DNA from: Patescibacteria group bacterium
Lineage (GTDB): Bacteria > Patescibacteriota > Patescibacteriia > UBA9934
Assembly: GCA_041666205.1 (NCBI GenBank)
Contig: JBAYHI010000005.1
Coordinates: 20,386-84,385, forward strand
Direction: 5' to 3'
DNA length: 64,000 nt
Shown here: piece after piece, positions 1 through 64,000 of the stretch
Position numbering within the stretch: position 1 is the first letter of the stretch
Layout: each line of letters starts with the position of its first letter
Translations under genes and position numbers: made by a program
The notes under the pieces: model-generated
What the model was told of the DNA's origin: nothing
Databases searched by the model: none
The model's input: the letters and a program-made list of their open reading frames with translations, nothing else

Positions 1-550
1 GTATTTCTTTTTTACTTTTGACGGTAAGAATAGCTTGAGCTAATTCTAAAATTGCGTCACCCTCGTTCTTCCCAACCAGTTCCTTGATCATTCCTTCAAA
101 TTCATAACCAGTTTTTTGGAAATCTCGCATTAAATGAACCCACCTCTCATCTCGAATTTTTGCTGTAAGCGTCTTGATTTGTTCAGCCGGCAATGAATTA
201 ATAATTTGAAGAAAACGATCCACGACTTCCGGATTAAAATTTGCTTGAGATATCGAAACGGAGGCAATAATCTCTGTAACTTTTTGTGGATTCTTTTCTG
301 CCATTCGAGTCAAATACTCGAGCTCAGACATACGATACGAATATCGCATTGGGTCTTCTGCTTTATTTTTTATCTCATCCAAAAATCCTTCTTGCCAAAG
401 CCAGCCAAGCCAAGACTCATCTGCTAGTGAAAAGAAAAATCGTTTAGCGTCTTCATTCACCTGTAGACTTTGTGCGACAAAAACATCAGCGCAGTCAGTA
501 CCGGCTGCGAAAAATTCGCCTATTCTTTTATGTAATTCAAGCTGGCTCAT
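1..550 (-). CDS. hypothetical helical protein; start codon (ATG) at 550, C-terminus cut by the window edge; fourth gene of the MazG/DUF2075/CHAT operon
   Basis: Open frame on minus strand from ATG at 550 to window start (MSQLELHKRIGEFFAAG...). Start lies 1 nt after the CHAT gene stop (552-554), indicating tight coupling. No recognisable motif. Not in supplied ORF track because it has no stop inside the window. Confidence 0.45.
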   Translation of the reverse strand, partial: MSQLELHKRIGEFFAAGTDCADVFVAQSLQVNEDAKRFFFSLADESWLGWLWQEGFLDEIKNKAEDPMRYSYRMSELEYLTRMAEKNPQKVTEIIASVSISQANFNPEVVDRFLQIINSLPAEQIKTLTAKIRDERWVHLMRDFQKTGYEFEGMIKELVGKNEGDAILELAQAILTVKSKKEI

Positions 551-551
551 A

Positions 552-1601
552 TTAAGCATTCATAAATAAAATCGGAACGTAATCTTTATCCGCTTGAGGA
601 TTATCATAATACCTTCTCAGTGATTCCTTATAAACTTCTTCCAACCTTTCGAAGTCTTTTCCGGACACCAAAGATTCATAAAATAATTTAGCAAAGATAC
701 CTGCAGAATCTTCTCCGACTCCATATCTGTAACCAATCGCATATCGCGCAATCCCCTTGCTGACGATTTCAAAAGCCAAACTACTCTTATTCACGGCACC
801 TCCACCAGAATAGCAGGAGGAAACAAAAAACAACAAAAATTTTTTGCCTTGAAGAATGTGGATAATCTCCCAATCTTCCAAAATATCTACTTCATTATAT
901 TGATTAATGTCGGATGCCTCTAAACAAAAACCGCCCCCCTCGTCCCCATGCATCATGATGTGGACGATATTATAATCATCCCAGGCTAAAGCGCCGAATT
1001 TTTCTATCGTTGTGTGTTTCGATATCGATATGTTACTTATATGCAATTGTTTGGGAAGCGCCTCTAAAGCATATTTAACTATATCGATGATCTCAATGAT
1101 TATTTTATTTTTGAGATCTTTCAATTTTTCCGTTCGGCGTTCATTGGAATAGGAGGCTACTAATAATAAACTATTGCTGCTGGGCGGATCTAATCTCTCT
1201 CCTGTAACAACTTTTCTCAAAACAAAAATTCTTTTTGCGGATATCTTTTCCCATGGGAGCTCTAGAAAATCACTAAAACCTGACTCGATTATCAGTTCAC
1301 TGCCATCCCCGAAATCAGAGTCACTCAAAGATATTCGTTCAGCTACAAAACTTACAACGCTTTGAAGATTTGGTCCGAGATTTTTTTCAGTAATATTTTC
1401 ATTGCTCATTCCGTTGCCAGCCCCAGGATTGGTAAGCCGTACCCCCGCAGTTCTCTTTGCCTGAGCACAGCGTCCATCGAATTCAGAAAACAATATGGGA
1501 ACTGGATCGCCTTCGTTGCAACCCACAAATAAGTATTGCCCCACAGGCAATTGTTCCCCGTTGTTTTCTTTCATGTCTTTTAGTTCACAAAAAATCTTCA
1601 T
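552..1601 (-). CDS. CHAT-domain (caspase-like Cys/His) protease
   Basis: C-terminal ~220 aa show caspase/CHAT dyad context: ...VHIMMHGDEGGG (His) and ...FFVSSCYSGGG (Cys in SxCxSG). N-terminal ~130 aa are unrelated/unknown. AT-rich coding sequence. Confidence 0.7.
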   Translation of the reverse strand: MKIFCELKDMKENNGEQLPVGQYLFVGCNEGDPVPILFSEFDGRCAQAKRTAGVRLTNPGAGNGMSNENITEKNLGPNLQSVVSFVAERISLSDSDFGDGSELIIESGFSDFLELPWEKISAKRIFVLRKVVTGERLDPPSSNSLLLVASYSNERRTEKLKDLKNKIIIEIIDIVKYALEALPKQLHISNISISKHTTIEKFGALAWDDYNIVHIMMHGDEGGGFCLEASDINQYNEVDILEDWEIIHILQGKKFLLFFVSSCYSGGGAVNKSSLAFEIVSKGIARYAIGYRYGVGEDSAGIFAKLFYESLVSGKDFERLEEVYKESLRRYYDNPQADKDYVPILFMNA

Positions 1602-1646
1602 GAAATCTGAGTCGATAGCTTATTCACTTAAGTTTTCTTTAATTAA

Positions 1647-3548
1647 TTACGATATATCTTCCTCCCACGTCCCATTCGCATCAATACGACTTCTGAAAAA
1701 CTTTTCTGTTTCTTTATTCACAAAGTACACATAACAACCTTTCATCCCCCGCGTCAATAAGATTCGATAGGTGTTTTTCAACAGCTCGACAAATTGATCT
1801 TTTGATCTCCGAACAACCGTATCAAATGAATGTTCTGGTCGTGCAATCCAATTTTGCTTCTCAAAATCGTAAACCAAATCTTCACCGATAATGACACCAA
1901 CATAATCAAACTCAAATCCCTGAGCCGTATACACGCAACCAATTTGATTTACGCCTTGCGGATCGTGTGCCCATAATGATGCTTTTGGAATTCCGGCCAC
2001 CAATCTTCTTGAATCTGTCTTTGCATTCCACGGACGTTGATAATCTCCGATAACGACATCGTCGACTAACGCGCCCTCATTCGTCGCACTAGACCAAGGC
2101 CAGCAAAACCCTGCTGTCAAACGTGCCGTGTTTCCATGTTCAGCTTTTTCTTTTATGGCTTGTTCCAGAGCCTCCGGCGTGTCGAAAATTTTAAATTCAA
2201 AACCGTCATTTTGGTCCCAAATAGGATTTGCCGTACGTTTGATTCCCAACGTGTTATTGACCCAATTGATAAAGGCGTCCGAGCCATTGCATCGAAATTG
2301 CGCCTCAAGTTCATACTCTAAAACCTCACGGCCTTTTTCTTTTGCGTATTCACGAATGTAGGAAACCGACCCGATCTCATTTGGTCGCACGATTTGATTG
2401 TCGTCGATGAAAAATACGGCAAGTTTCGATGCATCTAATAATTCTTCAATTTGGAGTTTGTTTGAGGTTTTATCTTTCCGTGTAAATCGATTATTGCTCG
2501 TTTTTCGTATTCGATGTGCTTCATCACAAATTAGCACATCAATGTCGCCGGGACCGGCCGAAGCATAACTATTGAAATATTTGAATTGTACCGAGCCACG
2601 CGTTCCAATAATTTTTCTTAGTGTCTCGGTAAATGCTTTTGACCCCGTGGCGTAATGTGCATTTTTCCCCTCAGCTAATAGATCTGCCATTAAATTTAGT
2701 GCAATAACAGATTTCCCCGTGCCAGGACCACCGCGAACAATTAATATTTTACGTCCGTCGCTCGTATCAAGTCCTCGACGTGCTAACGCCATCACCTTAT
2801 CAAAAACGATACGCTGTTCATCGAGCAAAACATATTCTGATTTTCCTTTGATAACTGAAGAGATGTGATCGAGTAATTTCCGACTTGGTTTATATTTCCC
2901 ATTATCAATTTTACTCATGACCGATTCCCCGTTTCCGCGCTCCAAACCCTGCAATAAATATGCACAAAGTTCATCTACTTTTTCTGCTGTAAAAACTGGG
3001 TATTTATCGACGAGGTTGGAGAATTTTGGTGAGAACAACTCATCATTGCTCACCGGATTATAGTTGTGCAAATAACTACACGCTTCCAGACGTACCGGCT
3101 GTGGTCCTTCATAAAAAGTCGTGTGCGTATCTGCAAGATATTCTTTGTACCCGCCAACTTGCGCTGAAGGATGAAGAACCTCGCGCTTCGCACCACCTAC
3201 CCACGTTAAGACTTCATTTTCTCCGTCGGCTTGTTCGGTTTTCTCCCACTGCTTGAGCTCGATGATCATTGCCGTATCTTGAGCGTTTGTATCGACTCCG
3301 CAGATAATGCAATCAAGACGTTTTGACGTTAAAGGCAATTGATATTCCAAAAGGATACCGTGATCAATAAGATCTGCATGCTGAAAAACTTGAGACAATG
3401 CGCGCAACGAATTTCTCCAAGATGTAACCTCAGCTGGCGAAGGATAATAACGAAAATGTGAAAAAAATGCATCGCGAAGAAGATCAGCAATGCGATTTTG
3501 AATATTATCGAGGATAAATTCTTTCGAGGTACCTGAATAGAGTCGCAT
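1647..3548 (-). CDS. DUF2075-type protein: N-terminal PD-(D/E)xK nuclease-like domain fused to SF1 helicase-like P-loop ATPase (Schlafen/Nhi-like architecture)
   Basis: N-terminus has D...ELK nuclease motif (RLDCIICGVD...IIELKQW). Walker A GGPGTGKS, Walker B/DEAH box LICDEAHRI. C-terminal LLTRGMKGCYVYF motif typical of the DUF2075/UvrD_C_2-like tail. 633 aa. Confidence 0.7.
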   Translation of the reverse strand: MRLYSGTSKEFILDNIQNRIADLLRDAFFSHFRYYPSPAEVTSWRNSLRALSQVFQHADLIDHGILLEYQLPLTSKRLDCIICGVDTNAQDTAMIIELKQWEKTEQADGENEVLTWVGGAKREVLHPSAQVGGYKEYLADTHTTFYEGPQPVRLEACSYLHNYNPVSNDELFSPKFSNLVDKYPVFTAEKVDELCAYLLQGLERGNGESVMSKIDNGKYKPSRKLLDHISSVIKGKSEYVLLDEQRIVFDKVMALARRGLDTSDGRKILIVRGGPGTGKSVIALNLMADLLAEGKNAHYATGSKAFTETLRKIIGTRGSVQFKYFNSYASAGPGDIDVLICDEAHRIRKTSNNRFTRKDKTSNKLQIEELLDASKLAVFFIDDNQIVRPNEIGSVSYIREYAKEKGREVLEYELEAQFRCNGSDAFINWVNNTLGIKRTANPIWDQNDGFEFKIFDTPEALEQAIKEKAEHGNTARLTAGFCWPWSSATNEGALVDDVVIGDYQRPWNAKTDSRRLVAGIPKASLWAHDPQGVNQIGCVYTAQGFEFDYVGVIIGEDLVYDFEKQNWIARPEHSFDTVVRRSKDQFVELLKNTYRILLTRGMKGCYVYFVNKETEKFFRSRIDANGTWEEDIS

Positions 3549-3550
3549 AA

Positions 3551-3898
3551 CTAGAGTTTATTGTATTTCGTGTGTTTCCCTTTTGCTTTTTCGATCGGGT
3601 ATTTTTCTTCGTTTTTTTTCAATTTTTTCTCTACCGCTTTCAGAAGATCAATTTTCAAATCATGGCTCATTAATAAAACCCAATACAAAACATCCGCGAG
3701 CTCATCTGCGATATGTTCTTTATCGCTTTTCACATAATCCTCAATTTCTTTTGGATTTTTCCATTGGAAATGTTCCATCACTTCTCCCGCCTCCAAAACC
3801 AAAGAAATCGACAAATCTTTTGGGTTATGAAATTGCCTCCAGTCTCTTGCATCTCGAAATGCAATGATCTTTTTTGTGATCTTTTTTATGTCATCCAT
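3551..3898 (-). CDS. MazG-like nucleotide pyrophosphohydrolase (small all-alpha NTP-PPase)
   Basis: 115 aa; EAGEVMEHFQW (E-x-x-E metal site) and ELADVLYWVLLMSHDL motifs typical of MazG/HisE-superfamily NTP pyrophosphatases. Stop is 2 nt from the DUF2075 start. Confidence 0.7.
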   Translation of the reverse strand: MDDIKKITKKIIAFRDARDWRQFHNPKDLSISLVLEAGEVMEHFQWKNPKEIEDYVKSDKEHIADELADVLYWVLLMSHDLKIDLLKAVEKKLKKNEEKYPIEKAKGKHTKYNKL

Positions 3899-3992
3899 AC
3901 CGTCCCATTCTCCCCCCTTTTCCCTCTTTCTTCAATCCCTCCCCAAAATCAAAAATCCCCCGCCGGGGCGAGGGGAAAAAAACCAGAGGAAT

Positions 3993-4007
3993 ATGCAAAT
4001 TTTGCAT
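3993..4007. promoter_or_regulatory. perfect 15-bp palindrome atgcaaattttgcat with flanking TTGCATTTT direct repeats, ~95 nt upstream of the MazG operon start; candidate operator
   Basis: Seen directly in sequence; tgcaaa/tttgca arms; ttgcatttt recurs at 4002-4010 and 4023-4031. Confidence 0.3.
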
Positions 4008-4096
4008 TTTGCTTTCCACTTGCATTTTCAGATGTCCGATTTTTTCGTACACCTGACTCCCCCAAACATTTTTACCCTTTTCCCTCTTGTTCAAAG

Positions 4097-4110
4097 GGGT
4101 CGAATTCGAC
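4097..4110. promoter_or_regulatory. perfect 14-bp palindrome ggtcgaattcgacc in the MazG-operon/RAYT intergenic region
   Basis: Seen directly in sequence. Confidence 0.25.
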
Positions 4111-4139
4111 CAGTTTGAGGCGAGAGGGATTATTCAGTG

Positions 4140-4156
4140 CGTGACAATTTGTCACG
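4140..4156. promoter_or_regulatory. perfect 17-bp palindrome cgtgacaatttgtcacg (8-bp arms) 30 nt downstream of the RAYT stop; candidate operator or transposase-end hairpin
   Basis: Seen directly in sequence. Confidence 0.3.
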
Positions 4157-4186
4157 GTTTCATTTTTAGACCGGGTCGAGGAAAAA

Positions 4187-4753
4187 TTATTCCACAAACA
4201 ATTCATCTTCTTCCCATTTTCGTGGGTTCTCCATAATATAGGTGCGGATATTGCTGAGGGATTTCTCATCACGAACAATGTGTTCATAATAATTCCGTTG
4301 CCAAACCGCGCCACCGGTATTCCCTCGAATAACATTCGCGCGTTTTGTGACCGCGGATTTGAATCCGGCAACAAACGATCCAATCGATTGCGATTTGGGA
4401 CCAGATCGATGTCCTGTAGGGGCGACCGGCCGGTCGCCCCTACGAAAACAAATATCGTCCGTACGAAAAACATCATTTCCACGGTTGATAACCGTAATCA
4501 CATGGATATGATTTGGCATAATCACCAAAGAATCCAATTCGATTTCGGATCGAATTTCGAGGGTCTTCAATAATTCATCATGAACAATATTCCCAAATTG
4601 ATTTAGACGAATAATTCCATGTTCAATTGCACCAAACAAACATTCACGATCCTTTGTGCAAATCGTGAGAAAATATGCGCCATCCTCAGAATAATCGTAT
4701 CCTTGCAGACGAATGGAACGACGGTGCAATCGTGGAAATTTATTAATCGGCAT
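4187..4753 (-). CDS. IS200/IS605-like Y1 (HUH) transposase, REP-associated tyrosine transposase (RAYT)-like
   Basis: HUH motif in VIMPNHIHVITV; C-terminal AVWQRNYYEHIVRDEKSLSNIRTYIMENPRKW with catalytic-Tyr context typical of this family; 188 aa. A REP-like GTAG palindrome is embedded in-frame (see repeat 4416-4443). Confidence 0.7.
   Translation of the reverse strand: MPINKFPRLHRRSIRLQGYDYSEDGAYFLTICTKDRECLFGAIEHGIIRLNQFGNIVHDELLKTLEIRSEIELDSLVIMPNHIHVITVINRGNDVFRTDDICFRRGDRPVAPTGHRSGPKSQSIGSFVAGFKSAVTKRANVIRGNTGGAVWQRNYYEHIVRDEKSLSNIRTYIMENPRKWEEDELFVE
4416..4443. repeat. REP-like palindrome gtaggggcgaccggccggtcgcccctac (GTAG-ended) lying inside the RAYT coding sequence
   Basis: Perfect 28-bp inverted repeat; same GTAGGGGC...GCCCCTAC design as hairpins at 5649, 5699, 5983 and 53537. 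Confidence 0.6.
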
Positions 4754-4772
4754 TTGGCAAAGGATCTATTCC

Positions 4773-5126
4773 TTACTCGTAAATCGGCGGGGACCAAGCC
4801 AACCAGATTATAAGATCTGTAATCAATAGCAATCCAACCAACGCCAGATCCCAAAATCCCACCCATTTTTTCTCTGCAATCTCTGGAAAGAATTTTCCAA
4901 AATAGATGTAGTACAAAATCCGTCGAATGAGTTGCGCGCCAAGAAGGACGCCAACGATTCTTGGAATAGCCGTGAGTGGATAATATCCCCAAAAAATAAA
5001 TCCAACGTCACGCCACGTGAATAAAAGAATAAAAACCGTGGGAACCAAAATGCACACAAAGTAAAGCACGCGCAAAAGGCGATACCATACGATTTCTTTT
5101 GCACGTAAAAGTGTTTTTGTTTGCAT
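4773..5126 (-). CDS. hypothetical small membrane protein (3 predicted TM segments)
   Basis: Hydrophobic stretches ILVPTVFILLF / VGVLLGAQLI / LALVGLLLITDLIIWLAW; no identifiable motif; chosen over overlapping alternative frames. Confidence 0.4.
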   Translation of the reverse strand: MQTKTLLRAKEIVWYRLLRVLYFVCILVPTVFILLFTWRDVGFIFWGYYPLTAIPRIVGVLLGAQLIRRILYYIYFGKFFPEIAEKKWVGFWDLALVGLLLITDLIIWLAWSPPIYE

Positions 5127-5142
5127 ACTCCTCCATGAAAAA

Positions 5143-5589
5143 TTATTTCTTCAGCAATTCCTCAATCATCTTTTTCACGCGTCCCCCATCGACCTGCCCG
5201 CGTAGCTGTTCCATTGATGCTTTCATGGCTTTGCCCATATCAGCCAAATCGCTCACACCAAGTTCGGCAAGAAGTGCTTCAATTTTTGTTTTTAATTCTT
5301 CATCACTCATTTCCGGTGGCAAGTAGGCCTTAAGAATCGCAATTTCTTTTTGCGTTTGCGCAATCAAATCTTCACGCGCAGCTTTTGTGAAATCCCCGAG
5401 TGCATCTTCGAGTTTTTTCAAATCGCTCTTAATGACCGTCATTGCATCGGCGTCTTCGAGTTCTTTTTTGACCTCAATGGCTTTATTTTTGAGAGACGAG
5501 AACGTAACACGCAAGATATTTAAGGTCTCCATGTCGTGGTTACGCATGGCGTTTTTGATGTCTTCTTGGATTTGTTGATAGAGATTCAT
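5143..5589 (-). CDS. GatB/YqeY domain protein
   Basis: MNLYQQIQEDIKNAMRNHDMETLNILRVTFSSLKNKAIE...EMSDEELKTKIEALLAELGV matches the YqeY/GatB C-terminal domain. Start placed at MNLYQQ. Confidence 0.7.
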   Translation of the reverse strand: MNLYQQIQEDIKNAMRNHDMETLNILRVTFSSLKNKAIEVKKELEDADAMTVIKSDLKKLEDALGDFTKAAREDLIAQTQKEIAILKAYLPPEMSDEELKTKIEALLAELGVSDLADMGKAMKASMEQLRGQVDGGRVKKMIEELLKK

Positions 5590-5648
5590 ATGAAGACAGA
5601 TTAGCATGGATTTTGGGATAAATCCATGGATTCTGTCTTATAGAATTT

Positions 5649-5668
5649 ACAGGGGCCTGTCAGCCCCT
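5649..5668. repeat. REP-like hairpin acaggggcctgtcagcccct
   Basis: Inverted repeat aggggc/gcccct; member of the GGGGC...GCCCC hairpin family. Confidence 0.5.
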
Positions 5669-5698
5669 TTTCTTGTTATCTCCACTTTCTTTGGATTC

Positions 5699-5717
5699 GT
5701 AGGGGCATCCTGCCCCT
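5699..5717. repeat. REP-like hairpin GTAGGGGCATCCTGCCCCT (5' GTAG)
   Basis: Inverted repeat with GTAG tetranucleotide as in canonical REP/RAYT substrates. Confidence 0.5.
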
Positions 5718-5727
5718 TGAACCCTGG

Positions 5728-5973
5728 CCCCTCTTTTCTTTGCTGGACCCAAAGAAAAGAGGGGGGAAAAGAAAGGGTCTGTTTTCTTGTAGCCCATCCC
5801 AGCCTTCGCGCTTGGCTGGCCCGGAAAAACGTATGAAGAACCAAACCACCCAGGGCAGGAACGTTTTTCCGGTCGGGCAGTGTTCTGATTGCACCGCCGC
5901 CTCGAGGTTGGTAAAGAGGAATCCGGCAAGTTTCTTTCTCTCCACTTTCTTTGCCGGAACAAAGAAAGTGGAG
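5728..5973. repeat. composite repeat element copy 1: hairpin cccctcttttctttg...caaagaaaagagggg, 87-bp core (5792-5878) identical to 53622-53708, shared aaagaggaatccggc box, terminal hairpin ctccactttctttgccggaacaaagaaagtggag
   Basis: Direct comparison with 53562-53975: core 87/87 identical; flanking hairpins conserved in design; copy 2 carries an extra ~170-bp insert. Confidence 0.65.
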
Positions 5974-5982
5974 AAAATAGGT

Positions 5983-6002
5983 TAGGGGCTGGAAGCCCCT
6001 AC
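5983..6002. repeat. REP-like hairpin taggggctggaagcccctac (GTAG on minus strand)
   Basis: Inverted repeat aggggc/gcccct ending in ...ctac. Confidence 0.5.
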
Positions 6003-6030
6003 AAAAAAGAACAGTCTTTCGACTGTTCTT
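6003..6030 (-). terminator. intrinsic terminator downstream of rpsU (hairpin aagaacagtc-gaaag-actgttctt + T-run on minus strand)
   Basis: Perfect 9-bp stem followed by tttttgt on the minus strand. Confidence 0.5.
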
Positions 6031-6038
6031 TTCTTGTT

Positions 6039-6290
6039 TTAGTTCTGTTGTTTCTTGCGGAAATCTTCTTCTTTAAGCTTTCCGGTACGGATCAAGTATT
6101 CACGCTTCTCGCCCATTTCCAATCGACGCAATGCGTTTTTGCGACGCTTATTGCGATTTGGGGTGCGGGTGAAGAATCGTCCTGCGCGAACATCGAGCGT
6201 TTTACCGCTCTGTTGCACGCGACGGGTAAAGCGACGGAACATCGCTTCAAAACTCTCGCCCTTTTTTCGTTTGATTTCAATGTCTGACAT
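6039..6290 (-). CDS. rpsU: 30S ribosomal protein bS21
   Basis: MSDIEIKRKKGESFEAMFRRFTRRVQQSG...NKRRKNALRRL; typical S21 length and basic C-terminus. Confidence 0.85.
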   Translation of the reverse strand: MSDIEIKRKKGESFEAMFRRFTRRVQQSGKTLDVRAGRFFTRTPNRNKRRKNALRRLEMGEKREYLIRTGKLKEEDFRKKQQN

Positions 6291-6335
6291 GTTGTTTTCC
6301 TACTTTTCTAGTGGCACGAGTGTATCAAAATCCCT

Positions 6336-7676
6336 TTATGCTGTCAACGCCTTCTCGTCCTTCATGCGGCGGCCAACGAGCTCCACCACACGATCGGAGT
6401 CCACAATCTCTTGTGCACCCGATTCCATATCACGAATAATAATAGTGCCGTCGAGCACTTCTTTTTGCCCCAAAATAAGGGCAATCTTTGCATTGTGCTT
6501 ATTGGCAAGATCAAGCTGGGCTTTGAGAGAACCTTTGCCAAACGCTTCGGCAACTGGCACACCCCCCTGGCGGAAACGCTCAAAAATGAGCATGCCTTTG
6601 CGACGTGCAGCTTCACCGAGCTGGCAGAAGAATACTTCTACCTTGCGATTATGTGGCACAGGAGCATTTGCTTCTTTCATGGCCGCAATCACGCGTTCGA
6701 TTCCAACTGCTGCACCCATCGCACCCGTTCCTTCGCGTCCACCCATTTGTGGAATCAAATCATCGTAGCGCCCGCCACCTGCAAGTGAACTTTGTGCGCG
6801 CTCTGGATTATCTGTGACCTGAACGATTTCAAAAACGGTTTTTCCGTAGTAATCAAGACCTCGCACCATGAACGGATCGAGCTCATAGCGCACATCCACC
6901 TCATCAAGATATTCAATCACCTTCATGAAATGCTGTTTTGAATCATCGTCGAGCCAATCCACAATTTGTGGCGCGTTTTTCTTGAGTTCTTCCATGCCCT
7001 CTTCTTTTGAATCCAATAGTCGGAGTGGATTTTTCGCCAAACGCTTCTTATCGGTTTCAGATAATTGACGACGATGTGCTTTAAAATAATTCACAAGCTC
7101 CATGATGTATTCTCGTCGACTTGCTGGTGTGCCAATGGAATTAAGTTTCACCACCACTTCAATACCGAGCTCTTTCATGAGCTGAGCGCACATAAGGATG
7201 ACTTGCGCGTCGATAATTGGTTCCTGAGACCCAAGCACTTCAACACCCCACTGCCAGAACTGACGATATCGCCCAGCTTGTGGACGATCATAGCGAAACA
7301 TCGGCTCGGCATACCAAAGCTTTACGGGCTGTGGCAAATTGAGCATGCCATGCTCGGCATAGGCGCGCGCAACTTGCGCAGTAGCTTCTGGACGGAGGGA
7401 AACGCGATCACCGCTTTGATCAACGAAGGTAAACATTTCTTTTTCCACAATGTCGGTTCCTTTCCCAACCGCACGCTCAAAGAGCGATGTTTTTTCCAAG
7501 AGTGGCAATCGAATGCGACCAAAACTATAATCATCGGAAATTTTTCGAGCCGTATCCATCACCTTGTCCCAATACGCTTGCTCTTCTGGCAAAACATCAC
7601 GGAATCCTCGCAACGTATGAGGTTGGTTGGCCGCTCCTTTTGCCTTTCCCTCCGCTTCTGCTGGTGTTGCAATCAT
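6336..7676 (-). CDS. hisS: histidine--tRNA ligase
   Basis: Class II aaRS motifs; HisRS signatures ...LRGFRDVLPEEQ..., RLPLLE, FERAVG, RPEATAQVARAY, and C-terminal anticodon-binding domain; 446 aa. Confidence 0.9.
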   Translation of the reverse strand: MIATPAEAEGKAKGAANQPHTLRGFRDVLPEEQAYWDKVMDTARKISDDYSFGRIRLPLLEKTSLFERAVGKGTDIVEKEMFTFVDQSGDRVSLRPEATAQVARAYAEHGMLNLPQPVKLWYAEPMFRYDRPQAGRYRQFWQWGVEVLGSQEPIIDAQVILMCAQLMKELGIEVVVKLNSIGTPASRREYIMELVNYFKAHRRQLSETDKKRLAKNPLRLLDSKEEGMEELKKNAPQIVDWLDDDSKQHFMKVIEYLDEVDVRYELDPFMVRGLDYYGKTVFEIVQVTDNPERAQSSLAGGGRYDDLIPQMGGREGTGAMGAAVGIERVIAAMKEANAPVPHNRKVEVFFCQLGEAARRKGMLIFERFRQGGVPVAEAFGKGSLKAQLDLANKHNAKIALILGQKEVLDGTIIIRDMESGAQEIVDSDRVVELVGRRMKDEKALTA

Positions 7677-7692
7677 AGATCGTTATTTGAAA

Positions 7693-8322
7693 TTATTGAT
7701 TTGAATACTCCGGAGACTGAATCGCTCCCATACGGTTGAACGGAAGTCCACGCACCCATGCACGACCCACAATCACCTTACTCGTAATAGGACCAAAGGA
7801 TCGAGAGTCCAAACTTTCATCGCGATTATCGCCCAGCACATAATATTCATCTTCCCCTAATACGACGCTTTCACGTCCATGGGTGTATTCGCTGATATAT
7901 TCTTCGGTGAGCGTAAAACCGTTTGGATGTTCCGCATTCTTGATGGTAATGGTGCCATCGGCAATCTCAACCGTCTCTCCAGGAAGGCCAATCACACGCT
8001 TGATATAAAACTGCGACGGACTGGTTGGCGGAGCAAAGACGACCACCTCCCCGCGATCAATGGCGCGCAAGCGATACGAGAGTTCGTCGATGATGAGATA
8101 CTCGTCGTTGTAAAAATTCGGCTCCATGGATGCGCCCAAGACCACAAATGGCTTTACCACAAAGTAACGAATTGGAATGATGATGGCCGCGGCAATCACA
8201 AGGATTTGCAAGACCTCAACCCCAAAGAGCACAATTGAGCCAAGCGTGGCTCCAAATACACGAAAGATCATGCGATCTTCCCCTTGTGGAGCATCACTTG
8301 TTTCTTTTTTAAAGAATGACAT
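7693..8322 (-). CDS. lepB: signal peptidase I
   Basis: S26 boxes GASMEPNF, YIKRVIGLPGETVEI, VLGDNRDESLDSRSFGPI. Start placed at MSFFKKE (8322) because the longer ORF would overlap the tRNA-Val gene. Confidence 0.8.
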   Translation of the reverse strand: MSFFKKETSDAPQGEDRMIFRVFGATLGSIVLFGVEVLQILVIAAAIIIPIRYFVVKPFVVLGASMEPNFYNDEYLIIDELSYRLRAIDRGEVVVFAPPTSPSQFYIKRVIGLPGETVEIADGTITIKNAEHPNGFTLTEEYISEYTHGRESVVLGEDEYYVLGDNRDESLDSRSFGPITSKVIVGRAWVRGLPFNRMGAIQSPEYSNQ

Positions 8323-8411
8323 GTGAGTTTGTTTAAAGTGCGAGCATAATACCATAAAAAAATCGCCTGTGCAATAGCAAAAAATGGCCGAAGTTAGAGA
8401 AATCCACTCCC

Positions 8412-8440
8412 TTGCCATCCGTCCATTGGTTTGATAGAGT
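8412..8440 (+). promoter_or_regulatory. sigma70-like promoter for tRNA-Val: TTGCCA-N17-TAGAGT
   Basis: -35 8412-8417, 17-nt spacer, -10 8435-8440, ~14 nt before tRNA 5' end. Confidence 0.4.
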
Positions 8441-8454
8441 AGGGATTGCAATTT

Positions 8455-8531
8455 GGACGTGTAGCTCAGCTGGTTAGAGCGCTGTCCTCACACGACAGAG
8501 GTCAGAGGTCCGAGTCCTCTCACGTCCACCA
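8455..8531 (+). tRNA. tRNA-Val (anticodon CAC), CCA encoded
   Basis: ggacgtg acceptor / D-arm gctcagctggttagagc / anticodon stem-loop ctgtc-ctCACac-gacag / T-arm ggtccgagtcc / cacgtcc-a-cca. Confidence 0.85.
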
Positions 8532-8683
8532 CCCTTCGCTCCTTCGGAGCTACGGGTGGCAGGCCATCCTTGTTCAACGAACGACGGATGACAGGCCATC
8601 CTGCCACACTCGGAATCGGCGAAGGGTGCCCTTCCGAAGCTCTGTTCATACAGAGCGAAGGAGGGCGCGAACTCGACGCAACT

Positions 8684-8929
8684 ATGTTTTTTGTGTACAT
8701 CATCCAAAGTATCAATTTTTCTGATAAACGATACACGGGTTTTACTGAATGTATCGAATCAAGGATTGATGAACATAATCGTGGCAAATCGCCACACACA
8801 AAAAAATTCAAACCATGGAAACTAATCTACTATTCAGCGTTTGCAGAAAAAAAGAAAGCATTAGACTTCGAAAAATATTTAAAGTCTGCATCAGGATCTG
8901 CATTCAGAAATAAAAGACTGCTCTCATAA
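8684..8929 (+). CDS. small GIY-YIG nuclease superfamily protein (YhbQ/UPF0213-like)
   Basis: MFFVYIIQS...KRYTGFTE fits the GIY...YIG-type motif pair, followed by R..EH and KPWKLIYYSAFAEKKKALDFEKYLKS. The supplied longer ORF (8570) includes a structured, probably non-coding leader, so start set at ATG 8684. Confidence 0.6.
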   Translation: MFFVYIIQSINFSDKRYTGFTECIESRIDEHNRGKSPHTKKFKPWKLIYYSAFAEKKKALDFEKYLKSASGSAFRNKRLLS

Positions 8930-8960
8930 TCCTCCCTGTTTTTAAAATTTATTTCCGCAT

Positions 8961-10484
8961 ATGGAAAAAATAACGATCGACCTGCATTCCAAATTTTTCC
9001 AACTTTTTTCCTTGTGCGGATTATCTCTCGCCCTTGGATTCCTTTTTGACTACCTCATCTACGATCATGCATTTGGCATTAATGTGCCAATTTTTATTTT
9101 TATTGCAATCACATTCGGGATCCTGCTCGCGCTCAGTTATCGTGTAGCGATTCCAAAACTTGCATACCTGTTTTTTGCGATCGGCCTAGGATTTGCGTTT
9201 CTCCTGTTTTTCCGAGCCAATGCACTTCTCTCATTTTGCAATTTCTGCGCCATGGGATTTTTCCTATTGCTTGGTGTTATTCAACTCACGGAAAAATTCA
9301 TTCATAAATTCCTTGCATTTGATTATTGGAAAACGCTCGCCCTCCCCCTGTTCTTTGTGCCTCCATTTTTAAAAACACTCCAAGATCTCATCACAATTCG
9401 ACATTCCGATACAAAACGCGATACAGCCATCCAAATCATTCGCGGAACAATTGTCGCCCTTGTAATCGTTGCAGTCCTTCTGGCGCTCTTTGCATCAGCG
9501 GATTTGGTGGTGCAGGACTTTTTCACACGCCTATTTTCAAACGAATTAGATGCAGAGCAAATCGCGGAATTTCTGGTGCGCACCTTCTTCGTCACCTTTA
9601 TTGCTGGAGCATTTCTTGGCCTCTATGCGTACGCCTTCCGTCATCCACGCGTGCATGCACCCACGAGTGACGCCACACCTGTGAAGTTCATTAAATCCAT
9701 TGAACTTGGGATTATTCTTATTGCCACGAACCTCATCTTCATTACGTTCCTCACCATTCAAGCCACAAACTTATTTGGCGGACACAATGCGCTCGATCGA
9801 CTAGGAATCACGTATGCAGAATATGCGCAACGCGGATTCTTTGAACTGATCGTGGCCGCACTCTTGGTGGCGCTCGTCTTGTGGATTGCCGATAAATATT
9901 CTGCGAAAAATACCGTGAACGAAAAAACGTCATTTCTCTTTTTGAGCAGCCTACTCCTCGTGCAAACAATTGTGCTCATGGCCTCGGCGTTCTATCGACT
10001 CGCCCTGTACGAAGGCGCCTACGGCTACACCACGCTCCGACTCTTCAGTCACGCGTTTATTATTTGGATTGCGCTTGCGCTCGTGTATTTCCTCGTGAAA
10101 ATTTGGTTCGCAAAAAAAGAAGAGCATTTCGCGCTTGCCACATTTGGAACCGGCGTCGTGCTTTTGCTTGCGCTCAACGCGCTCAATCCTGATGCCTTTA
10201 TGGCAACGCAGCATTTGCAACGCGCCGCTGGCACCGAAACATTTGATGCACCATTTTTATCACAACTCTCTGCCGATGCTGTTCCGGTGCTTTACGAGGC
10301 GATGCGGGCAAATACCGACGCGCGATTACCCGAGGTACTAGCCGATTGGAAAGGAGAGCGCTTTGATTATTCTGGAGAAAAAGGACCAGCGACGCTTCGC
10401 AGTCAGTACGTTGGTTGGCAGGCGTATCATTTTGCACGAACCCATGCGCTCGACGTGCTTGCGGACGTGAACGTCCAAAGATAA
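8961..10484 (+). CDS. polytopic membrane protein, DUF4173-like, function unknown
   Basis: 507 aa with ~12 hydrophobic segments; no catalytic motif recognised. Confidence 0.55.
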   Translation: MEKITIDLHSKFFQLFSLCGLSLALGFLFDYLIYDHAFGINVPIFIFIAITFGILLALSYRVAIPKLAYLFFAIGLGFAFLLFFRANALLSFCNFCAMGFFLLLGVIQLTEKFIHKFLAFDYWKTLALPLFFVPPFLKTLQDLITIRHSDTKRDTAIQIIRGTIVALVIVAVLLALFASADLVVQDFFTRLFSNELDAEQIAEFLVRTFFVTFIAGAFLGLYAYAFRHPRVHAPTSDATPVKFIKSIELGIILIATNLIFITFLTIQATNLFGGHNALDRLGITYAEYAQRGFFELIVAALLVALVLWIADKYSAKNTVNEKTSFLFLSSLLLVQTIVLMASAFYRLALYEGAYGYTTLRLFSHAFIIWIALALVYFLVKIWFAKKEEHFALATFGTGVVLLLALNALNPDAFMATQHLQRAAGTETFDAPFLSQLSADAVPVLYEAMRANTDARLPEVLADWKGERFDYSGEKGPATLRSQYVGWQAYHFARTHALDVLADVNVQR

Positions 10485-10487
10485 TTC

Positions 10488-11978
10488 GTGTATAATAACG
10501 TTGGTATGAAAGAGGAAGTCTCGGTTGATTTTTTGAAGAAAAAATATCAACTGGCCCCGGATCGTCAAAAAGAACAGAAGCGCAAAAAAACCTTCAAATG
10601 GATTGCGGGATTTTTCGTATTTGCGGCGCTTGCGGGGATTGGCGCCTCGTATAGTATTTCTGCAACTAGTAATACAACAAACGATCTTTCCGGACTCTCG
10701 ATTTTTTCAACGGTTCGCGGGCTCATGACCGCGCAAGATAAAGCGCTCTCCGGGGAAACAAGCGATCGCATTAATGTGCTCCTCATGGGCATTGGCGGCG
10801 CAGGGCACGACGGGCCAGAGCTCACCGACACGCTGATCTTTGCCAGCTTCCAACCCTCAACAGGTGAAATTGGCATGCTGTCGATTCCGCGCGATTTAGT
10901 GGTTTCGATTCCGGAGTACGGCTATCGCAAAATCAATGCAGCCAATGCATACGGCGAACTCAATGAGGCCGGCAGTGGTCCACAAGTGGCATCCGATATT
11001 GTGAGCGACATCCTTGGGCAAGAAATCAATTATTACGTGAAAGTAGATTTTGATGCATTTGCAGAACTCATCGATGCCGTTGGCGGCGTTGACGTCTACG
11101 TGGAACGCAGTTTCACTGACTCGACCTACCCCACCGAAGATGATTTGGTTCAAACCATTTCTTTCTCGCAAGGATGGGCCCATATGGACGGCGCCACGGC
11201 ATTGCAATTTGCGCGTTCGCGCCACGGCAATAATGGCGAAGGTACGGATTTCGCGCGCGCGGAGCGTCAGCAAAAAATCATTGTAGCCATGGAAAAACAA
11301 ATCCTCTCCCCTTCCATTCTCTTGAATCCTGGCAAACTTTCAAAGCTCGTAAATCTTTTTCAAGCAAACGTCACCACCAATTTGACCGTATGGGAAATCA
11401 TGCGCCTGTCGGGATATGCGAGCAATATTCAAATGGATAAGATTCGCATGACCGTTCTCGACGACAGTGCAGAGAGTCCACTGTATTCCTCCACCATCAA
11501 CGGGTCGTATGTGCTTTTGCCAAAACAAGACGATTGGGGCGAGGTGCAGGCCATTGCGCAAAATATTTTCGACCCATCACGCATTGCAGCCGAAGCAGAA
11601 ACAGCAACCACCATGGACCCCGTGAGTATCGAAATCCAAAACGGCACGGCGCTTTCCGGACTTGCATTCGAAACGTCCCAGCGATTGGCTGGCACTGGGT
11701 TTGATGTGGTAAAAATTGGCAATGCTGCATCGCGGGATTATTCCAAAACGATTATTTACGATCTGACGCAAGGCACCCATTCCGCCGCGCTTGCGGAATT
11801 GCAACAATTTTTCGGAGCCGATGTAAAGATGTCGGCATCGGGTTGGATTTTTTCTAGTGAAGTTGTGCCACGAGAGCTTACCGTGGCAACGCCGGGAGAA
11901 TCCATTTCCACAAGCGATACGCAAATTGATTTCTTAGTGATTCTTGGCGCGAATGCGGAAAATTTAGTCTTAAAATAA
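10488..11978 (+). CDS. LytR-CpsA-Psr (LCP) family cell-envelope phosphotransferase with C-terminal LytR_C domain
   Basis: N-terminal TM anchor; LCP core INVLLMGIGGAGHDGPELTDTLIFASF...LSIPRDL...YYVKVDFDAFAELIDAVGGVDVYV. Confidence 0.8.
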   Translation: MYNNVGMKEEVSVDFLKKKYQLAPDRQKEQKRKKTFKWIAGFFVFAALAGIGASYSISATSNTTNDLSGLSIFSTVRGLMTAQDKALSGETSDRINVLLMGIGGAGHDGPELTDTLIFASFQPSTGEIGMLSIPRDLVVSIPEYGYRKINAANAYGELNEAGSGPQVASDIVSDILGQEINYYVKVDFDAFAELIDAVGGVDVYVERSFTDSTYPTEDDLVQTISFSQGWAHMDGATALQFARSRHGNNGEGTDFARAERQQKIIVAMEKQILSPSILLNPGKLSKLVNLFQANVTTNLTVWEIMRLSGYASNIQMDKIRMTVLDDSAESPLYSSTINGSYVLLPKQDDWGEVQAIAQNIFDPSRIAAEAETATTMDPVSIEIQNGTALSGLAFETSQRLAGTGFDVVKIGNAASRDYSKTIIYDLTQGTHSAALAELQQFFGADVKMSASGWIFSSEVVPRELTVATPGESISTSDTQIDFLVILGANAENLVLK

Positions 11979-11979
11979 T

Positions 11980-13356
11980 ATGGCACGAACCTCCTCTCTT
12001 CCTGTTGTCGCGATTGTTGGCCGAACCAATGTGGGGAAATCCACTATTTTTAATCGACTCTTGCAGGAACAAAAATCTCTCGTCTCGAGTATGCCGGGCA
12101 CAACCCGCGATCGCTTTGAAGGCAATGTGCTGTGGCGCGGTCATTTTGTGCGGATCGTTGATACCGGTGGATTTGGCACCAAGCCCGTCGATGATTTAGA
12201 AAAAGCCATGTTTGAACAAGCGCGCCAAGCCATTCGCGAAGCCGATGCGCTCGTTTTTGTGACCGATGCGCAAGTGGGCCCGCAAGATGAAGATAAACTC
12301 ATTGCCCAAGAACTCATTCAAACAAAAAAGCCAATCATCTTTATTGCCAATAAAGCCGATAATGCCACCATTCGTGGCACGCTCGAAGACGCAGCGTGGC
12401 ACCGATTCCCGTTTGGTCTCCCGCTTGGAATTTGCGCCAATCAAAACAGTGGCTTGGGCGATTTGCTCGACCGCGTGTACGAAGAGCTTGAGCGTATTGG
12501 GAAGCAACCAGCCGATGTGCAAGACGTCATCACCACACGTGTTGCCGTCATTGGTCGACCAAATGTAGGAAAATCCACGCTCCTCAATTCCCTCTTGGGA
12601 GAAAAGCGATTTATCACGTCCGCCACCGCCCATACCACACGAGAACCAAACGACACCGATATTACGGTCAATGAAAAAGTGTATACGCTTATTGATACCG
12701 CTGGCATTCGCCGAAGCAATCGCGTTGCGCAGAAAAAAGTGGCGCTTGAAAACTTGGGCGTTGAAAAAACAATCGACGCCATGAAGCGCGCGCATGTTGT
12801 GCTATTTGTGATCGATATTTCCGAAGAAGTGAATGCGCAAGATAAGCACTTGGCCGGAGAACTCACCAAGGCCGGCGTAAGCGTCATCATGATCGCAAAT
12901 AAATGGGATCTCATTCCCGACAAAGATCCAGAAACAATCAATGCGTTTGAAACCTACCTGCGTGCGCACTTCCCTATGCTTTCTTATGCGCCGATTGTCT
13001 TTACCTCTGCCATGACCGGGCAACGCGTGCCCCATCTGTTTGAGGTGATTGATTTGGTCTTCAAGAGTCGATTCACGCAACTTTCAAAAGCGGAGTGTAA
13101 AGAATTTATCGGTCGCGCGATTTTGCGTCATCAACCAAGTCGTGGACGTGGAGTGCAGCATCCAAAAATTACCTCCTTTGAAGAAACAAGCCTGAATCCT
13201 CCAACCTTCACATTGCATATTCGCCAGTCTCGCGAAGATGCACTCAACCCATCCTACCTTCATTTCCTTAGCAATCTTTTGCGCGATCAATATGAGTTTC
13301 AAGGGACTCCAATCCGTATTGAAGTGGCTGCCCGCAAGAAACACCACACCACCTAA
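11980..13356 (+). CDS. der: ribosome-biogenesis GTPase Der (EngA), tandem GTPase domains
   Basis: Two G-domains: VAIVGRTNVGKSTIFNRL...DTGG and VAVIGRPNVGKSTLLNSL...DTAG; C-terminal KH-like domain. Confidence 0.9.
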   Translation: MARTSSLPVVAIVGRTNVGKSTIFNRLLQEQKSLVSSMPGTTRDRFEGNVLWRGHFVRIVDTGGFGTKPVDDLEKAMFEQARQAIREADALVFVTDAQVGPQDEDKLIAQELIQTKKPIIFIANKADNATIRGTLEDAAWHRFPFGLPLGICANQNSGLGDLLDRVYEELERIGKQPADVQDVITTRVAVIGRPNVGKSTLLNSLLGEKRFITSATAHTTREPNDTDITVNEKVYTLIDTAGIRRSNRVAQKKVALENLGVEKTIDAMKRAHVVLFVIDISEEVNAQDKHLAGELTKAGVSVIMIANKWDLIPDKDPETINAFETYLRAHFPMLSYAPIVFTSAMTGQRVPHLFEVIDLVFKSRFTQLSKAECKEFIGRAILRHQPSRGRGVQHPKITSFEETSLNPPTFTLHIRQSREDALNPSYLHFLSNLLRDQYEFQGTPIRIEVAARKKHHTT

Positions 13357-13924
13357 TTCGATTCTCATTGTCGGATTGGGAAACCCAGGGGGAGAATATA
13401 AAACCACTCGCCATAATATTGGATTTGAGCTCATCGACGCGATGTCGGAAAACCTCTCGCTCACATGGAAACAGCAAGCACGCTTTTCTAGCCTGATTGC
13501 CGAAGGATCCATCGACGGAAAAAAAATCATTCTCCTCAAGCCCCAGACGTTCATGAATGAGTCCGGCATTGCCGTGGCGCGCGTGGCGCATCAATTCAAA
13601 ATTCCTTCCACGCAGATCTGGGTGATTTCCGACGACGCCACCCTGCCATTTGGCATGATGCGCATTCGCACCGGAGGGTCTGCCGGCGGACACAATGGCC
13701 TCAAATCCATCATTGCACACCTCAAGACCGAAACATTCGGTCGTGTGCGTATGGGTGTGGGAACTCCCCCCGCACAGATGCCTTTAGATCGCTTTGTGCT
13801 TTCACGCCTCACCGCAAACGAACAACACGAACTCGCAGAAATGAAAAACGCCGTGGTGCAAGAACTCACGGAGTCCATTGCGCGCGGAGCGCTTTTAGTT
13901 GACACACGCAGTCTTCTTGGCTAA
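13292..13924 (+). CDS. pth: peptidyl-tRNA hydrolase (start uncertain; overlaps der 3' end)
   Basis: ILIVGLGNPGGEYKTTRHNIGF...HNGLKSI...RVRMGVG. The only in-frame ATGs (13238, 13292) are upstream of the der stop (13356), implying a 65-119 nt overlap or a non-canonical start near 13355. Confidence 0.75.
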   Translation: MSFKGLQSVLKWLPARNTTPPNSILIVGLGNPGGEYKTTRHNIGFELIDAMSENLSLTWKQQARFSSLIAEGSIDGKKIILLKPQTFMNESGIAVARVAHQFKIPSTQIWVISDDATLPFGMMRIRTGGSAGGHNGLKSIIAHLKTETFGRVRMGVGTPPAQMPLDRFVLSRLTANEQHELAEMKNAVVQELTESIARGALLVDTRSLLG

Positions 13925-13933
13925 AACAACGCC

Positions 13934-15013
13934 ATGCGAAACGATCTTCCCTATTGGTTGGCCTTGCGCGCCTATGAGAAATTCGGACCCCGCTCATTTG
14001 AGCGGCTTCTTTTGAAATTTGAAACCATGGAAGAAGCATTCCACGCCTCGCGCGAAGCGCTTCTTGACGCAGATCTCACCACCCTCGCCGTGGATAGTTT
14101 TTTACACTTGCGCGAGGACATCCATCCAGAGGCACTCGTGGCGGATTTGGAGCGTCACCACCTAACAGCGATTACAAAATGCGATGAGGAATATCCCGCA
14201 CTTCTGGGAACAATCTACGATCCGCCACCCGTTTTGTTTATTGCAGGCACGCTTCCTCCCGCAGAAATTGCTCATGTTGCCATTGTGGGGTCGCGCAAAG
14301 CCAGTCCATATGGCCTGCGTATTGCCGCGCAAATGAGCGAAGAGCTTGCAGAAGCCGGGTGCGTGATTGTGAGCGGGCTTGCCTACGGAATAGATGAAGC
14401 GGCCCATAGCGCCACCCTCAAAACAAAAGGCTTAACCGTAGCCGTGCTTGCGTGCGGACACAATCAACTCATTGGCCGCGCGCGCTATTTAGCACAAAAA
14501 ATTGTCGAGGCAGGAGGCGCTGTGATTTCAGAATTCCCCTTGCATACGCCAGCACATTCCTTTCACTTCCCCATTCGCAATCGCATCATTTCAGGCATGT
14601 CGCAAGGCACGCTCATTGTGGAGGCAACCAACGATTCTGGTTCGCTCATTACCGCGCGCAGTGCACTCGAACAAGGTCGCGATGTTTTTGCGATCCCCGG
14701 CAATATCGATTCCCCAACATCTGTTGGCACCAATGGACTCCTCAAGGTTGGCGCCTACCCGACCACCAGCAGCCAAGACATTCTGGACGTACTTCGCATT
14801 GAAAAACGCCCGGACGCCACGCGCGCTCCAATCACTCCCGATTCCGCCGATGAAGCAGCTATTCTTCCCTTCCTCTCCCAAACTCCAGTTCACATCGATG
14901 ACCTCGTGCATGCAAGTGCGCTTGGCATTGCAACGGTTGCGAGTACGCTCACGCTTATGGAAATCAAAGGCCGAGTGCGTCATGTGGGTGGGATGTTTTA
15001 TATTTTAGTATAA
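13934..15013 (+). CDS. dprA: DNA-processing protein DprA (Smf)
   Basis: Rossmann-like DprA core GSRKASPYGLRIAAQMSEELAEAGCVIVSGLAYGIDEAAH...IPGNIDSPTSVGTNGLLK. Confidence 0.85.
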   Translation: MRNDLPYWLALRAYEKFGPRSFERLLLKFETMEEAFHASREALLDADLTTLAVDSFLHLREDIHPEALVADLERHHLTAITKCDEEYPALLGTIYDPPPVLFIAGTLPPAEIAHVAIVGSRKASPYGLRIAAQMSEELAEAGCVIVSGLAYGIDEAAHSATLKTKGLTVAVLACGHNQLIGRARYLAQKIVEAGGAVISEFPLHTPAHSFHFPIRNRIISGMSQGTLIVEATNDSGSLITARSALEQGRDVFAIPGNIDSPTSVGTNGLLKVGAYPTTSSQDILDVLRIEKRPDATRAPITPDSADEAAILPFLSQTPVHIDDLVHASALGIATVASTLTLMEIKGRVRHVGGMFYILV

Positions 15014-15023
15014 TGGGAACGCT

Positions 15024-16307
15024 ATGTTTTCGGAGTTTCAACCTACCTACGATGAATTTCTCTCCCTCACCAATCTCTCCACCCAACCGATGATTCCCGG
15101 TGGCGCAGGAGATGGCGGGCGATCTATTAAGCGTACCGCGGAATTTTTAAATTATCTTGGCAATCCGGAAAAAAAGATGCGCTTCATTCACATTGCCGGC
15201 ACGAGCGGGAAAGGCACGGTTGCATTTCTCATTCACCAAATGCTGCGCAAAGATCGCCAAACCGTTGGCACCTATATTTCCCCGCACACCACGTCGTATT
15301 TGGAACGCTTCCAAGTGAACGACAAATTAATTGACCCATATGTGCTCGCGCAGTGCATGAAGGATTTGGCCACTGCCTATGAGCGGTATCTTCCAAATCG
15401 TGAACCGCTGACATTTTTTGAGCTCTCCACGTGCTTGGCACTTTACGCGTTTGCAGAACTCAAACTCACCTGGTGCATTTTGGAATCCGGCTGCGGAGGA
15501 CGCTATGATTCCACCAACGTTATTCCCGCGCCCGATATTGCCATCATCACCAACATCGACAAAGACCACATGGAACTCCTCGGGAATTCTCTTGCATCGA
15601 TTGCATCCCATAAAGCCGGAATCATGAAAGCCAAAAGCACGGTCTTTTGCGGAGAAACACGCCCAGCCCTGAAAAAAATCTTCACGCAAGAAGCGATTAA
15701 AAAATCCTGCGCGCTCTTTTTTGTGCCGCCACCGCTTGAACTAAAAATTCAACCGCAATTTGGCTTTCATATGCAACACAATGCAGCACTTGCAGAACGG
15801 GCCGGCAATGAACTCGATCTTTCTCCGCAAAGTATTTCCGCCGTCCTTTCGGATTTCCGCACTCTCCCCTGCCGGTTTGAAATGCTCTCAGAAGATCCGC
15901 TCCTCATTATTGACGGCGCGCATAATCCGGCAAAAATTCACGCCACCGTGGAACGATTGCGTGTGCTTGGGAAACCCATTCATCTCATTTTTGGATGTGG
16001 CGCCAATAAAGATGCATCGCTCATGCTAAAAGAACTCTCAAAAATCACCACCTCCATCACGACCACCCGCTACCGCACCACCTATAAAAAGGCATCGAAT
16101 CCCCTCGATCTTCAAAAATTCGTGCCAACGGCGCAGCGTGGGGGCGCGTATTTGCGCTATGAAGATGCCTGGGAGGCTGTAAAAAATCGCGCGAAAAAAA
16201 CCGATGTGATTGTGATCACAGGCTCTTTGTATTTGGCTGGTGAAATGCGCGGACTTTGGGTCCCCGAGCAAGAGATCCTAGAAAATCAATCCAGCTTTCC
16301 TCTTTGA
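15024..16307 (+). CDS. folC: Mur-ligase family folylpolyglutamate synthase/dihydrofolate synthase
   Basis: IHIAGTSGKGTVAF P-loop, ISPHTTSYLERF, C-terminal Mur ligase domain; 427 aa. Confidence 0.75.
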   Translation: MFSEFQPTYDEFLSLTNLSTQPMIPGGAGDGGRSIKRTAEFLNYLGNPEKKMRFIHIAGTSGKGTVAFLIHQMLRKDRQTVGTYISPHTTSYLERFQVNDKLIDPYVLAQCMKDLATAYERYLPNREPLTFFELSTCLALYAFAELKLTWCILESGCGGRYDSTNVIPAPDIAIITNIDKDHMELLGNSLASIASHKAGIMKAKSTVFCGETRPALKKIFTQEAIKKSCALFFVPPPLELKIQPQFGFHMQHNAALAERAGNELDLSPQSISAVLSDFRTLPCRFEMLSEDPLLIIDGAHNPAKIHATVERLRVLGKPIHLIFGCGANKDASLMLKELSKITTSITTTRYRTTYKKASNPLDLQKFVPTAQRGGAYLRYEDAWEAVKNRAKKTDVIVITGSLYLAGEMRGLWVPEQEILENQSSFPL

Positions 16308-16343
16308 CAAACATTCCAATAACCCGCATCATGGCAGGAATCT

Positions 16344-18629
16344 ATGACACGACTACTCATTGTTGAGTCTCCAACAAAAGCGAAAACGATTACAAAAATT
16401 TTAGGGCCTGCCTATAAGGTTGTTTCCTCCTTCGGGCATATCCGCGATTTGCCGGAACGCAAAATGGGCGTGGATTTCAAAAACGGATTCAAGCCAGAAT
16501 ACGTGGTGCCAACGGATAAAAAAGAAAAAGTAGCAACGCTCAAAGCCGCAGCAGAACATGCCACCGAAATCTACCTCGCAACCGACGCCGACCGCGAAGG
16601 AGAAGCGATTGCCTGGCATATTGCGGAAATTTTGCATTTGAAGCCCGAAGAGATTCACCGTATTGCCTTCCACGAAATCACCAAACACGCTATTGAAGAA
16701 GCTCTGAAGCATCCGGGGAAACTCGAGATGGATTTAGTGGATGCTCAGCAAACAAGGCGCGTGCTTGATCGCATTGTGGGCTATGAGCTCTCGCCGTTTT
16801 TGTGGAAAAAGATTCGTCGCGGACTATCTGCTGGGCGTGTGCAGTCCGTTGCCGTACGTTTAATTGTGGAACGCGAACGAGAACGTTTGGCATTCAATCA
16901 AGAAGAATACTGGTCGATCGATGGCATGTTCTCAAAAGAAGGAAAAGAATTTGACGCGCACCTCGTCGAGCATGCTGGCAAAAAAATCGATAAACTGGAT
17001 ATCAAAGATGCTGCCACGGCCAATGCCATTGTGGAAAAACTCAAGGCCTCTTCGTTTGCAGTGAAAAGCGTTGAAATGAAGGAGATGCAAAAAAAGCCAC
17101 CAACGCCACTTACCACCTCGAGCCTTCAGCAAGAATCCAACCATCGATTGCACTACACGGCAAAGCAAACCATGATGCTTGCGCAAAAACTCTATGAAAC
17201 CGGTCGCATCACCTATATGCGAACCGACTCCTTGAATTTGGCCGAAAAATTCTTGGGCGAAGCGCAGGCCTTCCTTTCGAGCGCGTATGGCCCGACGTAT
17301 GCAAAAGGAGCTGTTGCCTACAAAACAAAATCCAAAGGCGCGCAAGAAGCCCACGAAGCCATTCGCCCAACCGATGCGAGCGCAACACCAGAGAGCTTAA
17401 AAGGCGAGCTCGAAGCCGATCAGTGGAAACTCTATGATTTGGTGTGGCGACGCACGCTTGCAAGCCAAATGCCATCTGCTATTTTGGAAAAAATCACGGT
17501 TGATATGGCCGGGGGCGACGGAGTGATGCGCGCCAATGGGTCGAGCATCAAGTTTGATGGATTCATGAAAATCTATCGTGGTGCCAAGGAAACATTCCTT
17601 CCGCTCATGAAAAAAGGCGATGACGTTGAGGTCAAGGAAATTATTCCAAATCAACATTTCACCGAACCACCAGCTCGCTATTCTGATGCAACGCTCGTTA
17701 AAACCCTGGAAGAATTCGAAATCGGTCGCCCATCCACCTATGCGCCGACCATTTCAACGATTATTGATCGCGGATATATTGAACGCGACGAACATCAAAA
17801 ACTCTACCCAACCGATACAGCCATGACTGTAACGGATTTGCTCGTGAAACATTTCCCCGACATTGTGGACATGGACTTCACGGCCAATATGGAAAAAACT
17901 CTCGACAAAATCGCCGAAGGAAAAGAAGAAAGTGCACCAGCGCTTGAGAAATTCTATACGCCGTTCCACAAAAATTTGCTTGAAAAAACAAAAGAAGTTA
18001 CGCATGAAGAAGTGATGCCGACCAAAGAGTTGGGTGTGGATCCAAAAACCGGCCTCACGATTTTCTTGCGTACAGGACGGTTTGGCCCGTATTTGCAACT
18101 TGGCGAATGGAGCGAGGAAGATCGCAAAGCAAAACTCAATAAACCAAAAAGTGTTTCGATTCCAAAAACCATTTCACCTGAAGCAGTCACCCTCGATCAA
18201 GCCACCGCGCTCTTGAGCCTGCCACGCGAGGTTGGCGTCTATGAAGGCAAACCCATCACCGTGCAATATGGGCCGTATGGGGCATACTTAAAATCCGCCA
18301 AAATCAACGCAACCTTGCCAGAGCCATTTGACCCGCTTACGATTTCAAACGAAGATGCAGAACGCATTTTTGCCGAAGCCGCAAAACTCAAAAAAGCCGG
18401 TGGATCTGGTTCGATTATCAAATCATTTGAGAAAAACGAAAAAACCGGCAAAGAAATCACCGTGAAAACCGGTAAGTTCGGGCCCTATGTGACGGACGGG
18501 AAAATCAATGCATCCGTGCCTGCAGGAACTGATCCCGCAACCATTACCGAAGAGGAAGCTTTAACGCTAATCAAAGAGAAAAAACCGTTCAGAAAATTCA
18601 AAAAGAGCACCAAGAAAACCGAGGAATAG
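16344..18629 (+). CDS. topA: DNA topoisomerase I
   Basis: TOPRIM N-terminus MTRLLIVESPTKAKTITKILG...VVSSFGHIRDLP; active-site Tyr region; C-terminal repeats; 761 aa. Confidence 0.9.
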   Translation: MTRLLIVESPTKAKTITKILGPAYKVVSSFGHIRDLPERKMGVDFKNGFKPEYVVPTDKKEKVATLKAAAEHATEIYLATDADREGEAIAWHIAEILHLKPEEIHRIAFHEITKHAIEEALKHPGKLEMDLVDAQQTRRVLDRIVGYELSPFLWKKIRRGLSAGRVQSVAVRLIVERERERLAFNQEEYWSIDGMFSKEGKEFDAHLVEHAGKKIDKLDIKDAATANAIVEKLKASSFAVKSVEMKEMQKKPPTPLTTSSLQQESNHRLHYTAKQTMMLAQKLYETGRITYMRTDSLNLAEKFLGEAQAFLSSAYGPTYAKGAVAYKTKSKGAQEAHEAIRPTDASATPESLKGELEADQWKLYDLVWRRTLASQMPSAILEKITVDMAGGDGVMRANGSSIKFDGFMKIYRGAKETFLPLMKKGDDVEVKEIIPNQHFTEPPARYSDATLVKTLEEFEIGRPSTYAPTISTIIDRGYIERDEHQKLYPTDTAMTVTDLLVKHFPDIVDMDFTANMEKTLDKIAEGKEESAPALEKFYTPFHKNLLEKTKEVTHEEVMPTKELGVDPKTGLTIFLRTGRFGPYLQLGEWSEEDRKAKLNKPKSVSIPKTISPEAVTLDQATALLSLPREVGVYEGKPITVQYGPYGAYLKSAKINATLPEPFDPLTISNEDAERIFAEAAKLKKAGGSGSIIKSFEKNEKTGKEITVKTGKFGPYVTDGKINASVPAGTDPATITEEEALTLIKEKKPFRKFKKSTKKTEE

Positions 18630-18632
18630 GGC

Positions 18633-20162
18633 TTGATTTTTCCGATTTGGCGGGGTACGCTCATACGTATGACCATCGCTCCACGCGTTCATACGGATTT
18701 TTCGATCCTCCAGAGCAAACTGAAACCTGAACGTTATACCCAAGACGAAATCAGTCTTATTGAGCGTGCCTATAAATTTGCGGAAAAAGCCCATGAGGGC
18801 CAAATGCGAAATACCGGAAATACCTACTTCTCGCATGTCTTTGCAACTGCCATCACGTTGGCGGAAATGCAGCTTCCCCACGAAGTCATTATTGCCGGAC
18901 TCTTGCACGACGTCATTGAAGACGCCAATGTGCCAGCAGAAACCCTTGCCGCGGAATTCGGGGAAGACGTTGCCGACATGGTGAGCGCAGTCACAAAGCT
19001 CGGGCACCTCAAATATCGCGGACTCGATCGCTACGTGGAAAATCTGCGTAAAATGTTTATTTCCATGGCAAAAGACGTGCGCGTAATTTTCATTAAATTC
19101 GCCGACCGTCTGCACAATATGGAAACGCTCTATGTGGTCCCTGAGCATAAGCGCAAACGCATTGCCAAAGAAGTGATGGAAATTTACGCGCCCATTGCCA
19201 ATCGGTTGGGCATGGGTGAATTTCGCGGGCAATTTGAAGATTATAGCTTCAAATATTTGGAGCCAAAAGAATATAATTGGACCAAACATTTGCTCGAACA
19301 ACGCGTAAAGAAATTCGGACCTTCCATGAATAAGGCCATGAAAGATGTGGAGGCAGAACTCTTGGTGCATAAAATTACGCCCGTCAATATTCACGGACGA
19401 ATTAAATATTGCTATAGCCTCTACAATAAGCTTCAAAAATACGGAAACGATATCTCCAAAGTCTACGATATCGTGGCACTCCGCATTATTGTCGATGATG
19501 TTTCGGATTGTTATGCAGCCCTCGGGGTTTTGCACAGTCTCTATCGCCCACTCCCCGGACGCATCAAAGACTACATTGCTCAACCAAAACCCAATGGCTA
19601 TAAATCGCTTCACACCTGCGTCTTCTCTGACGACGGCGCGATTTTGGAGTTTCAAATTCGTACGCAAGAAATGCATGAAGAAGCCGAATACGGTATTGCC
19701 GCGCATTGGCGCTATAAAGAAACCGGAAATAGCGAACGTGAACGTCGCGTAAAGTGGATGGAAGAATTAGCCGAGATTCAAAAAGAGTTGAAGCAAACGG
19801 ATTTCATGCAACGCCTCGATGAAATGAAACTCGACATGTTTCAAGACCGCATTTTCGTGTTCACGCCAAATGGCGATGTGTTTGATCTTCCAAGCGGGTC
19901 CACACCGATTGATTTTGCATACATGATCCACACCGACATCGGCGATAAGGCCGTGAGCGCAAAAATCAATCACGAAATCGCAAACCTGAATTCCGAATTG
20001 CGATCTGGGGATATGTGCGAAATCACAACCGATCCACACCGCAAAGGACCAAATGCGGATTGGCTGAAATTTGTAAAAACCCAACATGCGCGCGAAAAAA
20101 TTCGCGATGCAGTAAAACGCAATAAAACCTCCCTCATGAGCCGACTCATGAAGCGCGGCTAA
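18633..20162 (+). CDS. rel: bifunctional (p)ppGpp synthetase/hydrolase of RelA/SpoT family, short form (HD + synthetase + TGS, no ACT domain)
   Basis: HD domain HEGQMRNTGNTYFSHV...LLHDVIED; synthetase RIKYCYSLYNKLQKYG...DIVALRIIV; TGS IFVFTPNGDVFDLPSGSTPIDFAY. Ends after TGS at 509 aa. Confidence 0.8.
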   Translation: MIFPIWRGTLIRMTIAPRVHTDFSILQSKLKPERYTQDEISLIERAYKFAEKAHEGQMRNTGNTYFSHVFATAITLAEMQLPHEVIIAGLLHDVIEDANVPAETLAAEFGEDVADMVSAVTKLGHLKYRGLDRYVENLRKMFISMAKDVRVIFIKFADRLHNMETLYVVPEHKRKRIAKEVMEIYAPIANRLGMGEFRGQFEDYSFKYLEPKEYNWTKHLLEQRVKKFGPSMNKAMKDVEAELLVHKITPVNIHGRIKYCYSLYNKLQKYGNDISKVYDIVALRIIVDDVSDCYAALGVLHSLYRPLPGRIKDYIAQPKPNGYKSLHTCVFSDDGAILEFQIRTQEMHEEAEYGIAAHWRYKETGNSERERRVKWMEELAEIQKELKQTDFMQRLDEMKLDMFQDRIFVFTPNGDVFDLPSGSTPIDFAYMIHTDIGDKAVSAKINHEIANLNSELRSGDMCEITTDPHRKGPNADWLKFVKTQHAREKIRDAVKRNKTSLMSRLMKRG

Positions 20163-21016
20163 GCGGTCAGCCGATTCATGAGGGTTTTGAATTCTTCTTT
20201 GGAATAAAAGTGGATGGAGATTTTTCCTGACGTCCCCTGCATACTGATTTCAACTTTGGTCCCCAAGGCTTCCCGCAATGCCGCTTCGAGCCCGGCGATA
20301 TTTGGATCTTCCACGCGTCGGCGTGGATTATTTGTTTGGGTTTTTACTTCTGCAGAACGAACCGTCACCCCGCCGCTCAAGATTTGTTCAAATAGGGCTT
20401 GGCGACGCGTGGGATCGGTTTCTGAAAGGAGGGTTCGCGCATGACTACGAGAAATCTTTTTCTGCACGAGTGCTTCAAGGATATGTGGCTCGAGTTCGAG
20501 CAAACGAATCGTATTGGTAATGGCTGGACGACTCTTGCCCATTTTTTGTGCAATCTCGTCGTGCGTTAAGGAAAATAAATCAATGAGCGATTGATAAGCG
20601 CGCGCTTCTTCCACCGCATCCAAATCTTGACGTTGGATGTTTTCAATCAGCGCAAGCTCAAGTTTTTGTTGATCGGTTGCATTACGCACAATCACGGGCA
20701 CGGTTGGCGATGCAATGCTTTTTGCCGCACGCAATCGACGTTCCCCAGCAATCAGCTCATAGGTGCCATCTGCGCGCTGCGACACCACAAGCGGCTGTAG
20801 AATGCCGTGCTCTTTAATAGACGCAGCTAAATCAGCCAATTCCTCAGGGAGGAAGGTACGTCGTGGCTGATGAGGATTTTCGACAATTGCATCAGGGGAG
20901 ATTTCCAGAATTGCTTGCTGAACGGTTTGCGAAGCTTCTGTTCCTGGTTCTGGAGCGATTTTTTGCGGGATGAGCGCGCCCAGGCCTCGGCCCAATCCTC
21001 CTTGTGTTTTCATCAT
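20159..21016 (-). CDS. parB: chromosome partitioning protein ParB/Spo0J
   Basis: GLGRGLGALI box, ParB N-terminal ...LQPLVVSQRADGTYELIAGERRLRAAK, HTH. Confidence 0.85.
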   Translation of the reverse strand: MMKTQGGLGRGLGALIPQKIAPEPGTEASQTVQQAILEISPDAIVENPHQPRRTFLPEELADLAASIKEHGILQPLVVSQRADGTYELIAGERRLRAAKSIASPTVPVIVRNATDQQKLELALIENIQRQDLDAVEEARAYQSLIDLFSLTHDEIAQKMGKSRPAITNTIRLLELEPHILEALVQKKISRSHARTLLSETDPTRRQALFEQILSGGVTVRSAEVKTQTNNPRRRVEDPNIAGLEAALREALGTKVEISMQGTSGKISIHFYSKEEFKTLMNRLTA

Positions 21017-21786
21017 ACGTTTTTCTGGTCTTCACGCGTTAAGAACTCGCGAGCCAATCGCTCGTATGCTCTGCACGCTTTTGATAATGGATCGTAATGT
21101 AAAATCGATTTTCCATAGCTTGGTGCTTCAGCCAAGCGGATACTTCGTGGAATCACCGAGCGGAAAATCTTCCCGGGAAAATAGCGATACAATTCTTCAA
21201 GAACTTGATTTGAAAGTTTTGTGCGCGCGTCAAACATGGTAATAACCGCTCCCATGATTTCAAGCTCGGGCTTAATGGATTGTTTCACCATCTCGATGGT
21301 TTGCATGAGCTGCCCTAAGCCCTCAAGCGCAAAATATTCTGCTTGCACTGGGATCAAAATGCTGTCGGCTGCAACGAGTCCATTGATGGTGAGGAGCCCA
21401 AGTGAAGGTGGATTATCGATGAGAATGTAGTCGTAATTATTGCGAACCTCCAAAAGTGCGGTATAGAGTTTGCGTTCACGGCTGAGTTCGTTTACAAGTT
21501 CAACCGAAGCACCGGCAAGGTTTGGATTACCAGGCAAAATGTGAAGGCGCTCATGGTCGGATTGCACAACGAGATCGCGAGCAGCTCGCAACCCCGACAT
21601 CGCCTCATAGGTTCCTTTAGAATTCATGACATCAATCCCCAATCCGCTTGAGGCATTCCCTTGCGGATCCAAATCAACCAAAAGCACGTGTTTTCCAAGA
21701 TGCGCCAAATATGCCGCCAAATTGACGGCCGTTGTGGTTTTCCCCACCCCACCCTTTTGATTCACGATCGAGACAATATGTGCCAT
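21013..21786 (-). CDS. parA: chromosome partitioning ATPase ParA/Soj
   Basis: Deviant Walker A VNQKGGVGKTTTAVNLAAYLA, DLDPQGN. Start set at MAHIVSIV. Confidence 0.85.
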   Translation of the reverse strand: MAHIVSIVNQKGGVGKTTTAVNLAAYLAHLGKHVLLVDLDPQGNASSGLGIDVMNSKGTYEAMSGLRAARDLVVQSDHERLHILPGNPNLAGASVELVNELSRERKLYTALLEVRNNYDYILIDNPPSLGLLTINGLVAADSILIPVQAEYFALEGLGQLMQTIEMVKQSIKPELEIMGAVITMFDARTKLSNQVLEELYRYFPGKIFRSVIPRSIRLAEAPSYGKSILHYDPLSKACRAYERLAREFLTREDQKNV

Positions 21787-21865
21787 ACGGAATGCATGCA
21801 GTATATCAGATGAGCGCCTTGAACCCAAAGAAGTTTTCAACAAAAAAGCGCCTCGCCGTTAAGTT

Positions 21866-22135
21866 TTATAGGCATTGGTAACCCAGTCGCTTCAATTCAT
21901 TCTTATTCTGTTTCTTGAACTCCCTGTGGCCTCCGCCACTTTTCAAATAGACTTCTCGAGCTTTTGCGTCCTGTCCATTGCAATAGCACTCATAATAGAT
22001 GAGCTGTAATGGTCTCCGGTGTTTTGTAGAAATCACCCTCCCTTTTTGATGCTCGTCGATACGCCGTTTCAAATCCTCAGAAAACCCAATATATAGTTTG
22101 TGATCGGCGCAAAATAAGACGTAAACATAAAACAT
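21866..22135 (-). CDS. small GIY-YIG nuclease superfamily protein (YhbQ/UPF0213-like), second copy
   Basis: MFYVYVLFCADHKLYIGFSEDLKRRIDEHQKG... GIY/YIG-type motifs; 89 aa; paralogous in design to 8684-8929. Confidence 0.6.
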   Translation of the reverse strand: MFYVYVLFCADHKLYIGFSEDLKRRIDEHQKGRVISTKHRRPLQLIYYECYCNGQDAKAREVYLKSGGGHREFKKQNKNELKRLGYQCL

Positions 22136-22234
22136 ATTGAAATCATCCTACCGTATAGCGACGTCTGACGTCGCCAATGCATGTAGATAACCAATGGACA
22201 GTCTATTCTAATGTCCCGTCAGACGGGACTAGCC

Positions 22235-22265
22235 CTGTCTATACAAAAACCCACCGATGTTTTAT
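22235..22265 (-). terminator. intrinsic terminator after initiator tRNA (hairpin ccccatcgat-aaaac-atcggtggg + TTTTT on minus strand)
   Basis: 9-bp stem with one G.U pair followed by T5. Confidence 0.45.
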
Positions 22266-22313
22266 CGATGGGGTTTTGTGGCTCCCTGAACGGGTGTGGC
22301 CCGTTCGACGGGC

Positions 22314-22390
<77 letters not shown>

Positions 22391-22430
22391 GGCACACAAT
22401 ACGAAAAATTAGCACTTCTGTCAAGGTAAG

Positions 22431-23681
22431 CTATTCAAATCGAAGTGCCTCGATTGGATCAAGCCGTGCAGCTCGACGTGCGGGATAGAGGCCAAAAACG
22501 ATTCCAACCGTTGTGGAAACAAGCACTCCAAGCACCATTGCGTCGAGTGGCACTGCCGCGCTCCATCCATCTACGAATTTACCGACAATATATCCAATAA
22601 GCAATGAAAATCCAACGCCCGAGATAATCCCGATAATCCCGCCAAACATGGTGAGAAGCACAGATTCGAGCAAAAATTGCTGCAAAATTTCTTTATAGGT
22701 GGCACCAATTGCTTTGCGAAGTCCAATCTCTTTCGTGCGTTCCGTAACGGATACAAGCATGATATTCATGATGCCGATGCCACCAACCACAAGAGAAATC
22801 GCGGCAATCGAAGCAAGTAAAATCGTGAGCACTCCCCCAACAATGCCTACAATGGCAACCGCATCACTTTGCGAAGAAACCGCAAAATCGTCAAGCGCCG
22901 GGTCAGCGGTTGGATTATCAATATTGTGACTGTCGCGCATCACCCACTGAGCCTCTTCTTTCGTGATATCAATATCGCCTGACGCTTTGGCTGCAATATA
23001 GGTCACATTGTCGAGACCCAAAATGTCTCGTTGCGCGGTGGTGATTGGAACAACAATTTGTTCATCTTGATTTTGAAAAAATCGCGTACCAAGTTCTGGG
23101 AATACTCCAATTACTTTCAGGCTGACTTTTTTGAGTTTAACGGTCTGACCAATGGGGTCTTGGTCTCCGAATAAATCCTCGGCAACGGTTTTTCCAAGCA
23201 CAACCACTTTGGCATACGACTGAATATCTGTTTGGTCCAAAAAGCGACCTGAAGCAATTTCCGCTGGGAATACTTCCAAATAATCCTCATTCACTCCAAC
23301 CACCTGCACAAATTTGCTCGTTTCCTCGCGTGTAATTGGCGTGGACGATTGAATCACACCTGTGACTGCAGAAAAATATCCGGACTTATTGAGAGCATCG
23401 ATGTCGTCGAGCGTTAGCGTTTGCTCAATATACGGGCTTGGAGGCCCAGACATGGGATCGCCCGAACTTGCCTCAACGAATACCAAATCCGATCCGAGGT
23501 TTGCCACTTGATTCAAAATGAGTCCTTCAGACGATCGGCCAATGGAGAGCATCATCATGACCGCGGCAATCCCAATCACGATCCCTAAAATCGTCAAAAT
23601 CGAGCGCGAACGATTGCGCATGAGCGAGGTAACCGAGGTTTTCAGAAGATCGGAAAGAATCATATTATTTATAGTATCCAC
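22431..23681 (-). CDS. ABC transporter permease, MacB/FtsX-like
   Basis: N-terminal TM + large periplasmic MacB_PCD-like domain + C-terminal FtsX 3-TM bundle (…GIMNIMLVSVTERTKEIGLRKAIGA…). Confidence 0.8.
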   Translation of the reverse strand: MDTINNMILSDLLKTSVTSLMRNRSRSILTILGIVIGIAAVMMMLSIGRSSEGLILNQVANLGSDLVFVEASSGDPMSGPPSPYIEQTLTLDDIDALNKSGYFSAVTGVIQSSTPITREETSKFVQVVGVNEDYLEVFPAEIASGRFLDQTDIQSYAKVVVLGKTVAEDLFGDQDPIGQTVKLKKVSLKVIGVFPELGTRFFQNQDEQIVVPITTAQRDILGLDNVTYIAAKASGDIDITKEEAQWVMRDSHNIDNPTADPALDDFAVSSQSDAVAIVGIVGGVLTILLASIAAISLVVGGIGIMNIMLVSVTERTKEIGLRKAIGATYKEILQQFLLESVLLTMFGGIIGIISGVGFSLLIGYIVGKFVDGWSAAVPLDAMVLGVLVSTTVGIVFGLYPARRAARLDPIEALRFE

Positions 23682-24384
23682 CCGTGCGTTTTACATGGTC
23701 ACGGCTGTCGGATTCAATTTTGCCATCACGGATGCGCACAATGCGATCCGCGAATTCCGCGGCTTCAAGTTCGTGAGTAACCATCACAATGGTGGTTCCA
23801 AATTTCTCGTGCAAATCCTGGAAAATCCCAAGAACAGCTTCCCCTGATTTCGTATCGAGGTTTCCAGTTGGCTCATCGGCGAAAATAACCGACGGCTTAT
23901 TCACGAGAGCGCGAGCAATGGCAACGCGTTGTTTTTCTCCGCCAGAAATAGTGTTGGATAAATAATGTGCTCGATGATCGATCCCAACTGAGCGGAGTGC
24001 TTCCATGGCTCGTTCTTCTCGTTCCGCGGGCGGAATCTTCGCATACATCATTGGAAGCATCACGTTCTCAATCACCGTGGATTTTGCGAGCAGGTTGAAT
24101 GCTTGAAACACAAACCCCACCTCGCGTGATCGCTCACCTGCCAATTCATCGTCGGTCATCTTTTGAACGTCTTTCCCATTGAATAGGTAGACTCCGTCTG
24201 TAATGCGATCCAAAAAGCCCAAAATATGCATGAGCGTGGATTTTCCCGATCCAGATGGTCCCATGAGCGCAATGAATTCGCCTTTTTCAACCGAAAGATC
24301 AATCCCGCGAAGGACTGGTGTTTCCACCTCACCAGATTTATACGTTTTGGTGAGATTTTTCAGAGTGAACAAGGGCTCTGCCAT
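23665..24384 (-). CDS. ABC transporter ATP-binding protein (MacB/LolD-type)
   Basis: Walker A GPSGSGKST, signature LSGGEKQRVAIARAL, Walker B VIFADEPTGNLD. Start set at MAEPLFTLKNL. Confidence 0.85.
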   Translation of the reverse strand: MAEPLFTLKNLTKTYKSGEVETPVLRGIDLSVEKGEFIALMGPSGSGKSTLMHILGFLDRITDGVYLFNGKDVQKMTDDELAGERSREVGFVFQAFNLLAKSTVIENVMLPMMYAKIPPAEREERAMEALRSVGIDHRAHYLSNTISGGEKQRVAIARALVNKPSVIFADEPTGNLDTKSGEAVLGIFQDLHEKFGTTIVMVTHELEAAEFADRIVRIRDGKIESDSRDHVKRTGGYYK

Positions 24385-24385
24385 A

Positions 24386-26227
24386 TTATTTTTTCGTGGA
24401 GAGAATAATCGTCTCGCCTTCGGAAAGTCCGGACAAGATCTCAATGAGCCCGCCGTCTGCGCGAAGGCCAGTTGTCACGTCCACTTCTTTATACGAATCC
24501 CCTTCTGGAACACGCACGTATTTTGTTTTATCTGCACGCTCGAGGACGGCGCGTTGAGGGATATTCAGTACCCCGTTGTATTCTTCGGTCACGATTGTGA
24601 CGTCCGCGGAAAGGCCTGAACGCAAATCAAGACTATTCGCATCGTCGCCAAGCACAACGGTTACTTCATAATACACAACGCTCTCGAGATTTTTTTCAGA
24701 ATCTGAAATTTCGCTCACTGTCCCACCCACAACCGTACCACTGCCAAATGCATCAAAGGTAATGGACGCTAAATCGCCAACCGATACTTTTGTAATATCG
24801 GATTCTGAAATATCGACGACGATTTTAAAGCGATCTGTGGCTGATTGCAGTTCAACCGCTTTTGTACCAGCCATGATCTGCTCACCAATATCCCCAGAAA
24901 GATACGTGATTTTTCCGGTGATTGGGGCAATGATTTGCGATTTTTGGAGTCTTGCAAGCGAAGCGTCTACATCGGCTTGAGCACGATCGATATCTGCGTA
25001 GTATGGTTCCAGATCAACAAATCGTGGCTGTGCTTTCACTTGATTATAGGAGGCGGTCGCTGAGGCTAAATCTGCCTCACGAAGCGCTACAATCGCCTTG
25101 GCAGACGCCACACGCGTTTCTGCATCAAGTTGCGCGTTGAGATAGGCTTGTTCTGCTAAAAGCACGGCATATTCTGACGTATGTTCATTTGTTTGCGCTG
25201 CAAAATCGGCATTCACATACGCTTGTTTCTGACCAGCATATGCATTTGACGATGCCTCGAACGAATTACGAGCTGCATCGATGGACGCTTTAAGATTTGC
25301 AAGATCGGTTAAAGAAAAACCTGCGGCTTCGAGCGTTGTCGCGTCCAGTGCTTGTCGGGTATACAAAAGCGTCAATTCCACTTCTTGGAGCAAGGATTCA
25401 AACGCGGGTTCAAGCGCCTCGATGGTCTCGATGGAATCCGTTGCACTGAGTGCGTAGATTGAATCCTCGATCGCGTCGCGTCCGTCACGCGCCTCCACGA
25501 AGGACTCATTTGCGTTCTGAAGGGCCTGATCATCCATATTGGACAGAATCCCCTCAAACGCATCGTTTACGGTGGTGCTTTCAATACCAAGAATTGCGTC
25601 CGCTGAAGTCAATGCGGACCGAATCGCAGTCATGGCTGTTTTCATGGAGGTCACCAAGTTTTCGCGTGCGTTTACAAGTGCTGTATCTGTGGTAGACCCA
25701 GAATCCAGAGCATTCTGTCGTGCTTGATTGAGACGAATCGATGCATCGTCAAGCGCCGCGGACGTTGTAAGAATCGTGTTTGAATAATCCACCTTTGCCG
25801 ATGTAAGCGCCGCATTTGAGGAATTCACTTGCGCGAGCGATACGGCAAGCGCTTCGTTTGAGACTCCCGCAAGTTTTAGATTGAGCTGTGCGGTTGCAGC
25901 TCGCATGGCTTGCTCTGCACGGCGATAATCTGCTTCCAAATCCGGTGCTTTTAGCGCGGCAAGCAGTGTTCCTTGCGCCACAATATCGCCTTCTTCAACG
26001 TAGAACGTCTTCAATAGACCGCTTGATTCAAAAGAGAGGCTGAGGTTTTCCACGGATTGCAAACTTCCAGATGCCTCAACGGTTTGGACCAAATAACCGC
26101 GTTCAACGCGATCGGTTGTATAGGCCTCTGTTTTGCCGCCACTAAAGGCGAAAATTGACCCAATGATGAGCAGAATTCCGGCCACAGAGCCGATGAGAAT
26201 CCACTGCTTTTTTGTTGGCTTTTTCAT
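24386..26227 (-). CDS. HlyD/MacA-family periplasmic adaptor with very long coiled-coil
   Basis: N-terminal TM anchor, biotinyl/lipoyl-like hairpin (…FYVEEGDIVAQGTLLAALK…), ~350-aa Ala/Gln-rich coiled coil, C-terminal beta-barrel; same operon as ABC ATPase and permease. Confidence 0.75.
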   Translation of the reverse strand: MKKPTKKQWILIGSVAGILLIIGSIFAFSGGKTEAYTTDRVERGYLVQTVEASGSLQSVENLSLSFESSGLLKTFYVEEGDIVAQGTLLAALKAPDLEADYRRAEQAMRAATAQLNLKLAGVSNEALAVSLAQVNSSNAALTSAKVDYSNTILTTSAALDDASIRLNQARQNALDSGSTTDTALVNARENLVTSMKTAMTAIRSALTSADAILGIESTTVNDAFEGILSNMDDQALQNANESFVEARDGRDAIEDSIYALSATDSIETIEALEPAFESLLQEVELTLLYTRQALDATTLEAAGFSLTDLANLKASIDAARNSFEASSNAYAGQKQAYVNADFAAQTNEHTSEYAVLLAEQAYLNAQLDAETRVASAKAIVALREADLASATASYNQVKAQPRFVDLEPYYADIDRAQADVDASLARLQKSQIIAPITGKITYLSGDIGEQIMAGTKAVELQSATDRFKIVVDISESDITKVSVGDLASITFDAFGSGTVVGGTVSEISDSEKNLESVVYYEVTVVLGDDANSLDLRSGLSADVTIVTEEYNGVLNIPQRAVLERADKTKYVRVPEGDSYKEVDVTTGLRADGGLIEILSGLSEGETIILSTKK

Positions 26228-26342
26228 AATGAATACGAGATTTATTCAAGTTCTTTACCCTAGCGTAAATTGAGTATTCTGGCAAGACTATTTTGTGTTC
26301 AAGCTCAAATCGTCATTTTCATCGAAATGATTAAAAACTTTA

Positions 26343-26371
26343 TTGACGAAAACCTCACTTTTTGATATTCT
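26343..26371 (+). promoter_or_regulatory. sigma70-like promoter for the tRNA-Leu/tRNA-Met pair: TTGACG-N17-TATTCT
   Basis: -35 26343-26348, -10 26366-26371, ~18 nt upstream of tRNA-Leu. Confidence 0.4.
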
Positions 26372-26389
26372 CTTGGCCACATACCGCAC

Positions 26390-26476
26390 GCCGCGGTGGC
26401 GGAACTGGTATACGCGACGGACTCAAAATCCGTTGTCTGCAAAGGCTTGAGGGTTCGAGTCCCTCCCGCGGCACCA
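26390..26476 (+). tRNA. tRNA-Leu (anticodon CAA), long variable arm, CCA encoded
   Basis: gccgcgg...anticodon loop ctCAAaa...variable arm tctgcaaaggcttgag...T-arm gagggttcgagtccctc...ccgcggc-a-cca. Confidence 0.85.
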
Positions 26477-26487
26477 TCAAAAAACAT

Positions 26488-26564
26488 GGCTGGGTAGCTC
26501 AATTGGCTAGAGCGTGGGACTCATAAGCCCAAGGTTGTGGGTTCGATCCCCACCCCAGCTACCA
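26488..26564 (+). tRNA. tRNA with CAU anticodon (elongator Met or Ile2-lysidine), CCA encoded
   Basis: ggctggg...D-arm gctcaattggctagagc...anticodon loop ctCATaa...T-arm gtgggttcgatccccac...cccagct-a-cca; G1.U72 wobble; not initiator-like. Confidence 0.75.
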
Positions 26565-26635
26565 AAAAATCTTCTGTAAAAGGAGATTTTTTGTTTGCTA
26601 AGTCCGTTGTTTATGCTATAATCTTGCACGGTAAC

Positions 26636-27103
26636 GCTATGACGCTTACGACCCATACAGCCATAGGAGCGGTCATTGGATTTCACATTGGAAACCCTAT
26701 TTTGGGTTTTTTGATTGGATTTTGCTTCCACTTCTTAATGGACATTATCCCTCATGGCGACAGTAAAATATCTGATTCATATCGCATTCTCAAAAAGAAA
26801 CGCTGGCCCGTTGCCTATGCAACCGTTGATGGCGTGATTGCGCTCTATTTAATGCTCTTCATCCTGGGATTCAAGAGTCACTTTGATCAAACAATTGTCA
26901 CCGCATCCATTATTGGAAGCGTGCTCCCTGATCTCATCATTGGCCTCTACGAGCTCACAAAGAGTCGTTACCTCAAATGGTTTTTCAAACTTCACTTCTG
27001 GGTCCACGACATCCTTATTAAAAAATTCGGTGACATTGATCTTCCCTACGCTCTGGCGTATCAGGCAGTAATCATCATTGCAATTCTCCAAACGATCAAT
27101 TAA
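26636..27103 (+). CDS. hypothetical membrane protein, possibly YdjM/DUF457-like membrane-bound hydrolase
   Basis: MTLTTHTAIGAVIGFHIGNPILG... four hydrophobic segments with conserved His/Asp (HFLMDIIPHGD). Supplied longer ORF overlaps the tRNA, so start moved to 26636. Confidence 0.4.
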   Translation, partial: AMTLTTHTAIGAVIGFHIGNPILGFLIGFCFHFLMDIIPHGDSKISDSYRILKKKRWPVAYATVDGVIALYLMLFILGFKSHFDQTIVTASIIGSVLPDLIIGLYELTKSRYLKWFFKLHFWVHDILIKKFGDIDLPYALAYQAVIIIAILQTIN

Positions 27104-27143
27104 AAATAGACCCTCGCGGGTCTATTTTTTGTTTGCAGATTAA

Positions 27144-28121
27144 TTAGTTTGTCGGCCATGAGAATGTTTTGAATGCCCAGGAAATTAACCCCTTTGATTC
27201 AAGTACACGCGTATCTTTAGAATCCGAGCCCATCACGACCACGTAAATCTTGTGGTCATTCTTTGCGACTGCGGTTGCAAGCACATACCCCGCTTGTGGC
27301 AAATACCCGGTTTTCCCTGCGCGAACCGAAAAAGGATCTTCATTTACAAAACTCGTCAGGAGCTCATTGGTATTTTCAATGTCAACAGAATACCCGCTGG
27401 CCTGACGGACCGTTATCTTGGCAGTCTGCATCGCCTCAACAATTTCTGGTTCTTGCTCGGCAGCACGAAGCAGCGCCACTAAATCGTACGCTGTGGACGT
27501 ATTGCCTGCGTCAATTCCGCTTGGATCAACAAAAACAGAATTACTCATGCCGAGTTCTTTGGCTTTTGAATTCATGCGAATCACAAATGCTTCGTTTGAA
27601 AGCCCGGAGAGTCGCACCAGGGACTCCATTGCAGAATTATCCGATCCAATAAGACCTGCCTGCAATAGATCGTGGAGGACAATCGGGTCTTCAAATCTCA
27701 AATAAATGCGTCCGCCTTCTATCAAATCCGCATCCGTGAGCGTGACAGAAGCATTCAAATCAGGATTGGTTTCCAAAAATACTAAGGCGGTCATGAGTTT
27801 GGTCACGCTTCCAATCGATCGAATCGCGTATGGATGCTTGGCAACCATTATCATCCCACTATCCGCATCCTCAATAAGAACACTACGGGCCGTGGTGACA
27901 ACCCCAAACGATCCTGGATCGGTTTTTACCGGATAATTCACCATACTGCGCATTCCAGCGCGTGGAAGCGACGCTTGTTCATTTTCAAATTCAACGTAAG
28001 AAATCTTTGATGCTTCTTCCCCACCAACACCAGCGCGGTATTCCAATGCCGACAAATCGGTTGGTAGAAGCTGCCACAATCCTGCGGCCATAATAAATGA
28101 ACCCAATGCTTTCAAAATCAT
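27144..28121 (-). CDS. D-alanyl-D-alanine carboxypeptidase (serine-type, peptidase S11/PBP5-like)
   Basis: SxxK SIGSVTK, SxN SGSDN, KTG GKTGY; signal peptide. Confidence 0.8.
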   Translation of the reverse strand: MILKALGSFIMAAGLWQLLPTDLSALEYRAGVGGEEASKISYVEFENEQASLPRAGMRSMVNYPVKTDPGSFGVVTTARSVLIEDADSGMIMVAKHPYAIRSIGSVTKLMTALVFLETNPDLNASVTLTDADLIEGGRIYLRFEDPIVLHDLLQAGLIGSDNSAMESLVRLSGLSNEAFVIRMNSKAKELGMSNSVFVDPSGIDAGNTSTAYDLVALLRAAEQEPEIVEAMQTAKITVRQASGYSVDIENTNELLTSFVNEDPFSVRAGKTGYLPQAGYVLATAVAKNDHKIYVVVMGSDSKDTRVLESKGLISWAFKTFSWPTN

Positions 28122-28672
28122 ACGTCTTTTTGGAAGGCCGCTTCGAGCATTTCATTAATTTTTGCGTGTTTATGCAAAGATTCGTAATCTGGGAGCTCCG
28201 CAACAGAATGAATTCCCAAATGACGAAGCATCTCCGTTGACACCGTAAAATACGACTCAATTTTTCCTTCTTCCTCACGTTCGACAATGAGACCGCGCAT
28301 GAGCAAATTACGAATGATGAGTGAGCAATTCACGCCACGAATGTATTCGACTTCGTTTTTAGTAACCGGACCGCGATACGCAATAATCGTGAGCGTTTCG
28401 AGTTGTGGGCGCGTGAGTTCTGAAGCGGTTTCCTCTTTTGTCATCGATGAGATGACTTCTGCAAACGCAGGATTGGTTCCCAGTTCAACCGCACCTTCCC
28501 CAACAATCACGTGAATTCCGCTTGTTGGAACATTGCGATAATGCACAAGCTCCTCAATTGCCTCACGTGCCTCGAGTTCTTTAATCCCAAGAATACCGGC
28601 GAGTTTATGAAAAGAAACCGGCCGAGCCGATAAAAGAAGAAGCGCTTCGATTTTTGCCGCAATCTCGCTCAT
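28118..28672 (-). CDS. scpB: segregation and condensation protein B
   Basis: Tandem winged-helix ScpB pattern MSEIAAKIEALLLLSARPVSFHKLAGILG...LETLTIIAYRGPVTKNEVEYIRG. Confidence 0.85.
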   Translation of the reverse strand: MSEIAAKIEALLLLSARPVSFHKLAGILGIKELEAREAIEELVHYRNVPTSGIHVIVGEGAVELGTNPAFAEVISSMTKEETASELTRPQLETLTIIAYRGPVTKNEVEYIRGVNCSLIIRNLLMRGLIVEREEEGKIESYFTVSTEMLRHLGIHSVAELPDYESLHKHAKINEMLEAAFQKDV

Positions 28673-29370
28673 AGACGAACAATTTCGATGTCATTATCGC
28701 CTGTTTGACTTGCTTTGACAATACGCCGACGCATGAGTTCGAGTAGGGCCATGAAGCTCACCACCACCTCTGCTCTACTTTTCGCGCCGGCCATGACGTC
28801 GCGAAATCCCATTTTTGCACGCGAAGCGATTGCGCTCGTCATTTCACGCAAGCGTTCTTCAACACTTTTCACTCGCTCCATGGAGACTTCCCGAAGCGCA
28901 AAAAATGGTTGAAGACGTTTTAGAATCCAGGTGAACGCTTCGTGGATACTATTTGTGTTCACGTTCTGCGACGCGGAAAATTGAACTTCTTGCGTTGACT
29001 TCACAATGCGTGAGAATGGCTGACGGAACGAATGCAAGGGGCCAGAGTAAACCGCAGCCAACCGATCCGCAGCATCTGCGAATAACCGATAAACTCGGAG
29101 TTGTTCTTCGAGTGAAACCGCGTCTTCTTCTGCCTCGGCTTCAAGATACGGCAAAAGCGCTCGACTCTTAAGATAAATTAGGCGCGAGGCGATCAAAAGA
29201 AAGTCAGCAAGCTCGTCGGACGGGATTTCGTGGCTATTTAAATAGTCCAAATAGGCCTCTGTAATGCTTGCAAGCGCCACTTCCGTAATCTCTAGCTTTT
29301 TCTGCTCCAAGAGCTCTAAAAGAAGGCCCAGAGGCCCGGAGAATGCGCTTTGCTCAACGGTAAACGCCAT
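28669..29370 (-). CDS. scpA: segregation and condensation protein A
   Basis: GPLGLLLELLEQKKLEITEVALASITEAYLDYL; kleisin family; overlaps scpB by 4 nt. Confidence 0.8.
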   Translation of the reverse strand: MAFTVEQSAFSGPLGLLLELLEQKKLEITEVALASITEAYLDYLNSHEIPSDELADFLLIASRLIYLKSRALLPYLEAEAEEDAVSLEEQLRVYRLFADAADRLAAVYSGPLHSFRQPFSRIVKSTQEVQFSASQNVNTNSIHEAFTWILKRLQPFFALREVSMERVKSVEERLREMTSAIASRAKMGFRDVMAGAKSRAEVVVSFMALLELMRRRIVKASQTGDNDIEIVRL

Positions 29371-29405
29371 ACCGCCCTATTTTAGCACAATTGCAGGATT
29401 TACCA

Positions 29406-29434
29406 TTGACGAAAAGGCATTTTTGGGGTAAATT
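29406..29434 (+). promoter_or_regulatory. promoter TTGACG-N17-TAAATT for small membrane protein gene 1
   Basis: -35 29406-29411, -10 29429-29434; GGAGGA RBS at 29447-29452. Confidence 0.45.
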
Positions 29435-29455
29435 ATCGCGTCCCTTGGAGGAAGC

Positions 29456-29698
29456 TTGAGACGGAATCGCGTACACTTCACCGAATGGATCCGGGAGATT
29501 CTTTTCATCCCGGCCGTAATCCTCATCGTCCTCATTCCAGGAGTCGGACTCATGATCTTCACAGCACTCGTCGACGCGCTCGTTCAGGTGGCGCCCATCC
29601 TCTGGTGGGTCAGCGTCGCAACGCTCGCGGTGCTCATCGAGACACGCCTCATGCGCCAGAGGCGGGCCGAGCTCATCCGCCAGGTCGCGGAGAAGTAA
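29456..29698 (+). CDS. small membrane protein 1 (80 aa, 2 TM), GC-rich, TTG start
   Basis: MRRNRVHFTEWIREILFIPAVILIVLIPGVGLMIFTALVDALVQVAPILWWVSVATLAVLIETRLMRQRRAELIRQVAEK; own promoter, RBS and terminator. Confidence 0.45.
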   Translation: MRRNRVHFTEWIREILFIPAVILIVLIPGVGLMIFTALVDALVQVAPILWWVSVATLAVLIETRLMRQRRAELIRQVAEK

Positions 29699-29723
29699 CC
29701 CCCGCCACCCGCGCCCCTCCGAT

Positions 29724-29756
29724 CCCCCGGCCACGCCGTGGGGGTCGCTTCTTTTT
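29724..29756 (+). terminator. intrinsic terminator module T1: cccccggccacgccgtggggg hairpin + tcgcttcttttta
   Basis: GC stem then T-run; near-identical copy at 30057-30090. Confidence 0.5.
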
Positions 29757-29762
29757 ATACGG

Positions 29763-29791
29763 TTGACAAGACGCCTGCGGAACCGCAAAAT
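29763..29791 (+). promoter_or_regulatory. promoter TTGACA-N17-CAAAAT for small protein gene 2 (duplicated module)
   Basis: -35 29763-29768; GGAGG at 29813-29817, 5 nt before ATG 29823; the same TTGACAAGACG.C.GC.GAACCGCAAAAT box recurs at 30097-30125. Confidence 0.45.
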
Positions 29792-29822
29792 ATCAGCGCC
29801 TACAATGCTCGCGGAGGCCACC

Positions 29823-30035
29823 ATGGAATATTCCTGCCCGGCAGTTCCCGATTGTTTCGAAGACGACGAAGACACGGACGAAATTGAACGTGAAGAACAG
29901 CAGGAACACGAGCAGATTCTGCGACTCATGAGGGGCATCGTCCTCGTGCTGTTCGGTGTCTCTGGCGTCATCTTCCTCTTCTCGTTCCTCCTCATCGTTT
30001 TTGGCATCTCCCTCATCGTCATGGCGATCACGTGA
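29823..30035 (+). CDS. small protein 2 (70 aa): highly acidic N-terminus + single C-terminal TM
   Basis: MEYSCPAVPDCFEDDEDTDEIEREEQQEHEQILRLMRGIVLVLFGVSGVIFLFSFLLIVFGISLIVMAIT; start chosen by RBS rather than the TTG inside the -35 box. Confidence 0.45.
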   Translation: MEYSCPAVPDCFEDDEDTDEIEREEQQEHEQILRLMRGIVLVLFGVSGVIFLFSFLLIVFGISLIVMAIT

Positions 30036-30056
30036 TGACGAGCTGTCACCTCTCGA

Positions 30057-30090
30057 TCCCCCCGGCCACGCCGTGGGGGTCGCTTCATAT
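30057..30090 (+). terminator. terminator module T2 (ccccccggccacgccgtggggg + tcgcttcatatttgg), paralogue of T1
   Basis: Same hairpin as 29724-29745 with one extra C; weaker T-run. Confidence 0.4.
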
Positions 30091-30096
30091 TTGGCG

Positions 30097-30125
30097 ATTG
30101 ACAAGACGTCCGCAGAACCGCAAAA
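30097..30125 (+). promoter_or_regulatory. promoter TTGACA-N17-CAAAAT for small protein gene 3
   Basis: -35 30097-30102; GGAGG at 30136-30140, 5 nt before ATG 30146. Confidence 0.45.
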
Positions 30126-30145
30126 TGAGCGAACTGGAGGTTTCC

Positions 30146-30403
30146 ATGTCCATCAGCAAAGTGTGGTTGCGGCTCGTCCGCCCCGTTCTCTGCATCCCTG
30201 CCGGCATCATCGCACTGTTCCTCTTCGGAGTGATGTTCACCCGTACGGTCGATGCCTTCACCGCGGCCGAGTCTTTCCTCGACCACTACTCGGTCTTGTT
30301 CGAATTCTGCGCCCCGACGCTCTTGTTCTTCGTCGCAGGAAGCACAGCTCTTTTCCTTGCATTCGAAAACAAACCAGACGCGTCGAAGAACGCGCCCTCG
30401 TGA
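30146..30403 (+). CDS. small membrane protein 3 (85 aa, 2 TM)
   Basis: MSISKVWLRLVRPVLCIPAGIIALFLFGVMFTRTVDAFTAAESFLDHYSVLFEFCAPTLLFFVAGSTALFLAFENKPDASKNAPS. Confidence 0.45.
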   Translation: MSISKVWLRLVRPVLCIPAGIIALFLFGVMFTRTVDAFTAAESFLDHYSVLFEFCAPTLLFFVAGSTALFLAFENKPDASKNAPS

Positions 30404-30440
30404 CCCCGCTCCGCGCTCGCGTGGCGGGGTCAACGCATAT

Positions 30441-30499
30441 AAAAATCCGCCCTCTGAAGCTCACATTGAGCGCAGGAGGGCGGATTTTATTTTATTTTT
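30441..30499. terminator. bidirectional intrinsic terminator between small-protein cassette (+) and aspS (-)
   Basis: aaaaat-ccgccctc...gagggcgg-attttattttattttt; the T-run overlaps the last aspS codons. Confidence 0.55.
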
Positions 30500-31895
30500 C
30501 CAATTTGATATGTGCCTCTCGGAGTGCCGTATCTGGCAGTGGACTTGGAGCACCCATCATGTGGTCGCGCGCAACGCCATCTTTTGCAAATGGAATCACC
30601 TCGCGGATATTTGGCTCGTTTTGCAAGAGCGCAATCAAACGATCCATGCCGAGCGCCAATCCCCCGTGTGGAGGCGCACCAAATTCAAATGCACGAAGCA
30701 TGTGGCCAAATTGTTGTTCAATCATCTCCGGGCTCGTTTCCATAATCTCGAGGACTGCTCGAAGCGCTTCTGGCTTATGGTTTCGAATGCTTCCACCACC
30801 GATTTCAAATCCATTAAGAACAATATCGTATTGTGCAGCCTGGATTGACCCGACATCTTCTTTCTTCATGAGCTTATCCATATCAGCTGGCTTTGGAGCC
30901 GAGAATGGATTATGTGTGAAGGTCCAACGGCTCCCATCTTTTTCAAACATCGGGAAATCCACAACCCAAAGGAACGCTAATTCGTTTGGATCTTCTTTAT
31001 TGACGCGCAAATCTGGTTTGTCAGAGCCATATTTTTCCATCACCTCTTTATACGTGAGGCGTGGGAATGGCTTATTCTGAATATGCTTTTCCGGGTAGAG
31101 TTTTTCAACAATCTCGATAAGCAACGCCTCAACCGTTGAAATGACATCTTCTTCCTCAACAAAACTCATTTCCAAATCGAGTTGGGTAAATTCCGGCTGA
31201 CGGTCGCCACGCTGATCTTCATCGCGGAAGCAACGCGCAACTTGGAAGTAACGCTCAATCCCCGCAACCATAAGAAGTTGCTTGAATTGCTGTGGCGCTT
31301 GTGGAAGCACGTAAAATTGCCCTTCATGCAAACGCGATGGAATAATAAATTCGCGCGCACCTTCTGGAGTGCCCTTGGTAAGAATTGGAGTTTCTACTTC
31401 ACAAAAACTCTTTGATAAAAGATGTGTTCGCATGCTTTGCAAAACCGCATTGCGCATCCACACGTTTTTTGCCATGCGCTCGCTTCGCAAGTCGAGGTAA
31501 CGATATTTCAATCGCGTTTCCTCGTTGATAGGCATGGTGTCTTTATCGAGTTCAAATGGCGGTGTTTTTGCTTCGTTGTGAACCAAAATTTTCTTGGCCA
31601 AAAGTTCAACCGTGCCTGTGGCAAGCTTCTCATTGATTTGCTTGGCACTTCGGGCCTGTACAACCCCTTCAATTTCCACCACCCATTCCGGACGAATGGA
31701 TTGCGCAATTGCCGTCATTTCCTCGCCCAATTCGGCTGGAACACAAACGATTTGAAGCAAGGCGTCCTTATCGCGAAGATCAAAAAAGATGACTTTTCCC
31801 ATATCGCGACGGGCATGAATCCAGCCAGCCACGGTGACGGTTTCGCCAACCAAAGGGACAGTTTCGGTCGTAAAAATTCGTTTCATAATTGTCAT
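30492..31895 (-). CDS. aspS: aspartate--tRNA ligase (short, 467 aa; possibly non-discriminating type)
   Basis: N-terminal OB anticodon-binding domain (GETVTVAGWIHARRDMGKVIFFDLRD), class II motifs (FRDEDQRGDRQPEFTQLDLE, GGGSIR). Confidence 0.9.
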   Translation of the reverse strand: MTIMKRIFTTETVPLVGETVTVAGWIHARRDMGKVIFFDLRDKDALLQIVCVPAELGEEMTAIAQSIRPEWVVEIEGVVQARSAKQINEKLATGTVELLAKKILVHNEAKTPPFELDKDTMPINEETRLKYRYLDLRSERMAKNVWMRNAVLQSMRTHLLSKSFCEVETPILTKGTPEGAREFIIPSRLHEGQFYVLPQAPQQFKQLLMVAGIERYFQVARCFRDEDQRGDRQPEFTQLDLEMSFVEEEDVISTVEALLIEIVEKLYPEKHIQNKPFPRLTYKEVMEKYGSDKPDLRVNKEDPNELAFLWVVDFPMFEKDGSRWTFTHNPFSAPKPADMDKLMKKEDVGSIQAAQYDIVLNGFEIGGGSIRNHKPEALRAVLEIMETSPEMIEQQFGHMLRAFEFGAPPHGGLALGMDRLIALLQNEPNIREVIPFAKDGVARDHMMGAPSPLPDTALREAHIKLEK

Positions 31896-31907
31896 TATGG
31901 ACTTAGT

Positions 31908-32717
31908 CTACAAGGATTTGTTGCGAGAATCAAGCCATTCACTTGCCAAGAGTCCTTTCCAGAATGGCGTATCAATATAGGTGGGAATGTGGTGGAGCAC
32001 AAGATCGTGAATCATCAAGGACGATTCCTGCACAGTTTCCTTATCGCCACGATATTCCAAAATTTCTTGCCAAGACGCACGTTTCAGGAATCGCAAAAAC
32101 TCCAACGTTTCCCTACGAATCTCACGTGCAGCAAACCAATCTTGCGAATCGCTTGATTCACAATCCCCACACACCAACCCACCTCGAGCGCTATGCCAGC
32201 GATATCGCCTATCCCCAACATCTTTGCGACACGATAAACACGTGTCTAGCTCAACCTCGTATCCTAAACGCGAAAGTAATCGAAGCACAAACCCGGCCAA
32301 AAGCATGGTGCTTTGTGCAGATGTAAGTGGGGTGTCGTCATTCAGAAATGCCAACCAATCAATGAAAAATTGATACAGCGCCGGGTCATCTAGTCCTTCA
32401 CGCGTATACAGATCCAAAAGAATTCCCGAGGTTGAGGCAAGAATACGGCGCTCCAATTGATGATCAAGAGCAGAGAAGACATGTTTGCGCTCAACCGATA
32501 TCACGGTTGTTGACCGCCTGCCTCGCACAATTTCCAAATCCACCACGGCAAACGGTTCCAAGTGTGGAGCAAGTTTTGCCAAGACTTTTTGCGCGCCTCG
32601 GCCGGTAAATTCGATCTTACCAAAAACGGGCGTCAATGCCCGGTACCAGCGATCCGCTTCACGCATGGGGTGAAGCGCAATCACAATTGCTTCTGTTTTT
32701 TGCGTAGACCAACTCAC
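31908..32717 (-). CDS. recO: DNA repair protein RecO
   Basis: N-terminal OB fold, C-terminal zinc ribbon CLSCRKDV...CGDCE; 269 aa. Confidence 0.75.
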   Translation of the reverse strand: MSWSTQKTEAIVIALHPMREADRWYRALTPVFGKIEFTGRGAQKVLAKLAPHLEPFAVVDLEIVRGRRSTTVISVERKHVFSALDHQLERRILASTSGILLDLYTREGLDDPALYQFFIDWLAFLNDDTPLTSAQSTMLLAGFVLRLLSRLGYEVELDTCLSCRKDVGDRRYRWHSARGGLVCGDCESSDSQDWFAAREIRRETLEFLRFLKRASWQEILEYRGDKETVQESSLMIHDLVLHHIPTYIDTPFWKGLLASEWLDSRNKSL

Positions 32718-32720
32718 AGT

Positions 32721-33104
32721 CTACATCTCGCTAAAATACGATTGCAAAATAAGCATTGCGGCAAGCGCATCTTCGGGAGCGTCCGCGCCATATTCATGTT
32801 GCAGACGTCGACTTTCTGCTGACGTATAGCGCTCATCGCAGGTGCGAACGTCGTATCCAGATTTTTTCAATTCGTCGATAAACGCTTCGGTGAGTTTTTG
32901 CTGTTTTTCCCCGTGAAACTCCCCTGCCGAGAGTGGCAACCCCACAACCAAAACATCGACGCCATCGTCTTTCACAATCGACGCAATCTTTTTTTCCGCG
33001 CCTTCACGAGGAATCACCTCAAGCGGACTTGCGATTTTCGTTTCATCATCGCCAAGGGAAAGTCCAATTTTTTTGAGTCCAAAATCAACTCCTAAATATC
33101 GCAT
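32721..33104 (-). CDS. ruvX: Holliday-junction resolvase-like YqgF/RuvX
   Basis: MRYLGVDFGLKKIGLSLGDDETKIASPLEVI...VDVLVVGLPLS. Confidence 0.85.
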   Translation of the reverse strand: MRYLGVDFGLKKIGLSLGDDETKIASPLEVIPREGAEKKIASIVKDDGVDVLVVGLPLSAGEFHGEKQQKLTEAFIDELKKSGYDVRTCDERYTSAESRRLQHEYGADAPEDALAAMLILQSYFSEM

Positions 33105-33105
33105 A

Positions 33106-33558
33106 TTATTCTACGGCTTCAGGAATCGCCACAAACGACGGTCGAATGACTTCCCCATTAACCATTACGGGCAAGTCCTCTTCCATCACAAACTGCTGAT
33201 CGCCGTTATCCGCATGAAGGAGGGCGACATATTTGTAGCCTGAAGACATGGGCGTATCCAAAGAGATGATGACATTTTGGTGCTCGCCTGTTTCCAAATA
33301 CCCCGATGTCCCAATCACCGCTGCGGGAGCATCCGACATGGTTTCGTGAATTGTCACAAATCCAGGCGCCACGAGCGTGGTGGAAAACGTTACCAAATCC
33401 GTTTGATTTTGATCCACAATTGTGATCGATCCCCCGCCAACATCCACCGGATGATATGCAAGCTCATCGTCTGCTACAGGCGCAAACTGAAAAAAACAAT
33501 ATAAGCCCCCTAAAACGAGGAGCATGACCGCAATCCAAATCAAATCAATTTTTCTCAT
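33106..33558 (-). CDS. hypothetical membrane-anchored/secreted protein
   Basis: N-terminal TM anchor, then beta-rich region; no motif recognised. Confidence 0.45.
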   Translation of the reverse strand: MRKIDLIWIAVMLLVLGGLYCFFQFAPVADDELAYHPVDVGGGSITIVDQNQTDLVTFSTTLVAPGFVTIHETMSDAPAAVIGTSGYLETGEHQNVIISLDTPMSSGYKYVALLHADNGDQQFVMEEDLPVMVNGEVIRPSFVAIPEAVE

Positions 33559-34337
33559 AATGCGAGTTTTGGTTCTGGAGTTAAGATTTCAAACCCGTCA
33601 TCGGTCACTGCGACCGTCACTTCAAAATGTGCAGCATCTGACCCATCGGCGGTTTCAATGGTCCATCCATCTTCCCCAGTTGCAATATCATCGCCTCCGG
33701 TTGTGAGCATGGGTTCAATTGCCAGGCACATTCCTTTTTGCATGAGGAGTTTTGGCGTGCGACGTGTACGATAATTTGGAATATTGGGTTCTTCGTGAAC
33801 CCCATGCCCAACGCCGTGACCAACCAATGCGCGGACAATCCCGAATGTATTGGTATCAACCGAATCTTCTACCGCAGCACCGATATCGGTAATGGCATTG
33901 CCCGGACGCACAGCCTCAAGCCCCGCAAACATCGACTCGCGCGTCGCGCGCACAAGCGCCAAACGTTCTTTTGTAACCGAGCCAATGGGCTTCGTAGCAG
34001 CCATATCGGTTGCCAAGCCTTTGTACCAACACCCGATGTCGAATCCAACAATATCGCCTTCTTGAAGCAAGATATCGCGCGTGCCAATGCCGTGCACGAT
34101 TTCTTGATTGCGTGAAATGCAAAGCGTTGCAGGATAGGGCGTGCTATCGCCCCCATCGTGATACCCACGAAATGACGGCGTGCCTCCACCCTCTTCAATA
34201 ATGCGCGTAGCAAGTTCGTCGAGCGTGCGCATGCTGACTCCCGGTTTTGCCGCGTCGAGCGCCGCTTGAAGTGCACGCGACAACAAGGCCCCACCTTGGC
34301 GCATGATTTCAATTTCGGCATCGGTCTTGATAAGTGC
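33555..34337 (-). CDS. map: methionine aminopeptidase type I
   Basis: Pita-bread fold metal ligands: ...GDIVGFDIGCWYKGLATDMA..., HGVGHGVHEEP, LAIEPMLT, C-terminal EVTVAVTDDGFEILT. Start set at MALIKTD. Confidence 0.85.
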   Translation of the reverse strand, partial: ALIKTDAEIEIMRQGGALLSRALQAALDAAKPGVSMRTLDELATRIIEEGGGTPSFRGYHDGGDSTPYPATLCISRNQEIVHGIGTRDILLQEGDIVGFDIGCWYKGLATDMAATKPIGSVTKERLALVRATRESMFAGLEAVRPGNAITDIGAAVEDSVDTNTFGIVRALVGHGVGHGVHEEPNIPNYRTRRTPKLLMQKGMCLAIEPMLTTGGDDIATGEDGWTIETADGSDAAHFEVTVAVTDDGFEILTPEPKLAL

Positions 34338-34341
34338 CATA

Positions 34342-34893
34342 TTAAATTTGAAGGGCGGCAGCAATACGCTGTTCTACCTCATCCATCGTGCCCATCCCAT
34401 CAATGCGATGCACAATCCCGCGCTCTGCGTACTTTTCGATCATCGGCTTTGTGCTCGTTTCGTAAATGCTCAATCGTTTTTTGATAATTTCTTCCGAATC
34501 GTCCGCACGTGCTTCAATGGCAGCTCGTTTGAGAAGACGCGTCATGGATTCTTCGTATGGCACATCAATCACCACAATGGCGGTTGGCTGATCAAACGTA
34601 TCGTACGCGTCAAACTGGGATTGATTTCGAGGATACCCATCAAGAATATAGCCATTGCTCGCATCAGGCTGCTCCAAACGGCGCTTGAGTGTAGCGAGCG
34701 CCACCATATCGGAGACCAATTCCCCACGACCGGTAATAATGGCGTCGATTTCTTTTCCAAGCTCGGAACCCGTTGCAATTTCATCGCGAAGCAAAGCGCC
34801 CATCGAAAGCGCCGGTATTCCTAATTTTGCGCTCAAACGCGTGGCTTGAGTGCCTTTTCCGCTTCCCTGTGGACCAAGAATGAGTATTTTATG
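34342..34893 (-). CDS. adk: adenylate kinase
   Basis: MHKILILGPQGSGKGTQATRLSAKLGIP; LID and NMP-binding regions; 183 aa. Confidence 0.9.
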   Translation of the reverse strand, partial: HKILILGPQGSGKGTQATRLSAKLGIPALSMGALLRDEIATGSELGKEIDAIITGRGELVSDMVALATLKRRLEQPDASNGYILDGYPRNQSQFDAYDTFDQPTAIVVIDVPYEESMTRLLKRAAIEARADDSEEIIKKRLSIYETSTKPMIEKYAERGIVHRIDGMGTMDEVEQRIAAALQI

Positions 34894-34996
34894 CATAGAT
34901 TTTGTGTTTCGAGCGTACCGCGAAATTGTGTGTTTGGCAAGATAACCTCTCAAAATCAAACACCGGCCCTTACGAGCCGGCGTTTTCTATTAAATC

Positions 34997-36271
34997 TTAG
35001 GAAATCTCGTACTTGCGCATAGTCACCTGCGACTCGATTTGCTTCAACATATCAATCACAACCGATACCACGATGATGACAGAAGAACCACCAACAATAA
35101 GGTTTTGCGTGCCCGTCATTTGTTGAGCAATCATTGGTAAGATTGCAACCGTTGAAAGGAAAATGGCACCAAGGAGCAAGACACGATTCTTTACCCAATT
35201 GAGATACGTTGAGGTTTGAATACCTGGACGAATGCCAGGAATAAAGCCACCCTGTTTTTGCAAGTTCTCCGCAATGTTTTCCGGCTTGTAAATAACCGAT
35301 GCGTAGAAGAACGTGAATGCAAACACCAAGATGAAATAGGCAGCCGCGTAGAACAACTGATTATTGAAAAGCTGAATAGTGAATGTGGCTGCCTGTTGCA
35401 ACAATTCTGTTCGTGCATTTTGGAAGTATTGTGCAATGAGTGGTGGGAATACAATAATGGCAACCGCAAAGATGATTGGAATCATGCCACCCATGTTCAA
35501 GCGCATTGGGAGAGAGGATGTCACCTTCTGGCCTGCTCCACCTCGCACGCCTCGTGCATATTGCACGGGAATATTGCGCTGTGCTTCGTTCATAATCACA
35601 ACCGCAACCACGGTGACGAGTGCCAAGATCACGAAAATGATCATATTAAGAAGAGCATCTGGCGTATAGGTTGCCACGGCATTTTGGACAAACTGAGGGA
35701 GCCCAGCAATCACACCTGCCAAAATAATGACCGATGTTCCATTCCCCACATGTCGTTCCGAAATAAGCTCCCCAAGCCACAATAGGAATACCGTTCCCGC
35801 CGTCATGGCCGTGAGCGCAATAAACATCGTGAGTGGAGACAAATCAAACGATCCAGCAAGACCCAATCCCTTTTGCGCGAAAATGGCAATAATGCCGTAT
35901 CCTTGCAAGTAAGAAAGTGGAATGGTTGCGAGTCGTGTCCAGCGATTGATTTTTTGTCGTCCTTGCTCTTCTTTTTGCATCTCTTCGATTTGTGGGAAGA
36001 TCATGCCAAGAAGCTGGAAAATAATGGAAGACGTGATGTATGGCCCAAGCCCCATGGCAACAATCGAGAAATTCTCCAAGCTACTTCCGGAGAACATATT
36101 CAAGAGTCCCAAGAATTGATTGGAGTTCAACAAATCGCCAATACCGGATGGATCAATGCCCGGAACCGTAATGTGGGCCGCGATACGAAAAATTGTAATG
36201 CTAAGAAGAATCAAGAGTAAGCTTTCACGCAACTCTTTAATCTTCCAGATGCGTCGCAGGTATTCCCACAT
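34997..36271 (-). CDS. secY: preprotein translocase subunit SecY
   Basis: 10-TM SecY pattern; LNMFSGSSLENFSIVAMGLGPYITSSII; position after rplO. Confidence 0.9.
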   Translation of the reverse strand: MWEYLRRIWKIKELRESLLLILLSITIFRIAAHITVPGIDPSGIGDLLNSNQFLGLLNMFSGSSLENFSIVAMGLGPYITSSIIFQLLGMIFPQIEEMQKEEQGRQKINRWTRLATIPLSYLQGYGIIAIFAQKGLGLAGSFDLSPLTMFIALTAMTAGTVFLLWLGELISERHVGNGTSVIILAGVIAGLPQFVQNAVATYTPDALLNMIIFVILALVTVVAVVIMNEAQRNIPVQYARGVRGGAGQKVTSSLPMRLNMGGMIPIIFAVAIIVFPPLIAQYFQNARTELLQQAATFTIQLFNNQLFYAAAYFILVFAFTFFYASVIYKPENIAENLQKQGGFIPGIRPGIQTSTYLNWVKNRVLLLGAIFLSTVAILPMIAQQMTGTQNLIVGGSSVIIVVSVVIDMLKQIESQVTMRKYEIS

Positions 36272-36283
36272 AGGAAAAAATTG

Positions 36284-36724
36284 TTAAGCGATCACGTTGC
36301 CACCGGCCTTGCTGATTTTTTCAGCGGCGGTTTTTGAAATAAGACATCCCTGAACAACAAGATTAATCGTAAGTTCCCCGTCTCCCAAAATTTTTACTCC
36401 GTGTGCAATCGATTCAACTGCGCCTTTTTCAAGCAGTGTTTTTGGATTTACGGTATTTCCGGCTTTGAAGTGTTTTTGAAGATCAGAAACATTGACCGTT
36501 GCTGGTTTTGCTCGCAACGATTTGAATCCGCGTACCTTTGGTGTTGCCAAAAGCATTTTGCGCATGCCCAAACGCTTGAGTCCGCCAACGCCAGAACGAG
36601 ATTTCTGACCTTTTTGTCCGCGACCAGCGGTTGTGCCTTTGCCGGATCCATGTCCACGGCCAACGCGCATTTTCTTTTTTGCGCGACCTTTGGACGCTGT
36701 AAGTTCATTGAGAGAAATTGTCAT
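36284..36724 (-). CDS. rplO: 50S ribosomal protein uL15
   Basis: RVGRGHGSGKGTTAGRGQKGQKSRSG. Confidence 0.9.
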   Translation of the reverse strand: MTISLNELTASKGRAKKKMRVGRGHGSGKGTTAGRGQKGQKSRSGVGGLKRLGMRKMLLATPKVRGFKSLRAKPATVNVSDLQKHFKAGNTVNPKTLLEKGAVESIAHGVKILGDGELTINLVVQGCLISKTAAEKISKAGGNVIA

Positions 36725-36733
36725 ACAAGAATA

Positions 36734-37378
36734 TTAGGCGACGGTTTCTTCCGCAACCGCAACAGATGCTTTTGCAATGGCCTTTGGAGCAGCGATGCGA
36801 GGTTTCAAAGACTTGAGGGCCAAAAAGGTTGCGCGCGCATTGTTGATTTTATTGTTTGATCCTTTGATCTTTGAGACCGCATTTGGCACCCCCGCCAATT
36901 CTAGCACGGTGCGTACCGCACCTCCACATTTGAGTCCAGTACCCAGTGGTGCTGGTTTCAAAATAATTTCTGCGGCACCAAATTTTGATGCAATATTGTG
37001 TGGGATGGTTTCTTTGGCAATTGGTACAACGATCAAATGCTTTTTCGCCTGACGGAAGGCTTTTTCAACAGCTGCCGCAACGTCTCCCCCCTTGGCAATC
37101 CCCATTCCAACCTGACCTTTGCGATCGCCAATGATAAGACAGGCACGAAAACGCATGCGTTTTCCACCTTTGGTAACGCGTGTTACGCGAGCCAAATCAA
37201 GAATCTTTTGCTCAAATTCACGAGGTTCACGCTTTTCGCCTCCACGACGATTATCACGTCGGCGATTGTCGCCACCGCGATTTCCCCCGCGATCTTGGCC
37301 TGCGCGATCTCCGTTTCGTCCGCCGCGGTCAGATCCTGGGCGTTTTGCTGGAGTGAATGTTGGTTTGATATCCGTCAT
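36734..37378 (-). CDS. rpsE: 30S ribosomal protein uS5 with RG-rich N-terminal extension
   Basis: KGGKRMRFRACLIIGDRKGQVGMGIAKGGDVAAAVEKAF; ~60-aa Arg/Gly/Asp-rich N-terminal tail. Confidence 0.9.
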   Translation of the reverse strand: MTDIKPTFTPAKRPGSDRGGRNGDRAGQDRGGNRGGDNRRRDNRRGGEKREPREFEQKILDLARVTRVTKGGKRMRFRACLIIGDRKGQVGMGIAKGGDVAAAVEKAFRQAKKHLIVVPIAKETIPHNIASKFGAAEIILKPAPLGTGLKCGGAVRTVLELAGVPNAVSKIKGSNNKINNARATFLALKSLKPRIAAPKAIAKASVAVAEETVA

Positions 37379-37380
37379 AC

Positions 37381-37737
37381 TTAGAATTGAAGACCAGATG
37401 CACGCGCGCCTTCGGCGAGCGCTTTTACTGCACCGGCATATTGATAAGAGCCTCGATCAAAGACAACGGCGTTGACGCCGGCTGCAATGGCGCGCTTCCC
37501 GAGTTCTTCTCCGATTTGACGTGCGATCTCAACAGGTTTGCCTTTGAGTTTCAATTGCATGTCAGATGCGGAGACGATGGTCTTGCCGGTTTCATCGTTA
37601 ATGAGTTGAGCTGAAATATGGCGAACCGAGCGGAAAACAGAAAGACGTGGGCGCAGAGATGTGCCTTCAATCTTGGCGCGCGTGCGATTTGCACGTCGGG
37701 TCATTTTGGCTCGTTTTTCTTTCATGGCGTCTTTCAT
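37381..37737 (-). CDS. rplR: 50S ribosomal protein uL18
   Basis: RLSVFRSVRHISAQLINDETGKTIVSAS. Confidence 0.9.
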   Translation of the reverse strand: MKDAMKEKRAKMTRRANRTRAKIEGTSLRPRLSVFRSVRHISAQLINDETGKTIVSASDMQLKLKGKPVEIARQIGEELGKRAIAAGVNAVVFDRGSYQYAGAVKALAEGARASGLQF

Positions 37738-37738
37738 A

Positions 37739-38290
37739 CTATTCGCTCTTAGCCGCTTTTCCTACCTTGCGGCGAATCACCTCATCGGTGTATTTAAATC
37801 CTTTGCCTTTATATGGCTCTGGTTTCTTGAGACTACGAATTTCCGCAGCTACATAGCCAACGGTCTCGCGATTCATCCCAGTGATTTTCATGACATTCCC
37901 CTCAATGGTCACCGTAATTCCTTCTGGAACTGGATACAAAATATCATGAGAAAACCCAAGGTTCAATTTGATATTTTTCCCAGCAAGTGCCATGCGGTAA
38001 CCAACTCCATTGAGTTCAAGGGATTTTTGCCATCCTTCGTTCACCCCAATCACCATATTGGCAAGGTGTGCACGCGTGGTTCCCCAAATCACGGAATCCA
38101 TGATTGGATCCGCTGCGGTTACTTTAAGCACGCGGCTCCCGTCTTCTTGCGTCACTTCTTCAGCTGAAATTACCGCTGGCAACGTACGCACAAGCGATCC
38201 TTTTGGTCCCTTCACCGTGATCTCTTTTCCATCCAAGGAAATCGAGACCGCGCTTGGGAGTGTAATCAATTTTTTTCCAATGCGTGACAT
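37739..38290 (-). CDS. rplF: 50S ribosomal protein uL6
   Basis: MSRIGKKLITLPSAVSISLDGKEITVKGPKG; start trimmed from ORF track. Confidence 0.9.
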   Translation of the reverse strand: MSRIGKKLITLPSAVSISLDGKEITVKGPKGSLVRTLPAVISAEEVTQEDGSRVLKVTAADPIMDSVIWGTTRAHLANMVIGVNEGWQKSLELNGVGYRMALAGKNIKLNLGFSHDILYPVPEGITVTIEGNVMKITGMNRETVGYVAAEIRSLKKPEPYKGKGFKYTDEVIRRKVGKAAKSE

Positions 38291-38294
38291 ATGC

Positions 38295-38690
38295 TTAGAA
38301 TACTTCGCAAATAATCTCTCCACCCAAACGCTGTTTTTTCGCGTCCACATTTGTCATGAGTCCGTTTGGTGTTGAAAGAATCGCTCGGCCCATGCCATAG
38401 CAGACTTGATAAATCTCGTCTGACTTCACATAGACGCGACGACTTGGTTTGGAAACACGTTTAATTCCGCGAATGATGGACGCACGCTTTTCATCGTACT
38501 TCAAATGAATGCGCATCATCGGACGATCGCCCTCTTGATATTGTTCAACTCGTCCTACAAATCCCTCTTGTTCGAGGATTTTTGCAATCCCATATTTCAT
38601 CTTCGACAGAGGAATAATAACCTCATGTCCATGAACCATGGATGCATTGCGAATGCGGGAGAGCATGTCTGAAATTGGATCTGTCATCAT
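38295..38690 (-). CDS. rpsH: 30S ribosomal protein uS8
   Basis: MMTDPISDMLSRIRNASMVHGHEV. Confidence 0.9.
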   Translation of the reverse strand: MMTDPISDMLSRIRNASMVHGHEVIIPLSKMKYGIAKILEQEGFVGRVEQYQEGDRPMMRIHLKYDEKRASIIRGIKRVSKPSRRVYVKSDEIYQVCYGMGRAILSTPNGLMTNVDAKKQRLGGEIICEVF

Positions 38691-38691
38691 A

Positions 38692-38877
38692 CTACCAACT
38701 TGCTTTTTTAATACCCGGAATAAGTCCTTTATTCGCGAGTTCACGGAAACAAATACGGCACAAGCCGAAATCACGCATATACGCGCGCTGACGCCCGCAT
38801 TTCCAGCAGCGATTCACGCGACGCGTCATATACTTTTGCGTCTTTTTGGTCTTTGCAATTTGATTTTCTGTAGCCAT
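38692..38877 (-). CDS. rpsZ: 30S ribosomal protein uS14, zinc-binding type Z
   Basis: 61 aa, [23 protein letters not shown]. Confidence 0.9.
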
Positions 38878-38879
38878 AC

Positions 38880-39416
38880 TTATTTCTTAAATGGAAATCC
38901 CAGCGCCTGGAACAAAGCCATTCCTTCTTTCTGATTTGTTGCTGTCGTGGTAATCGTGACCTGCAATCCATGCAATGCCTCGATTTCGTCGGAAGAAATT
39001 TCTGGAAACGCGGTGTGTTCTTTGAATCCTACATTGAAATTTCCATAGGAATCCACCGTGGTTGTCGTAATACCTCGGAAGTCACGAATACGTGGAAATG
39101 TGACATTCACGAGTTTCTCAATGAAGTCCCATGCACGCTCGCCTCGCAAGGTGACCATGGCACCAACCACCATATTCTCACGGACTTTGAATCCAGCGAT
39201 GGATTTTCGTGCACGCGTAAGAACCGGCTTCTGGCCCGTGATACGGCGGAGCGTGTTTTCAATCACTTCCATGGCTTTTGGATCTTTCTTGCTGCTCAAA
39301 CGCGCATTGATCGTCACCTTCTTCACGCGTGGCACTTCCAAATCATTGGAAAGACCAAGCGAAGCTTTGAGCGCCGCACGGATTTCTTTATTGTATTTTT
39401 CTTTCAACGTATTCAT
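38880..39416 (-). CDS. rplE: 50S ribosomal protein uL5
   Basis: [21 protein letters not shown]...[32 protein letters not shown]. Confidence 0.9.
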
Positions 39417-39425
39417 ACAGTGAAA

Positions 39426-39743
39426 TTAAGCAAGATCCTCAATGCCGCGTTTTGATTTGAGCACGCGAACTTTTGTCTTTTTTCCGGCAGCTTCGATCGT
39501 TTTATACCCCACGCGACCGTTTCCTTGTTTTCCAACAACGGAAACATTCGATACGTGAATTGGCGCATTGAATTCCACACGCTGACCAGGTTGAGTGCCA
39601 CGCTTGCGCAAATGCTTTGTGGATTTATTCACCCCTTCAACAACAACCGTGCCCAACTCTGGGAATACCTGAACAACCTTCCCGGTTTTGCCGCGATCTT
39701 TTCCTGTGAGGACTCGAACCATGTCTCCGCTTTTGATTTTCAT
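39426..39743 (-). CDS. rplX: 50S ribosomal protein uL24
   Basis: MKIKSGDMVRVLTGKDRGKTGKVVQV (KOW motif); start trimmed. Confidence 0.9.
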   Translation of the reverse strand: MKIKSGDMVRVLTGKDRGKTGKVVQVFPELGTVVVEGVNKSTKHLRKRGTQPGQRVEFNAPIHVSNVSVVGKQGNGRVGYKTIEAAGKKTKVRVLKSKRGIEDLA

Positions 39744-39747
39744 ATGA

Positions 39748-40119
39748 TTAGAGTACTTCTGGGGCCAAGGAAATAATTTTTGTGAACCCCTCGGCACGCA
39801 ATTCTCGGGCAACCGGCCCAAAGATACGTGTGCCTTTTGGTTCTTTTGAATCCTTATCGATAATCACAGCCGCGTTTTCATCGAAACGAATGTAGGAGCC
39901 GTTTGCGCGACGTGTTTCTTTTTTGGTGCGGACAATGACCGCATGCACCACATCGCTCTTTTTGACTGCACAATGTGGCGTTGCTTCTTTCACAACTGCG
40001 GTAATAACGTCCCCAATGCGTCCATAATGTTTTTGAAACCCACCGTGTAAGCGAACAAGCTGAAGCTTTTTGGCTCCGGTATTATCCGCGACGGCAAGCA
40101 TGGATCGATGTTGCAACAT
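39748..40119 (-). CDS. rplN: 50S ribosomal protein uL14
   Basis: [24 protein letters not shown]. Confidence 0.9.
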
Positions 40120-40120
40120 A

Positions 40121-40375
40121 TTAGACTTTGATACTTACAAGTTGCCAACGCTTCTCTTTTGAAAGCGGGCGCATTTCTTCAATCACGACCACATCTCCAA
40201 CCGATGCTTTTTCTTCTGGATCATGCACTTTGTACTTTGTGCTGACCGCAAAGCGTTTGAGATATTTTGCGTGCAATACCGTGCGATCAACGCGAACAAC
40301 AATCGTCTTTTGCATTTTATCGGAGACGACGATGCCTTCGAGCTGACGGCGGCCTTTTTGTGTTTGTTCTGTCAT
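40121..40375 (-). CDS. rpsQ: 30S ribosomal protein uS17
   Basis: [31 protein letters not shown]. Confidence 0.9.
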
Positions 40376-40378
40376 ATC

Positions 40379-40579
40379 CTATTTTACTTCTTCGCGAATC
40401 GCTTGCGCGAGACGGGTTCGCATTTGTGCGATCCCTTGCTTAATGGTTCGAATTTCTCGTACATTGCGAACTTGATTCACCGAGGTTTTCATGCGCAATC
40501 CAAACAGTTGCGCTCGTGATTCCGCAAGCATTTTTTCGAGTTCACCCGACTTCTTTGATTGTAAATCTTTATATTCCAT
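40379..40579 (-). CDS. rpmC: 50S ribosomal protein uL29
   Basis: MEYKDLQSKKSGELEKMLAESRAQLFGLRM. Confidence 0.85.
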   Translation of the reverse strand: MEYKDLQSKKSGELEKMLAESRAQLFGLRMKTSVNQVRNVREIRTIKQGIAQMRTRLAQAIREEVK

Positions 40580-40580
40580 A

Positions 40581-40994
40581 CTAGTCGCGTGTCACGAACT
40601 TTGTATTAACCGGGAGTTTATGTGCAGCCAAGCGCAAGGCTTCGCGTGCCTCCGCTTCTGTCACGCCATCCATTTCAAACAAGACGGTTCCAGGTTTCAC
40701 AGGCGTCATAAAGTAATCCACGCCACCTTTTCCTTTTCCCATTGGAACTTCTGCTCCATGGTTTGTAACTGGATGATCTGGGAAAATACGCACCCAAATT
40801 TTGCCACCGCGCTTTACGTAGTGCGTAACTGCGCGACGTGCAGCCTCGATTTGACGCGCCGTCACCCATGCCTCTGAGGTGGCTTTGAGTCCGTATTGTC
40901 CAAAATCGACAAGCGTTTTTTGTGTCGCAATGCGATCGCCGCTTGAACGGCGCTTCATTGCTTTACGGAATTTCATTTTTTTCGGCATCAACAT
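40581..40994 (-). CDS. rplP: 50S ribosomal protein uL16
   Basis: MLMPKKMKFRKAMKRRSSGDRIATQKT... Confidence 0.9.
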   Translation of the reverse strand: MLMPKKMKFRKAMKRRSSGDRIATQKTLVDFGQYGLKATSEAWVTARQIEAARRAVTHYVKRGGKIWVRIFPDHPVTNHGAEVPMGKGKGGVDYFMTPVKPGTVLFEMDGVTEAEAREALRLAAHKLPVNTKFVTRD

Positions 40995-41003
40995 ATTCCC
41001 TGA

Positions 41004-41693
41004 TTATGACACGTTGCGGCGCACAGGCTTTTCGAGTACCTGTTTTTCCGCGGTTTCAAAAACTTCTCCTTTATAAATCCACACCTTTACCCCAATGGTT
41101 CCCCAAATCGTATGTGCAGTCACGCGTGCGAAATCAATATCGGCACGAAGATTGTGGAGTGGAATACTTCCTTCTGAACGTGCTTCGCGACGTGCAATTT
41201 CTGATCCATTCAAACGACCACCAACCATGACGCGTACCCCTTTGGCACCGGATTTCATAACGCGTTCCACCGCCATTTTAAGCGATCGACGGAATGGCAT
41301 ACGCTTTTCGATTTCGCTCGCGATTTGCTGACCAACGATGCGAGCAGAAAGCGATGGATGCGCAACTTCCGAAACGTTCACCGTGAGCGCAATGCGCTTG
41401 CCACGGAAGAACTTTTTCTGAATTTTCTTTGTGAGTTCTTCGATTCCAGCGCCAGCTCGGCCAATAATAAACCCTGGTTTGCCGGAATAAATCGTCACGG
41501 AAATTTTATTGGAATTGCGATCAATCATGATGGAATCCACGCTTGCCTCCTTGAGTTCTTTCATGAGATATTCACGAATGCGAACATCATCTCGAAGAAA
41601 CCCAACGAAATTTTTTCGTGAGGCGAACCATTTCGAATCCCAACGATAAATCGTTGAAAGTCGGAAGACTTTTGGATGAATCTTTGTTCCCAT
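41004..41693 (-). CDS. rpsC: 30S ribosomal protein uS3
   Basis: MGTKIHPKVFRLSTIYRWDSKWFA; KH domain. Confidence 0.9.
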   Translation of the reverse strand: MGTKIHPKVFRLSTIYRWDSKWFASRKNFVGFLRDDVRIREYLMKELKEASVDSIMIDRNSNKISVTIYSGKPGFIIGRAGAGIEELTKKIQKKFFRGKRIALTVNVSEVAHPSLSARIVGQQIASEIEKRMPFRRSLKMAVERVMKSGAKGVRVMVGGRLNGSEIARREARSEGSIPLHNLRADIDFARVTAHTIWGTIGVKVWIYKGEVFETAEKQVLEKPVRRNVS

Positions 41694-41694
41694 A

Positions 41695-42108
41695 TTAGTT
41701 CTTCACTTCTTTAACCGCACGAGCGTTGCGAGCGCGTGGTGTTTTTGAAATTGTGGCGTCTGGCATCTTGGCGGATTCCATCTCGTCGAGCACCAAGGTG
41801 ATGTGCGACATACGCTTTCGAATTGGCGTTGCGCTTCCATGTGCCTTTGGCGTCATGCGATGAATTTTTGGCCCTTCGTTTACGAATGCCTTGGCAATTT
41901 TCATCTTAATCGGATCCAACTGATAATTATGCACCGCATTGGCTTTGGCAGATCGAAGGAGTTTCAATACAACCTTTGCGGCATCTTTATTGCTGAACAA
42001 AAGTTGATGTTCTGCATCGGTGACAGAACGACCTCGCACCAAATCAACAACCAACCGAGTTTTTCGGGGGGCGATGCGAATAAATTTTGCACTCACGGTA
42101 ATCGTCAT
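41695..42108 (-). CDS. rplV: 50S ribosomal protein uL22
   Basis: ISAKFIRIAPRKTRLVVDLVRGRSV. Confidence 0.9.
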   Translation of the reverse strand: MTITVSAKFIRIAPRKTRLVVDLVRGRSVTDAEHQLLFSNKDAAKVVLKLLRSAKANAVHNYQLDPIKMKIAKAFVNEGPKIHRMTPKAHGSATPIRKRMSHITLVLDEMESAKMPDATISKTPRARNARAVKEVKN

Positions 42109-42111
42109 ACA

Positions 42112-42441
42112 TTATTTTTTTACAGGAGCGGCAGGTGCGCCAGCAACAGGAGCTCCTGGTTTTCCGGCTTCCACAACTTCCGAAACCTTTCCGCCATGGC
42201 GGAAGAATTTACGTGTTGGAGAAAATTCCCCAAGTTTGTGGCCAACCATATTTTCCTCAATGCGAACCTGAATGAAGTTGCGCCCATTGTGTACGGCAAA
42301 TGTGAATCCAACCATTTGAGGTGCAATCGTCGAAGAACGTGCCCAGGTTTTAATGACCGTTTTGTCGCCAATGCGAAGCTTGCCCACTTTTTCCATGAGC
42401 TTTGCGTCGATGAATGGCCCTTTTTTCAAACTACGTGTCAT
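42112..42441 (-). CDS. rpsS: 30S ribosomal protein uS19 with Ala/Pro-rich C-terminal tail
   Basis: [19 protein letters not shown]...; C-terminal [17 protein letters not shown] extension. Confidence 0.9.
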
Positions 42442-42443
42442 AT

Positions 42444-43277
42444 TTATTTTTGGTAACGACGGCGAATAATCAAGAGGTCGGTTGGACCTGCCTTGCGTGT
42501 ACGAACACCAAGCGCATGTTTTCCTTGTGCCGTCTTTGGATACTTCAAACCAATGGAGTTCTTTCCTTCACCACCGCCGTGTGGGTGATCACATGGGTTC
42601 ATAACTTTTCCACGAACGGTTGGTCGAATGCTACGCATACGTGTGCGTCCAGCCTTTCCCCAACGAACAAGTCGCCAATCTGGATTTGAAACAGAACCAA
42701 CAGTTGCCATGCAGGAAGCAAGCACCATGCGCATTTCACCTGACGGCAAACGCACCGTGGCATATTCCCCTTCAATGGCCAATAGCATTGCACTGGTACC
42801 AGCACCTCGAACAATTTGTCCGCCTTTGCCAGGCTGCAATTCGATATTATAAATTGTTGCCCCTTCTGGAATATAGGCGAGTGGGAAACGTGATCCTGGA
42901 ATTGGATCGCCTTTTTCCTTGGAAGAAATAACACTCATGCCAACCGAAAGACCCTGTGGCGCGAGGATGTAGCGCTTTTCGCCATCGCGATACGTAACAA
43001 GCGCAATACGCGCACCACGATTTGGATCGTATTCAATGGTTGAAATCGTGCCTGGAATTTCAAACTTATCCTGTTTCCAGTCAATAACGCGGATGTGACG
43101 CTTCACGCCACCGCCACGATGTCGCACCGTAATTTTTCCGGTTAGACAACGGCCAGCCTGTTCTTTTTGGCTTACCAAAAGTGGACGGTACGGCGTATTG
43201 GTCGTGACGTCCGAAAAAGACTGAACGCTTGAATTGCGTCGTCCGGCGGAAGTTGGTTTGTAGATTTTAATTCCCAT
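42444..43277 (-). CDS. rplB: 50S ribosomal protein uL2
   Basis: [17 protein letters not shown]...[10 protein letters not shown]. Confidence 0.9.
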
Positions 43278-43282
43278 ACAGT

Positions 43283-43774
43283 CTATACCCCTTCAAAAAT
43301 ATCAATGTGCGTTCCTTTTGGAACAGCAATGTAAGCTTTCTTGCGATTTGACTGTTTCCCCTCAGAGCGACCGAATCGAATGTGCTTTCCACGAATATTC
43401 ACCAAGTTTACGCGAATTGGCATCACATGGTAAAGCTCCTTGAACGCCTGCTTGATGGCAATGCGATTTGCATTGACTGCAACATCAAAGACCAATACAT
43501 TCTCGTCGGCCATATGAGCGCTTTTTTCTGAAACGACCGGACGAAGAAGTGTTTTTGTGACTTTTTCTGAAAGCATGGTATATGCCGGCTTCTTTTCTGG
43601 AGCCGCTTCTTTCTTTGTTGCTTTCTTGGTAGTTTTCTTTTCCGCTACGGGTGTTTTTACATCCGAAGTCTCCGCAGGGTTTTCTGCGTCGGCTTGCACC
43701 TTATTCTGAGCTGTTACAATGCTCTTTTTTTCTGGTGCTTCTTTTTCTTTTTGAAATCGTGAAAGAATACCCAT
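43283..43774 (-). CDS. rplW: 50S ribosomal protein uL23 with ~70-aa Lys/Glu/Ala-rich N-terminal extension
   Basis: C-terminal ~95 aa (...KTLLRPVVSEKSAHMADENVLVFDVAVNANRIAIKQAFKELY...) is uL23; N-terminus is low-complexity. Start set at 43774 to abut rplD. Confidence 0.8.
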   Translation of the reverse strand: MGILSRFQKEKEAPEKKSIVTAQNKVQADAENPAETSDVKTPVAEKKTTKKATKKEAAPEKKPAYTMLSEKVTKTLLRPVVSEKSAHMADENVLVFDVAVNANRIAIKQAFKELYHVMPIRVNLVNIRGKHIRFGRSEGKQSNRKKAYIAVPKGTHIDIFEGV

Positions 43775-43775
43775 A

Positions 43776-44408
43776 TTAGCGTTGGTAACAGTTAACAAGC
43801 AATCCGATGGCCGCCTTTGAGGCGATCACGTATTGGTATTTCACCAAATCGCGAACGTTCAAACTTCCAGCGCACATCGTGCATGTTTTTGGAATATTTT
43901 TTGACGCACGCACAACTGCAACATCTTTTGGTGTGGTCAAAATAAGTGTTGATTTCCCCTGACCTGGAAGAGATTTACGCAAGGCAATCATTTGCTTTGT
44001 TTTTGCGTCTCCAGCAGTGAATTCTTCTACCGCAAGGAATTGATCTGCGGCAAGACGATCAGACAAAACCATTGCGAGCGCTTTTCGTTTTGCAACTTTG
44101 TTCATTTTTTTGCCAAAAACACGCTTCGTGGTTGGACCAAATGTTACACCACCACCGATCCAAATTGGAGATCGGGAAGAGCCGTGACGAGCACGACCTG
44201 TTCCTTTCTGTTTCCATGGCTTTTTTCCACCACCACTCACTTCGCTGCGATCAAGTGTGCTCGCCAAGCGAATGCGGCTGTTTTCATCTTGTGCAACAAT
44301 GGCCTCATGCACGAGTTCTTTATTCATGGACACGGCAAACAAAGAATCCGGTACTTCTACCGTTCCTGTTTTTTGCCCGTCTTTACTGTAAAGCGTTACA
44401 TTTGCCAT
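43776..44408 (-). CDS. rplD: 50S ribosomal protein uL4
   Basis: MANVTLYSKDGQKTGTVEVPDSLFAV...SEVSGGGKKPWKQKGTGRARHGS. Confidence 0.9.
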   Translation of the reverse strand: MANVTLYSKDGQKTGTVEVPDSLFAVSMNKELVHEAIVAQDENSRIRLASTLDRSEVSGGGKKPWKQKGTGRARHGSSRSPIWIGGGVTFGPTTKRVFGKKMNKVAKRKALAMVLSDRLAADQFLAVEEFTAGDAKTKQMIALRKSLPGQGKSTLILTTPKDVAVVRASKNIPKTCTMCAGSLNVRDLVKYQYVIASKAAIGLLVNCYQR

Positions 44409-45019
44409 ACATTTCCTTTAGTTGAAACAATCGTAATGAAAGACCCTGGAGCTCCTGGAATTGCGCCTTTCACTGCGATCGTATTGTTCTTTGAGTCAAT
44501 TTCCACCACTTCCAAATTCTTGACCGTAACGCGATCTCCTCCCATACGGCCACCCATACGCATCCCTTTAAAGACACGCTGGTTTCCGCCCGATCCAATA
44601 GAACCGGAATGACGTTCTTGGTCTTTGTGACCGTGGCTTGATGGATGCCCGTGGAATCGGTGACGTTTCACAACACCCTGAGTTCCACGACCTTTTGTGG
44701 TTCCAACGACATTGATCTTTTCCCCGATCGTAAACGAAGCAACATTAATTTCTTGGCCTCGCTCAACAACATCCCCTTCTGAAACTGGGAATTCACGTAC
44801 GAGCGCAAACATCCCAAGATCGCCCCAATCCTCTCGTTGTGGCTTTGCAATGTTTTTCTTTGATCCGTAGCCAACACTCATGGTTTTTTGACCATTTTCA
44901 TTGGTACGAATTGCGGTCACGATACAAGGACCTGCTTCCACAAGGGTAACAGGAACAATGCTTCCGTCTTCACGGAATAACTGCGTCATGACTTTCTTTC
45001 TCCCTAAGAGGACTTTCAT
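44396..45019 (-). CDS. rplC: 50S ribosomal protein uL3
   Basis: MKVLLGRKKVMTQLFREDGSIVPVTLVEAGPC; start trimmed from ORF track. Confidence 0.9.
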   Translation of the reverse strand: MKVLLGRKKVMTQLFREDGSIVPVTLVEAGPCIVTAIRTNENGQKTMSVGYGSKKNIAKPQREDWGDLGMFALVREFPVSEGDVVERGQEINVASFTIGEKINVVGTTKGRGTQGVVKRHRFHGHPSSHGHKDQERHSGSIGSGGNQRVFKGMRMGGRMGGDRVTVKNLEVVEIDSKNNTIAVKGAIPGAPGSFITIVSTKGNVWQM

Positions 45020-45230
45020 ACTGCGAAGTTCATTAGGCTCTGGTATAAAAAACCAGAAGTTGTGATGCGTGTTTTGACCACACATAACAGCTTCTAGCCC
45101 TGAAAAAACAAGAGCCGATTGATTCAGGTTTTGCGATTGTGAAACTCTCCTTTATAAATCCTTTTCCCCGAAGCACGAGAAGGTTTTCCGCAATGGATCT
45201 CTCTTCTTGGTTCGTACGAAATGGTGATTG

Positions 45231-45285
45231 AAGCTTGCAGGCTTCCGGCAGATGAGTTTTGTCATCTCTCGGCAGCCTGCAAGAG
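45231..45285 (-). promoter_or_regulatory. long imperfect stem-loop (~22 bp arms) in the 270-nt rpsJ-rplC intercistronic spacer
   Basis: gcttgcaggcttccggcagatga-gttttg-tcatctctcggcagcctgcaag; the two arms are reverse complements with 2-3 mismatches. Confidence 0.35.
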
Positions 45286-45289
45286 GCTA

Positions 45290-45622
45290 CTACATTTTAA
45301 TCTCGACGTCTACCCCCGCTGGAAGGTTGAGGGTCATGAGAGCATCAACCGTGGCTGGAGTGAAATCCACGATGTCTACAAGACGCTTGTGAATGCGCAT
45401 CTCATATTGATCGCGAGATTTTTTGTGAATGAAGGTCGAACGGTTCACAGTATAGCGTCGGCGTTCCGTTGGAAGTGGAACCGGACCTAAAACACGTGCA
45501 CCGCTTCGTTCTGCGGTTTTGATAATCGTTTCCGCAGCTGCGTCGATGATCTTGTGATCATAGGCGCGAATCTTGATGCGAATTCGCTGTTTGGCTTCCT
45601 CCGTTTGTTTCGTCTGTGCCAT
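45290..45622 (-). CDS. rpsJ: 30S ribosomal protein uS10
   Basis: [52 protein letters not shown]. Confidence 0.9.
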
Positions 45623-45687
45623 AGATAAGGTACGTTCTTTCATGAAGAAGAGAGGAAAGACGGGATGTCTTCCCTCTCTTTTCAAAT

Positions 45688-46872
45688 TTACTCAAGAATT
45701 TGTGTTACAACACCAGCGCCAACGGTTCGGCCACCCTCGCGGATCGCAAAACGCATTTTCTCTTCCATAGCAACTGGTTGAATAAGCTCGATGGTGACGG
45801 AGTGCATGGTGTCGCCTGGCATAACCATTTCGGCACCTTCTCCAAGATCGATAAGTTCACCGGTTACGTCGGTTGTACGAACGTAGAACTGTGGCTTATA
45901 GCCCTTGAAAAATGGTTTATGACGTCCGCCTTCCTCTTTTGTGAGGGCGTACAATTCGCCAACGAATTTCTTATGTGGCTTCACGGATTTTGGTGCGGAC
46001 AAAACCATGCCGCGCATGACATCTTCTTTCTTGATTCCGCGGAGCAAGACACCGGCGTTATCGCCAGCCATGCCTTCGTTCAAGGTTTTGTTGAACATTT
46101 CGATTCCTGTAACAACGGACTGTTGTGTGTCGCGAAGACCGACAATTTCAACTGCATCGTTCACATGAACCTGTCCTCGCTCAATACGACCAGTTACCAC
46201 CGTGCCTCGTCCTTCAATGGAGAAGACGTCTTCGATTGGCATGAGGAATGGTTTGTCGATTTCGCGGGCTGGAAGTGGGATGTATTCATCGAGTGTTTTT
46301 ACGAGCTCGACAATAGACTTCTGAGCTTCGGCATCGCCTTCCACAGCTTTCAAGGCTGAACCACGAATAATTGGCGTGGTGTCGCCTGGGTAATGATATT
46401 GCTTAAGCAAATCGCGGATTTCCTCTTCAACGAGGTCAATAAGTTCTGGATCATCAACCATGTCAACTTTGTTGAGGTAAACAACAATTGTTGGCACGCC
46501 AACTTGATAGGCCAAAAGAATGTGCTCACGTGTTTGTGGCATTGGACCGTCAGCTGCTGAAACGACCAAAATTGCACCATCCATTTGAGCAGCGCCCGTG
46601 ATCATGTTCTTCACATAATCGGCGTGTCCTGGACAGTCAACGTGCGCATAGTGACGTGTCTCGGATTCGTACTCAACGTGTGAGGTTGAGATGGTAATCC
46701 CACGCTCGCGCTCTTCTGGTGAGTTATCGATCTGATCGTAGGCTTTTTTCTGACTTGCTGGTGAAAAAAGCGTTGAGAGCGCTGCCGTAAGCGTCGTCTT
46801 ACCGTGGTCAACGTGACCAATGGTTCCGACGTTCACATGTGGCTTTGCTCGGTTGAAGTTTTCTGCTGCCAT
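45688..46872 (-). CDS. tuf: elongation factor Tu
   Basis: [29 protein letters not shown]; 394 aa. Confidence 0.95.
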
Positions 46873-46929
46873 AAAAAAATGTGAATTGTGGCTTGAATTG
46901 CCTTTTTTATTTAGTTTTGAGGTGCGACG

Positions 46930-46958
46930 AGTATAACAAATGCCTCTAAATAATGCAA
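46930..46958 (-). promoter_or_regulatory. sigma70-like promoter TTGCAT-N17-TATACT dedicated to tuf
   Basis: On minus strand: -35 complement of 46953-46958, -10 complement of 46930-46935; ~55-nt leader to tuf ATG. Confidence 0.5.
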
Positions 46959-47024
46959 GTCCTTGAATCTATGAGGATTTTTGTAGATAATCTCAATCGA
47001 TTCTTGGCGAATAATAGCGAGTTT

Positions 47025-47381
47025 CTAGGATTCAATTGGCTCGAGATAAAACTGCTCTTCCGAAAGTGGTAAATCGCCATTTTCTTGGTTTTTTTGCTCT
47101 TTTACATCGGGCACAATTTTTTCCGGTTCCAATACGATTTTTTCTGACGCAGGTTCAACGCGCGTTTCCAAAAAATCCTCTGGGATTTCCTCAAGCGGAA
47201 TATCCTCGAGCGGGAGCTCTTCCCCATCCCAACATTCGCATGGGTGATCCAGGATGAGTTCCTCGTATAGATCGATCCCCAGGAGGACCATGGGCTCGTG
47301 ACCCTCGGGATCGGTCACAATGAGAGGTGCTCCGGTTTTTCGCGCAAGCGCCATAAGGCGCGCAAGTTGTTCTGAATTCAT
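47025..47381 (-). CDS. Phd/YefM-antitoxin-like N-terminal domain protein with long acidic Glu/Pro-rich tail (orphan; no toxin partner adjacent)
   Basis: N-terminus SEQLARLMALARKTGAPLIVTDPEGHEPMVLLGIDLYEELI parallels YefM (...[26 protein letters not shown]); C-terminal 70 aa ~40% D/E/P. Own weak promoter (TTGACC-N17-AAGATA at 47389-47417). Confidence 0.45.
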   Translation of the reverse strand: MNSEQLARLMALARKTGAPLIVTDPEGHEPMVLLGIDLYEELILDHPCECWDGEELPLEDIPLEEIPEDFLETRVEPASEKIVLEPEKIVPDVKEQKNQENGDLPLSEEQFYLEPIES

Positions 47382-47423
47382 ACCCGGCTATCTTATCCTA
47401 TTCATCGGCAAGGTCAAGATATA

Positions 47424-47462
47424 AAAAAGACCCGCCACAAGGGCGAGTCTTTTCGTTTTTTG
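47424..47462 (-). terminator. intrinsic terminator after fusA (hairpin gactcgccc-ttgt-gggcgggtc + T6 on minus strand)
   Basis: Seen directly; decouples fusA from downstream tuf. Confidence 0.55.
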
Positions 47463-47466
47463 ATTT

Positions 47467-49557
47467 TTACTTTGCGTTGCGCTTTTCAACAATTGCTTGC
47501 GCGACGTTATTTGGCACTTCGCTATACTTATCAAATTGCATGGTATAGCTAGCGCGTCCTTGGGAAACAGATCGCACGGTTGTGGAGTAGCCAAACATTT
47601 CAGCAAGTGGCACGAGTGCGCGAACCGTTTTCACATTTCCGCGATCGCCCATTTCTTGGATTTGAGCACGCTTGGAGTTCAAATCCCCAACGATTGCGCC
47701 CATAAAATCTTCTGGTGTCACAACTTCAACGCTCATGATTGGCTCCAACAGAACTGGCTTTGCTGCTTTTGCCGCAGTTTGGAATGCCATGGATCCAGCC
47801 ATCTTAAAGGCGGATTCGTTTGAGTCAACTTCGTGGTAAGAACCATCAAATACCGTGACAAGAATTTTGATCATTGGGTACCCAGCAACCACACCACGAT
47901 CCATCGCTTCGCGTGCGCCTTTTTCAATTGGCGAAATATATTCTCGAGGAATACACCCACCTTTTGTTGCGTCAACGAATTCGAAGTTCTTTGCTTCTGG
48001 ATTTTCGTTTGGTTCAACTTTGAGCCAGCAGTGACCGTACTGACCACGACCACCGGATTGTTTGATGTACTTTCCTTCGCCTTCGGCAGCCGTGCGAATG
48101 GTTTCGCGGTAGCTAACTTGTGGGCGGCCAACGTTGACTTCCACGCCGTATTCTCGTTTCAAACGGTCAACGATAATTTCCAAGTGAAGTTCTCCCATAC
48201 CCGACACGATCGTTTGAAGGGTTTCTTCATCGGTGTGTACTTTGAAGGTTGGATCTTCTTCCGCGAGTTTTTGCAACGCGATTGCCAATTTTTCTTGATC
48301 GGCTTTTGTAAGAGGCTCAAGCGCAAGCGAGATAACCGGTTCTGGGAAGATGATGGATTCAAGCACAATTGGATGATCTGGATCACAAAGCGTGTGACCA
48401 GTGAATGTTCCTTTGAGACCGACGGCCGCGGCAATATCGCCAGCGTAAACTTCCGTTACATCTTCGCGGTGATTTGCGTGCAAGCGAACGATGCGTGAAA
48501 TGCGTTCCTTATTTCCGGTGGAGGCATTCAACACATAGGTTCCAGCTTTGAGAACGCCGGAGTACACACGGAAGAAGGCAAGCTTTCCAACGAATGGATC
48601 GGCTGCGATTTTGAATGCAAGGGCGGCAAATGGGGCTTCATCGGATGCTGTTCGTTCAATCGGTTTTTGTTCTGCATCATCTGGATCAAACCCAACCATT
48701 GGTGGCACATCGGTTGGTGCTGGAAGATAATCCACAACTGCATCAAGCAAAAGCTGGACGCCTTTGTTCTTGAGAGCGGATCCGCAAAGAATTGGGAAAA
48801 TGTCAGAGTGAATCACGGCCTTGCGAAGCACGGGCTTCAATTCTTCTGTGGTGATTTCTTGACCGGCCAAATATTTATTCATGAGGCCTTCATCGTTTTC
48901 AACAATGGCCTCTACAAGTTGTGCGCGATATTCTTTTGCTTTTTCAACGTACTCAGCTGGAATATCAATTTCTTCAATGTTTTTTCCCAAATCGTCGCTA
49001 TACATGAACGCACGCATTTTCATGAGGTCCACAAGACCAATGAATCCATCTTCAACGCCAATAGGAAGCTGCAATGGGAATGCTTTCTTTGTGAGACGGG
49101 TGTGGATGGAGGCAACGTCTTTATAGAAATCCGCTCCCGTACGATCGAGTTTATTGATAAAACAAATTCGCGGTACATGATATTTGTCCGCCTGACGCCA
49201 TACGGTTTCAGATTGTGGCTCTACACCTGCAACGCCGTCGAAAACCGTAACGCCGCCATCGAGTACGCGAAGTGATCGTTCGACTTCAACCGTGAAGTCT
49301 ACGTGCCCTGGAGTATCAATGAGGTTAATGCGATGATCTTTCCAAAAACAGGTTGTGGCAGCCGCGGTAATGGTGATTCCGCGCTCTTGCTCCTGCTCCA
49401 TCCAGTCCATTTCGGCAGCACCTTCGTGCACTTCCCCGATTTTATGTTTCTTTCCGGTGTAGAAAAGCACACGCTCGGAACACGTTGTTTTTCCAGCGTC
49501 AATATGGGCAATAATCCCAATATTGCGAGTTCGCTCAAGTGGATACTCACGGGGCAT
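47467..49557 (-). CDS. fusA: elongation factor G
   Basis: [23 protein letters not shown], five-domain EF-G length (696 aa). Confidence 0.95.
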
Positions 49558-49577
49558 AAAAAAGTTGGTAAAAGAGT

Positions 49578-50048
49578 TTAGTGACGAGCAAAGTGAGCAA
49601 AGGCACGGTTGGCTTCTGCCATGCGCTGAACATCAGCGCGCTTTTTAACAGCTTCTCCTTCATTGTTTGCAGCGGCCATGATTTCTGCAGCAAGGCGCTC
49701 TGCCATTGGTTTTCCTTTTTTGGCACGAGCTGCGGCAAGAATCCAGCGATATGCCAATGCATAGCGACGATCCCCGCGAACTGGCACTGGAACTTGATAG
49801 TTTGCACCACCAACGCGACGGGATTTTACTTCAACAGCTGGGATCGTATTTCGGAGTGCTGTTTCAAAAACCTCGTTTGGTTTCTGCTTGGTTTCTTTCT
49901 CAATGATATCAAATGCAGAATAAACCACGTATTCAGCAACGGTCTTTTTTCCGCTGAACATAACGTAGTTGATAAGTTTTGTGACGAGCACGCTTCCGTA
50001 TTTATAATCGGCTGGCAATTCTCGTTTTTGCGATTGTTTTCCACGCAT
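49578..50048 (-). CDS. rpsG: 30S ribosomal protein uS7
   Basis: [30 protein letters not shown]... Confidence 0.9.
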
Positions 50049-50121
50049 AGGGCAGGTGTTATGCTCCGTTGTCTTCCCACCGTGGCGGTGGTACTCGGAG
50101 CTGAATTATTTTAGTTGAAAT

Positions 50122-50541
50122 CTATTTCTTTGGACGCTTGACTCCGTATACAGAACGGCTGCGATGACGACCTTCCACACCGGAAGTATCATATCGACCG
50201 CGAACAATGTGATAGCGCACACCAGGAAGGTCTTTTACGCGACCGCCACGAATCATGACGATAGAGTGTTCCTGCAAGTTATGCCCTTCCCCTGGGATGT
50301 AGGCGTTAACTTCAGCGCCGTTTGAAAGTCGCACACGCGCAATCTTTCGGAGAGCGGAGTTTGGTTTCTTTGGCGTCATGGTTGTAACACGCGTACAAAC
50401 GCCACGTCGAAATGGAGCACCGGCAGAAAGCTCGGTCTTTTTTCGGTGAAGCGTATCAAGGGTGAACTGCATGGCCGGAGATTTGGACTTTTTCTTCTGG
50501 CTTGTGCGTCCTTTTCGAATCAATTGTTGGATTGTTGGCAT
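50122..50541 (-). CDS. rpsL: 30S ribosomal protein uS12
   Basis: [12 protein letters not shown]...KKPNSALRK...; start trimmed to MPTIQQL. Confidence 0.9.
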
Positions 50542-50557
50542 AAAAAATTGTGGCGCA

Positions 50558-50586
50558 ACTGTATCACGCCCAAGAAAACCGGTCAA
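50558..50586 (-). promoter_or_regulatory. candidate promoter TTGACC-N17-TACAGT for rpsL-rpsG-fusA
   Basis: Minus strand -35 (complement 50581-50586) and -10 (complement 50558-50563); short leader. Confidence 0.3.
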
Positions 50587-50598
50587 GTTGGCAATATC

Positions 50599-51273
50599 CT
50601 AGAACAGCATCCCTAAAAGATTGGTGCAGGAAACGCCCATGAGCGCATTGCATGTTGCATAGGCCGGGGCGCTTACAAAGAAGAAAACATCGAAATTTGA
50701 AATGAGGGATAAAATCACAAGGACCAAAAGCACCTGTGGCCCATAGGTGGCGATGGCGATGCGAAGTCTTGCATGCTCGGGTTTGACGAGGAGCGCGTCG
50801 ATAATTTTTGATCCATCCAAGGGGGCAATCGGGATGATATTGAAAAATACCAAGAACAAATTGATAACGATGAGAAGCACTAAAAATGCTGGCAAGAGCG
50901 AGGTAAGACTCACCACGCCCGTAAGAATGAGCGCACGGAATGCAATCGCGGCGAGCGTTGCCATGATGATATTTGCCGCAGGACCCGCGAGTGCGATAAT
51001 CACAGAATCCCAGCGAGGATTTTTCAAATTGTATGGATTGAATGGAACCGGCTTTGCCCAACCAAACCCCAGCAGCAATAATGGAAGCAACCCAAATAAA
51101 TCCACGTGAGCCAGAGGATTGAGCGTAAGTCGGCCCATGGATTCTGCGGTGTGATCGCCCAAACGCATGGCCATATACGCGTGCGCAAATTCATGCACCG
51201 TCATGGCAATGATAATTGCAAACACCCAGACCAATGCGAGGATTGGCGTTGACAAGAGAAGGTTCAAAAACAT
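50599..51273 (-). CDS. site-2 protease family (peptidase M50) membrane metalloprotease
   Basis: HEFAHAYMA (HExxH) in TM helix, second motif LNPLAHVD...; 224 aa, multi-TM. Confidence 0.75.
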   Translation of the reverse strand: MFLNLLLSTPILALVWVFAIIIAMTVHEFAHAYMAMRLGDHTAESMGRLTLNPLAHVDLFGLLPLLLLGFGWAKPVPFNPYNLKNPRWDSVIIALAGPAANIIMATLAAIAFRALILTGVVSLTSLLPAFLVLLIVINLFLVFFNIIPIAPLDGSKIIDALLVKPEHARLRIAIATYGPQVLLVLVILSLISNFDVFFFVSAPAYATCNALMGVSCTNLLGMLF

Positions 51274-51275
51274 AG

Positions 51276-52571
51276 TTATTCGGTTTCAATTTGCGCACCA
51301 ATGCTCGCGAGTTTTCCGTACAAATCTTCGTATCCGCGTTCCAAGTGTTCGACGCCATCGATTTCTGACGTCCCGTCTGCTGCGAGCGCTGCAGCCACGT
51401 AGGCCAGTCCTGCACGAATGTCAGGAACGGTCATAGAGGATGCTTTGAGTGGCGTTGGACCTTTGATGACTGCAGAATGCTTATAGTTTTGATCTTTGAA
51501 TCGACACGGAAGTTCCCCAAGACAATTGGTGAAGAGCGTGATGTCTGCACCCATTTTTACGAGCGCTTCGGTGTAAGCGAACCGATCTTGCATAACGGTT
51601 TCGTGCACAACGGACGTGCCCTCGGCTTGTGTCATCACAACCACGAATGGCTGTTGCCAGTCCGTGGAAAATCCCGGATACGTATCGGTTTCAAGTTGAA
51701 TGCCGCGATAGTGCTCGCCGCCTTTGAATAGAATTCCGTCGGGTTGCGCTTCCCATTCCCCACCGATCATACGCACCGCATTGAGGAAGGTAATCATGTC
51801 GCGGTGGCTTGCGCCCTCGCAGAAAATTTCTCCGCGCGTGGCGAGTGCGAGACACGCAAACGACGCAACCTCAAGTCGATCTGGCAAAATGAAATGCTCG
51901 CACCCGTGCAATTTTTCCACGCCAATGATTTCAATTTCTCGGCCAGCGCCGGTTTCAATAATGGCACCCATCTTTTGGAGCATCATGATGAGCTCGGTGA
52001 TTTCCGGCTCAATCGCGGCATTCTTTAAGACCGTGCGACCTTCGGCAAGGACGCTAGCAAACAAAACGGTTTCCGTGGCGCCAACGGAAGGATATGGAAG
52101 CTCAATCGAGACGCCTTTCAATCGCCCATCAACAGACAAATGATACCCATCTTTTTCTTCTGAAACGACTGCACCCATCTTTTGCAATGCTTCCAAATGA
52201 AAATCTACGGGACGCGGACCAATCTTGTCGCCACCGACTTTAATAACGACCGCCTCGTGCATGCGATGCAAAAGGGGCGCTGCAAGCAAAATCGACAACC
52301 GATTTTTTCGGGTAAGTGCCAAAGTAGACGTTTGCGAAATCGTTGGCGTTGTTGCGGTAAGCGTATGATCGGCAAGCGCGGTTTTTCCGCCAACGAGCTC
52401 CACGAGTTCACGCGCAATATCGGTTTCCTGCTGAAGCGGGACGTTTTGAAGCGTCACTTCCCCATCCGTGAGGAGCGAGGCAATAATCATTTTAGACGCC
52501 GCATTTTTTGCGCCACTGATTTTTACACGACCCTTCAGCGGTTTTCCGCCAGTGATTCGAAGTTTTTGCAT
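51276..52571 (-). CDS. murA: UDP-N-acetylglucosamine 1-carboxyvinyltransferase
   Basis: MQKLRITGGKPLKGRVKISGAKNAASKMIIASLL...; EPT fold, active-site Cys region; 431 aa. Confidence 0.9.
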   Translation of the reverse strand: MQKLRITGGKPLKGRVKISGAKNAASKMIIASLLTDGEVTLQNVPLQQETDIARELVELVGGKTALADHTLTATTPTISQTSTLALTRKNRLSILLAAPLLHRMHEAVVIKVGGDKIGPRPVDFHLEALQKMGAVVSEEKDGYHLSVDGRLKGVSIELPYPSVGATETVLFASVLAEGRTVLKNAAIEPEITELIMMLQKMGAIIETGAGREIEIIGVEKLHGCEHFILPDRLEVASFACLALATRGEIFCEGASHRDMITFLNAVRMIGGEWEAQPDGILFKGGEHYRGIQLETDTYPGFSTDWQQPFVVVMTQAEGTSVVHETVMQDRFAYTEALVKMGADITLFTNCLGELPCRFKDQNYKHSAVIKGPTPLKASSMTVPDIRAGLAYVAAALAADGTSEIDGVEHLERGYEDLYGKLASIGAQIETE

Positions 52572-52644
52572 AAGATTTGGCTATTGAGCCATAACATTCA
52601 TGGTGCCACAGAACCCAAAAGCACTCAAGTGAGCGATGCACAAA

Positions 52645-52674
52645 CAAAAAATTGCCTTACAGCAATTTTTTTGG
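52645..52674. terminator. bidirectional intrinsic terminator aaaaaattgc-cttaca-gcaatttttttgg
   Basis: 6-bp stem flanked by A6 and T7. Confidence 0.45.
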
Positions 52675-52943
52675 CGCCTCACGACGGAAGTTCGTAAGAT
52701 TGGTCCTCTGCCACATGTGGGCATCGCGTTATCTTTGCGTGCGTCCAAGCCAAGGCCCGGATGTCGCTAAAGGATAATCGCAGCAAGACCGCTGAATCCC
52801 CGCACTCAAGCCTTGAAGGCTTGAAGCTAGACTGCGCAATTTCGCAGTGATCGGTCGGATTCTTTCAAACAGTGAATAGCCAATTACGCGCTTCCGTCTG
52901 AAGCACATTTATTATCCCGCGAAAGACCCATGGGCGCAATCAC

Positions 52944-52967
52944 AAAAAAATCGGGATAAGCCCGATT
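52944..52967 (-). terminator. intrinsic terminator after ndk (atcgggc-ttat-cccgat + T7 on minus strand)
   Basis: Seen directly. Confidence 0.55.
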
Positions 52968-53009
52968 TCTTCACAGGATGCACACAATTTTTGCACAGGC
53001 TAAATTCTC

Positions 53010-53477
53010 CTAGATTCCTTCTCCGATATGGAATCGATCTGTGAGTTTCTCGTAGGCGTAGATTTCATTTTCCTTGAAAAATCGTGCGATTTCTACAGTG
53101 GCGGATTCAGCCGAATCAGATGCATGGACCATATTTGAAGGCACATTCATCGAAAGATCAGCGCGAATCGTGCCAGCATCAGCCTCGCGAGGATTTGTAG
53201 CGCCAACGATTTTACGAACTTCCGAGATAACGTCCAGGCCCTCAAGTACCATCGCAACCACAGGCGTTTGCATCATATAGCGCTTCAAATCGCCAAAAAA
53301 TGGCTTTGCGCTAAGGTGGCCGTAGTGCTCATTGAGCGTTGCTTCGTCCAAAAGCATGAACTTCATGCCAACGGTCTTTAATCCTTTTCGCTCAAAGCGG
53401 GAAATAATCTCGCCGACAAGCTCCCGTTGCAAAGCATCGGGTTTCAAAAGGACGAGGGTACGCTGTATTTCTGCCAT
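53010..53477 (-). CDS. ndk: nucleoside diphosphate kinase
   Basis: MAEIQRTLVLLKPDALQRELVGEIISRFERKGLK...NMVHASDSAESA (active-site His). Confidence 0.9.
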   Translation of the reverse strand: MAEIQRTLVLLKPDALQRELVGEIISRFERKGLKTVGMKFMLLDEATLNEHYGHLSAKPFFGDLKRYMMQTPVVAMVLEGLDVISEVRKIVGATNPREADAGTIRADLSMNVPSNMVHASDSAESATVEIARFFKENEIYAYEKLTDRFHIGEGI

Positions 53478-53536
53478 AAAATTTTATTATTGGCTGGAAT
53501 ACTAGCAGATTTTATTTGGTTCGTCAAAAATTGTTT

Positions 53537-53556
53537 ACAGGGCTTTCAGCCCCTGT
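53537..53556. repeat. REP-like hairpin acagggctttcagcccctgt
   Basis: Same GGGGC...GCCCC design as the 5649/5699/5983 hairpins. Confidence 0.45.
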
Positions 53557-53561
53557 GTTGT

Positions 53562-53975
53562 CCTCCACTTTTCTTTGCTGGCCCAAAGAAAAGTGGAGAG
53601 AAAAGAAATGGCCTGCTTACGGCCCATCCCAGCCTTCGCGCTTGGCTGGCCCGGAAAAACGTATGAAGAACCAAACCACCCAGGGCAGGAACGTTTTTCC
53701 GGTCGGGCCTTGTTCGATAGCCTGTTTTTATTTGAATCGCCGGCTCGAGCATTGTCAAAGAGGAATCCGGCGTTCGGACAGGAATTGCACGGCCACCTCC
53801 GGCACATCCAAAGTTGTACGGGCATGGCGCGCCATGCCCGTACGCGGGATCCATTGCCGGAGACTGGCCGTGCCCTGGCCGACGACGGATAAGACAACAT
53901 GCCTCTTTGACAAGCGCAGACCCGGCAGCCAGTTTCTTTCCCTCCACTTTCTTTGCTGGTCCAAAGAAAGTGGAG
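53562..53975. repeat. composite repeat element copy 2 (hairpin - 87-bp core 53622-53708 - aaagaggaatccggc - ~170-bp insert incl. 28-bp perfect palindrome 53816-53843 - hairpin ctccactttctttgctggtccaaagaaagtggag)
   Basis: 87/87 identity of core with 5792-5878; terminal hairpins conserved; insert unique to this copy. Confidence 0.65.
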
Positions 53976-53985
53976 ATAACAGGAA

Positions 53986-54843
53986 TCAAAACTCAAAACT
54001 CGCTACCTCGATTTTCTTCCCGTCTGACAAAAGCCGAATATCTCCCAACTGATCGGTACGCAAAATCTCTGCGCCAACCGACTGCAGACGGTCCACAATC
54101 GTCGGGCTTGGATGCCCGTAGTCATTCTCCCCAACCGAAATAACTGCGTACTCGGGTTTCACCATTTCCAAAAACGTGCTCGACGATGAACTAAGACTCC
54201 CATGATGCCCGACTTTGAGCACATCAACGTCAACGAGACCTGATGTCATTTGCGCTTCTTCTTCAATCCCCGCGTCGCCTGTAAAAAGAACCTCGACATC
54301 TCCGTCTTTCAGCAACAGCACAAGCGAACTGTCATTTTCGTCGTCCACATTTTCTACAAAATCCAACAATGGCCACAAAATACAAAGCGATCGATTCTCA
54401 CCCAACTCCAAACAATCTGGTGCGGACGCAATTTCATCATTCGTTTTCCCCATAAACTCTTTTCCAAGTTCCGTGCTGTACGTCGCATTCGGTCGCCAAA
54501 CTTCCCCAAACGAATACCGATCTGCCACCGCATTTAGTCCAACCAAATGATCGGCATGATCGTGTGAGGAAATCATATACTCAATATTGCGATCCCAAAA
54601 CGGCATCACAGCGGAAAGTTTCTCAATCACCTGCTGACTGGGCCCGCCGTCGATCAGAATTTGTGTAGATCCACTTTGAATGAGCGCAGAGTCTCCCTGC
54701 CCCACATCGAAAAACCACACGGCTAATTTTTCATCGCTAAAAATCGTCGGCGACGCAATCGATTGCACCGCCACGGTCACCAAACAAAACGCAACAAGAC
54801 CTACAAATGAGAAAAAAGCTTTTTTCGTTTTACGATAAGCCAT
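53986..54843 (-). CDS. ComEC/Rec2-type metallo-beta-lactamase domain protein (C-terminal module of ComEC encoded separately)
   Basis: MBL motifs ISSHDHADH, GDAG, HHGS; start set at MAYRKTKKAFF (TM anchor); overlaps upstream ComEC membrane ORF by 43 nt in another frame. Confidence 0.65.
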   Translation of the reverse strand: MAYRKTKKAFFSFVGLVAFCLVTVAVQSIASPTIFSDEKLAVWFFDVGQGDSALIQSGSTQILIDGGPSQQVIEKLSAVMPFWDRNIEYMISSHDHADHLVGLNAVADRYSFGEVWRPNATYSTELGKEFMGKTNDEIASAPDCLELGENRSLCILWPLLDFVENVDDENDSSLVLLLKDGDVEVLFTGDAGIEEEAQMTSGLVDVDVLKVGHHGSLSSSSSTFLEMVKPEYAVISVGENDYGHPSPTIVDRLQSVGAEILRTDQLGDIRLLSDGKKIEVASFEF

Positions 54844-56276
54844 ACCGCACATGCTACCGCACTGGTGAGAAGATATGCCAGCCAATCCGGAATAGAAAAC
54901 GATCCAAATGGAACTTCTGAAATCGATCGAATCACAAAAAGGACAGATGAGAGGAGCGCGGTTGCCGGTCCGCTTACAAAAATCGCCAAAGGAAGTGACG
55001 CGATCGACACAACCAAGACAAGTGCACCAAGGCCCATGATATATGGGAGCCAGGGCAAAATGAGGAGGTTCACAATAGGGGCGACAATTGAAAGTGTACC
55101 GAATCGAAAAAGCAAAACTGGAAGACACGCAACCGTTGCTGCAAGCGTTGCCGCAAGCGAAGTTTGCAAACTCAACGTCTTTGGAACAAACGACAATTTC
55201 GATTGAATGTACGGGACAAAATAAATAAGTCCGAGCGTTGCGGCCATAGAAAGTTCAAACCCGATGTCGTCGCGCAAAGCTCGAGGATGCATCAAAAGCA
55301 AAATTGTTGGCGTGAGCAAAAGCACATTTTTCATGGTCGACCGTCGACCTATCTGTTGAGATAACAAAACGAGGAAGCCCATCACGCTCGCGCGCACAAT
55401 CGCAGCTTCGGCTCCACACAAAATTGCGTACACCACGATCGCAACGGAAACGAGGAAGAACGCCTGCTGACGCTTCAAGCCAGCCCACACCAAGAATCCA
55501 AGCACGATGAATGTGACGAGTGCGACGTTGTAGCCAGACGCTGCAACAATATGTGACGTTCCAGTTTGCTGGAATCGCAAATTCCATGCATCGGAAAAAT
55601 TTGTTTCGCCAATGAGAAGTCCTGCCATGAGCGACCCTTGTGGCTCGCCAAAAATTTGCTGAATACGGCTGAGCAATTGCGATTTCATTTTGTACAAAAT
55701 CTCAAGCACGGGATTGCCAGCGCCTCGTTCCAAAACAAGCGGAGAAGAATAAACAAAACACGTTGCGAAAATATTTTTATTGGCAAGATAGCGATCGTAG
55801 GCAAACTCCTCAATCGGCTCGGGCGCAGTTGGCGTGCAACGAAAAGAAATACGGTCGCCGTATGCAAACTCCGGATAGAGTGGGGCGAATGCGAGGAGTT
55901 TGTCTTGTGTTTCTTCCCCGTCGATTTGGAGATGCGAGAGCGTGAGATGCCCTGATTTTTCCGATGCGCCTACATCGATCACAACACCTTCGACGTGAGA
56001 TTCCCTACCGATCGCGGACGTTACGGAGTTCTCCCCCGGAAACGTTCCCGCGTAAATTAGCACGCCACACAAACACCCGAGAACAATAAAACCCCAAACC
56101 CGCCACACAAGACGCCAATGCAATTGCATCGCAATCGCTGAGGCGACGATGAACACAATGCTAAGTTCAAGCATCCAGAGTTGCGGGAGAAAAAACAAAA
56201 AAGAGGCTATGGCAATACCTGCCAAAAAACCTCCGCAGACACTCTGCAATATTACGGATGGCGATGGCGCGGACAT
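54801..56276 (-). CDS. comEC: ComEC/Rec2 competence membrane channel domain protein (DUF4131 + Competence domains), lacking its own MBL domain
   Basis: Polytopic membrane protein; OB-like region (HVEGVVIDVG...) followed by Competence-domain TM core (...TGTSHIVAASGYNVALV...). Start may be 56174-56276; overlaps ugd 3' end. Confidence 0.65.
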   Translation of the reverse strand: MSAPSPSVILQSVCGGFLAGIAIASFLFFLPQLWMLELSIVFIVASAIAMQLHWRLVWRVWGFIVLGCLCGVLIYAGTFPGENSVTSAIGRESHVEGVVIDVGASEKSGHLTLSHLQIDGEETQDKLLAFAPLYPEFAYGDRISFRCTPTAPEPIEEFAYDRYLANKNIFATCFVYSSPLVLERGAGNPVLEILYKMKSQLLSRIQQIFGEPQGSLMAGLLIGETNFSDAWNLRFQQTGTSHIVAASGYNVALVTFIVLGFLVWAGLKRQQAFFLVSVAIVVYAILCGAEAAIVRASVMGFLVLLSQQIGRRSTMKNVLLLTPTILLLMHPRALRDDIGFELSMAATLGLIYFVPYIQSKLSFVPKTLSLQTSLAATLAATVACLPVLLFRFGTLSIVAPIVNLLILPWLPYIMGLGALVLVVSIASLPLAIFVSGPATALLSSVLFVIRSISEVPFGSFSIPDWLAYLLTSAVACAVWLIVKRKKLFSHL

Positions 56277-57553
56277 AGCCCCATGCCGTGCACCTCAAAT
56301 CCCATGGACTCGAGTTTTTCACGTGGTAGGAAATTTTTCCCGTCAAAAATAATCGGTGAGGCAAGTTGCGCTTTCGCGTCGTCCCAATGTGCGTCGGCAA
56401 ATGCGTCCCATTCGGTGAGGACCAAAAGCGCATCAGCAGCCGGAAGCGTTTCACTCGCCGACGAAACAAATCGCACTGAATCGCCGAGTTCGAGTTTTGC
56501 ATTCTCCATCGCTGCGGGATCATAGACGACTATGTCCGCGCCACCCGCGACGAGTTCGCCAATAATGCGAAGCGCCGGCGATTGGCGGACGTCGTCGGTA
56601 TTTTTATTGAAGGCCAACCCCCACACGGCAAGTTTTTTTCCGCGCACATCTCCAAGGCACGCCACGATCTTTTTTACAAATCGTTTAGGTTGATCGTTGT
56701 TCACCGCAATAATTGGCGCAATGAGGCGCTCCACGTATCCAAATTCTTTTGCCGTGTGCGAAAGCGCCTGCACATCTTTTGGAAAACACGATCCGCCAAA
56801 CCCAGCACCTGCGCGCAAAAACTTGGCACCTATACGCCCGTCGCTCGCGAGCACGGCTTCGATGTCTTGCACATCCGCGCCGAAAAGGTCGCATAAATTT
56901 GCGATTTCATTCATGAAAGAGAGGCGAAGTGCCAGCATGGAATTGGCCGCATATTTGCTCATCTCTGCACTCTCGGGCGACATCACAAAGATTTGAGAGT
57001 GAAGCGGTTCGTAGAGAGCGCGAAGTTTTTGCGCATCCTCAGATCGTTCAACGCCGATCACAATTCGCTCTGGCTTCATGAAATCGCCGACCGCCAGACC
57101 TTCACGCAAAAATTCCGGATTTGACGCAACCGCAACATCATCGCGTCCGATCCAAGATTTGATTTTTTTCTGCGTCCCCGGTGGCACCGTGCTCTTGGTA
57201 ACAACAAGCGTTGCACCCTGAAGTGCTGCACCGACCGATCGCGACGCGGATTCGATATAGGAAAGATTCGCTTTCCCCTCTTCATCGGACGGCGTTCCCA
57301 CTGCGAGGAAAATAATATCCGGAGTTTCCTTCAAAACTTCCTCGAGTGAGACTGAAAAGCTTAAACACTTTTTCTCTTGTGCGTCACGAACGAGCTCTGT
57401 AAGTCCTGGTTCGTAAAAAGGAATTTCTCCATGCTCTAGTTTCTGAATTTTTTCCGCGTTAATGTCAACGCATGTCACCTGGTGGCCCATGGACGCCAAA
57501 CATGCCCCCTGCACTAATCCCACGTAACCAGTTCCTAGAACGACAATTTTCAT
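56252..57553 (-). CDS. ugd: UDP-glucose/GDP-mannose dehydrogenase family protein (UDP-glucose 6-dehydrogenase-like)
   Basis: MKIVVLGTGYVGLVQGACLASMGHQVTCVD (NAD Rossmann), catalytic GGSCFPKD, C-terminal UDP-binding domain. Confidence 0.85.
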   Translation of the reverse strand: MKIVVLGTGYVGLVQGACLASMGHQVTCVDINAEKIQKLEHGEIPFYEPGLTELVRDAQEKKCLSFSVSLEEVLKETPDIIFLAVGTPSDEEGKANLSYIESASRSVGAALQGATLVVTKSTVPPGTQKKIKSWIGRDDVAVASNPEFLREGLAVGDFMKPERIVIGVERSEDAQKLRALYEPLHSQIFVMSPESAEMSKYAANSMLALRLSFMNEIANLCDLFGADVQDIEAVLASDGRIGAKFLRAGAGFGGSCFPKDVQALSHTAKEFGYVERLIAPIIAVNNDQPKRFVKKIVACLGDVRGKKLAVWGLAFNKNTDDVRQSPALRIIGELVAGGADIVVYDPAAMENAKLELGDSVRFVSSASETLPAADALLVLTEWDAFADAHWDDAKAQLASPIIFDGKNFLPREKLESMGFEVHGMGLCPRHRHP

Positions 57554-57555
57554 AA

Positions 57556-60084
57556 TCAGACAACGAAATTCACAAGACGATTCTTAACATAAATCGTCTT
57601 CTTTACGCCAGTTTCAATATATTTTACAACAACTTCTTTTGCCTTCTCAACAATCACAGATTCTTCTGCGTCTGATGCAACCGAAACAGTTCCGCGCAAC
57701 TTGCCATTGACTTGAATTGCGATCTGAAGCTCTTCATCTTTTGCTAATTCCGCATCCCAAGATGGCCATGACTTCTTCTCAAGAATTTCTTCACCACCAA
57801 TACGTTCATACAATTCATTAGCAAGATGAGGAGCAAAAGGGCACATAACAAGAAGGAATTTTTCTAATTGACTAAATGAAATTAAACGAATTGAACCGTC
57901 CGGAGCGTCAGGAGTGATACAAATTTCCATCAGTTCATTCACGCATTTCATAAGCGCAGCTACTCCGGTATTAAAATGCATGGACTCAATGTCTTCCGTA
58001 ACCTTTTTAACAGTCTTTTCAATTATTGGTAATTCCATCTCTGGAGTTTCCTTAGCTTTTAACTCAATCCATGCGTCGACATATCGAACAACCTTTTCCA
58101 AGAATCGTCGCACACCAATCACGCCATTTTCGCTCCATGGCACAGGCTCGGCAAATGGGCCCATGAACATTTCGTACACTCGCACGGTGTCAGCCCCAAA
58201 CTCAACAACGAGCTTATCGGGGTTCACAACATTGCCTTTTGACTTGGACATTTTTGACCCGTCTTCTGCAAGCACCAAGCCATGGCTTGTGCGCTTTTGA
58301 TAGGGTTCCGATGTGGGCACAAATCCACGGTCGTGCAAAAACTTATTCCAAAATCGCGAATACAAAAGGTGGAGCGTGGTATGTTCCATTCCGCCATTGT
58401 ACAGATCGACCGGCATCCAATAATCGAGTTTTGTTTTATCAGCAAACGCCTCGTCATTTTTTGGATCGATGTAGCGCAAAAAGTACCAGCTCGATCCTGC
58501 CCAGTTTGGCATGGTATCTGTCTCGCGTTTTGCATCGCCTCCGCATTGTGGACACGTGGTATTCACCCAATCGGTGATTGTTGCCAGTGGCGACTCCCCA
58601 TTTTCTGTTGGCTCGTAATGCTCAACATCGGGAAGCACAACCGGCAAGTCTGTTTCAGGAATCGCAACCCAACCGCACTTAGCACAATGCACGAGTGGAA
58701 TTGGCTCGCCCCAATAGCGCTGACGCGAAAATACCCAATCGCGCAATTTGAAATGCGTTACGGCTTTGCCAATTTTTTTCTCTTCGAGCCAAACGATCAT
58801 TTTCTTTTTTGCTTCTTCGGTTGTGAGCCCATCGAATTCGCCAGAATTCATCATCTGACCCGATTCTTTTGTATAGGCAAAATAAATTTGTTCACCTTTT
58901 CGAATTTTTTCAAAATCCATCTGCATTGCCTGTTTATCGCTTATGCCATCAAGGTGAGCAAATTCTGGAAGATAATAATCTTCGTCATAATTCTCCCCAC
59001 AATCGATAACAAATCTAATCGGGAGTCCCTTTTTCTGTGCGAACTGACAATCTCGAGTATCGTGCGCTGGCACAGCCATAATCGCGCCGGTGCCATAGCC
59101 CATCATCACGTAATCTGCGATGTAGATTGGCATCTTTTCGCCACTGCCAGGATTCACTGCATATGAGCCGGTGAAGACTCCGGTTTTTTCTTTTGTAACG
59201 TCGCCTCGTTCAATATCAGTTTTTGCAGCAGCTTTTTCAATGTAGTGCACAACTTCGTGATGACGATCACGCGCTGAGAGTTTTGGCACAAGCGGATGTT
59301 CAGGAGCGAGCACCATAAACGTGGCGCCAAAAAGCGTATCAGGTCGCGTTGTGAACACGTTAATTTTGTCGTCGATTCCGTCGACCGCAAATTCAATTTC
59401 AGCCCCTTCGCTTTTTCCAATCCAATCTTCTTGTTGCTTTTTGATTTTCTCGAGGTAATTCAAATCCTTGAGATCTTCGAGCAAGCGATCTGCATATTTT
59501 GTGATCGCAATCATCCACTGTTCTTTTTCGCGCTTCTCAACTGGATTTCCGCAACGCTCACACATGCCACCAACAACTTCTTCGTTTGCCAAACCGATTT
59601 TGCAACTTGGACACCAATTGATTGGCATCTTTTTCTTATACGCCAAACCCGCTTTCCAGAATTCCAAAAACATCCATTGCGTCCATTTGTAATATGCTGG
59701 ATCCGTTGTATTGATTTCGCGTGACCAATCAAAACTCAAGCCAAGCGCTTGGAGCTGACGCTTAAACGTGCCGACATTTTCTCGCGTCACATCTTGCGGT
59801 TTCCGACCGGTTTTGATGGCATAATTTTCCGTGGGAAGTCCAAAGGCATCCCAACCAATTGGGTACAGCACGTTTTTGCCTTCCATGCGCTTTTTTCGCG
59901 CCACAATATCGAGTGCTGTATAACTGCGCGGATGGCCAACGTGGAGTCCAGCACCCGATGGATACGGGAATTCCACAAGGCAATAAAATTTTTCTTTTTG
60001 CGAAAAATCTTCAGCGCGGAACGTTTGCTCGCGTTCCCAACGCGCTTGCCATTTATGATCAATGGATTTGTGATCGTATTGCAT
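57556..60084 (-). CDS. leuS: leucine--tRNA ligase
   Basis: HIGH (PYPSGAGLHVGHP), KMSKS, CP1 editing domain; 843 aa from MQYDHKSIDHKWQ. Confidence 0.95.
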   Translation of the reverse strand: MQYDHKSIDHKWQARWEREQTFRAEDFSQKEKFYCLVEFPYPSGAGLHVGHPRSYTALDIVARKKRMEGKNVLYPIGWDAFGLPTENYAIKTGRKPQDVTRENVGTFKRQLQALGLSFDWSREINTTDPAYYKWTQWMFLEFWKAGLAYKKKMPINWCPSCKIGLANEEVVGGMCERCGNPVEKREKEQWMIAITKYADRLLEDLKDLNYLEKIKKQQEDWIGKSEGAEIEFAVDGIDDKINVFTTRPDTLFGATFMVLAPEHPLVPKLSARDRHHEVVHYIEKAAAKTDIERGDVTKEKTGVFTGSYAVNPGSGEKMPIYIADYVMMGYGTGAIMAVPAHDTRDCQFAQKKGLPIRFVIDCGENYDEDYYLPEFAHLDGISDKQAMQMDFEKIRKGEQIYFAYTKESGQMMNSGEFDGLTTEEAKKKMIVWLEEKKIGKAVTHFKLRDWVFSRQRYWGEPIPLVHCAKCGWVAIPETDLPVVLPDVEHYEPTENGESPLATITDWVNTTCPQCGGDAKRETDTMPNWAGSSWYFLRYIDPKNDEAFADKTKLDYWMPVDLYNGGMEHTTLHLLYSRFWNKFLHDRGFVPTSEPYQKRTSHGLVLAEDGSKMSKSKGNVVNPDKLVVEFGADTVRVYEMFMGPFAEPVPWSENGVIGVRRFLEKVVRYVDAWIELKAKETPEMELPIIEKTVKKVTEDIESMHFNTGVAALMKCVNELMEICITPDAPDGSIRLISFSQLEKFLLVMCPFAPHLANELYERIGGEEILEKKSWPSWDAELAKDEELQIAIQVNGKLRGTVSVASDAEESVIVEKAKEVVVKYIETGVKKTIYVKNRLVNFVV

Positions 60085-60160
60085 AACGCACGTATCGTAG
60101 CGAAAAAATCGATTATTCGCAATTTCTCCTGAATGCAAGAACTCCCCGAACCGACCGCAG

Positions 60161-61012
60161 TCAGTTCAGGGAGTTGAGATGAGACGCCAAGTGCTTACGC
60201 CAGCCCACGAGGTCGATGGCGACCACCGACACGTCATCGTAGGGACGCTCTCGGAGGATACGGGTCCAGAACTCGCTCGCGCGTTCCTGGAATGACTTGT
60301 GTTGACCTGCGAGGAGTCGCAGTTCCGCGCCGAGTGACGGCCCGAGTGCGTACCTCACGCCATCGGACATGAGGATCAGCACCGTCGCTTCCTCTGGCCA
60401 GGCGGTCTGCCACACGGTCTCGGGATCAGCTTGCAAAGCATCCCCGTAGACGAAGTCCCCGAATGCCCGACTGAGTTGAATCGGGGGCAGCCTCATCGTC
60501 CAGGGCGGATGGAAGTAGTGCGTCTTCGGGCGATCAGGATCTGCGCGAACTTGCCAGCCCGACGACTGGAGCCTCGCACGCTCACCTGCATTGTTGGTTC
60601 CGTGCGCCGGCGTCATGGGCTGTGGTTCGCTCATGTCTGGACGCAGCAGATACGCTTCCGTATCCCCAACCGTCGCAACGCAGACAAACTCTCCCGTGAG
60701 AATCGTCCACGCCGCCGTTGTGCCCCCATAGCAGCGCGAGATCTTCAGGAACCCGCAAAGTTCCTGATCGATCCGCTGTGCAATCGCTCGCATTTTCTCA
60801 GGATCGGGGTCCTCCAGGACTTCCGGGAGAAGTCCGTGGCACAATCGCGCCGCGGTTTCGTTCGCGACAAACTCTCCCTTGTCACCGTGCCCGTCGAGGA
60901 CTTCACCGAAGATGTATTCCTCGGTTGCCTCAACGCGAGTGACGTCTTCCGAGACACAACATCCCGGACGTCCACCCTTACGCTCACCTTGAAAAAACAA
61001 TTCGCCGTTCAT
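60161..61012 (-). CDS. PP2C-family Ser/Thr protein phosphatase, GC-rich (~60%)
   Basis: PP2C motifs VLDGHGDKGEFVA, GGTTAA, GDTEAY, SRAFGD, ILMSDGV; strong RBS GAGGAGG; composition clearly above flanks. Confidence 0.75.
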   Translation of the reverse strand: MNGELFFQGERKGGRPGCCVSEDVTRVEATEEYIFGEVLDGHGDKGEFVANETAARLCHGLLPEVLEDPDPEKMRAIAQRIDQELCGFLKISRCYGGTTAAWTILTGEFVCVATVGDTEAYLLRPDMSEPQPMTPAHGTNNAGERARLQSSGWQVRADPDRPKTHYFHPPWTMRLPPIQLSRAFGDFVYGDALQADPETVWQTAWPEEATVLILMSDGVRYALGPSLGAELRLLAGQHKSFQERASEFWTRILRERPYDDVSVVAIDLVGWRKHLASHLNSLN

Positions 61013-61078
61013 GATTCCTCCTCGATTTCGTGAACCGCGCAGGATAACAAAAAATCACCTCTTCGTCAATGCGCTGTC

Positions 61079-61156
61079 CGTCATCCTGACCCCGCTGAGC
61101 GGGGGAAAGATCCCAAGAACCCATCGAGAGATTCTTCGCTAACGCTCAGAATGACG
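61079..61156. promoter_or_regulatory. 78-bp element with 11-bp terminal inverted repeats (cgtcatcctga ... tcagaatgacg) enclosing hairpin ccccgctgagcgggg, upstream of the PP2C gene
   Basis: Seen directly in sequence; one mismatch between arms. Confidence 0.3.
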
Positions 61157-61190
61157 AAAGGAGAGAAGGAGGATGCAACGTCCACAACGA

Positions 61191-61230
61191 AAAAAGACGA
61201 AGCAATCCACACGAGTAGATTGCTTCGTCG
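61191..61230 (-). terminator. intrinsic terminator after rhodanese-like gene (12-bp perfect stem gacgaagcaatc/gattgcttcgtc + T6 on minus strand)
   Basis: Seen directly. Confidence 0.55.
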
Positions 61231-61263
61231 GCAAATTACCTCCTCGCAATGACAGAACAAAAA

Positions 61264-61599
61264 TTATGATTCAACGCCACTTTCCGTGGGATACCCGGCA
61301 TTTCGCCAGGCCATGAGGCCCCCAACGATGTGGCCAACCTTGGTGTACCCCGCTGCTTCGAGGATTTCCCCAGCCTTGCTTCCCTTCCCCAATTCGTCGA
61401 ATTCTCCAGTGACCACCGTTGGTAAATCCTTATCTTTGAGAAGCGCCGGATACTCTGCTTGAAATCCATCCATCGGAATATTGATGGCGCCTGGAATGTG
61501 ATTGTGCTGATACAAACGCGCTTCTTGTAAATCCACAATCACCATGGGAGATTCTTTCTCCATTTCGCTTTTGAGTTTTTCCGGGGTGATGTCCATCAT
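61264..61599 (-). CDS. rhodanese-like domain protein lacking the catalytic cysteine
   Basis: Rhodanese fold pattern (...VIVDLQEARLYQHNHIPGAINIP...VVTGEFDELGKGSKAGEILEAAGY...); no Cys anywhere in the 111-aa protein, so the CxxGxR loop is replaced by TGEFDE. Confidence 0.65.
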   Translation of the reverse strand: MMDITPEKLKSEMEKESPMVIVDLQEARLYQHNHIPGAINIPMDGFQAEYPALLKDKDLPTVVTGEFDELGKGSKAGEILEAAGYTKVGHIVGGLMAWRNAGYPTESGVES

Positions 61600-61615
61600 A
61601 TGGACTCATGATAAC

Positions 61616-62821
61616 TTATTTTTTTGCTGCGTCCAATCGCTCCAGTGCAAGAATGAATGCTGCACGGCGAAGATCCACGCTATACTTCTCTTTGCGTGCC
61701 CAAACTTCGTTTGCGCTCTCGATCATAATTTTCTCAAGCTTCTCCCCAACTTCCGCTTCCGTCCACGTTGCACTGGTCATGTTTTGCTCCCACTCAAAGT
61801 AACTCACGGTAACGCCACCAGCGTTCACCAAAATGTCTGGCACAACCGGAATATTTTTCTGTACAAATACGTCGTCGGCCTCTGGCGTGGTTGGACCATT
61901 GGCAATTTCGAATACAACTTTTGCTTTGATGTTGCCTACATTCGCTGCCGTGAATTGATTTTCAAGCGCAGCTGGAACGAGCATATCGCACTCGAGTTCA
62001 AGAAGCGCTTCGTTGGTGATATTTGAGGCTCCTGGAAAATCCTGTACCCCGCCGGCCGTATCTTTGTGACTCTCAAGTGCGGCAATATCGAGGCCATCCG
62101 CATTAAAAATCCCGCCGCGAGAATCAGACACAGCAACAACCTTATATCCTTTCTTGTGCATGATCACGGCAAAAATTCTGCCAGCATTTCCAAATCCTTG
62201 CACAACAACTGTTTGTGGCCCGCCACCTGGGAACAAACGATCCTTGAGGGTTTCGAAAACCTGGAACGCGCCGTCAGCTGTTGCAGTTCCTCGCCCCAAA
62301 CTTCCCCCGTTTGCAATCGTTTTTCCCGTCACGACTGCTGGATGTCCAAACTCTGAAGCCACCCAGTCCATTTCTTGTGGCGTGGTATTTACGTCTGGCG
62401 CTGGCACGTCGATCTCTGGCCCGATCACGCCTTTCAAGGCTTTGGTCCAACCGCGTGTAAGACGCTCGAGTTCGCCCTCGGATAATTCTTTTGGATTCAC
62501 CGTGACGCCACCTTTTCCACCACCCATCGGAATTCCCACAACCGCTGTTTTCATGGTCATCCATGTTGCGAGCGCTTTCACTTCGTTGATATCAACGTTT
62601 TGGTGATAGCGAATTCCGCCCTTGAATGGTCCGCGCCAATTATTGTGCTGAATGCGATAGCCCTCAAACATGCGAAGCGTACCGTCGTCCATGGTGACCG
62701 GAATATTCACGCGAACTTCTCGCATGGTGTAGTGCAAACGTTCCAAGAACTCCCCCGTCATTTTTGCTGATTCTGCTGCCCGGTCGATTTGACGCAAGGC
62801 GTTTTCAAATGCATTTGCCAT
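61616..62821 (-). CDS. gdhA: glutamate dehydrogenase (Glu/Leu/Phe/Val dehydrogenase family)
   Basis: GPFKGGIRYHQNVDINEVKALATWMTMKTAVVGIPMGGGKGGV (catalytic Lys box), Rossmann GFGNAG. Confidence 0.9.
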   Translation of the reverse strand: MANAFENALRQIDRAAESAKMTGEFLERLHYTMREVRVNIPVTMDDGTLRMFEGYRIQHNNWRGPFKGGIRYHQNVDINEVKALATWMTMKTAVVGIPMGGGKGGVTVNPKELSEGELERLTRGWTKALKGVIGPEIDVPAPDVNTTPQEMDWVASEFGHPAVVTGKTIANGGSLGRGTATADGAFQVFETLKDRLFPGGGPQTVVVQGFGNAGRIFAVIMHKKGYKVVAVSDSRGGIFNADGLDIAALESHKDTAGGVQDFPGASNITNEALLELECDMLVPAALENQFTAANVGNIKAKVVFEIANGPTTPEADDVFVQKNIPVVPDILVNAGGVTVSYFEWEQNMTSATWTEAEVGEKLEKIMIESANEVWARKEKYSVDLRRAAFILALERLDAAKK

Positions 62822-62829
62822 AAGAATGA

Positions 62830-63753
62830 TTAATCATTTTTTGCTAAAAATCTCTCGCAATCAATCGCTGCCATACACCCAGTACCCGATGCCGTGATAG
62901 CTTGTCGATAGCTGTGATCTGTCACATCGCCACAGGCAAAAATTCCTGGCACCGATGTTTCCATACTCCCACATTGGTGAACAATGTACCCCACTGCATC
63001 GAGCTCAATTTTCCCCGCAAATAATTCTGTATTTGGTTTATGGCCAATTGCCACAAAACATCCTTGCGCATCGACCACGGTTTCTTCTTGCGTTTGCGAA
63101 TTCGTAAGAACAACGCGCTCAAGCGTTTGTGTGCCTTGGAATTCTTTTACTTGTGAATTCCAAATGAAAGAGATCTTTTCGTTTTTTTCAGCACGCTCAA
63201 TCATCGGCTTTGAAGCCGAGAGCACATCTTTGCGTACAACGATCGTAACTTTACTTGCATAGCGCGTGAGATACGTTGCCTCTTCGAGTGCAGCATCTCC
63301 CCCACCAACCACAACCACATGTTTATCGCGGAAGAAAAATCCGTCGCACGTGGCGCACGCGGAAATCCCGCGACCCTTGAGTTCGTTTTCTCCTGGAACC
63401 CCAAGCCAACGCGCTGAAGCGCCCGTTGCAATGATGATCGAATGTGTTTGATACGTCGTGCTCGCAGTCTTCACAGTGAATGGACGCGACGTGACATCAA
63501 CTTCCGTGACACGATCTGCCACAATTTCTGTGCCGTATTTTTTTGCCTGGCGTTCCATATTCTGCATAAGCGCTGCACCCAAAATCCCGTCGTCTTCGCC
63601 TGGCCAATTTTCGACGGTCGTGGTTGTAATGAGTTGCCCACCGGGTTCACCGCCGGCAATGAGGAGTGGAGAAAGTTGCGCGCGGCCCGTATAAATCCCT
63701 GCCGTATAGCCAGCAGGTCCCGAGCCAATGATGATAACGTTTTTGATGTCCAT
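62830..63753 (-). CDS. trxB: thioredoxin-disulfide reductase
   Basis: IIGSGPAGYTAGIY (FAD), redox CATCDG, NADPH site VVGGGDAALEEA. Confidence 0.9.
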   Translation of the reverse strand: MDIKNVIIIGSGPAGYTAGIYTGRAQLSPLLIAGGEPGGQLITTTTVENWPGEDDGILGAALMQNMERQAKKYGTEIVADRVTEVDVTSRPFTVKTASTTYQTHSIIIATGASARWLGVPGENELKGRGISACATCDGFFFRDKHVVVVGGGDAALEEATYLTRYASKVTIVVRKDVLSASKPMIERAEKNEKISFIWNSQVKEFQGTQTLERVVLTNSQTQEETVVDAQGCFVAIGHKPNTELFAGKIELDAVGYIVHQCGSMETSVPGIFACGDVTDHSYRQAITASGTGCMAAIDCERFLAKND

Positions 63754-63795
63754 ATATTTCTCACGATACTCGCCTCCCCGCCGAGTCGCAATGTG

Positions 63796-64000
63796 CTAGA
63801 GAAGTTTTGTAATTTTATCTTTCAAGGCTTCTTTGCTCATTGAGCCTGAAAATTGCTCAAGCACTTGTCCGCCTTTAAAAATCAAGAATGTTGGAATCGA
63901 CAAAATATTGAATTGACGCGCTAAATCGGGTTGCTCGTCTACGTTCACTTTCCCAAAAACCGCCTCGCTCATTTCCGCTTCAAGTTCCTCCACAAGCGGA
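63796..64000 (-). CDS. trxA: thioredoxin, C-terminal part (N-terminus incl. CGPC lies beyond window end)
   Basis: ...VNVDEQPDLARQFNILSIPTFLIFKGGQVLEQFSGSMSKEALKDKITKLL; frame is open to the window edge. Confidence 0.75.
   Translation of the reverse strand, partial: PLVEELEAEMSEAVFGKVNVDEQPDLARQFNILSIPTFLIFKGGQVLEQFSGSMSKEALKDKITKLL

Follow-up and report, generated by a model that had tools for sequence, protein, structure and literature searches.

Two adjacent two-gene cassettes form a probable anti-phage defence islet in a Patescibacteria genome

The four closely spaced genes at the beginning of the DNA analysed here (a 64,000-nucleotide stretch from a Patescibacteria group bacterium, hereafter the window) very probably serve in anti-phage defence or conflict. 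The reading that we favor, and consider probable, is a defence islet in which two separate two-gene cassettes lie side by side, operating by the mechanism proposed below. We interpret cassette A (g1 and g2) as an Nhi-like nuclease-helicase with a MazG partner, and cassette B (g3 and g4) as a sensor of the Dsr1/Avs7 type from which a CHAT effector is split, both of them uncharacterised variants. The islet is interesting but does not represent a categorically new system; both cassettes are of known kinds. The features considered are:

1..550, minus strand: g4, N-terminal 183 codons; predicted phage-protein sensor of cassette B
552..1601, minus strand: g3, 349 aa; CHAT protease, effector gene of cassette B
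1647..3548, minus strand: g2, 633 aa; Nhi-like nuclease-helicase, second gene of cassette A
3551..3898, minus strand: g1, 115 aa; MazG-like pyrophosphohydrolase, first gene of cassette A
3957..3974, minus strand: probable terminator (GC-rich hairpin and T-run) between the RAYT gene and g1
4187..4753, minus strand: RAYT-like Y1 (IS200-like) transposase flanking the block; context, not a component

A preliminary description of this DNA had placed four packed genes on the minus strand, and its coordinates are exact. According to the ORF calls in the window, 2 nt separate g1 from g2 and 45 nt separate g2 from g3, while g3 and g4 are 1 nt apart, or overlap by 8 nt if g4 starts at an ATG further upstream that the full contig reveals. 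The same contig is represented by locus L001 (ENA ERZ27249449 k141_1431597, 288 kb), which we used to complete g4 (L001:11043-13985, 976-980 aa). The suggestion that the operon might run past the window holds insofar as g4 continues (980 aa on L001), but g4 is the final gene of the block and a 93-aa opposite-strand gene comes next. On the other side, the hairpin at 3957..3974 (7 pairs, 6 of them G-C, with the tail ATTTTTGATT) is a probable terminator, predicted to set the block apart from upstream transcription. Nothing comparable to it emerged in the 45-nt g2-g3 gap from a terminator-site scan or from reading the sequence, and the four genes are probably transcribed together.

The block is as AT-rich relative to its surroundings as had been described. 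Its GC content (1-3898) is 0.4005, distinct from that of the other 3.9-kb windows along the stretch (0.4826 +/- 0.0133, minimum 0.459; z = -6.2), and GC3 is 0.35-0.40 in all four genes versus 0.45 in HisRS. On L001 the low-GC block extends from roughly 6000 to 14000, and GC jumps abruptly from 0.39 to 0.55 at the g4 stop. Based on this deviation and the sharp edge, we regard the block as a foreign, horizontally acquired AT-rich island. The neighboring transposase gene (GC 0.425) is part of the same island, and its description as RAYT-like stands: the ORF passes the Pfam Y1_Tnp cut-off (PF01797, 27.1 bits versus 23) and matches NCBIfam REP_Tyr_transpos at E = 3.6e-18 and 65.9 bits, under the cut-off of 80. 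The palindromes noted nearby are also present: one of 28 nt, a perfect one, falls within the RAYT ORF, and 5660-5990 holds several inverted repeats.

By sequence similarity, g1 is a DCTPP1/RS21-C6-type all-alpha nucleoside-triphosphate pyrophosphohydrolase. The original MazG-like call is borne out by a profile search with Pfam PF12643 (E = 5.1e-18, 65.5 bits, cut-off 27), g1 matches the PHROG 3301 pyrophosphatase at 1e-17, and the nearest solved chains are 4qgp (2e-18) and mouse and human dCTP pyrophosphatase 1 (2a3q and 6sqw, 9e-18); the acidic motifs EAGEVMEH and DELADV are readable in the protein. For g2, the earlier assignment as a PD-(D/E)xK nuclease joined to a DEAH helicase survives in part. 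Sequence comparison confirms the C-terminal part as a DUF2075/Schlafen-group-3 SF1 helicase, with residues 266-609 matching PF09848 (DUF2075) at E = 2.3e-91 and both a Walker A motif (GPGTGKS) and DEAH present. The N-terminal ~250 aa, in contrast, are PD-(D/E)xK-like by motif (D79...E97-x-K99), a possible nuclease; residues 1-255 matched nothing in Pfam. D79, E97-L-K99, GGPGTGKS (273-280) and D342-E-A-H345 are all invariant among 17 g2 homologues. Partial matches to the PADLOC models PDC-S41 (5e-18), AbiO (3e-16) and Nhi (6e-15) were also obtained.

That g1 and g2 belong together is indicated by their recurrence elsewhere. We collected g2 homologues from 80 short metagenome loci (56-66% identity), 77 of which have room for a neighbor, and a MazG-like gene adjoins the g2 homologue in 47 of the 77: immediately upstream on the same strand in 41 (gap -1 to 76 nt), divergent in 5 and downstream in 1. 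An annotated 'nucleotide pyrophosphohydrolase' likewise adjoins a 'DUF2075 protein' on a Halalkalicoccus jeotgali plasmid, and on a Priestia aryabhattai plasmid the neighbors of the pair include a restriction endonuclease, DUF3578, type I R-M genes and an ABC-3C protein. MazG and DUF2075 therefore form a widespread pair in its own right, conserved independently of g3 and g4, for which our literature search found no paper reporting a linkage.

We considered whether cassette A might instead serve DNA-damage and nucleotide house-cleaning, with g1 sanitising the dNTP pool and g2 processing damaged or stalled DNA. The nearest relatives of g1 belong to a house-cleaning enzyme family; a C-terminal, self-cleaving LexA-type S24 peptidase domain, typical of SOS-responsive proteins, is frequent in close g2 homologues; the g2 family is unusually conserved, at ~65% identity spanning bacteria and archaea; and a MutT gene lies near the Priestia pair. 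We nevertheless regard this explanation as quite unlikely. Horizontal transfer has made the family distribution patchy, with members on plasmids and in a low-GC island, the Priestia pair sits amid restriction genes, and g2 matches the three PADLOC defence models given above. Moreover, its architecture is the nuclease and DUF2075 layout of Nhi and Nhi-like proteins, whose anti-phage activity has been established by experiment (10.1101/776245; 10.1101/2022.05.11.491447).

In cassette B, the CHAT (caspase-like Cys/His) protease assignment of g3 is confirmed at the level of a predicted fold, a His/Cys dyad and above-threshold homologues. The window protein itself falls below the Pfam threshold for CHAT PF12770 (E = 0.0016, 18.3 bits, threshold 24), but its homologue at locus L027 lies above it (4.7e-8, 33.2 bits). 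The AF2 model of g3 (pLDDT 78, pTM 0.82), which has a small beta/alpha domain at the N-terminus, retrieved SAVED-CHAT (8tl0, 8e-10), Csx29 (8eey, 3e-6) and separase (9e-6) from the PDB with Foldseek, followed by DdvA, gingipain and caspases. Residues H214, M217, H218, G219, S261, C263, S265, G266 and G267 and the motif FLELPWE are invariant in g3 homologues.

The fourth protein had been left unassigned. The AF2 model of complete g4 (pLDDT 89.8) is all-alpha, a HEAT/TPR-like alpha-solenoid that found only generic HEAT-repeat matches in PDB fold searches, and no Pfam family matched g4. Residues 466-811, however, match positions 743-1073 of the 1227 in the PADLOC Dsr1 model (E = 1.5e-20); 8 of 29 family members also match this model, at best 7.8e-26, and from these profile matches g4 is predicted to be related to the non-SIR2 sensor part of Dsr1. 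The earlier statement that the genes have no link to known systems needs correcting on this account. The g4 family is large, with no fewer than 245 clusters at 90% identity and 2422 representatives at E <= 1e-3, and mostly from Patescibacteria; in one relative, encoded on a haloarchaeal plasmid, a STAND-type AAA_16 ATPase and a g4-like C-terminus are parts of a single protein.

Within the g4 family, the upstream partner changes. In 74 genome loci, the largest partner cluster (43 members) is a single helical family, encoded either as a separate gene that overlaps or abuts the g4 homologue or as a fused 160-210-aa N-terminal extension. This partner is possibly HEPN-like: 5 of 42 members match PF18165 below its threshold, and R, E and H residues are conserved. 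The partner position is held by a CHAT protease of the g3 type only at L003/L004, L027 and L046, on the P0002 contig and in the lineage of the window (~4 lineages), and a g4 homologue follows every g3 homologue with visible context. DNA methylases (22), large serine recombinases (15), Eco57I-type IIG enzymes (15), type III Res (7), PLD-SNF2 (7), UvrD (7) and terminase-like genes recur around the 74 loci, and genes for a BglII endonuclease and a methylase also lie on the contig of the P0002 homologue. The partner and g4 are thus conserved independently of cassette A.

These observations also bear on whether cassette B could be a cellular proteolytic regulator, either a separase-like pair of solenoid and caspase or a scaffold for giant surface and pilin proteins. 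Separase, which itself joins a CHAT-like protease to a helical solenoid, is among the fold matches of g3, the structural matches of g4 are generic, and large T4SS-pilin, Big_5 and VWA proteins are encoded downstream of the block on the contig. Such a role appears very improbable to us: g4 exchanges partners among unrelated helical, CHAT, FRG-fusion and transmembrane forms, its R-M, recombinase and terminase-like neighbors are not conserved, its Dsr1 match is significant, and the downstream genes differ in GC and are separated from g4 by the opposite-strand gene.

The preliminary description treated the four genes as one system, and they might, for example, work as an integrated whole in which a sensor-activated CHAT protease cleaves and thereby activates g2 while MazG acts on nucleotides. 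All four share one strand, the short gaps (2, 45 and ~0 nt), a g2-g3 junction without a terminator-like site and a single low-GC island. Locus L017, from a second Patescibacteria genome, provides an independent juxtaposition in the order partner, g4 homologue, MazG (67% identical) and GIY-YIG-DUF2075. Together with the close packing and the lack of a detected terminator between g2 and g3, this adjacency makes functional coupling of the cassettes possible. Proteolytic gating of the g2 helicase family is also conceivable, because the active Nhi nuclease is a truncated fragment (10.1101/776245), and self-cleaving S24 domains are common in close g2 homologues. Comparative genomics nevertheless points to two independently conserved pairs, each with its own micro-synteny, and an integrated system seems unlikely. 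The envisaged co-occurrence of the genes holds for g1 and g2, but g3 or g4 homologues were found in none of the 80 DUF2075 loci, and only 2 of ~74 g4 lineages have MazG/DUF2075; the L017 locus shows the reverse gene order, a different nuclease domain and a partner that is no protease. Defence genes are known to cluster, and occasional cassette adjacency is therefore explained by clustering alone.

For the two-cassette islet, we infer the following biochemical steps, trigger and protease substrate. In cassette A, the g2 helicase-nuclease would attack phage DNA or replication intermediates, by analogy with Nhi, while the g1 pyrophosphatase would remove dCTP or modified dCTP needed by the phage. 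In cassette B, the g4 solenoid would bind a conserved phage protein, which in Dsr1/Avs7 is the major capsid protein, and binding would turn on the effector held at the g4 N-terminus. Here the usual small helical, possibly HEPN-like effector is replaced by the CHAT protease, and activated g3 would cleave host or phage proteins, aborting infection.

Several known systems provide a context for this proposal. Counterparts of g1 are DCTPP1/RS21-C6 and the MazG-like pyrophosphatases of phages and bacteria. As a clear sequence relative of dCTP pyrophosphatase 1 (E ~1e-17), g1 keeps the acidic metal-binding motifs, but at 115 aa it is a minimal enzyme and brings no sensor of its own. Known nucleotide-depletion defences include dCTP deaminase and dGTPase, and dNTP removal by g1 would likewise starve phage replication. 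Nhi (S. epidermidis SERP2475) and Nhi-like (Millman et al. 2022) are similar to g2 in size and in joining an N-terminal nuclease-like region to a DUF2075 SF1 helicase, a likeness in which the putative g2 nuclease fold is read from its motif. The helicase part of g2 matches the Nhi and AbiO PADLOC models, the Nhi match being confined to that part. Whereas Nhi works as a single gene, g2-type proteins mostly have a MazG-like gene ahead (47/77 loci), and their common C-terminal S24 peptidase is a further difference.

Craspase Csx29 (type III-E) and SAVED-CHAT (type III-B), the best PDB matches, share the predicted fold and His/Cys dyad of g3. In these, as in the caspase-like protease of type IV Thoeris, a protease effector is triggered by a separate sensing module, as we propose by analogy for g3. 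In contrast to them, g3 has no Cas, gRAMP, SAVED, cyclase or TIR partner, no fused TPR region and no candidate substrate gene (for example Csx30 or PCaspase) at its locus; its activation would come from the protein-binding solenoid encoded downstream.

The closest parallel for cassette B is DSR1 (defence-associated sirtuin 1)/Avs7, in which a common sensor for the phage major capsid protein is joined to many different effectors (PMC12803255). The main text of that paper does not include a CHAT protease among the effectors. The match of g4, an all-helical repeat protein, to the PADLOC Dsr1 model lies in the C-terminal region outside SIR2, and g4 lacks both a SIR2 domain and the STAND NTPase that Avs7 shares with the haloarchaeal g4 relative. 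Whereas DSR1 and Avs7 are fusions, the effector comes from its own gene upstream both here and in about two-thirds of the g4 family, which is centred on Patescibacteria and whose trigger is predicted by analogy. In both cases, however, one sensor appears to be combined with many interchangeable N-terminal effectors, in the g4 family including helical, possibly HEPN-like ones.

The block comprises four closely packed minus-strand ORFs, each lying exactly where the preliminary description had placed it:

3551-3898, minus strand: g1, MazG-like, 115-aa ORF
1647-3548, minus strand: g2, DUF2075 helicase with a candidate nuclease domain, 633-aa ORF
552-1601, minus strand: g3, CHAT protease, 349-aa ORF
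1-550, minus strand: g4 (part), alpha-solenoid, ORF truncated by the window start

We refer to g1 and g2 as cassette A and to g3 and g4 as cassette B. On L001, the same contig in ENA (288 kb), g4 is complete at 980 aa (976 aa if the second ATG is used) and is the last gene of the block, followed by an opposite-strand ORF of 93 aa and then by very large surface-type proteins; identical genes are also present on two shorter contigs. The AT-richness remarked on earlier holds when measured, with a GC content of 0.40 in 1-3898 vs 0.483 +/- 0.013 in equally sized windows elsewhere (z = -6.2), and the low-GC stretch, at about 6000-14000 on L001, ends abruptly at the g4 stop codon. The RAYT transposase reported as a neighbour is likewise present, as a RAYT-like Y1 ORF at 4187-4753 that adjoins the block. 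This gene and g1 are separated by a GC-rich hairpin with a T-tail, a signal that was not found in the 45-nt spacer between g2 and g3. Sigma-70-like sites are rarer than in shuffled sequence, so the promoter scan says nothing on internal promoters.

Several features of the surroundings deserve description in their own right. Beyond the islet, L001:14926-21050 encodes very large secreted or surface proteins (573 aa and >3100 aa) with T4SS_pilin, Big_5, TIG and VWA domains and a GC content of about 0.51, which are typical of Patescibacteria. A perfect 28-nt palindrome (GTAGGGGCGACCGG/CCGGTCGCCCCTAC) is located in frame in the RAYT-like ORF, at 4416-4443, between the two parts of the ORF to which the Y1 transposase profile aligns, and weaker half-copies with three mismatches each are found in intergenic DNA at 5699-5714 and 5987-6002; four palindrome matches were observed vs 0.3 expected. 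The palindrome looks like a REP-type element inserted in its own RAYT gene. The non-coding segment 5660-5990, between YqeY-like and S21 genes, contains several inverted repeats, and a search of this segment against Rfam matched no family.

Inverted repeats in the non-coding segment 5660-5990
5728-5764: inverted repeat, 15-nt arms, 100% complementary
5936-5977: inverted repeat, 18-nt arms, 94%
5665-5693 and 5960-5988: outer arm pair

The domain calls made for the first three genes mostly stand up to profile and fold searches. For g1, the MazG-like assignment is supported by PF12643 (65.5 bits, cut-off 27), and the closest solved relatives, 4qgp, 2a3q and 6sqw (an archaeal pyrophosphatase and mammalian dCTP pyrophosphatase 1, also called RS21-C6), are found at E ~1e-18. 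The acidic metal-binding motifs (ExxE ... ExxD), present as EAGEVMEH and DELADV, align with those of 4qgp and RS21-C6, and we predict that g1 is an all-alpha NTP pyrophosphohydrolase of the DCTPP1/RS21-C6 type.

The helicase assignment of g2 rests on a match to PF09848 (DUF2075/Schlafen-group-3 SF1 helicase; E = 2.3e-91) and on a Walker A motif (GGPGTGKS) and DEAH box that are invariant among its homologues. Further towards the N-terminus, a PD-(D/E)xK-like motif, D79...E97-x-K99, is invariant across 17 homologues. Residues 1-255 alone gave no match in Pfam, and PDB sequence searches with g2 and its profile found no useful relative; the idea of a candidate nuclease domain here comes from the invariant motif and from the same layout in Nhi and Nhi-like, proven anti-phage proteins whose layout is identical to that of g2 (10.1101/776245; 10.1101/2022.05.11.491447). 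The PADLOC Nhi model matches g2 at E = 6.4e-15, aligning residues 236-472 with positions 178-377 of a 470-position profile, and matches to the PDC-S41 and AbiO models are likewise partial. Judged from these alignments, g2 appears to share the Nhi architecture without being an orthologue of Nhi, the match to the Nhi model being partial.

For g3, the score against CHAT (PF12770) is 18.3 bits, under the cut-off of 24. Among its homologues, the one at L027 scores 33.2 bits, and two others (P0002 and P0005) carry a precomputed match. The AlphaFold (AF2) model of g3 (pTM 0.82) retrieves from the PDB, by Foldseek, SAVED-CHAT (8tl0, 8.3e-10), Csx29 (2.7e-6) and separase (9e-6), with further fold matches to DdvA, gingipain and caspases. 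H218-G219 follows the strand 212-216 and C263 the strand 255-261, a caspase-like placement after consecutive strands, and these residues are invariant in seven sequences. Because homologues pass the threshold, the fold matches agree and the His and Cys residues are invariant, we assign g3 as a CHAT protease. No match for g3 was found in PADLOC.

The fourth gene had been described as unknown, a view refuted by its match to the PADLOC model of the SIR2 defence protein Dsr1 (E = 1.5e-20), which spans profile positions 743-1073 of 1227, outside the SIR2 domain. The same model is matched by 8 of 29 g4-family members, the best at 7.8e-26. A Pfam search of g4 returned no family, a PDB sequence search with its profile gave nothing useful, and its AF2 model is an all-helical solenoid (pLDDT 89.8, pTM 0.61) whose PDB fold matches are generic HEAT repeats only. 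No SIR2 domain is found in g4, in g3 or in the listed family members, and g4 has no P-loop or STAND NTPase domain. On this sequence evidence g4 is probably homologous to the sensor region that Dsr1 shares with the STAND protein Avs7. On haloarchaeal plasmids, distant relatives have an AAA_16 STAND-type ATPase N-terminal to the solenoid, in line with the STAND layout of Avs7. One such protein (L162, Halapricum desulfuricans plasmid pHSR-Bgl01, CDS 4702-8793) has 1363 aa, with AAA_16 preceding a g4-like solenoid that is 21% identical to g4 across 84% of its length; it is encoded near Doc toxin, HNH and HEPN genes. Another relative, a 789-aa hypothetical protein on a Legionella pneumophila plasmid (L161, CDS 5137-7506), lies between IS elements.

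The preliminary description took the four genes to form a single unprecedented system, and this is not supported by their neighbourhoods elsewhere, which we compared at 80 metagenome loci around g2 homologues (77 with enough upstream sequence) and 74 genome loci around g4 homologues, the latter mostly from Patescibacteria with a few from Caldilineaceae and Nitrospirales. No g3 or g4 homologue was found at any of the 80 g2 loci. A MazG-like gene, by comparison, adjoins the g2 homologue in 47 of 77, directly 5' on the same strand in 41 of these 47. At E <= 1e-10 the g2 family has 7597 matches, which makes it very large, and its conservation is unusual, identity staying at about 65% in Omnitrophota, Bacteroidota and archaea. 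Of the closest homologues, about half are proteins of about 800 aa (P0127 and others; loci L080, L081, L084 and L096) that end in a LexA-type S24 self-cleaving peptidase domain, and within the 80 loci a MazG-like gene lies upstream of these forms in 9/9 cases; the fusion suggests that these helicases are under proteolytic or SOS-type control. A 'nucleotide pyrophosphohydrolase' + DUF2075 pair is also annotated on plasmids of Halalkalicoccus and Priestia, flanked in Priestia by restriction genes. A tblastn search with lineage-specific restriction-modification queries from CPR matched 5 of the 80 DUF2075 loci, whose contigs are short. Literature searches for DUF2075 with MazG found nothing linking both, and those for MazG with Nhi nothing relevant.

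At DUF2075 loci that lack the MazG-like gene (L105, L118, L123, L150, L130-L133), a family of about 260-350 aa recurs upstream, judged by eye to be an HNH endonuclease with an N-terminal domain that reads modified bases. A 176-aa protein, GNAT-like by eye, also recurs upstream of such genes.

Among the g4 homologues, the usual gene 5' of the solenoid, overlapping it or a few bases away, encodes a helical protein of 170-280 aa, and in about one third of the family this partner is fused N-terminally to the solenoid, giving proteins of 1150-1190 aa; separate and fused partners fall in a single 43-member cluster, in which Arg-Glu and His residues are conserved and PF18165 ('predicted pPIWI-associating nuclease') is matched weakly, below threshold. 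Other variants include transmembrane partners, an FRG domain (PF08867, 2e-16) fused N-terminal to the helical partner domain, and a 1313-aa protein with that domain twice in tandem before the solenoid; the last two variants come from L054:8939-10060 and protein P0304. A g3-type CHAT protease takes the partner's place in four or five lineages only (the window, L003/L004, L027, L046 and the P0002 contig). The g3 family is small: 5.8 billion clusters include five others of it at 90% identity. Wherever context is visible, the next gene is a g4 homologue. The effector at the N-terminus of the g4-family sensor thus varies.

Genes recurring at g4 loci
DNA methylases, including ParB-methylase fusions: 22/74
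Large serine recombinases: 15/74
Eco57I-type IIG enzymes: 15/74
Type III Res: 7/74
PLD-SNF2 helicases: 7/74
UvrD helicases: 7/74

Terminase-like genes also recur beside g4 homologues. On the P0002 contig, genes for a BglII endonuclease and a methylase accompany the g3 homologue, and at L003 a protein that reads as type III Res-like ends directly upstream. At loci that include L008, L023, L027, L028, L059, L072 and L078, the sensor gene has ParB-N-terminal/DNA-methylase fusions, large serine recombinases and terminase-like genes (small and large) within 7 kb. Since recombinase, methylase-fusion and terminase-like genes recur in this way, many g4-family copies may belong to integrated mobile elements or to remnants of prophages.

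MazG and DUF2075 genes stand beside a g4 homologue in two lineages only, that of the window and L017 (Patescibacteria, JBBTSM010000001.1). At L017:9240-14961 both cassettes are adjacent and rearranged, with a 255-aa partner (hydrophobic N-terminus), a 979-aa g4 homologue, and downstream of it a 118-aa MazG-like protein, 67% identical to g1, and a 518-aa DUF2075 protein in which a GIY-YIG-like N-terminus (sub-threshold in Pfam) replaces the PD-(D/E)xK-like one. After this neighbourhood analysis we dropped the single four-gene system as the main reading; the simplest reading is that the block consists of two cassettes that occasionally meet in defence islands. Because the genes are tightly packed and L017 offers a second juxtaposition, a functional link between the cassettes stays in play, though we regard such a link as quite unlikely. 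The description of these as defence genes is borne out as an interpretation by the restriction and recombinase neighbourhoods, the Dsr1 match and the Nhi-like layout. Cassette A is an uncharacterised variant in which an Nhi-like putative nuclease-helicase has a conserved MazG partner, and cassette B is an uncharacterised variant in which a sensor of the Dsr1/Avs7 type is paired with a CHAT effector split off as a separate gene.

With the two cassettes taken separately, we suggest that g4 would bind a conserved phage protein, the capsid protein being the obvious candidate, and that binding would switch on the effector at the N-terminus of g4, to which, in this case, the g3 protease would be docked. 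Activation might proceed through induced proximity, as is known for caspases and SAVED-CHAT filaments, and active g3 would halt the infection by cleaving targets of host or phage origin; the locus shows no evident substrate gene for g3. In cassette A, g2 would, in the manner of Nhi, attack the DNA of the phage or its replication intermediates, and g1 would hydrolyse dCTP or modified dCTP. The preferred substrate of DCTPP1 is 5-modified dCTP, and this preference, together with the genes at some MazG-less DUF2075 loci that by eye resemble modification-dependent HNH nucleases, hints at a possible link between cassette A and modified-cytosine phages. A cooperative scheme, very unlikely in our estimation, would have the solenoid-triggered CHAT protease free the g2 nuclease while g1 destroys modified dCTP, the whole aimed at such phages. 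If so, it would amount to protease-gated DNA degradation, with cleavage of g2 by g3 as an in-trans counterpart of the fused self-cleaving S24 domain.

The two-cassette reading has implications for both halves of the block. It would mean that a caspase-like protease is a further effector to which the Dsr1/Avs7 capsid-sensor design can be coupled, and that this design also exists in a split, two-gene form; as a predicted system, the split CHAT variant could help in understanding effector exchange among bacterial pattern-recognition receptors. The g4 sensor family is uncatalogued, its members having no Pfam domain and being named only 'hypothetical protein', and represents a major predicted defence family of Patescibacteria (CPR), where immunity is poorly charted. 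The MazG-like + DUF2075 pair, which has a relative in the human Schlafen helicase domain, is very widespread, occurring in thousands of bacterial and archaeal genomes, and offers a testable candidate for a defence in which nucleotide hydrolysis is joined to a nuclease-helicase.

How do these cassettes compare with known systems? Craspase and SAVED-CHAT need Cas7-11/gRAMP, or SAVED with a cOA-producing Cas10, whereas the block has none of these and no Cas7-11/gRAMP, SAVED or Cas10 gene was found within 10 kb on L001. We rejected CRISPR-linked CHAT systems, CBASS and Thoeris because their partner genes are absent. Nhi and Nhi-like are single genes, in contrast to the g2 homologues with their frequent MazG-like neighbour. 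According to a 2026 preprint (PMC12803255), Dsr1 and Avs7 share a helical-repeat sensor for the phage major capsid protein, which occurs with NADase, nuclease, kinase and HEPN-like effectors; the text of the preprint makes no mention of CHAT effectors, split two-gene forms or Patescibacteria. Dsr1 has an N-terminal SIR2 NADase that g4 lacks, the match of g4 being confined to 743-1073 of the Dsr1 model, and Avs7 places a STAND NTPase between effector and sensor, an arrangement seen, with AAA_16, only in the distant haloarchaeal relatives of g4. The Dsr1/Avs7 sensor is a bilobed and sharply bent array of TPR repeats; the g4 model is an all-alpha solenoid with a pTM of 0.61. In both families one sensor is combined with a variable N-terminal effector.

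Follow-up and report, generated by a model that had tools for sequence, protein, structure and literature searches.

The window, the 64,000-nucleotide stretch of Patescibacteria DNA analyzed here, carries on its minus strand two closely spaced genes. The first gene of this unit, at 3551..3898 (-), encodes a MazG-like (DCTPP1-type) all-alpha NTP pyrophosphohydrolase of 115 aa, and the second, an ATG-to-stop ORF at 1647..3548 (-), encodes a nuclease-helicase of 633 aa whose ATG lies 2 nt past the MazG stop codon (TAG-tt-ATG). An identical 633-aa protein is encoded on two independent assemblies. Between the MazG gene and an upstream RAYT transposase gene there is a G+C-rich hairpin followed by a T run (3957..3974, -); it is a match to a terminator-like consensus only, and transcription of the MazG-helicase unit probably has its 5' limit here. 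On the other side a CHAT-like gene (552..1601, -) follows the helicase gene in the same orientation after 45 nt, an interval free of terminator-like sites. The window also contains a second candidate defence pair, and the G+C content drops to 0.39-0.42 as compared with 0.47-0.50.

The original prediction described the product of 1647..3548 as a DUF2075 protein, and this is exactly what is found. PF09848 (DUF2075, now SLFN-g3_helicase) matches residues 266-609 with a score of 307.1 bits (cut-off 24, E 2.3e-91), spanning model positions 1-352 of 354, far beyond what chance could produce; NCBIfam yielded no informative family for the helicase. The sequence strings on which the prediction rested are located at residues 77-82 (RLDCII), 95-101 (IIELKQW), 273-280 (GGPGTGKS) and 339-347 (LICDEAHRI). 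More than 7,500 homologues of the nuclease-helicase were retrieved, and the N-terminal domain as sole query recovered 1,927 cluster representatives.

Conservation was gauged in a set of 54 full-length representatives, which have 26-55% identity to the protein in the window. Residues E68, R77, D79, E97, K99, Q100, W101, H126, P127, Q130, Y134, H161, Q245, G276, G278, K279, D342, E343, H345, Q385, Q417, R419 and R600 are 98-100% conserved in this set, with R476 and Q543 at 96%. Key residues are kept across diverse homologues, and the earlier view that both halves appear catalytically competent stands. As judged from its motifs, the protein looks like an intact DNA-cutting and DNA-unwinding enzyme.

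The N-terminal domain, residues 1-262 (2763..3548, -), is modeled with confidence as two leading helices, a PD-(D/E)xK-like alpha-beta-beta-beta-alpha-beta core and a helical linker. The core motifs, from D79 of RLDCII to E97-L-K99 of IIELKQW (3252..3314, -), are 100% conserved in the 54 diverse relatives. They are preceded by E68 (3345-3347, -) and followed by Q130xxxY134 (3147-3161, -), both invariant in the family. Plausible PD-(D/E)xK structural neighbours include VC1899, Kpn2I, Cdn1, NgoMIV, Can2 and PfoI, and further ones are Upx, Cap4, NucC, Card1, LlaBIII and McrC. A Foldseek search of the model against the PDB gave nothing significant (best E 0.026), with the top matches, EcoT38I, Cap4, EndoMS and MUS81, belonging to the same nuclease class. 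A Pfam scan of the domain at E 10 gave no match, and searches of PDB sequences with either the whole protein or an N-terminal profile returned nothing useful. Support from the fold for an N-terminal PD-(D/E)xK nuclease is modest. With regard to RecB and Cas4, the D...(D/E)xK and QxxxY motifs are invariant here, no Pfam PDDEXK or Cas4 match is obtained, and the structural neighbours fall in restriction-endonuclease-fold families other than these two.

The helicase core, residues 266-609 (1722..2753, -), is of the SF1B type. Walker A (GGPGTGKS, residues 273-280; 2709..2732, -) has G276, G278 and K279 100% conserved, and Walker B/motif II, D342-E343-A-H345 (2514..2525, -), is conserved at 98-100%. 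The complete SF1 set of motifs Q, I, II, III, IV, V and VI is present, at Q245, G273-S280, D342-H345, D382-Q385, Q417/R419, T541-D548 and R600, and is 96-100% conserved in the 54 relatives. A Trp-/Cys-rich insertion of low confidence interrupts the core at about residues 480-545 (pLDDT <50 at 496-545). The original prediction had labeled the enzyme a DEAH-box helicase, which places it in the wrong class: motif II does read DEAH, but motifs III (DDxQ) and V/VI are of SF1 type and the closest structures, SLFN11 (7zel_A, the top Foldseek match, 1.1e-13), RecD2 (5e-11), Dda (3e-9), RecD (5e-9) and Dna2 (2e-7), together with Upf1, point to a Dda/RecD2/Upf1/Schlafen-like SF1B motor. DEAH/RHA proteins appear far down the list of structural matches and an SF2 DEAH/RHA assignment was rejected on these grounds.

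The architecture had been likened to that of the staphylococcal anti-phage protein Nhi, and both the published description and profile-profile alignment bear out the comparison. Nhi is SERP2475 of Staphylococcus epidermidis, with nuclease and helicase activities shown biochemically; D72/E85 and T213-K215 are required for immunity, which is abolished by alanine substitution of D72/E85 (Bari et al., bioRxiv 10.1101/776245). An hhalign comparison of the 54-sequence family profile with an 11-sequence Nhi profile (98.5%, E 2.5e-15, 441 columns) brings the catalytic residues into register, with D79 aligned to Nhi D72, E97-L-K99 to E85-L-K87 and T277-K279 to T213-G214-K215. Alignment over the full length needed diverse profiles on both sides; with a low-diversity alignment against the single Nhi sequence the P-loop alone was aligned. 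In both families one polypeptide joins a PD-(D/E)xK nuclease at the N-terminus to an SF1B helicase of the DUF2075 type, and both have a defence-island context. Unlike Nhi, however, the window family has a beta-hairpin insertion at about residues 100-125 and the invariant E68 and Q130xxxY134, lacks the Glyas_Bleomycin-R tail, is frequently fused to S24 and keeps MazG as a conserved partner. Nhi stands alone as a gene, whereas the gene in the window has the MazG-like gene immediately upstream. PADLOC matches to Nhi and AbiO are at about E 1e-15 to 1e-16, and the Nhi model covers only residues 236-472 (E 6.4e-15) rather than the full length. On the basis of these comparisons the protein is a remote relative within the Nhi superfamily and not a member of the Nhi family.

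A similar situation is found for Nhi-like of Bacillus cereus FSL H8-0482, an experimentally verified anti-phage protein that was cloned as a single gene and that phages escape through loss of a DNA methylase (Millman et al., bioRxiv 10.1101/2022.05.11.491447), an escape route that hints at modification-dependent targeting. The two-domain architecture is the same and hhalign (96%, E 2.6e-9) aligns residues 41-409, reaching across both domains, with the E/D/ExK residues in register, whereas BLASTP detects 25% identity in the helicase half only. Herbidospora yilanensis NBRC 106371 and Halalkalicoccus jeotgali B3 both carry the window family and were among the genomes covered by that study, and its table of the Nhi-like cluster SG141 lists neither. 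Remote homology is clear, while membership of this cluster or close similarity to the verified protein is not found.

The suggested link to Schlafens stands for one half of the protein. The helicase belongs to the same domain family as that of group III Schlafens (SLFN11, SLFN14), as reflected in the name of PF09848 and in SLFN11 being the top Foldseek match, and the layout of nuclease plus SF1 helicase and the antiviral theme are common to both. The N-terminal half does not follow, as the Schlafen-core (AlbA_2) ribonuclease domain was not detected by Pfam in the nuclease-helicase. Dna2 combines an N-terminal RecB-like PD-(D/E)xK nuclease with a C-terminal SF1B helicase. The SF1B fold is common to Dna2, RecD2/Dda and the window protein, which differs from these motors in its low identity (12%), the absence of an Fe-S cluster motif and a sporadic, island-borne gene.

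The conserved partner of the nuclease-helicase is the MazG-like pyrophosphatase and not the CHAT-like neighbour. Its PF12643 match scores 65.5 bits against a cut-off of 27, and the metal-binding EXXE...EXXD motif is intact (E36, E39, E66, D69) and conserved in six orthologues. Searches against the PDB match pyrophosphatase 4qgp (E 2e-18) and mouse/human dCTP pyrophosphatase 1 (E 9e-18). The protein shares the all-alpha MazG fold family and EXXE...EXXD with DCTPP1/RS21-C6 and the MazG house-cleaning enzymes; it differs from DCTPP1 in being a stand-alone 115-aa prokaryotic protein in an operon with a nuclease-helicase. Similarity to DCTPP1 alone suggests that its substrate may be of the dCTP type, and other MazG enzymes hydrolyse (p)ppGpp. 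Among 85 related loci from bacteria and archaea, 40 have a MazG homologue as the gene directly upstream of the helicase (median gap 3 nt), and the number rises to 52 when everything up to 4.5 kb away is counted; the corresponding fraction for directly upstream genes is 19/24 among relatives at ≥55% identity and 5/5 in one set of annotated homologue loci. No other recurrent neighbour emerged from the 85 loci. Cultivable carriers of the operon include Parageobacillus caldoxylosilyticus NBRC 107762 (65% identical), Paraburkholderia sediminicola and Sphingobacterium arenae. The partner is not universal, because no MazG-like gene could be found at the locus of a Nitrososphaerales homologue, even in a search for a hidden upstream ORF, and since it is missing at roughly 40% of loci, most actinomycete loci among them, it is not obligatory either.

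It had also been proposed that the enzyme is an ATP-dependent nuclease, possibly gated by the adjacent CHAT protease. The position of the CHAT-like gene and the absence of an intervening terminator-like site are compatible with this, and while the Pfam CHAT score of 18.3 bits falls below the cut-off of 24 the protein does keep the invariant His218-Gly and Cys263 dyad. Against this, the CHAT-like gene is translationally coupled, through an 8-nt overlap, to a downstream gene whose 980-aa product matches the Dsr1 C-terminal region, and the CHAT-like/Dsr1-like pair recurs on other contigs beside restriction-modification genes without a DUF2075 gene. Only 5 homologues of the CHAT-like protein are found in 5.8 billion proteins, as compared with more than 7,500 for the helicase, and no CHAT-like neighbour occurs around the 85 other nuclease-helicase loci. 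The CHAT-like and Dsr1-like genes form a rare two-gene module of their own; comparative genomics effectively refutes gating, which we regard as highly improbable.

In about half of the close homologues the chain ends in a LexA-like S24 autopeptidase domain, which the window protein, a short form, does not have. Of 67 long homologues, 57 retain intact S24 motifs, namely an A-[A/C]-G site, a GxSMxP serine and a [YF]T[VI]K lysine; these correspond to the A-G site and Ser/Lys motifs of the self-cleaving LexA/UmuD domains. In contrast to LexA, the domain follows a nuclease-helicase at its C-terminus and is not joined to a DNA-binding repressor domain, and cleavage is predicted.

The most likely role of the MazG-helicase pair is that of an anti-phage module, a two-gene variant of the Nhi type. 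To the reading of 1647..3898 (-) as a horizontally mobile, two-gene defence-island module of a MazG-like protein and an Nhi-superfamily nuclease-helicase we assign a probability of roughly 0.6. In such a module the SF1B motor (Q245, K279, DEAH 342-345 and the arginine finger R600) would bind foreign DNA, most likely at ends, single-stranded regions or replication intermediates, and move along it at the expense of ATP, unwinding it. Cleavage of the DNA exposed by the motor, as shown biochemically for Nhi, would fall to the N-terminal PD-(D/E)xK domain (E68, D79, E97, K99, Q130, Y134). The MazG partner would work on the nucleotide pool, most likely hydrolysing dCTP-type or modified dNTPs, so that phage replication is starved or nucleotides from degraded (modified) phage DNA are kept out of host DNA; the two proteins may also associate physically. 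For relatives bearing S24, the Ala-Gly site and Ser/Lys dyad would provide control by self-cleavage, plausibly stimulated by RecA-ssDNA.

An immune role has to be weighed against one in DNA repair, recombination or replication rescue, in the style of Dna2/AddAB, where MazG would sanitize the dNTP pool and the S24 forms would be wired to the SOS response like UmuD. Members of the family come from numerous bacterial phyla and from several lineages of archaea, at 60-67% identity, and the level of ∼65% between phyla (63-67% across phyla and domains) is unusually high for a defence gene and fits a repair enzyme too. DCTPP1/MazG proteins are classical house-cleaning enzymes (PMC13510388). S24 domains of the LexA/UmuD type are SOS-linked, Dna2 is among the structural matches, and repair genes lie near some homologues, namely a UmuD-like S24 gene with a Y-family polymerase (L006), ERCC4 (L008) and HhH-GPD (L001). 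The distribution, however, is patchy, with at least 291 confirmed relatives among the first 600 pattern matches listed from 185,579 species genomes. All annotated loci examined lie within defence or mobile islands, and the neighbours of homologues include DarTG, AbiEii, RloB/AAA_21, CRISPR-Cas, Fic, HipA, NERD, HsdR_N, integrases and transposases. These low-G+C islands with their transposases, integrases, toxin-antitoxin, restriction-modification and CRISPR genes, the plasmid copies, the occurrence of tandem nuclease-helicase paralogues, and the immune function of Nhi and Nhi-like, the nearest relatives that have been characterised, all speak against this reading, making a repair role rather unlikely.

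The same integrases and transposases would suit a selfish role in plasmid, ICE or satellite replication, maintenance or counter-defence, with MazG depleting alarmones or signalling nucleotides in the manner of Atd1, a MazG-like phage protein that is an anti-defence enzyme. Full-length copies do occur in 33 plasmid records, and the MazG-like plus helicase pair is present in the record of Microcystis phage Mwe-JY31. Yet most of the plasmids are non-mobilizable large replicons, no replication-initiator features were seen, and defence systems are themselves commonly carried by mobile elements. Viral carriage is rare: of 50,697 phage records only 4 have the gene, and 2.9 million viral contigs yielded no more than 5 full-length loci. 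Phages as the main habitat of the family were rejected for this reason. We consider a selfish role quite improbable.

The defence reading could be taken further, to an undescribed two-component immune system of bacteria and archaea in which control of the nucleotide pool is coupled to the ATP-driven breakdown of foreign DNA that may carry modified bases, with about half of its members armed by LexA-like self-cleavage on RecA-ssDNA. The DCTPP1-type enzyme would destroy dCTP-type nucleotides that are modified or in excess, and the DNA itself would be degraded by the helicase-nuclease; this fuller proposal is a tentative one. PADLOC has no model for the MazG protein or for the pair, and a literature search on DUF2075/Nhi/helicase/dCTP pyrophosphatase with MazG in phage defence produced no paper on the MazG-helicase pair. 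Neither the conserved dCTP-pyrophosphatase-like partner nor the LexA-like tail of about half of the close relatives was found in the searchable literature.

The Nhi-type nuclease-helicases known so far are immune proteins encoded by one gene each, and the helicase that they contain corresponds in prokaryotes to that of human Schlafen. If the pair does act in defence, sanitation of the dNTP pool would be tied to the degradation of DNA, and the pair would serve as a simple model of the way in which host DNA is spared by a nuclease-helicase. Should the reading of the S24 domain be true, a direct SOS-type trigger would be built into the effector. The window also shows a small defence island in a genome of the Patescibacteria (CPR), a group whose immunity is poorly known.

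The nuclease-helicase gene (1647..3548, minus strand) is an uninterrupted reading frame of 633 codons from ATG to stop that contains all four sequence strings quoted in the original prediction for the nuclease and the helicase, and an identical protein is encoded by both the 288-kb source contig (a Patescibacteria MAG annotation) and a second, independent assembly. Residues 266-609 match Pfam PF09848 (307 bits, E 2.3e-91), that is DUF2075, renamed 'Schlafen group 3 DNA/RNA helicase domain'; a Pfam scan of residues 1-265, even at E 10, gave no family match. More than 7,500 homologues were obtained in a protein search, the best 120 of which, drawn from many phyla and from archaea, are each 63-67% identical over the full length. 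With the N-terminal 262 residues as sole query we retrieved 1,927 cluster representatives, nearly all matches beginning at target residue 1 and the full-length ones having a common overall architecture. Among 54 full-length representatives (26-55% identity to the query) the N-terminal residues E68, R77, D79, E97, K99, Q100, W101, H126, P127, Q130, Y134 and H161, along with Q245, Walker A G276, G278 and K279, motif II D342, E343 and H345, and Q385, Q417, R419 and R600, are kept at 98-100%, E546 at 98% and R476, Q543 and G544 at 96%. Because catalytic positions are conserved at this level, purifying selection acts on both halves, precisely at those positions, and the protein is, as had been proposed, no decayed pseudo-enzyme.

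Two structural models place the N-terminal active-site elements confidently (pLDDT 85-95): in both, E68 sits in strand 64-70, D79 opens strand 77-85, E97-x-K99 closes strand 91-99, and helix 127-141 holds Q130 and Y134, with strand 153-160 after it. The modeled order, alpha-beta-beta-beta-alpha-beta, is that of PD-(D/E)xK nucleases, and a QxxxY motif is a feature of those that are RecB-like. The strongest evidence for the nuclease assignment is the profile-profile match to Nhi of Staphylococcus epidermidis, where a 54-sequence profile of the window family aligns with an 11-sequence Nhi profile (supplement of Bari et al., bioRxiv 10.1101/776245) over 441 columns with 98.5% probability (E 2.5e-15). 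In this alignment D79 pairs with Nhi D72, E97-L-K99 with Nhi E85-L-K87 and the Walker A motif with Nhi T213-G214-K215; the aligned positions include precisely those whose substitution, in D72A/E85A and in T213A/G214A/K215A, abolished Nhi immunity (Bari et al.). Nhi-like of Bacillus cereus, whose anti-phage role has been verified experimentally (Millman et al., bioRxiv 10.1101/2022.05.11.491447), also aligns over both domains (96%, E 2.6e-9). Since the alignments to Nhi and Nhi-like span both domains with motifs in register, and given the conserved residues and element order, neither a non-nuclease fold nor unconserved key residues were found, and the likeness to Nhi raised in the original prediction is borne out across nuclease and helicase. 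For the N-terminal half the PD-(D/E)xK fold is suggested by remote evidence, from profiles and models.

An AlphaFold model of the full-length protein (mean pLDDT 76.5) has human SLFN11 as its best Foldseek match in the PDB (E 1e-13), the other leading matches being RecD2, SLFN14, Dda, RecD of RecBCD, Ighmbp2, Dna2 and Upf1, SF1B enzymes without exception. Together with PF09848 this upholds the predicted Schlafen-type likeness of the helicase, but not the 'DEAH-box' label, as motif II spells DEAH by chance, yet the best structural matches are SF1B and not SF2. The helicase core carries an insertion at about residues 480-545 (window about 1914..2111, minus strand) that is modeled with pLDDT below 50 and includes the invariant residues C482, W483, W485, W507, W526 and C538; this insertion may serve to recognize the substrate or bases.

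Directly upstream lies a MazG-like gene (3551..3898, minus strand; 115 aa; PF12643, 65 bits), its TAG stop separated in the junction sequence by 2 nt from the helicase ATG. The EXXE...EXXD motif is intact, and the closest solved relatives are pyrophosphatase 4qgp (E 2e-18) and mammalian dCTP pyrophosphatase 1 (E 9e-18). A MazG-like gene, often overlapping by 4 nt, directly precedes the homologue in all five annotated loci inspected, including an archaeal-looking contig, a DarTG-bearing contig, an integrase/AbiEii island, an RloB/AAA_21 locus and a CRISPR-Cas locus; none was found upstream in a sixth, from a Nitrososphaerales archaeon. In a set of 85 loci drawn from metagenomes and species-representative genomes, 40 have a MazG-like ORF as the immediate upstream neighbor of the helicase gene, in the same orientation, and 52 have one no more than 4.5 kb away. 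For relatives at least 55% identical, the immediate-neighbor count is 19 of 24. The median gap between the MazG and helicase genes is 3 nt, and all-against-all clustering of neighboring ORFs in these loci gave no other recurrent partner. MazG thus accompanies the helicase gene often but not obligatorily, as most actinomycete loci are without it, some having a paralogous second helicase copy instead. Two adjoining nuclease-DUF2075 paralogues without MazG occur in Streptomyces-type genomes (L065, L068 and other actinomycete loci) and likewise on a Hymenobacter plasmid (L093 3904-7890), which points to a different organization, heteromeric or duplicated.

Gating of the helicase by the adjacent CHAT-like protein, raised in the original prediction, finds no support. 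The CHAT-like gene (552..1601, minus strand; 349 aa, Pfam CHAT match below cut-off) retains the invariant His218-Gly/Cys263 dyad and overlaps by 8 nt, on the source contig, a 980-aa gene that extends leftward out of the window. The PADLOC Dsr1 model hits residues 466-811 of the product of this larger gene with its C-terminal region (E 1.5e-20). The CHAT-like protein has just five homologues in a collection of 5.8 billion proteins; on two other contigs its gene again precedes that of the large protein (59% identity where the DNA could be compared), beside restriction-modification genes and with the DUF2075 gene absent. The pair (window 1..1601 and beyond, minus strand; also L091 11948-15932) is a separate, rare two-gene module and a candidate defense system, with a caspase-like effector replacing the SIR2 domain of Dsr1.

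The best-supported reading is that an Nhi-type ATP-driven nuclease-helicase attacks foreign DNA, and that a DCTPP1-like nucleotide pyrophosphatase would cooperate with it or render it safe; in many relatives the nuclease-helicase would be under the control of LexA-like self-cleavage. A link to modified DNA is attractive but only inferred, since DCTPP1 clears abnormal cytosine-derived triphosphates (PMC13510388) and phages that lose a DNA methylase escape Nhi-like. Several substrates are conceivable for the MazG-like protein because MazG enzymes can also hydrolyse (p)ppGpp.

The main rival is a function in repair or SOS, favored by the high conservation of the family, by repair genes among some neighbors and by the S24 tail of relatives. 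A C-terminal Peptidase_S24 domain is found in 67 of the closest 120 homologues (set P0002-P0120, e.g. L003 8001-10409 and L005 8001-10415), about 790-820 aa long, and 57 of the 67 retain three LexA/UmuD motifs: the cleavage site A-[A/C]-G, the serine motif GxSMxP and the lysine motif [YF]T[VI]K. The window protein, itself a short form without S24, is no closer to the short homologues than to the long ones, and MazG lies upstream of both forms; no S24 remnant was found in the 45-nt spacer after the helicase gene. Against repair stand the immune roles of the characterized relatives and a sporadic, island-borne distribution. In the window, G+C is 0.39-0.42 in the first 5 kb vs 0.47-0.50 further in, and this stretch, flanked by housekeeping and large pilin-like genes, carries the MazG-helicase and CHAT/Dsr1-like pairs and, at its edge, a REP-associated tyrosine transposase (RAYT, IS200-like Y1; 4187..4753, minus strand) that immediately precedes the MazG-helicase unit. 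The interval from the YqeY gene to the RAYT gene holds a hydrophobic 117-aa ORF without family match (4773..5126, minus strand), and a stand-alone GIY-YIG domain protein is annotated on the source contig at 8570..8929 (plus strand). Plasmid-borne members exist, the Hymenobacter plasmid having its tandem pair of copies next to a DNA methyltransferase. Viruses seldom carry the family, which occurs in 4 of 50,697 phage records and at 5 full-length loci among 2.9 million viral contigs. One of the very few viral occurrences is in Microcystis phage Mwe-JY31 (PP438423.1, L094 4657-6863), a 22-kb record deposited as phage that has the MazG-like and nuclease-helicase genes together (MazG HMM E 1e-42; helicase 35% identical).

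The window protein belongs, remotely, to the Nhi superfamily but lies outside the published Nhi and Nhi-like families: hits of the PADLOC Nhi and AbiO models are confined to the first half of the helicase, PADLOC has no model for the MazG partner, and genomes of the Millman data set that carry the family are not in the Nhi-like table of that study. In the literature searched, with much subscription literature outside its scope, no paper treats DUF2075 or Nhi together with MazG, which is not proof of novelty. Intact motifs on their own are ordinary; what makes the family worth experimental work is its conserved pairing with MazG, together with the fusions to S24.

Follow-up and report, generated by a model that had tools for sequence, protein, structure and literature searches.

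An in-frame double-foot REP palindrome, probably inherited, within a RAYT gene of subclass 2.4 type from a Patescibacteria genome

Described REP transposases and REPs within genes

The TnpA_Y1 proteins were classified by Quentin, Siguier, Chandler and Fichant (2018, BMC Genomics 19:475; PMC6006769), whose subclass 2.4 corresponds to group 4 of Bertels et al. (2017). According to the accessible sections of that classification, the members of subclass 2.4 are characterized by the HuH signature NH[IFV]H, a WQ pair, the tyrosine context YIxNNP, a median length of 194 aa, an 8-aa insertion at the end of alphaB and a further insertion, of a length that varies, between beta3 and alphaC, and their distribution is patchy over many phyla. 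Their REPs are described there as 'long' or 'double foot' (5' GT[AG]G ... [quoted passage not shown] These insertions were modelled as a peripheral extension, probably of little effect on activity, and were considered probably neutral; as for the symmetry of the palindromes, the same sections suggest an inverted REP dimer with its centre deleted as the source.

The E. coli TnpA_REP (subclass 2.2, PDB 4ER8) is a monomer that reads the GTAG foot as single-stranded DNA and needs a bulged hairpin, a perfect one not being bound (Messing et al. 2012, PMC3479197); the roles of its GTAG-contact residues are also given in the accessible part of PMC6006769. REPs located in other genes have been reported together with the Rickettsia palindromic elements by Di Nocera et al. 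(2013, PMC3733652), in the available text of which they are thought to be tolerated in flexible loops. In term searches of the accessible text of Bertels et al. (2017) and of Di Nocera et al. (2013), no RAYT gene with an internal REP came up; the text of Bertels et al. is without the words 'inside' and 'internal', and where it once has 'within the RAYT', the family is meant and not the gene. The literature search for REP-encoded peptides (VGATGRSPL, GDRPVAPT and others) found no paper. The origin and maintenance of REPs, as well as the role of domesticated RAYTs, are still unsettled, and a transposase carrying its own recognition hairpin within its ORF would be a compact test system for enzyme-substrate co-evolution.

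The RAYT gene presented here lies in a 64-kb stretch of DNA (hereafter the window) that belongs to a 288-kb contig of a Patescibacteria MAG. It is very likely a member of subclass 2.4, in which case its internal REP would be the published hallmark of the subclass. The protein has in common with the accessible description of subclass 2.4 the NHIH motif, W151-Q152, the Y---NP context, a similar length (188 aa) and a double-foot REP in frame between HuH and Y, and its linker is likewise variable in length among homologues, as is the beta3-alphaC insertion. Contrary to the published consensus YIxNNP, it reads YIMENP, with E for the first N. The locus also differs from the subclass as presented in those sections in that the window has neither flanking REPs nor another long copy, and its host belongs to a group that the accessible taxonomic summary for subclass 2.4 does not name. 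It thus adds a case from a REP-poor Patescibacteria setting, where 64 kb of sequence contain no long REP besides the internal one. Beyond the accessible content of PMC6006769, the present analysis provides the frequencies of internal and flanking REPs, the usage of reading frames, the covariation of the stems and the existence of identical 28-mers at saturated synonymous divergence.

The RAYT gene and its internal palindrome

The features of the gene are collected in Table 1. Its identification as a RAYT (TnpA_REP) in the earlier note was borne out by the motifs, by the homologues and by a profile search of the 188-aa protein, in which Y1_Tnp (Pfam PF01797, IS200-like transposase) scored 27.1 bits, above its gathering score of 23. 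The NCBIfam equivalog REP_Tyr_transpos (NF047646) reached 65.9 bits, below its curated cut-off of 80, and matched in two stretches, because the REP-bearing linker splits the profile match; such splitting is of practical importance, as it brings the score of this RAYT under the cut-off. PADLOC gave no match for the RAYT. The closest non-identical homologues in a protein search (~8000 matches) are 50-64% identical and come from many phyla, and one protein, from a Patescibacteria MAG (P0001), is identical. Two independent assemblies, from ENA and JGI, contain the gene together with this 28-mer, and since their DNA is identical the palindrome is not an assembly artefact. No further RAYT copy is present in the 64-kb window, where the gene is thus single-copy.

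Table 1 Features of the RAYT gene and nearby short hairpins in the window (positions counted from its first nucleotide)
Feature	Position	Strand	Basis or description
tnpA_REP (RAYT) gene, apparently intact, 188 aa, subclass 2.4-like	4187..4753	-	ORF, Pfam Y1_Tnp match and homologues
Catalytic tyrosine motif Y172-I-M-E-N176-P177 (class 2 context Y---NP)	4223..4240	-	aligns with Y115...N119 of E. coli TnpA_REP
W151-Q152...E157-H158..R161	4271..4303	-	aligned to 4ER8: GTAG-contact W94, Q95, E100, H101, R104 of E. coli TnpA_REP
Variable linker, ~residues 95-117, from HuH strand to next helix, predicted disordered	4401..4471	-	AlphaFold2 and homologue lengths
Perfect 28-bp 'double-foot' REP palindrome GTAGGGGCGACCGGCCGGTCGCCCCTAC, GTAG-N20-CTAC; encodes residues 104-113 (RRGDRPVAPT)	4416..4443	.
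HuH motif N81-H82-I83-H84 (signature NH[IFV]H)	4502..4513	-	read from sequence; aligns with HUH strand of 4ER8
Short hairpin with 5' GTAGGGGC foot (GTAGGGGCATCCTGCCCCTTG)	5699..5719	+	7-bp stem, 3-nt loop, single foot
Short hairpin with 5' GTAGGGGC foot (GTAGGGGCTTCCAGCCCCTA)	5983..6002	-	8-bp stem, 3-nt loop, foot on one side

In an alignment of 30 homologues (A1), H82, H84, W151, Q152, H158, R161, Y172, N176 and P177 are invariant. Since these include the catalytic residues and residues aligned with the GTAG contacts, the gene looks intact and potentially active. The C-terminal YYEH named in the earlier note is not the tyrosine motif: by alignment with 4ER8, the catalytic Tyr is Y172 in YIMENP, and the segment WQRNYYEHIVR aligns with the GTAG-contact stretch. 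The window protein thus resembles the E. coli TnpA_REP in its HUH motif, its single catalytic Tyr and its aligned GTAG-contact W, Q, E, H and R, but the overall sequence similarity is weak (E 0.0037) and the spacing from HuH to W differs, with 66 aa between H84 and W151 in the window protein against ~28 aa in E. coli (~38 aa shorter). The Y1 HUH fold and the presumed recognition of a hairpin on single-stranded DNA are also shared with the TnpA of IS200/IS605, whose subterminal hairpins, however, flank the gene at the ends of a multicopy element, whereas here the gene is single-copy and without IS ends and the hairpin lies inside the ORF.

The structure predicted by AlphaFold2 with alignment A1 has a mean pLDDT of 80 and a pTM of 0.75, with a confident core. 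Residues 95-115 have pLDDT values <50 and form a loop between the strand that carries H82 and H84 (residues 82-89) and the helix of residues 124-143. The REP-encoded residues are located inside this low-pLDDT loop, between H84 and Y172. All the internal length variation among homologues is found in the linker from HuH to helix, and the other length differences correspond to N- or C-terminal extensions.

The palindrome was correctly reported in the earlier note as a perfect 28-bp GTAG-type palindrome placed in frame in a variable linker. Its sequence has one exact match in the window against 0.00 expected from 100 dinucleotide-preserving shuffles, which rules out a chance origin, and the translation of the region reads ...FRRGDRPVAPTGHRSG... 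in frame. Either strand folds to a hairpin with a 12-bp stem and a 4-nt loop, and the folding of its 68-nt context gave -16.9 kcal/mol for DNA (z -3.65) and -37.8 kcal/mol for RNA (z -5.8). The GC content is 79% in the palindrome and 40.6% in the remainder of the RAYT gene. The 64-kb window of the 288-kb contig contains no second copy of it at up to 3 mismatches and no other GTAGGG...CCCTAC pair. Similarly, the search for REPs flanking the RAYT (+/-1000 nt, the REPtron criterion) found none of the long type anywhere in the 64 kb beyond the ORF.

The RAYT is located 19 nt downstream of a small membrane-protein ORF and closes the co-directional order hisS, rpsU, yqeY, membrane-protein ORF, RAYT; it is followed by a gap of 288 nt and then by genes for a MazG-like protein and a Schlafen-type helicase. 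A low GC content marks the left 6 kb of the window, which resemble a variable region.

The palindrome at homologous loci and its persistence

As protein searches favour matches that share words with the query, homologous loci were collected with a query alignment from which the linker had been excised (A2). In this way, unbiased by the linker, 80 loci were fetched from contigs of one genome per species, with hosts that include Chloroflexota, Cyanobacteria, Nitrospirota, Desulfobacterota, Bacteroidota and Planctomycetota. A strict GT[AG]G...C[TC]AC palindrome is present in the linker of 44 out of 75 loci (36 of 28 nt and 8 of 29 nt, the latter with an unpaired centre base); 38 of these 44 are perfect and 30 distinct sequences are represented. 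When degenerate copies are included, a REP-like palindrome occupies the linker in 50 of the 62 loci for which both flanks were available, so the internal REP, which had been thought unusual, is widespread among homologues besides being a published hallmark in the accessible text of PMC6006769. A flanking REP-like palindrome, within ~330 nt of the gene ends, was found in 19 of the same 62 loci; 34 loci have the internal one only and 3 the flanking one only, although the count for the 3' flank is probably too low, as 3' REPs are read into extended ORFs. The core of the flanking REP equals the internal core in 9 of the 16 loci that have both. Around one fifth of the homologues have an intact ORF in which the internal palindrome is decayed or absent, which argues that the internal hairpin is not indispensable to the gene. 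The 28-mer of the window also occurs elsewhere in identical form, in the linker of another RAYT in a different frame (locus L063) and outside the RAYT gene (locus L004), and other double-foot types are extragenic in some loci too (for example, L052).

The linker palindromes are nearly invariant in their outer 8 bp (GTAGGGGC/GCCCCTAC). Further in, 6 bp per arm vary by lineage and are always complementary, as in GCGTAT/ATACGC, GCGGTT/AACCGC and GCAATT/AATTGC. Among 23 distinct 28-mers, 98.8% of the cells are paired, changes on both sides occur in 9 of the 14 pairs and there is a single G-U pair. The observed percentage of pairing, the double-changed pairs and cells and the covariation score were matched by none of 500 shuffles (0/500), and further pair types were no more numerous than in the shuffles (344/500). 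These 28-mers had been pre-selected as palindromes (<=2 mismatches), so that the share of loci with a palindrome is the unbiased statistic; the pairs were counted in 28-mers only, a mixed alignment of 28- and 29-mers being left out as its gap fell off-centre. Judged on the sequences, the diversity of the stems shows compensation. The two central pairs are complementary in 20 and 23 of the 23 distinct 28-mers, so the palindromes run through their centre. The formation of a hairpin loop needs no complementary centre. This complementarity fits either the central deletion of an inverted REP dimer suggested in the accessible part of PMC6006769 or a need for identical hairpins on both strands.

In the reading frames of the palindromes, the G of GTAG falls on codon position 1 in 29 loci (VGA... 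peptides), on position 2 in 15 (RG...) and never on position 3, where a TAG stop would arise. A single 28-mer yields RGDRPVAPT in some homologues and VGATGRSPL in others, at the same protein position. Loci with identical 28-mers have a third-codon-position identity of only 0.28-0.53 in conserved blocks, which corresponds to saturation. Among the homologues of A1, RGDRPVAPT is almost invariant in the linker and often repeated, with a linker copy number that goes from 1 to ~8 (P0016), and other frames of the same 28-mer (VGATGRSPL, GRPAGRP) are found in N- and C-terminal extensions, which suggests that the same REP flanks those genes. REPs at gene ends thus appear to have been read into the terminal extensions of some predicted homologues. 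The use of two frames and the compensatory changes in the stems indicate that the DNA is conserved and not the peptide. Taken as nucleotide sequences, the homologous loci suggest that the internal REP is their best-kept REP.

The gene is therefore very probably to be read as an intact TnpA_REP of subclass 2.4 and its 28-bp palindrome as an inherited intragenic double-foot REP rather than a local accident. The palindrome is most likely the recognition hairpin of the enzyme itself. In single-stranded DNA, both strands would form one and the same hairpin, rich in GC and with GTAG as its 5' foot; a structure of this kind would be recognized by the HUH nuclease that the gene itself encodes. Given the conserved residues that align with the GTAG contacts and the GTAG-footed hairpin, the gene would carry its own cognate site, in an arrangement like that of a REPtron but with the REP inside the gene; binding and cleavage of the hairpin by the window protein are predictions here, and the 64-kb window contains a single copy of the palindrome. 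The likeness to E. coli has its limits, since the REPs of that species are imperfect, bulged, extragenic and single-footed and its gene has no internal REP. As the E. coli enzyme rejects a perfect hairpin, recognition of a bulge-free REP in subclass 2.4 must differ. The intragenic cases in the available text of Di Nocera et al. (PMC3733652) share with this one a GTAG-tagged palindrome in frame within a coding region, but they concern unrelated host genes and mostly non-homologous sites, whereas in the present case the REP lies in the gene of its own transposase, at a position that the subclass conserves.

Three reasons may explain why such a REP persists. First, the loop in which it lies would be permissive. 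Second, a deletion of exactly these 28 or 29 nt would put the gene out of frame and inactivate it: as neither length is a multiple of 3, selection at the protein level would guard the REP against deletion. Third, since this guard leaves point mutation free where the loop is disordered, the predominance of perfect palindromes would need selection on the hairpin at the nucleotide level or its renewal from other copies by the RAYT. The encoded peptide would not need a role of its own.

Alternatively, the palindrome could be required in cis, for regulation or otherwise: as an mRNA hairpin that limits translation or the lifetime of the transcript, as a site at which the RAYT binds or nicks its own gene (autoregulation) or as a protected master copy that seeds the genomic REPs; a self-targeting site and a regulatory hairpin had likewise been considered in the earlier note. 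This is doubtful. In its favour, internal REPs are retained much more frequently than flanking ones, most strict copies remain perfect despite the saturated synonymous divergence, the RNA hairpin is very stable, and the window copy survives without another one in 64 kb, so that homogenisation is no obvious cause. Nevertheless, the homologues with an intact ORF and a decayed or missing palindrome amount to ~20%, and the repeated copies in some linkers resemble REP clustering more than a tuned regulator. For an RNA hairpin in particular, the near absence of G-U pairs and the complementary centre would place the constraint on DNA. The insertions were, moreover, considered probably neutral in the accessible sections of PMC6006769. 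A stricter version, in which the internal REP is a required cis element of subclass 2.4 RAYTs rather than a self-perpetuating passenger (a built-in cognate hairpin for autoregulation or a protected master copy renewing the genomic REPs), seems unlikely. If true, it would explain why the internal REP outlasts the flanking ones and stays a perfect palindrome, and also how it can last without any other copy in a Patescibacteria genome of small size.

The symmetry of the palindrome could also mean that it is read as double-stranded DNA by a symmetric (dimeric) protein, as an operator or a restriction-type site, and not as a hairpin. The palindromes do have zero loop, with central pairs that a hairpin would not require. 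Yet, the 29-mers among the strict copies have an unpaired centre base, conservation lies in the GTAG foot, a single-stranded DNA target in E. coli, and the characterized relative is monomeric (PMC3479197); the same symmetry would result from a central deletion in an inverted dimer, as proposed in the accessible part of PMC6006769. Recognition as a duplex is therefore improbable.

The earlier note had envisaged a mobile REP inserted recently, and in frame, in the genome of the window. The tandem linker copies of some homologues indicate that insertion beside existing REPs occurs in the family, and the GC-poor left 6 kb look variable. Still, across phyla most homologues have a REP in the corresponding position, a length of 28 nt is not divisible by 3 and no donor exists in the 64 kb even with 3 mismatches, all of which makes a recent insertion very improbable. 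The conservation of the peptide RGDRPVAPT, with the palindrome as a by-product of coding constraint, is refuted by the two reading frames and the compensatory changes in the stems: a GDRPVAPT-like peptide is present in 102 of the 120 best protein matches, but that list is biased to 5-residue words shared with the query, other lineages have different peptides with different and yet perfect palindromes, the loop is predicted to be disordered, and homologues with the same peptide on non-palindromic DNA, proposed in the earlier note as the sign of such a constraint, give way to the opposite pattern of palindromic DNA kept while the peptide changes.

Other hairpins and repeats in the window

The same hairpin design had been said to recur at 5649, 5699, 5983 and 53537, a claim that does not hold for the palindrome as a whole, given the lack of copies with <=3 mismatches and of GTAGGG...CCCTAC pairs reported above. 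A part of it stands for 5699 and 5983, which share the GTAGGGGC foot on one side. The sites 5649 and 53537 both start with ACAGGG(G)C and are homologous parts of one intergenic repeat unrelated to the REP. In the neighbourhood of the second site, a perfect 28-bp palindrome that the earlier note had missed (GTACGGGCATGGCGCGCCATGCCCGTAC) occupies positions 53816-53843, near which tblastn detected neither a RAYT copy nor a pseudogene. In a search against Rfam, only tRNAs reached the gathering threshold in the window and nothing credible was found in the repeat element at 53450-54050.

The window has an excess of the octamer GTAGGGGC, with 4 occurrences against 0.46 expected, all of them in 4416-6002; this is a weak local signal and not a family of like hairpins. 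The two short hairpins with this foot, ~0.95 and ~1.25 kb upstream of the RAYT, are the sole flank candidates. The one at 5699 is a possible candidate for a short or degenerate REP. That at 5983-6002 is inverted relative to it and adjoins the terminator-like hairpin of rpsU.

Short hairpins and a repeated intergenic element

The two short hairpins that carry a GTAGGGGC foot are mutually inverted, spaced by ~285 nt, and enclose the first copy of an intergenic element, a layout that is REPIN-like. The RAYT gene lies 0.95-1.25 kb downstream of this pair, and the four occurrences of the octamer GTAGGGGC in the window all fall within 4416-6002. The two copies of the element share a near-identical core of ~100 nt (for example, 5798-5831 = 53628-53661), and CTCCACTTTCTTTG-N5/6-CAAAGAAAGTGGAG hairpins, ~33-37 nt long, stand on both sides of each copy. 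A strong structure is predicted for the element on both strands (z ~ -4.4) and an Rfam search with it returned no match. Possible identities are a MITE and a previously undescribed RNA.

Features of the window other than the RAYT gene
Feature	Position	Strand	Details
Schlafen group 3-type helicase	1647-3898	-	633 aa; PF09848, E 2e-91
MazG-like pyrophosphatase	after the helicase		115 aa
Short hairpin, GTAGGGGC foot	5699-5719	+	
Intergenic element, copy 1	5725-5980		~250 nt
Short hairpin, GTAGGGGC foot	5983-6002	-	
Intergenic element, copy 2	53560-53980		~250 nt
Second perfect 28-bp palindrome	53816-53843		GTACGGGCATGGCGCGCCATGCCCGTAC

A second 28-bp palindrome

The second palindrome belongs to a 158-nt insertion (~53772-53930), which one copy of the intergenic repeat has and the other lacks. 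Its architecture is like that of the REP located inside the RAYT ORF, but the feet differ, being GTAC...GTAC in this case. A tblastn search of the window found no RAYT remnant near it. Palindromes resembling it (GTACGGGC...GCCCGTAC) flank a subclass 2.4 RAYT at one of the homologous loci, L019.

The left end of the window

The helicase, for which PADLOC reports weaker matches to PDC-S41, AbiO and Nhi, and the MazG-like gene are both found in the left end of the window, where the GC content is 35-42% versus 47.7% overall. Beside the RAYT there may thus be an island of defence or variable genes.

REP copies in RAYT homologues

Two further patterns are seen among the RAYT homologues, in proteins P0016, P0117, P0041 and P0046 and in loci such as L035 and L045. 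REP-encoded peptides occur in N- or C-terminal extensions of some predicted homologues, which suggests that flanking REPs have been read into these predicted ORFs. Several REP copies are also found in tandem within the linker, the variable loop following the HuH strand, of some homologues, and the P0016 linker contains ~8 PVAPT units.

Follow-up and report, generated by a model that had tools for sequence, protein, structure and literature searches.

A modular non-coding repeat with a REP-like head between yqeY and rpsU of a Patescibacteria bacterium, probably a member of a new REP/BIME- and MITE-like family

Results

Locus and anatomy of the element

The window analysed here is a 64,000-nt stretch of DNA from a Patescibacteria group bacterium (GCA_041666205.1). 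Its genes yqeY and rpsU, identified as such in an earlier note on this DNA and confirmed here (YqeY, PF09424, and ribosomal protein S21), are separated by a spacer of 449 nt that is filled by a chain of palindromes (Table 1). NCBI lists an identical YqeY under 'Patescibacteria group bacterium', and the relatives that follow it come from Patescibacteria and Ca. Uhrbacteria. The three GGGGC...GCCCC hairpins that the earlier note had described in this spacer, two of them with GTAG, are present at 5652-5667, at 5702-5716 after a GTAG, and at 5985-5999, where the GTAG is on the minus strand. Only one further hairpin of this type occurs in the whole 64 kb, at 4419-4440 within the open reading frame (ORF) of a RAYT-like transposase, giving four in total. 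These GGGGC-N5-6-GCCCC hairpins measure 17-20 nt, or 28 nt in the RAYT ORF, and fit the 20-40 bp of a REP palindromic unit. The tag reads GTAG at 5698-5701, 6002-5999 (minus strand), 4416 and in copy L011, ATAG in copies L008, L009a and 0, and ACAG at 5650 and in copy 2.

Table 1. Features of the window and copies of the element. Positions are counted from the first nucleotide of the window unless a contig is named.
Feature	Position	Strand	Description
RAYT-like Y1 (HUH) transposase ORF	4187-4753	minus	188 aa; PF01797, 27.1 bits (cut-off 23)
GTAG palindrome in RAYT-like ORF	4416-4443		perfect, in frame; GTAGGGGCGACCGGCCGGTCGCCCCTAC; same GTAGGGGC type as the element heads
yqeY	5143-5589/5607	minus	Pfam PF09424, E = 2.5e-40
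Outer REP-like hairpin	5651-5668	plus	AGGGGC-CTGTCA-GCCCCT, ACAG tag; homologue of the copy 2 head (53538-53556)
Inverted copy of element right end	5665-5693	minus	TTCTTGTTATCTCCACTTTCTTTG; right-end piece matches 5695-5670 at 100%
Copy 1, REP-like head	5699-5717	plus	GTAGGGGC-ATCCT-GCCCCT
Copy 1, hairpin L	5728-5764	plus	CCCCTCTTTTCTTTG / CAAAGAAAAGAGGGG; 15/15 pairs
Copy 1, core	5792-5878	plus	87 nt, three-way junction; 100% identical to 53622-53708
Core, closing stem	5792-5795/5875-5878		GCCC/GGGC, 4 bp
Core, hairpin 1	5799-5819		CCAGCC/GGCTGG
Core, hairpin 2	5821-5872		CCGGAAAAACGT/ACGTTTTTCCGG
Copy 1, module C	5879-5935	plus	short form, ends in AAAGAGGAATCCGGC
Copy 1, hairpin R and right end	5936-5977	plus	CTCCACTTTCTTTG-CCGGAA-CAAAGAAAGTGGAG; 94% complementarity
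Inverted GTAG REP	5983-6002	minus	GTAGGGGCTTCCAGCCCCTAA on the minus strand; 86% pairing with 5696-5717
rpsU (ribosomal protein S21)	6039-6290	minus	
Copy 2, locus	53534-53983		between ndk and a Lactamase_B/ComEC gene
Copy 2, head	53538-53556	plus	ACAGGGC-TTTCA-GCCCCTGT
Copy 2, hairpin L	53563-53598	plus	CTCCACTTTTCTTTG / CAAAGAAAAGTGGAG; subfamily II form, also in copy 0
Copy 2, core	53622-53708	plus	100% identical to 5792-5878
Copy 2, module C	53709-53771	plus	94% identity to L008 and L009a
Copy 2, module D	53772-53926	plus	long imperfect hairpin; pairs back into module C from ~53737
Nested palindrome, apex of copy 2 module D	53816-53843		28 nt; GTACGGGCATGGCGCGCCATGCCCGTAC
Copy 2, module E	53927-53983	plus	hairpin R (53942-53975) and ATAACAGG
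Copy 0	L001:19436-19230		window's own contig, 3 kb past the left edge of the window; 3'-truncated
Copy L008			between typA and a DEAD-box helicase gene; same locus as L017
Copy L009a			between a prepilin peptidase gene (pilD) and ligA
Copy L009b			second copy on L009; 5'-truncated
Copy L010			on a 252-kb contig of ENA assembly ERZ27249449; 5'-truncated
Copy L011			from another metagenome; full-length, divergent, 74% identical

In copy 1, hairpins L and R bound a unit of 246 bp, as had been proposed, with the core between them. The two stem-loops claimed for this core are real, and a third, closing stem completes a three-way junction. The head of copy 1 is nearly identical in L008, L009a and L011. 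The motif CTCCACTTTCTTTG was matched 20 times, compared with 7.2 matches expected, and none of 100 shuffles reached 20 or more; fold z-scores were -4.3 for copy 1 and -10.9 for copy 2. The motif excess and the z-scores imply that the hairpins did not arise by chance.

Copy 1 is enclosed in an outer shell, formed by a REP-like hairpin and an inverted element right end on the left and by an inverted REP on the right. This shell creates inverted repeats of 29 nt (5665-5693 versus 5960-5988; 79%) and 22 nt (86%). The inverted GTAG REP was found only at copy 1, while the inverted right-end piece also occurs upstream of the L008 copy.

The perfect identity of the two cores over 87 nt was confirmed, and identity is still 98% over 94 nt. 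The flanks of the core had been called diverged. Identity is indeed lower outside the core, but manual alignment and MAFFT extended the homology to ~5644-5981 and 53534-53983, interrupted by indels. Copies 1 (~5650-6002) and 2 share a common order of modules. Module A consists of the REP-like GGGGC hairpin followed by hairpin L. Module B is a purine-rich linker followed by the core, and module C a stretch with CTCGAGCATTGTCAAAGAGGAATCCGGC at its end. Module D, a long imperfect hairpin of ~120-190 nt, is optional and absent from copy 1. Module E consists of hairpin R followed by ATAACA. Element length is about 280-450 bp.

The RAYT-like gene lies 0.9 kb from copy 1, with two genes between it and the nearest external REPs. 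Its best NCBIfam match was the REP-associated tyrosine transposase NF047646 (REP_Tyr_transpos), at 65.9 bits and thus below the cut-off of 80, and the motifs NHIHV and YYEH are legible in its translation. The ORF is not flanked by a pair of inverted REPs.

Only four tRNAs passed the gathering thresholds in an Rfam scan of the window, and at E <= 10 the two copies gave only sub-threshold chance matches to hairpins. Hence, the element matches no known Rfam family. Neither a sigma-70-like promoter nor a T-tailed terminator was found inside the element on either strand. Hairpins L and R were rejected as intrinsic terminators because they lack a T-tail. Coding potential was rejected as well, because ORFs over the element had no Pfam match; several frames are open across it, as expected of palindromic sequence.

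Copies, genomic contexts and host population

In total, the search brought to light eight copies, each in an intergenic context of its own, some full-length and some truncated, which agrees with the proposal of a dispersed, non-coding repeat resembling MITEs or REP/BIMEs. At least seven copies, of which five carry the core, belong to one Patescibacteria genome population; this count covers ~210 kb read from the organism and from relatives and is a lower bound. The note had named a segmental duplication of just two copies as a competing possibility. Six further copies exist, and segmental duplication was rejected because the flanks differ at every copy. In addition to the genes in Table 1, the neighbour pairs are an island and a T4SS-pilin gene, RimK-like and DsbA-like genes, and peptidase M23 and hypothetical genes. 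Orientation relative to neighbouring genes is antisense in copies 1 and 2, sense in L009a and convergent in L008.

Scanning metagenomes for a 21-mer of the core led to the JGI contigs L008 and L009, and local BLAST and nhmmer runs that used the modules as queries yielded L009b and copy 0. Gene callers had placed spurious ORFs (178 aa, 161 aa) across some copies, so that a protein search with such a frame can reveal further loci. Searching a representative library with an opposite-strand frame returned three ORFs marking three more loci, L010 and L011 among them; with the 178-aa ORF as query, the sole match was the ORF itself. One copy provides the stop codon of a gene. The L008 locus is 99.986% identical to L017, a 250-kb contig of ERZ27249449, and this assembly contains three contigs of 250-288 kb with element copies. 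These results imply that all copies except L011 come from one population.

No further copy was present within 9.7 kb past the right edge of the window. Among the GTDB species genomes, the only match to a 20-mer of the core was by chance, in an Anaerolineales MAG without similarity outside the 20-mer; either the species is missing from the GTDB set or it carries a variant within that 20-mer. Scans of IMG/VR yielded chance matches or none, and plasmid and phage collections had no match to the element.

In two relatives with 61-62% identical YqeY, no element modules were found in the 16-20 kb examined. The rpsU-yqeY spacer of one measures 55 nt and contains only a terminator-like hairpin, and that of the other measures 242 nt and contains an unrelated palindrome. 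Against the 449 nt of the window, this absence from relatives counts in favour of an insertion of the element into the spacer. No transposition event was seen, nor a clean empty site in a close relative; the contig of the nearest, with 76% identical YqeY, stops 186 nt upstream of yqeY. Element variants have been passed on whole: the D-less junction of copy 1 recurs in L009a, and L010 and L011 share a REP insert at the apex of module D that differs from the insert in copy 2.

Sequence exchange between copies

We compared copy 2, module by module, with copies 1, 0, L008 and L009a. Identity in module A (head and hairpin L) was 72%, 88%, 72% and 72%, respectively, and in the linker before the core 77%, 100%, 82% and 77%. 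The core was 100%, 94%, 99% and 91% identical, and module C 72%, 71%, 94% and 94%. Copy 2 is a mosaic: its head is that of copy 0, its core that of copy 1 and its linker (module C) that of L008. These identities point to gene conversion or recombination between resident copies as the source of the 100% identical core, not to a fresh insertion. Recent mobilisation, one of the two readings that had been drawn from the perfect identity, fits the mosaic less well. The identity of the cores is best read as a product of sequence exchange between resident copies, and neither a very recent insertion nor unusually strong selection on the core is needed to account for it.

Base pairing, loops and nesting

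Pairing was scored for 43 hand-defined pairs in six copies, which are related paralogues. In this sample 98.4% of the cells were paired, and in 7 of the 43 pairs both partners had changed. Values for pairing and covariation as high as these did not occur in any of 500 shuffles, and slid controls gave 0-1 doubly changed pairs. In hairpin 1, CAGCC/GGCTG of most copies is replaced by TGGCC/GGCCA in L009a; in hairpin 2, a G-C pair became A-T in copy 0; and hairpin L has three covarying pairs among the copies. The outer stem of module D also covaries (GCCGG/CCGGC, GCCAG/CTGGC, GTCAG/CTGAC). G·U accounted for only 1 of 258 paired cells, the remainder being Watson-Crick pairs, and both strands fold equally well. 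Such scarcity of G·U is what a DNA palindrome folding on both strands should show. We reason that covariation in palindromes can arise without selection, through intrastrand template switching.

The loops behave differently from the stems. The loop of hairpin 2 measures 28 nt and is 100% conserved in the window, whereas L011 has an unrelated 51 nt in its place. A covariance model built from four copies, excluding L011, nevertheless recovered the full-length L011 core at E = 2.9e-8. Two different REP-type inserts are found at the apex of module D, the loop of the outer hairpin of copy 1 also carries an insert, and a perfect GTAG palindrome lies inside the RAYT ORF. Hairpin loops of the element are replaceable and probably serve as landing sites for additional REP hairpins.

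Element ends

The ends of the element are poorly defined. Inspection by eye revealed direct repeats at the edges of some copies (TAATGA at L008, TTGTG at L011, TCAAAA with an offset at copy 2) and none at L009a. Hence, the target-site duplications that the earlier note had suggested looking for are inconsistent, with no fixed length across these four copies. Y1 transposases would not be expected to leave a target-site duplication. Copy 1 has the 29-nt inverted repeat of its shell; elsewhere in the family, the resemblance is confined to the arms of hairpins L and R.

Discussion

Our results indicate that copy 1 is probably a member of a new, non-autonomous family of modular non-coding DNA repeats that resembles both REP/BIMEs and MITEs. 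The element can be viewed as a chain of palindromes, in which a GTAG/GGGGC head is followed by hairpin L, the two-hairpin core, a linker, the optional module D and hairpin R, and it would act as non-autonomous repeat or mobile DNA of the REP/BIME/REPIN or the IS200/IS605-MITE kind. The most likely mechanism, as we infer it, is mobilisation by a RAYT through hairpins in single-stranded DNA. The hairpins would form when the DNA is single-stranded and be recognised by an HUH Y1 transposase, for which the RAYT-like gene near copy 1 is the obvious candidate. Its proximity to copy 1 and the hairpin type that it shares with the element heads suggest this role. Further REP hairpins would land preferentially in hairpin loops, and resident copies would swap segments by recombination or gene conversion, which would leave an identical core within otherwise diverged copies.

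Several other explanations can be weighed against these data. The hairpins could be host-selected signals, such as stabilisers of transcript ends, terminators or sites for nucleoid proteins, shuffled by recombination without a dedicated transposase. All copies are intergenic, several of them just past gene ends or terminators, the mosaic demonstrates that recombination between copies occurs, and REPs of other bacteria are credited with such roles (PMC3733652). Yet homologous recombination alone does not seed unrelated intergenic sites, the hairpins lack T-tails, their orientation to neighbouring genes is inconsistent, and the truncated and nested copies resemble decay and insertion more than selected signals. 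We therefore regard host signals as unlikely. A multi-copy structured ncRNA gene under purifying selection, as the earlier note had also considered, is distinctly improbable, whether the RNA is the core or the whole unit, or an RNA cargo of a mobile element with selection on the junction. Several observations speak for it: compensatory changes affect all three core helices and hairpin L, the covariance model recognises even the divergent L011 core, the element folds are more stable than shuffled sequences, and in subfamily II an extra helix around hairpin L with G·U pairs is possible on the plus strand only. The other properties of the element fit an RNA poorly. Its pairs are almost exclusively Watson-Crick and both strands fold alike, no Rfam family matches even at E <= 10, promoter-like sites and U-tailed terminators are absent from both strands, and the loops are unconserved, that of hairpin 2 being wholly replaced in L011. 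Furthermore, two copies have no core and one has no 3' half, modules occur independently of each other, and orientation to the neighbouring genes is mixed. It is highly improbable that the core, alone or with module D, functions as an RNA carried along by a hairpin-bounded mobile element, either as a guide-like or regulatory RNA with the HUH transposase or as a new class of Patescibacteria sRNA.

The element also has the general properties of a MITE, since it is multi-copy, small (280-450 bp), non-coding and dispersed over unrelated sites (eight contexts). A classical MITE, however, would be moved by a DDE-type transposase through cut-and-paste, with terminal inverted repeats and target-site duplications, and the RAYT would be a bystander. 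The 29-nt inverted repeat around copy 1, which extends to ~42 nt with the outer REPs, the inverted right-end fragment upstream of L008 and the direct repeats adjoining two copies (L008, L011) are what one would expect of such an element. Conversely, in most copies the resemblance of hairpins L and R is all that there is of a terminal inverted repeat, the supposed duplications vary in length and in offset from the end and are missing at L009a, the gene lists of the loci examined contain no DDE transposase, and the element heads are hairpins of the REP type, as is typical of Y1 systems. This makes a classical MITE very unlikely, and we prefer a non-autonomous repeat that a Y1 transposase would mobilise.

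Patescibacteria have streamlined genomes in which repeat families are regarded as scarce, and our literature search found no report linking REP- or MITE-like elements to this group. The element family is new; it is not a known RNA gene, and its kind of miniature mobile or repetitive DNA is familiar. Such elements break assemblies, with Logan contigs stopping at element edges, and give rise to spurious ORF annotations. They also mark recombination-prone intergenic sites beside a variable island. The family by itself opens no new mechanism; it can serve as a model for the entry of REP hairpins into the loops of other palindromes and for gene conversion between copies.

Among known systems, miniature elements derived from IS200/IS605, also called palindrome-associated transposable elements, have similar subterminal hairpins in the same orientation at the two ends, much like hairpins L and R, whose loops read CTGG... 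on the same strand. Like the element described here, they are non-coding, without a consistent target duplication, and share their genome with a Y1 transposase. In contrast to these elements, we found no full-length parent IS and could not identify cleavage or target motifs, and the transposase is of the RAYT type rather than the TnpA type of IS200. Pneumococcal BOX and neisserial Correia elements are likewise small, intergenic, non-coding modules with variable combinations and strong predicted structure. Their sequences are, to our knowledge, unrelated to the present element. Correia elements differ in their clear terminal inverted repeats and their TA duplications, and we know of no BOX element with a REP head.

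The GTAG REP/BIME/REPIN systems with their RAYTs resemble the element in their short, G+C-rich palindromes with a 5' (G)TAG tag, which are clustered in intergenic DNA in both orientations, and in the single RAYT-like HUH Y1 gene nearby. REPs also occur inside genes (PMC3733652), as in the RAYT ORF here. In this family, however, the REP is only the head of a 280-450-bp unit with non-REP hairpins and a three-way core. Most copies carry one REP instead of an inverted pair; only copy 1 has such a pair, with its arms 266 nt apart, unlike the long hairpin with a short spacer of a REPIN. Moreover, the RAYT-like gene is not directly flanked by REPs, and ATAG or ACAG replaces the GTAG tag in most heads. 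REP families are often reported to exceed 100 copies per genome (PMC2817692), compared with at least seven seen here. Among published elements, the nearest parallels are REPs that are fused to unrelated stem-loops or lie within longer palindromes (PMC3733652). In the 'double palindromic' repeats of Pseudomonas putida and P. fluorescens, a degenerate GTAG REP adjoins a stem-loop unrelated to it (Di Nocera et al. 2013, PMC3733652), and as in our element the two are repeated as one unit. In Anabaena variabilis, GTAG dimers are inserted within longer palindromes (PMC3733652), much as the apex of module D and the outer hairpin of copy 1 hold REPs in mid-palindrome. The present element differs from these composites in its unrelated sequence, its greater length, its additional modules (core, C and D) and its Patescibacteria host.

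Gene content beside yqeY

In relatives, the genes for T4SS-pilin and Big_5 proteins directly follow yqeY, whereas ~8 kb intervenes between them in the genome of the window. This ~8-kb stretch contains genes for a membrane protein, a RAYT, MazG and a Schlafen-like helicase, along with ORFs of 349, 980 and 93 aa, and copy 0 of the element is located at its far end. At the same place beside yqeY, the 76% relative, which is the closest by YqeY identity, carries a type I restriction-modification system together with PIN and SocA_Panacea genes. The gene stretch beside yqeY has the appearance of an island hotspot that is variable and may be related to defence.

The RAYT-like ORF (188 aa) itself contains a perfect 28-nt GTAG palindrome, GTAGGGGCGACCGGCCGGTCGCCCCTAC. 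This palindrome lies in frame, with the HUH motif on one side and the Tyr motif on the other, and leaves the ORF uninterrupted.

Other repeats in the same genome

A second family of small palindromic repeats, built as GATTGCTTCGTCGGCAA...CCTCCTCGCAATGAC, is present in several copies. One of its copies in L008, a contig of the same genome population, is inserted with an inverted right-end fragment on one side and an element head on the other. A third repeat type has arms resembling GTCATCCTGAGCG...GAAGGATCTC; its copy in the window is a long inverted repeat (CGTCATCCTGA...TCAGAATGACG), and another copy adjoins the truncated end of element copy 0. Furthermore, copy 0 is flanked on both sides by the GTAG palindrome CCCGTAGAGACGCGATTAATCGCGTCTCTACAAGA (n = 2), and GTAGGGACGTTGCGTGCAACGTCC occurs close to these palindromes. 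Therefore, several GTAG-type REP classes are present in this genome.

A 68-nt direct repeat in the window, with 87% identity between its two units, 335 nt apart, has no relation to the element. It has the hairpin CCCCCGGCCACGCCGTGGGGG at its start and contains TTGACAAGACG.

Locations of the features, with L001 (the window's own contig, past its left edge), L008 to L010 (contigs of the same genome population) and L012 to L014 (loci of relatives)
Feature	Window	Outside the window	Compared with
Stretch beside yqeY	1647-5126	L001:11165-19063	L013:6255-8595; L014:10001-12581; L012:640-9188
RAYT-like ORF	4187-4753 (-)		
GTAG palindrome in RAYT-like ORF	4416-4443		
Second palindromic family	61214-61257	L008:8142-8181, 10722-10763; L010:3378-3429, 10750-10796	
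Third repeat type	61079-61157	L001:19194-19229; L010:747-777, 3332-3364	
GTAG palindromes flanking copy 0		L001:19450-19485, 19135-19168	
68-nt direct repeat	29724-29791; 30059-30126		
Prepilin peptidase ORF		L009:9718-10539 (-)	
Stop codon of this ORF		L009:9718-9720	
Spurious ORF, 178 aa	53516-54052 (+)		
Spurious ORF, 161 aa		L008:8203-8688 (-)	
rpsU-yqeY spacer, Ca. Uhrbacteria MAG		L014:9759-10000	

Effects on genes, gene calls and assemblies

In L009, the prepilin peptidase ORF upstream of an element copy takes its stop codon from the TAG of the element head (TAGGGGC). The palindromic sequence of the element leaves several reading frames open, and spurious ORFs of 178 and 161 aa were called across element copies; both are singleton clusters in the public protein collection.

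The element repeat also breaks short-read assemblies. Two Logan contigs from SRR6484324, L002 (ending at 1904) and L004 (starting at 1), carry rpsU and ndk identical to those of the window and stop less than ~100 nt from rpsU/ndk, i.e. at the edges of the element.

In a Ca. Uhrbacteria MAG, the rpsU-yqeY spacer holds a long inverted repeat (CTTGAATTACGAAACTCG...CGAGTTTCGTAATTCAAG) that is unrelated to the element. The rpsU-yqeY spacer draws palindromic insertions in another lineage too.
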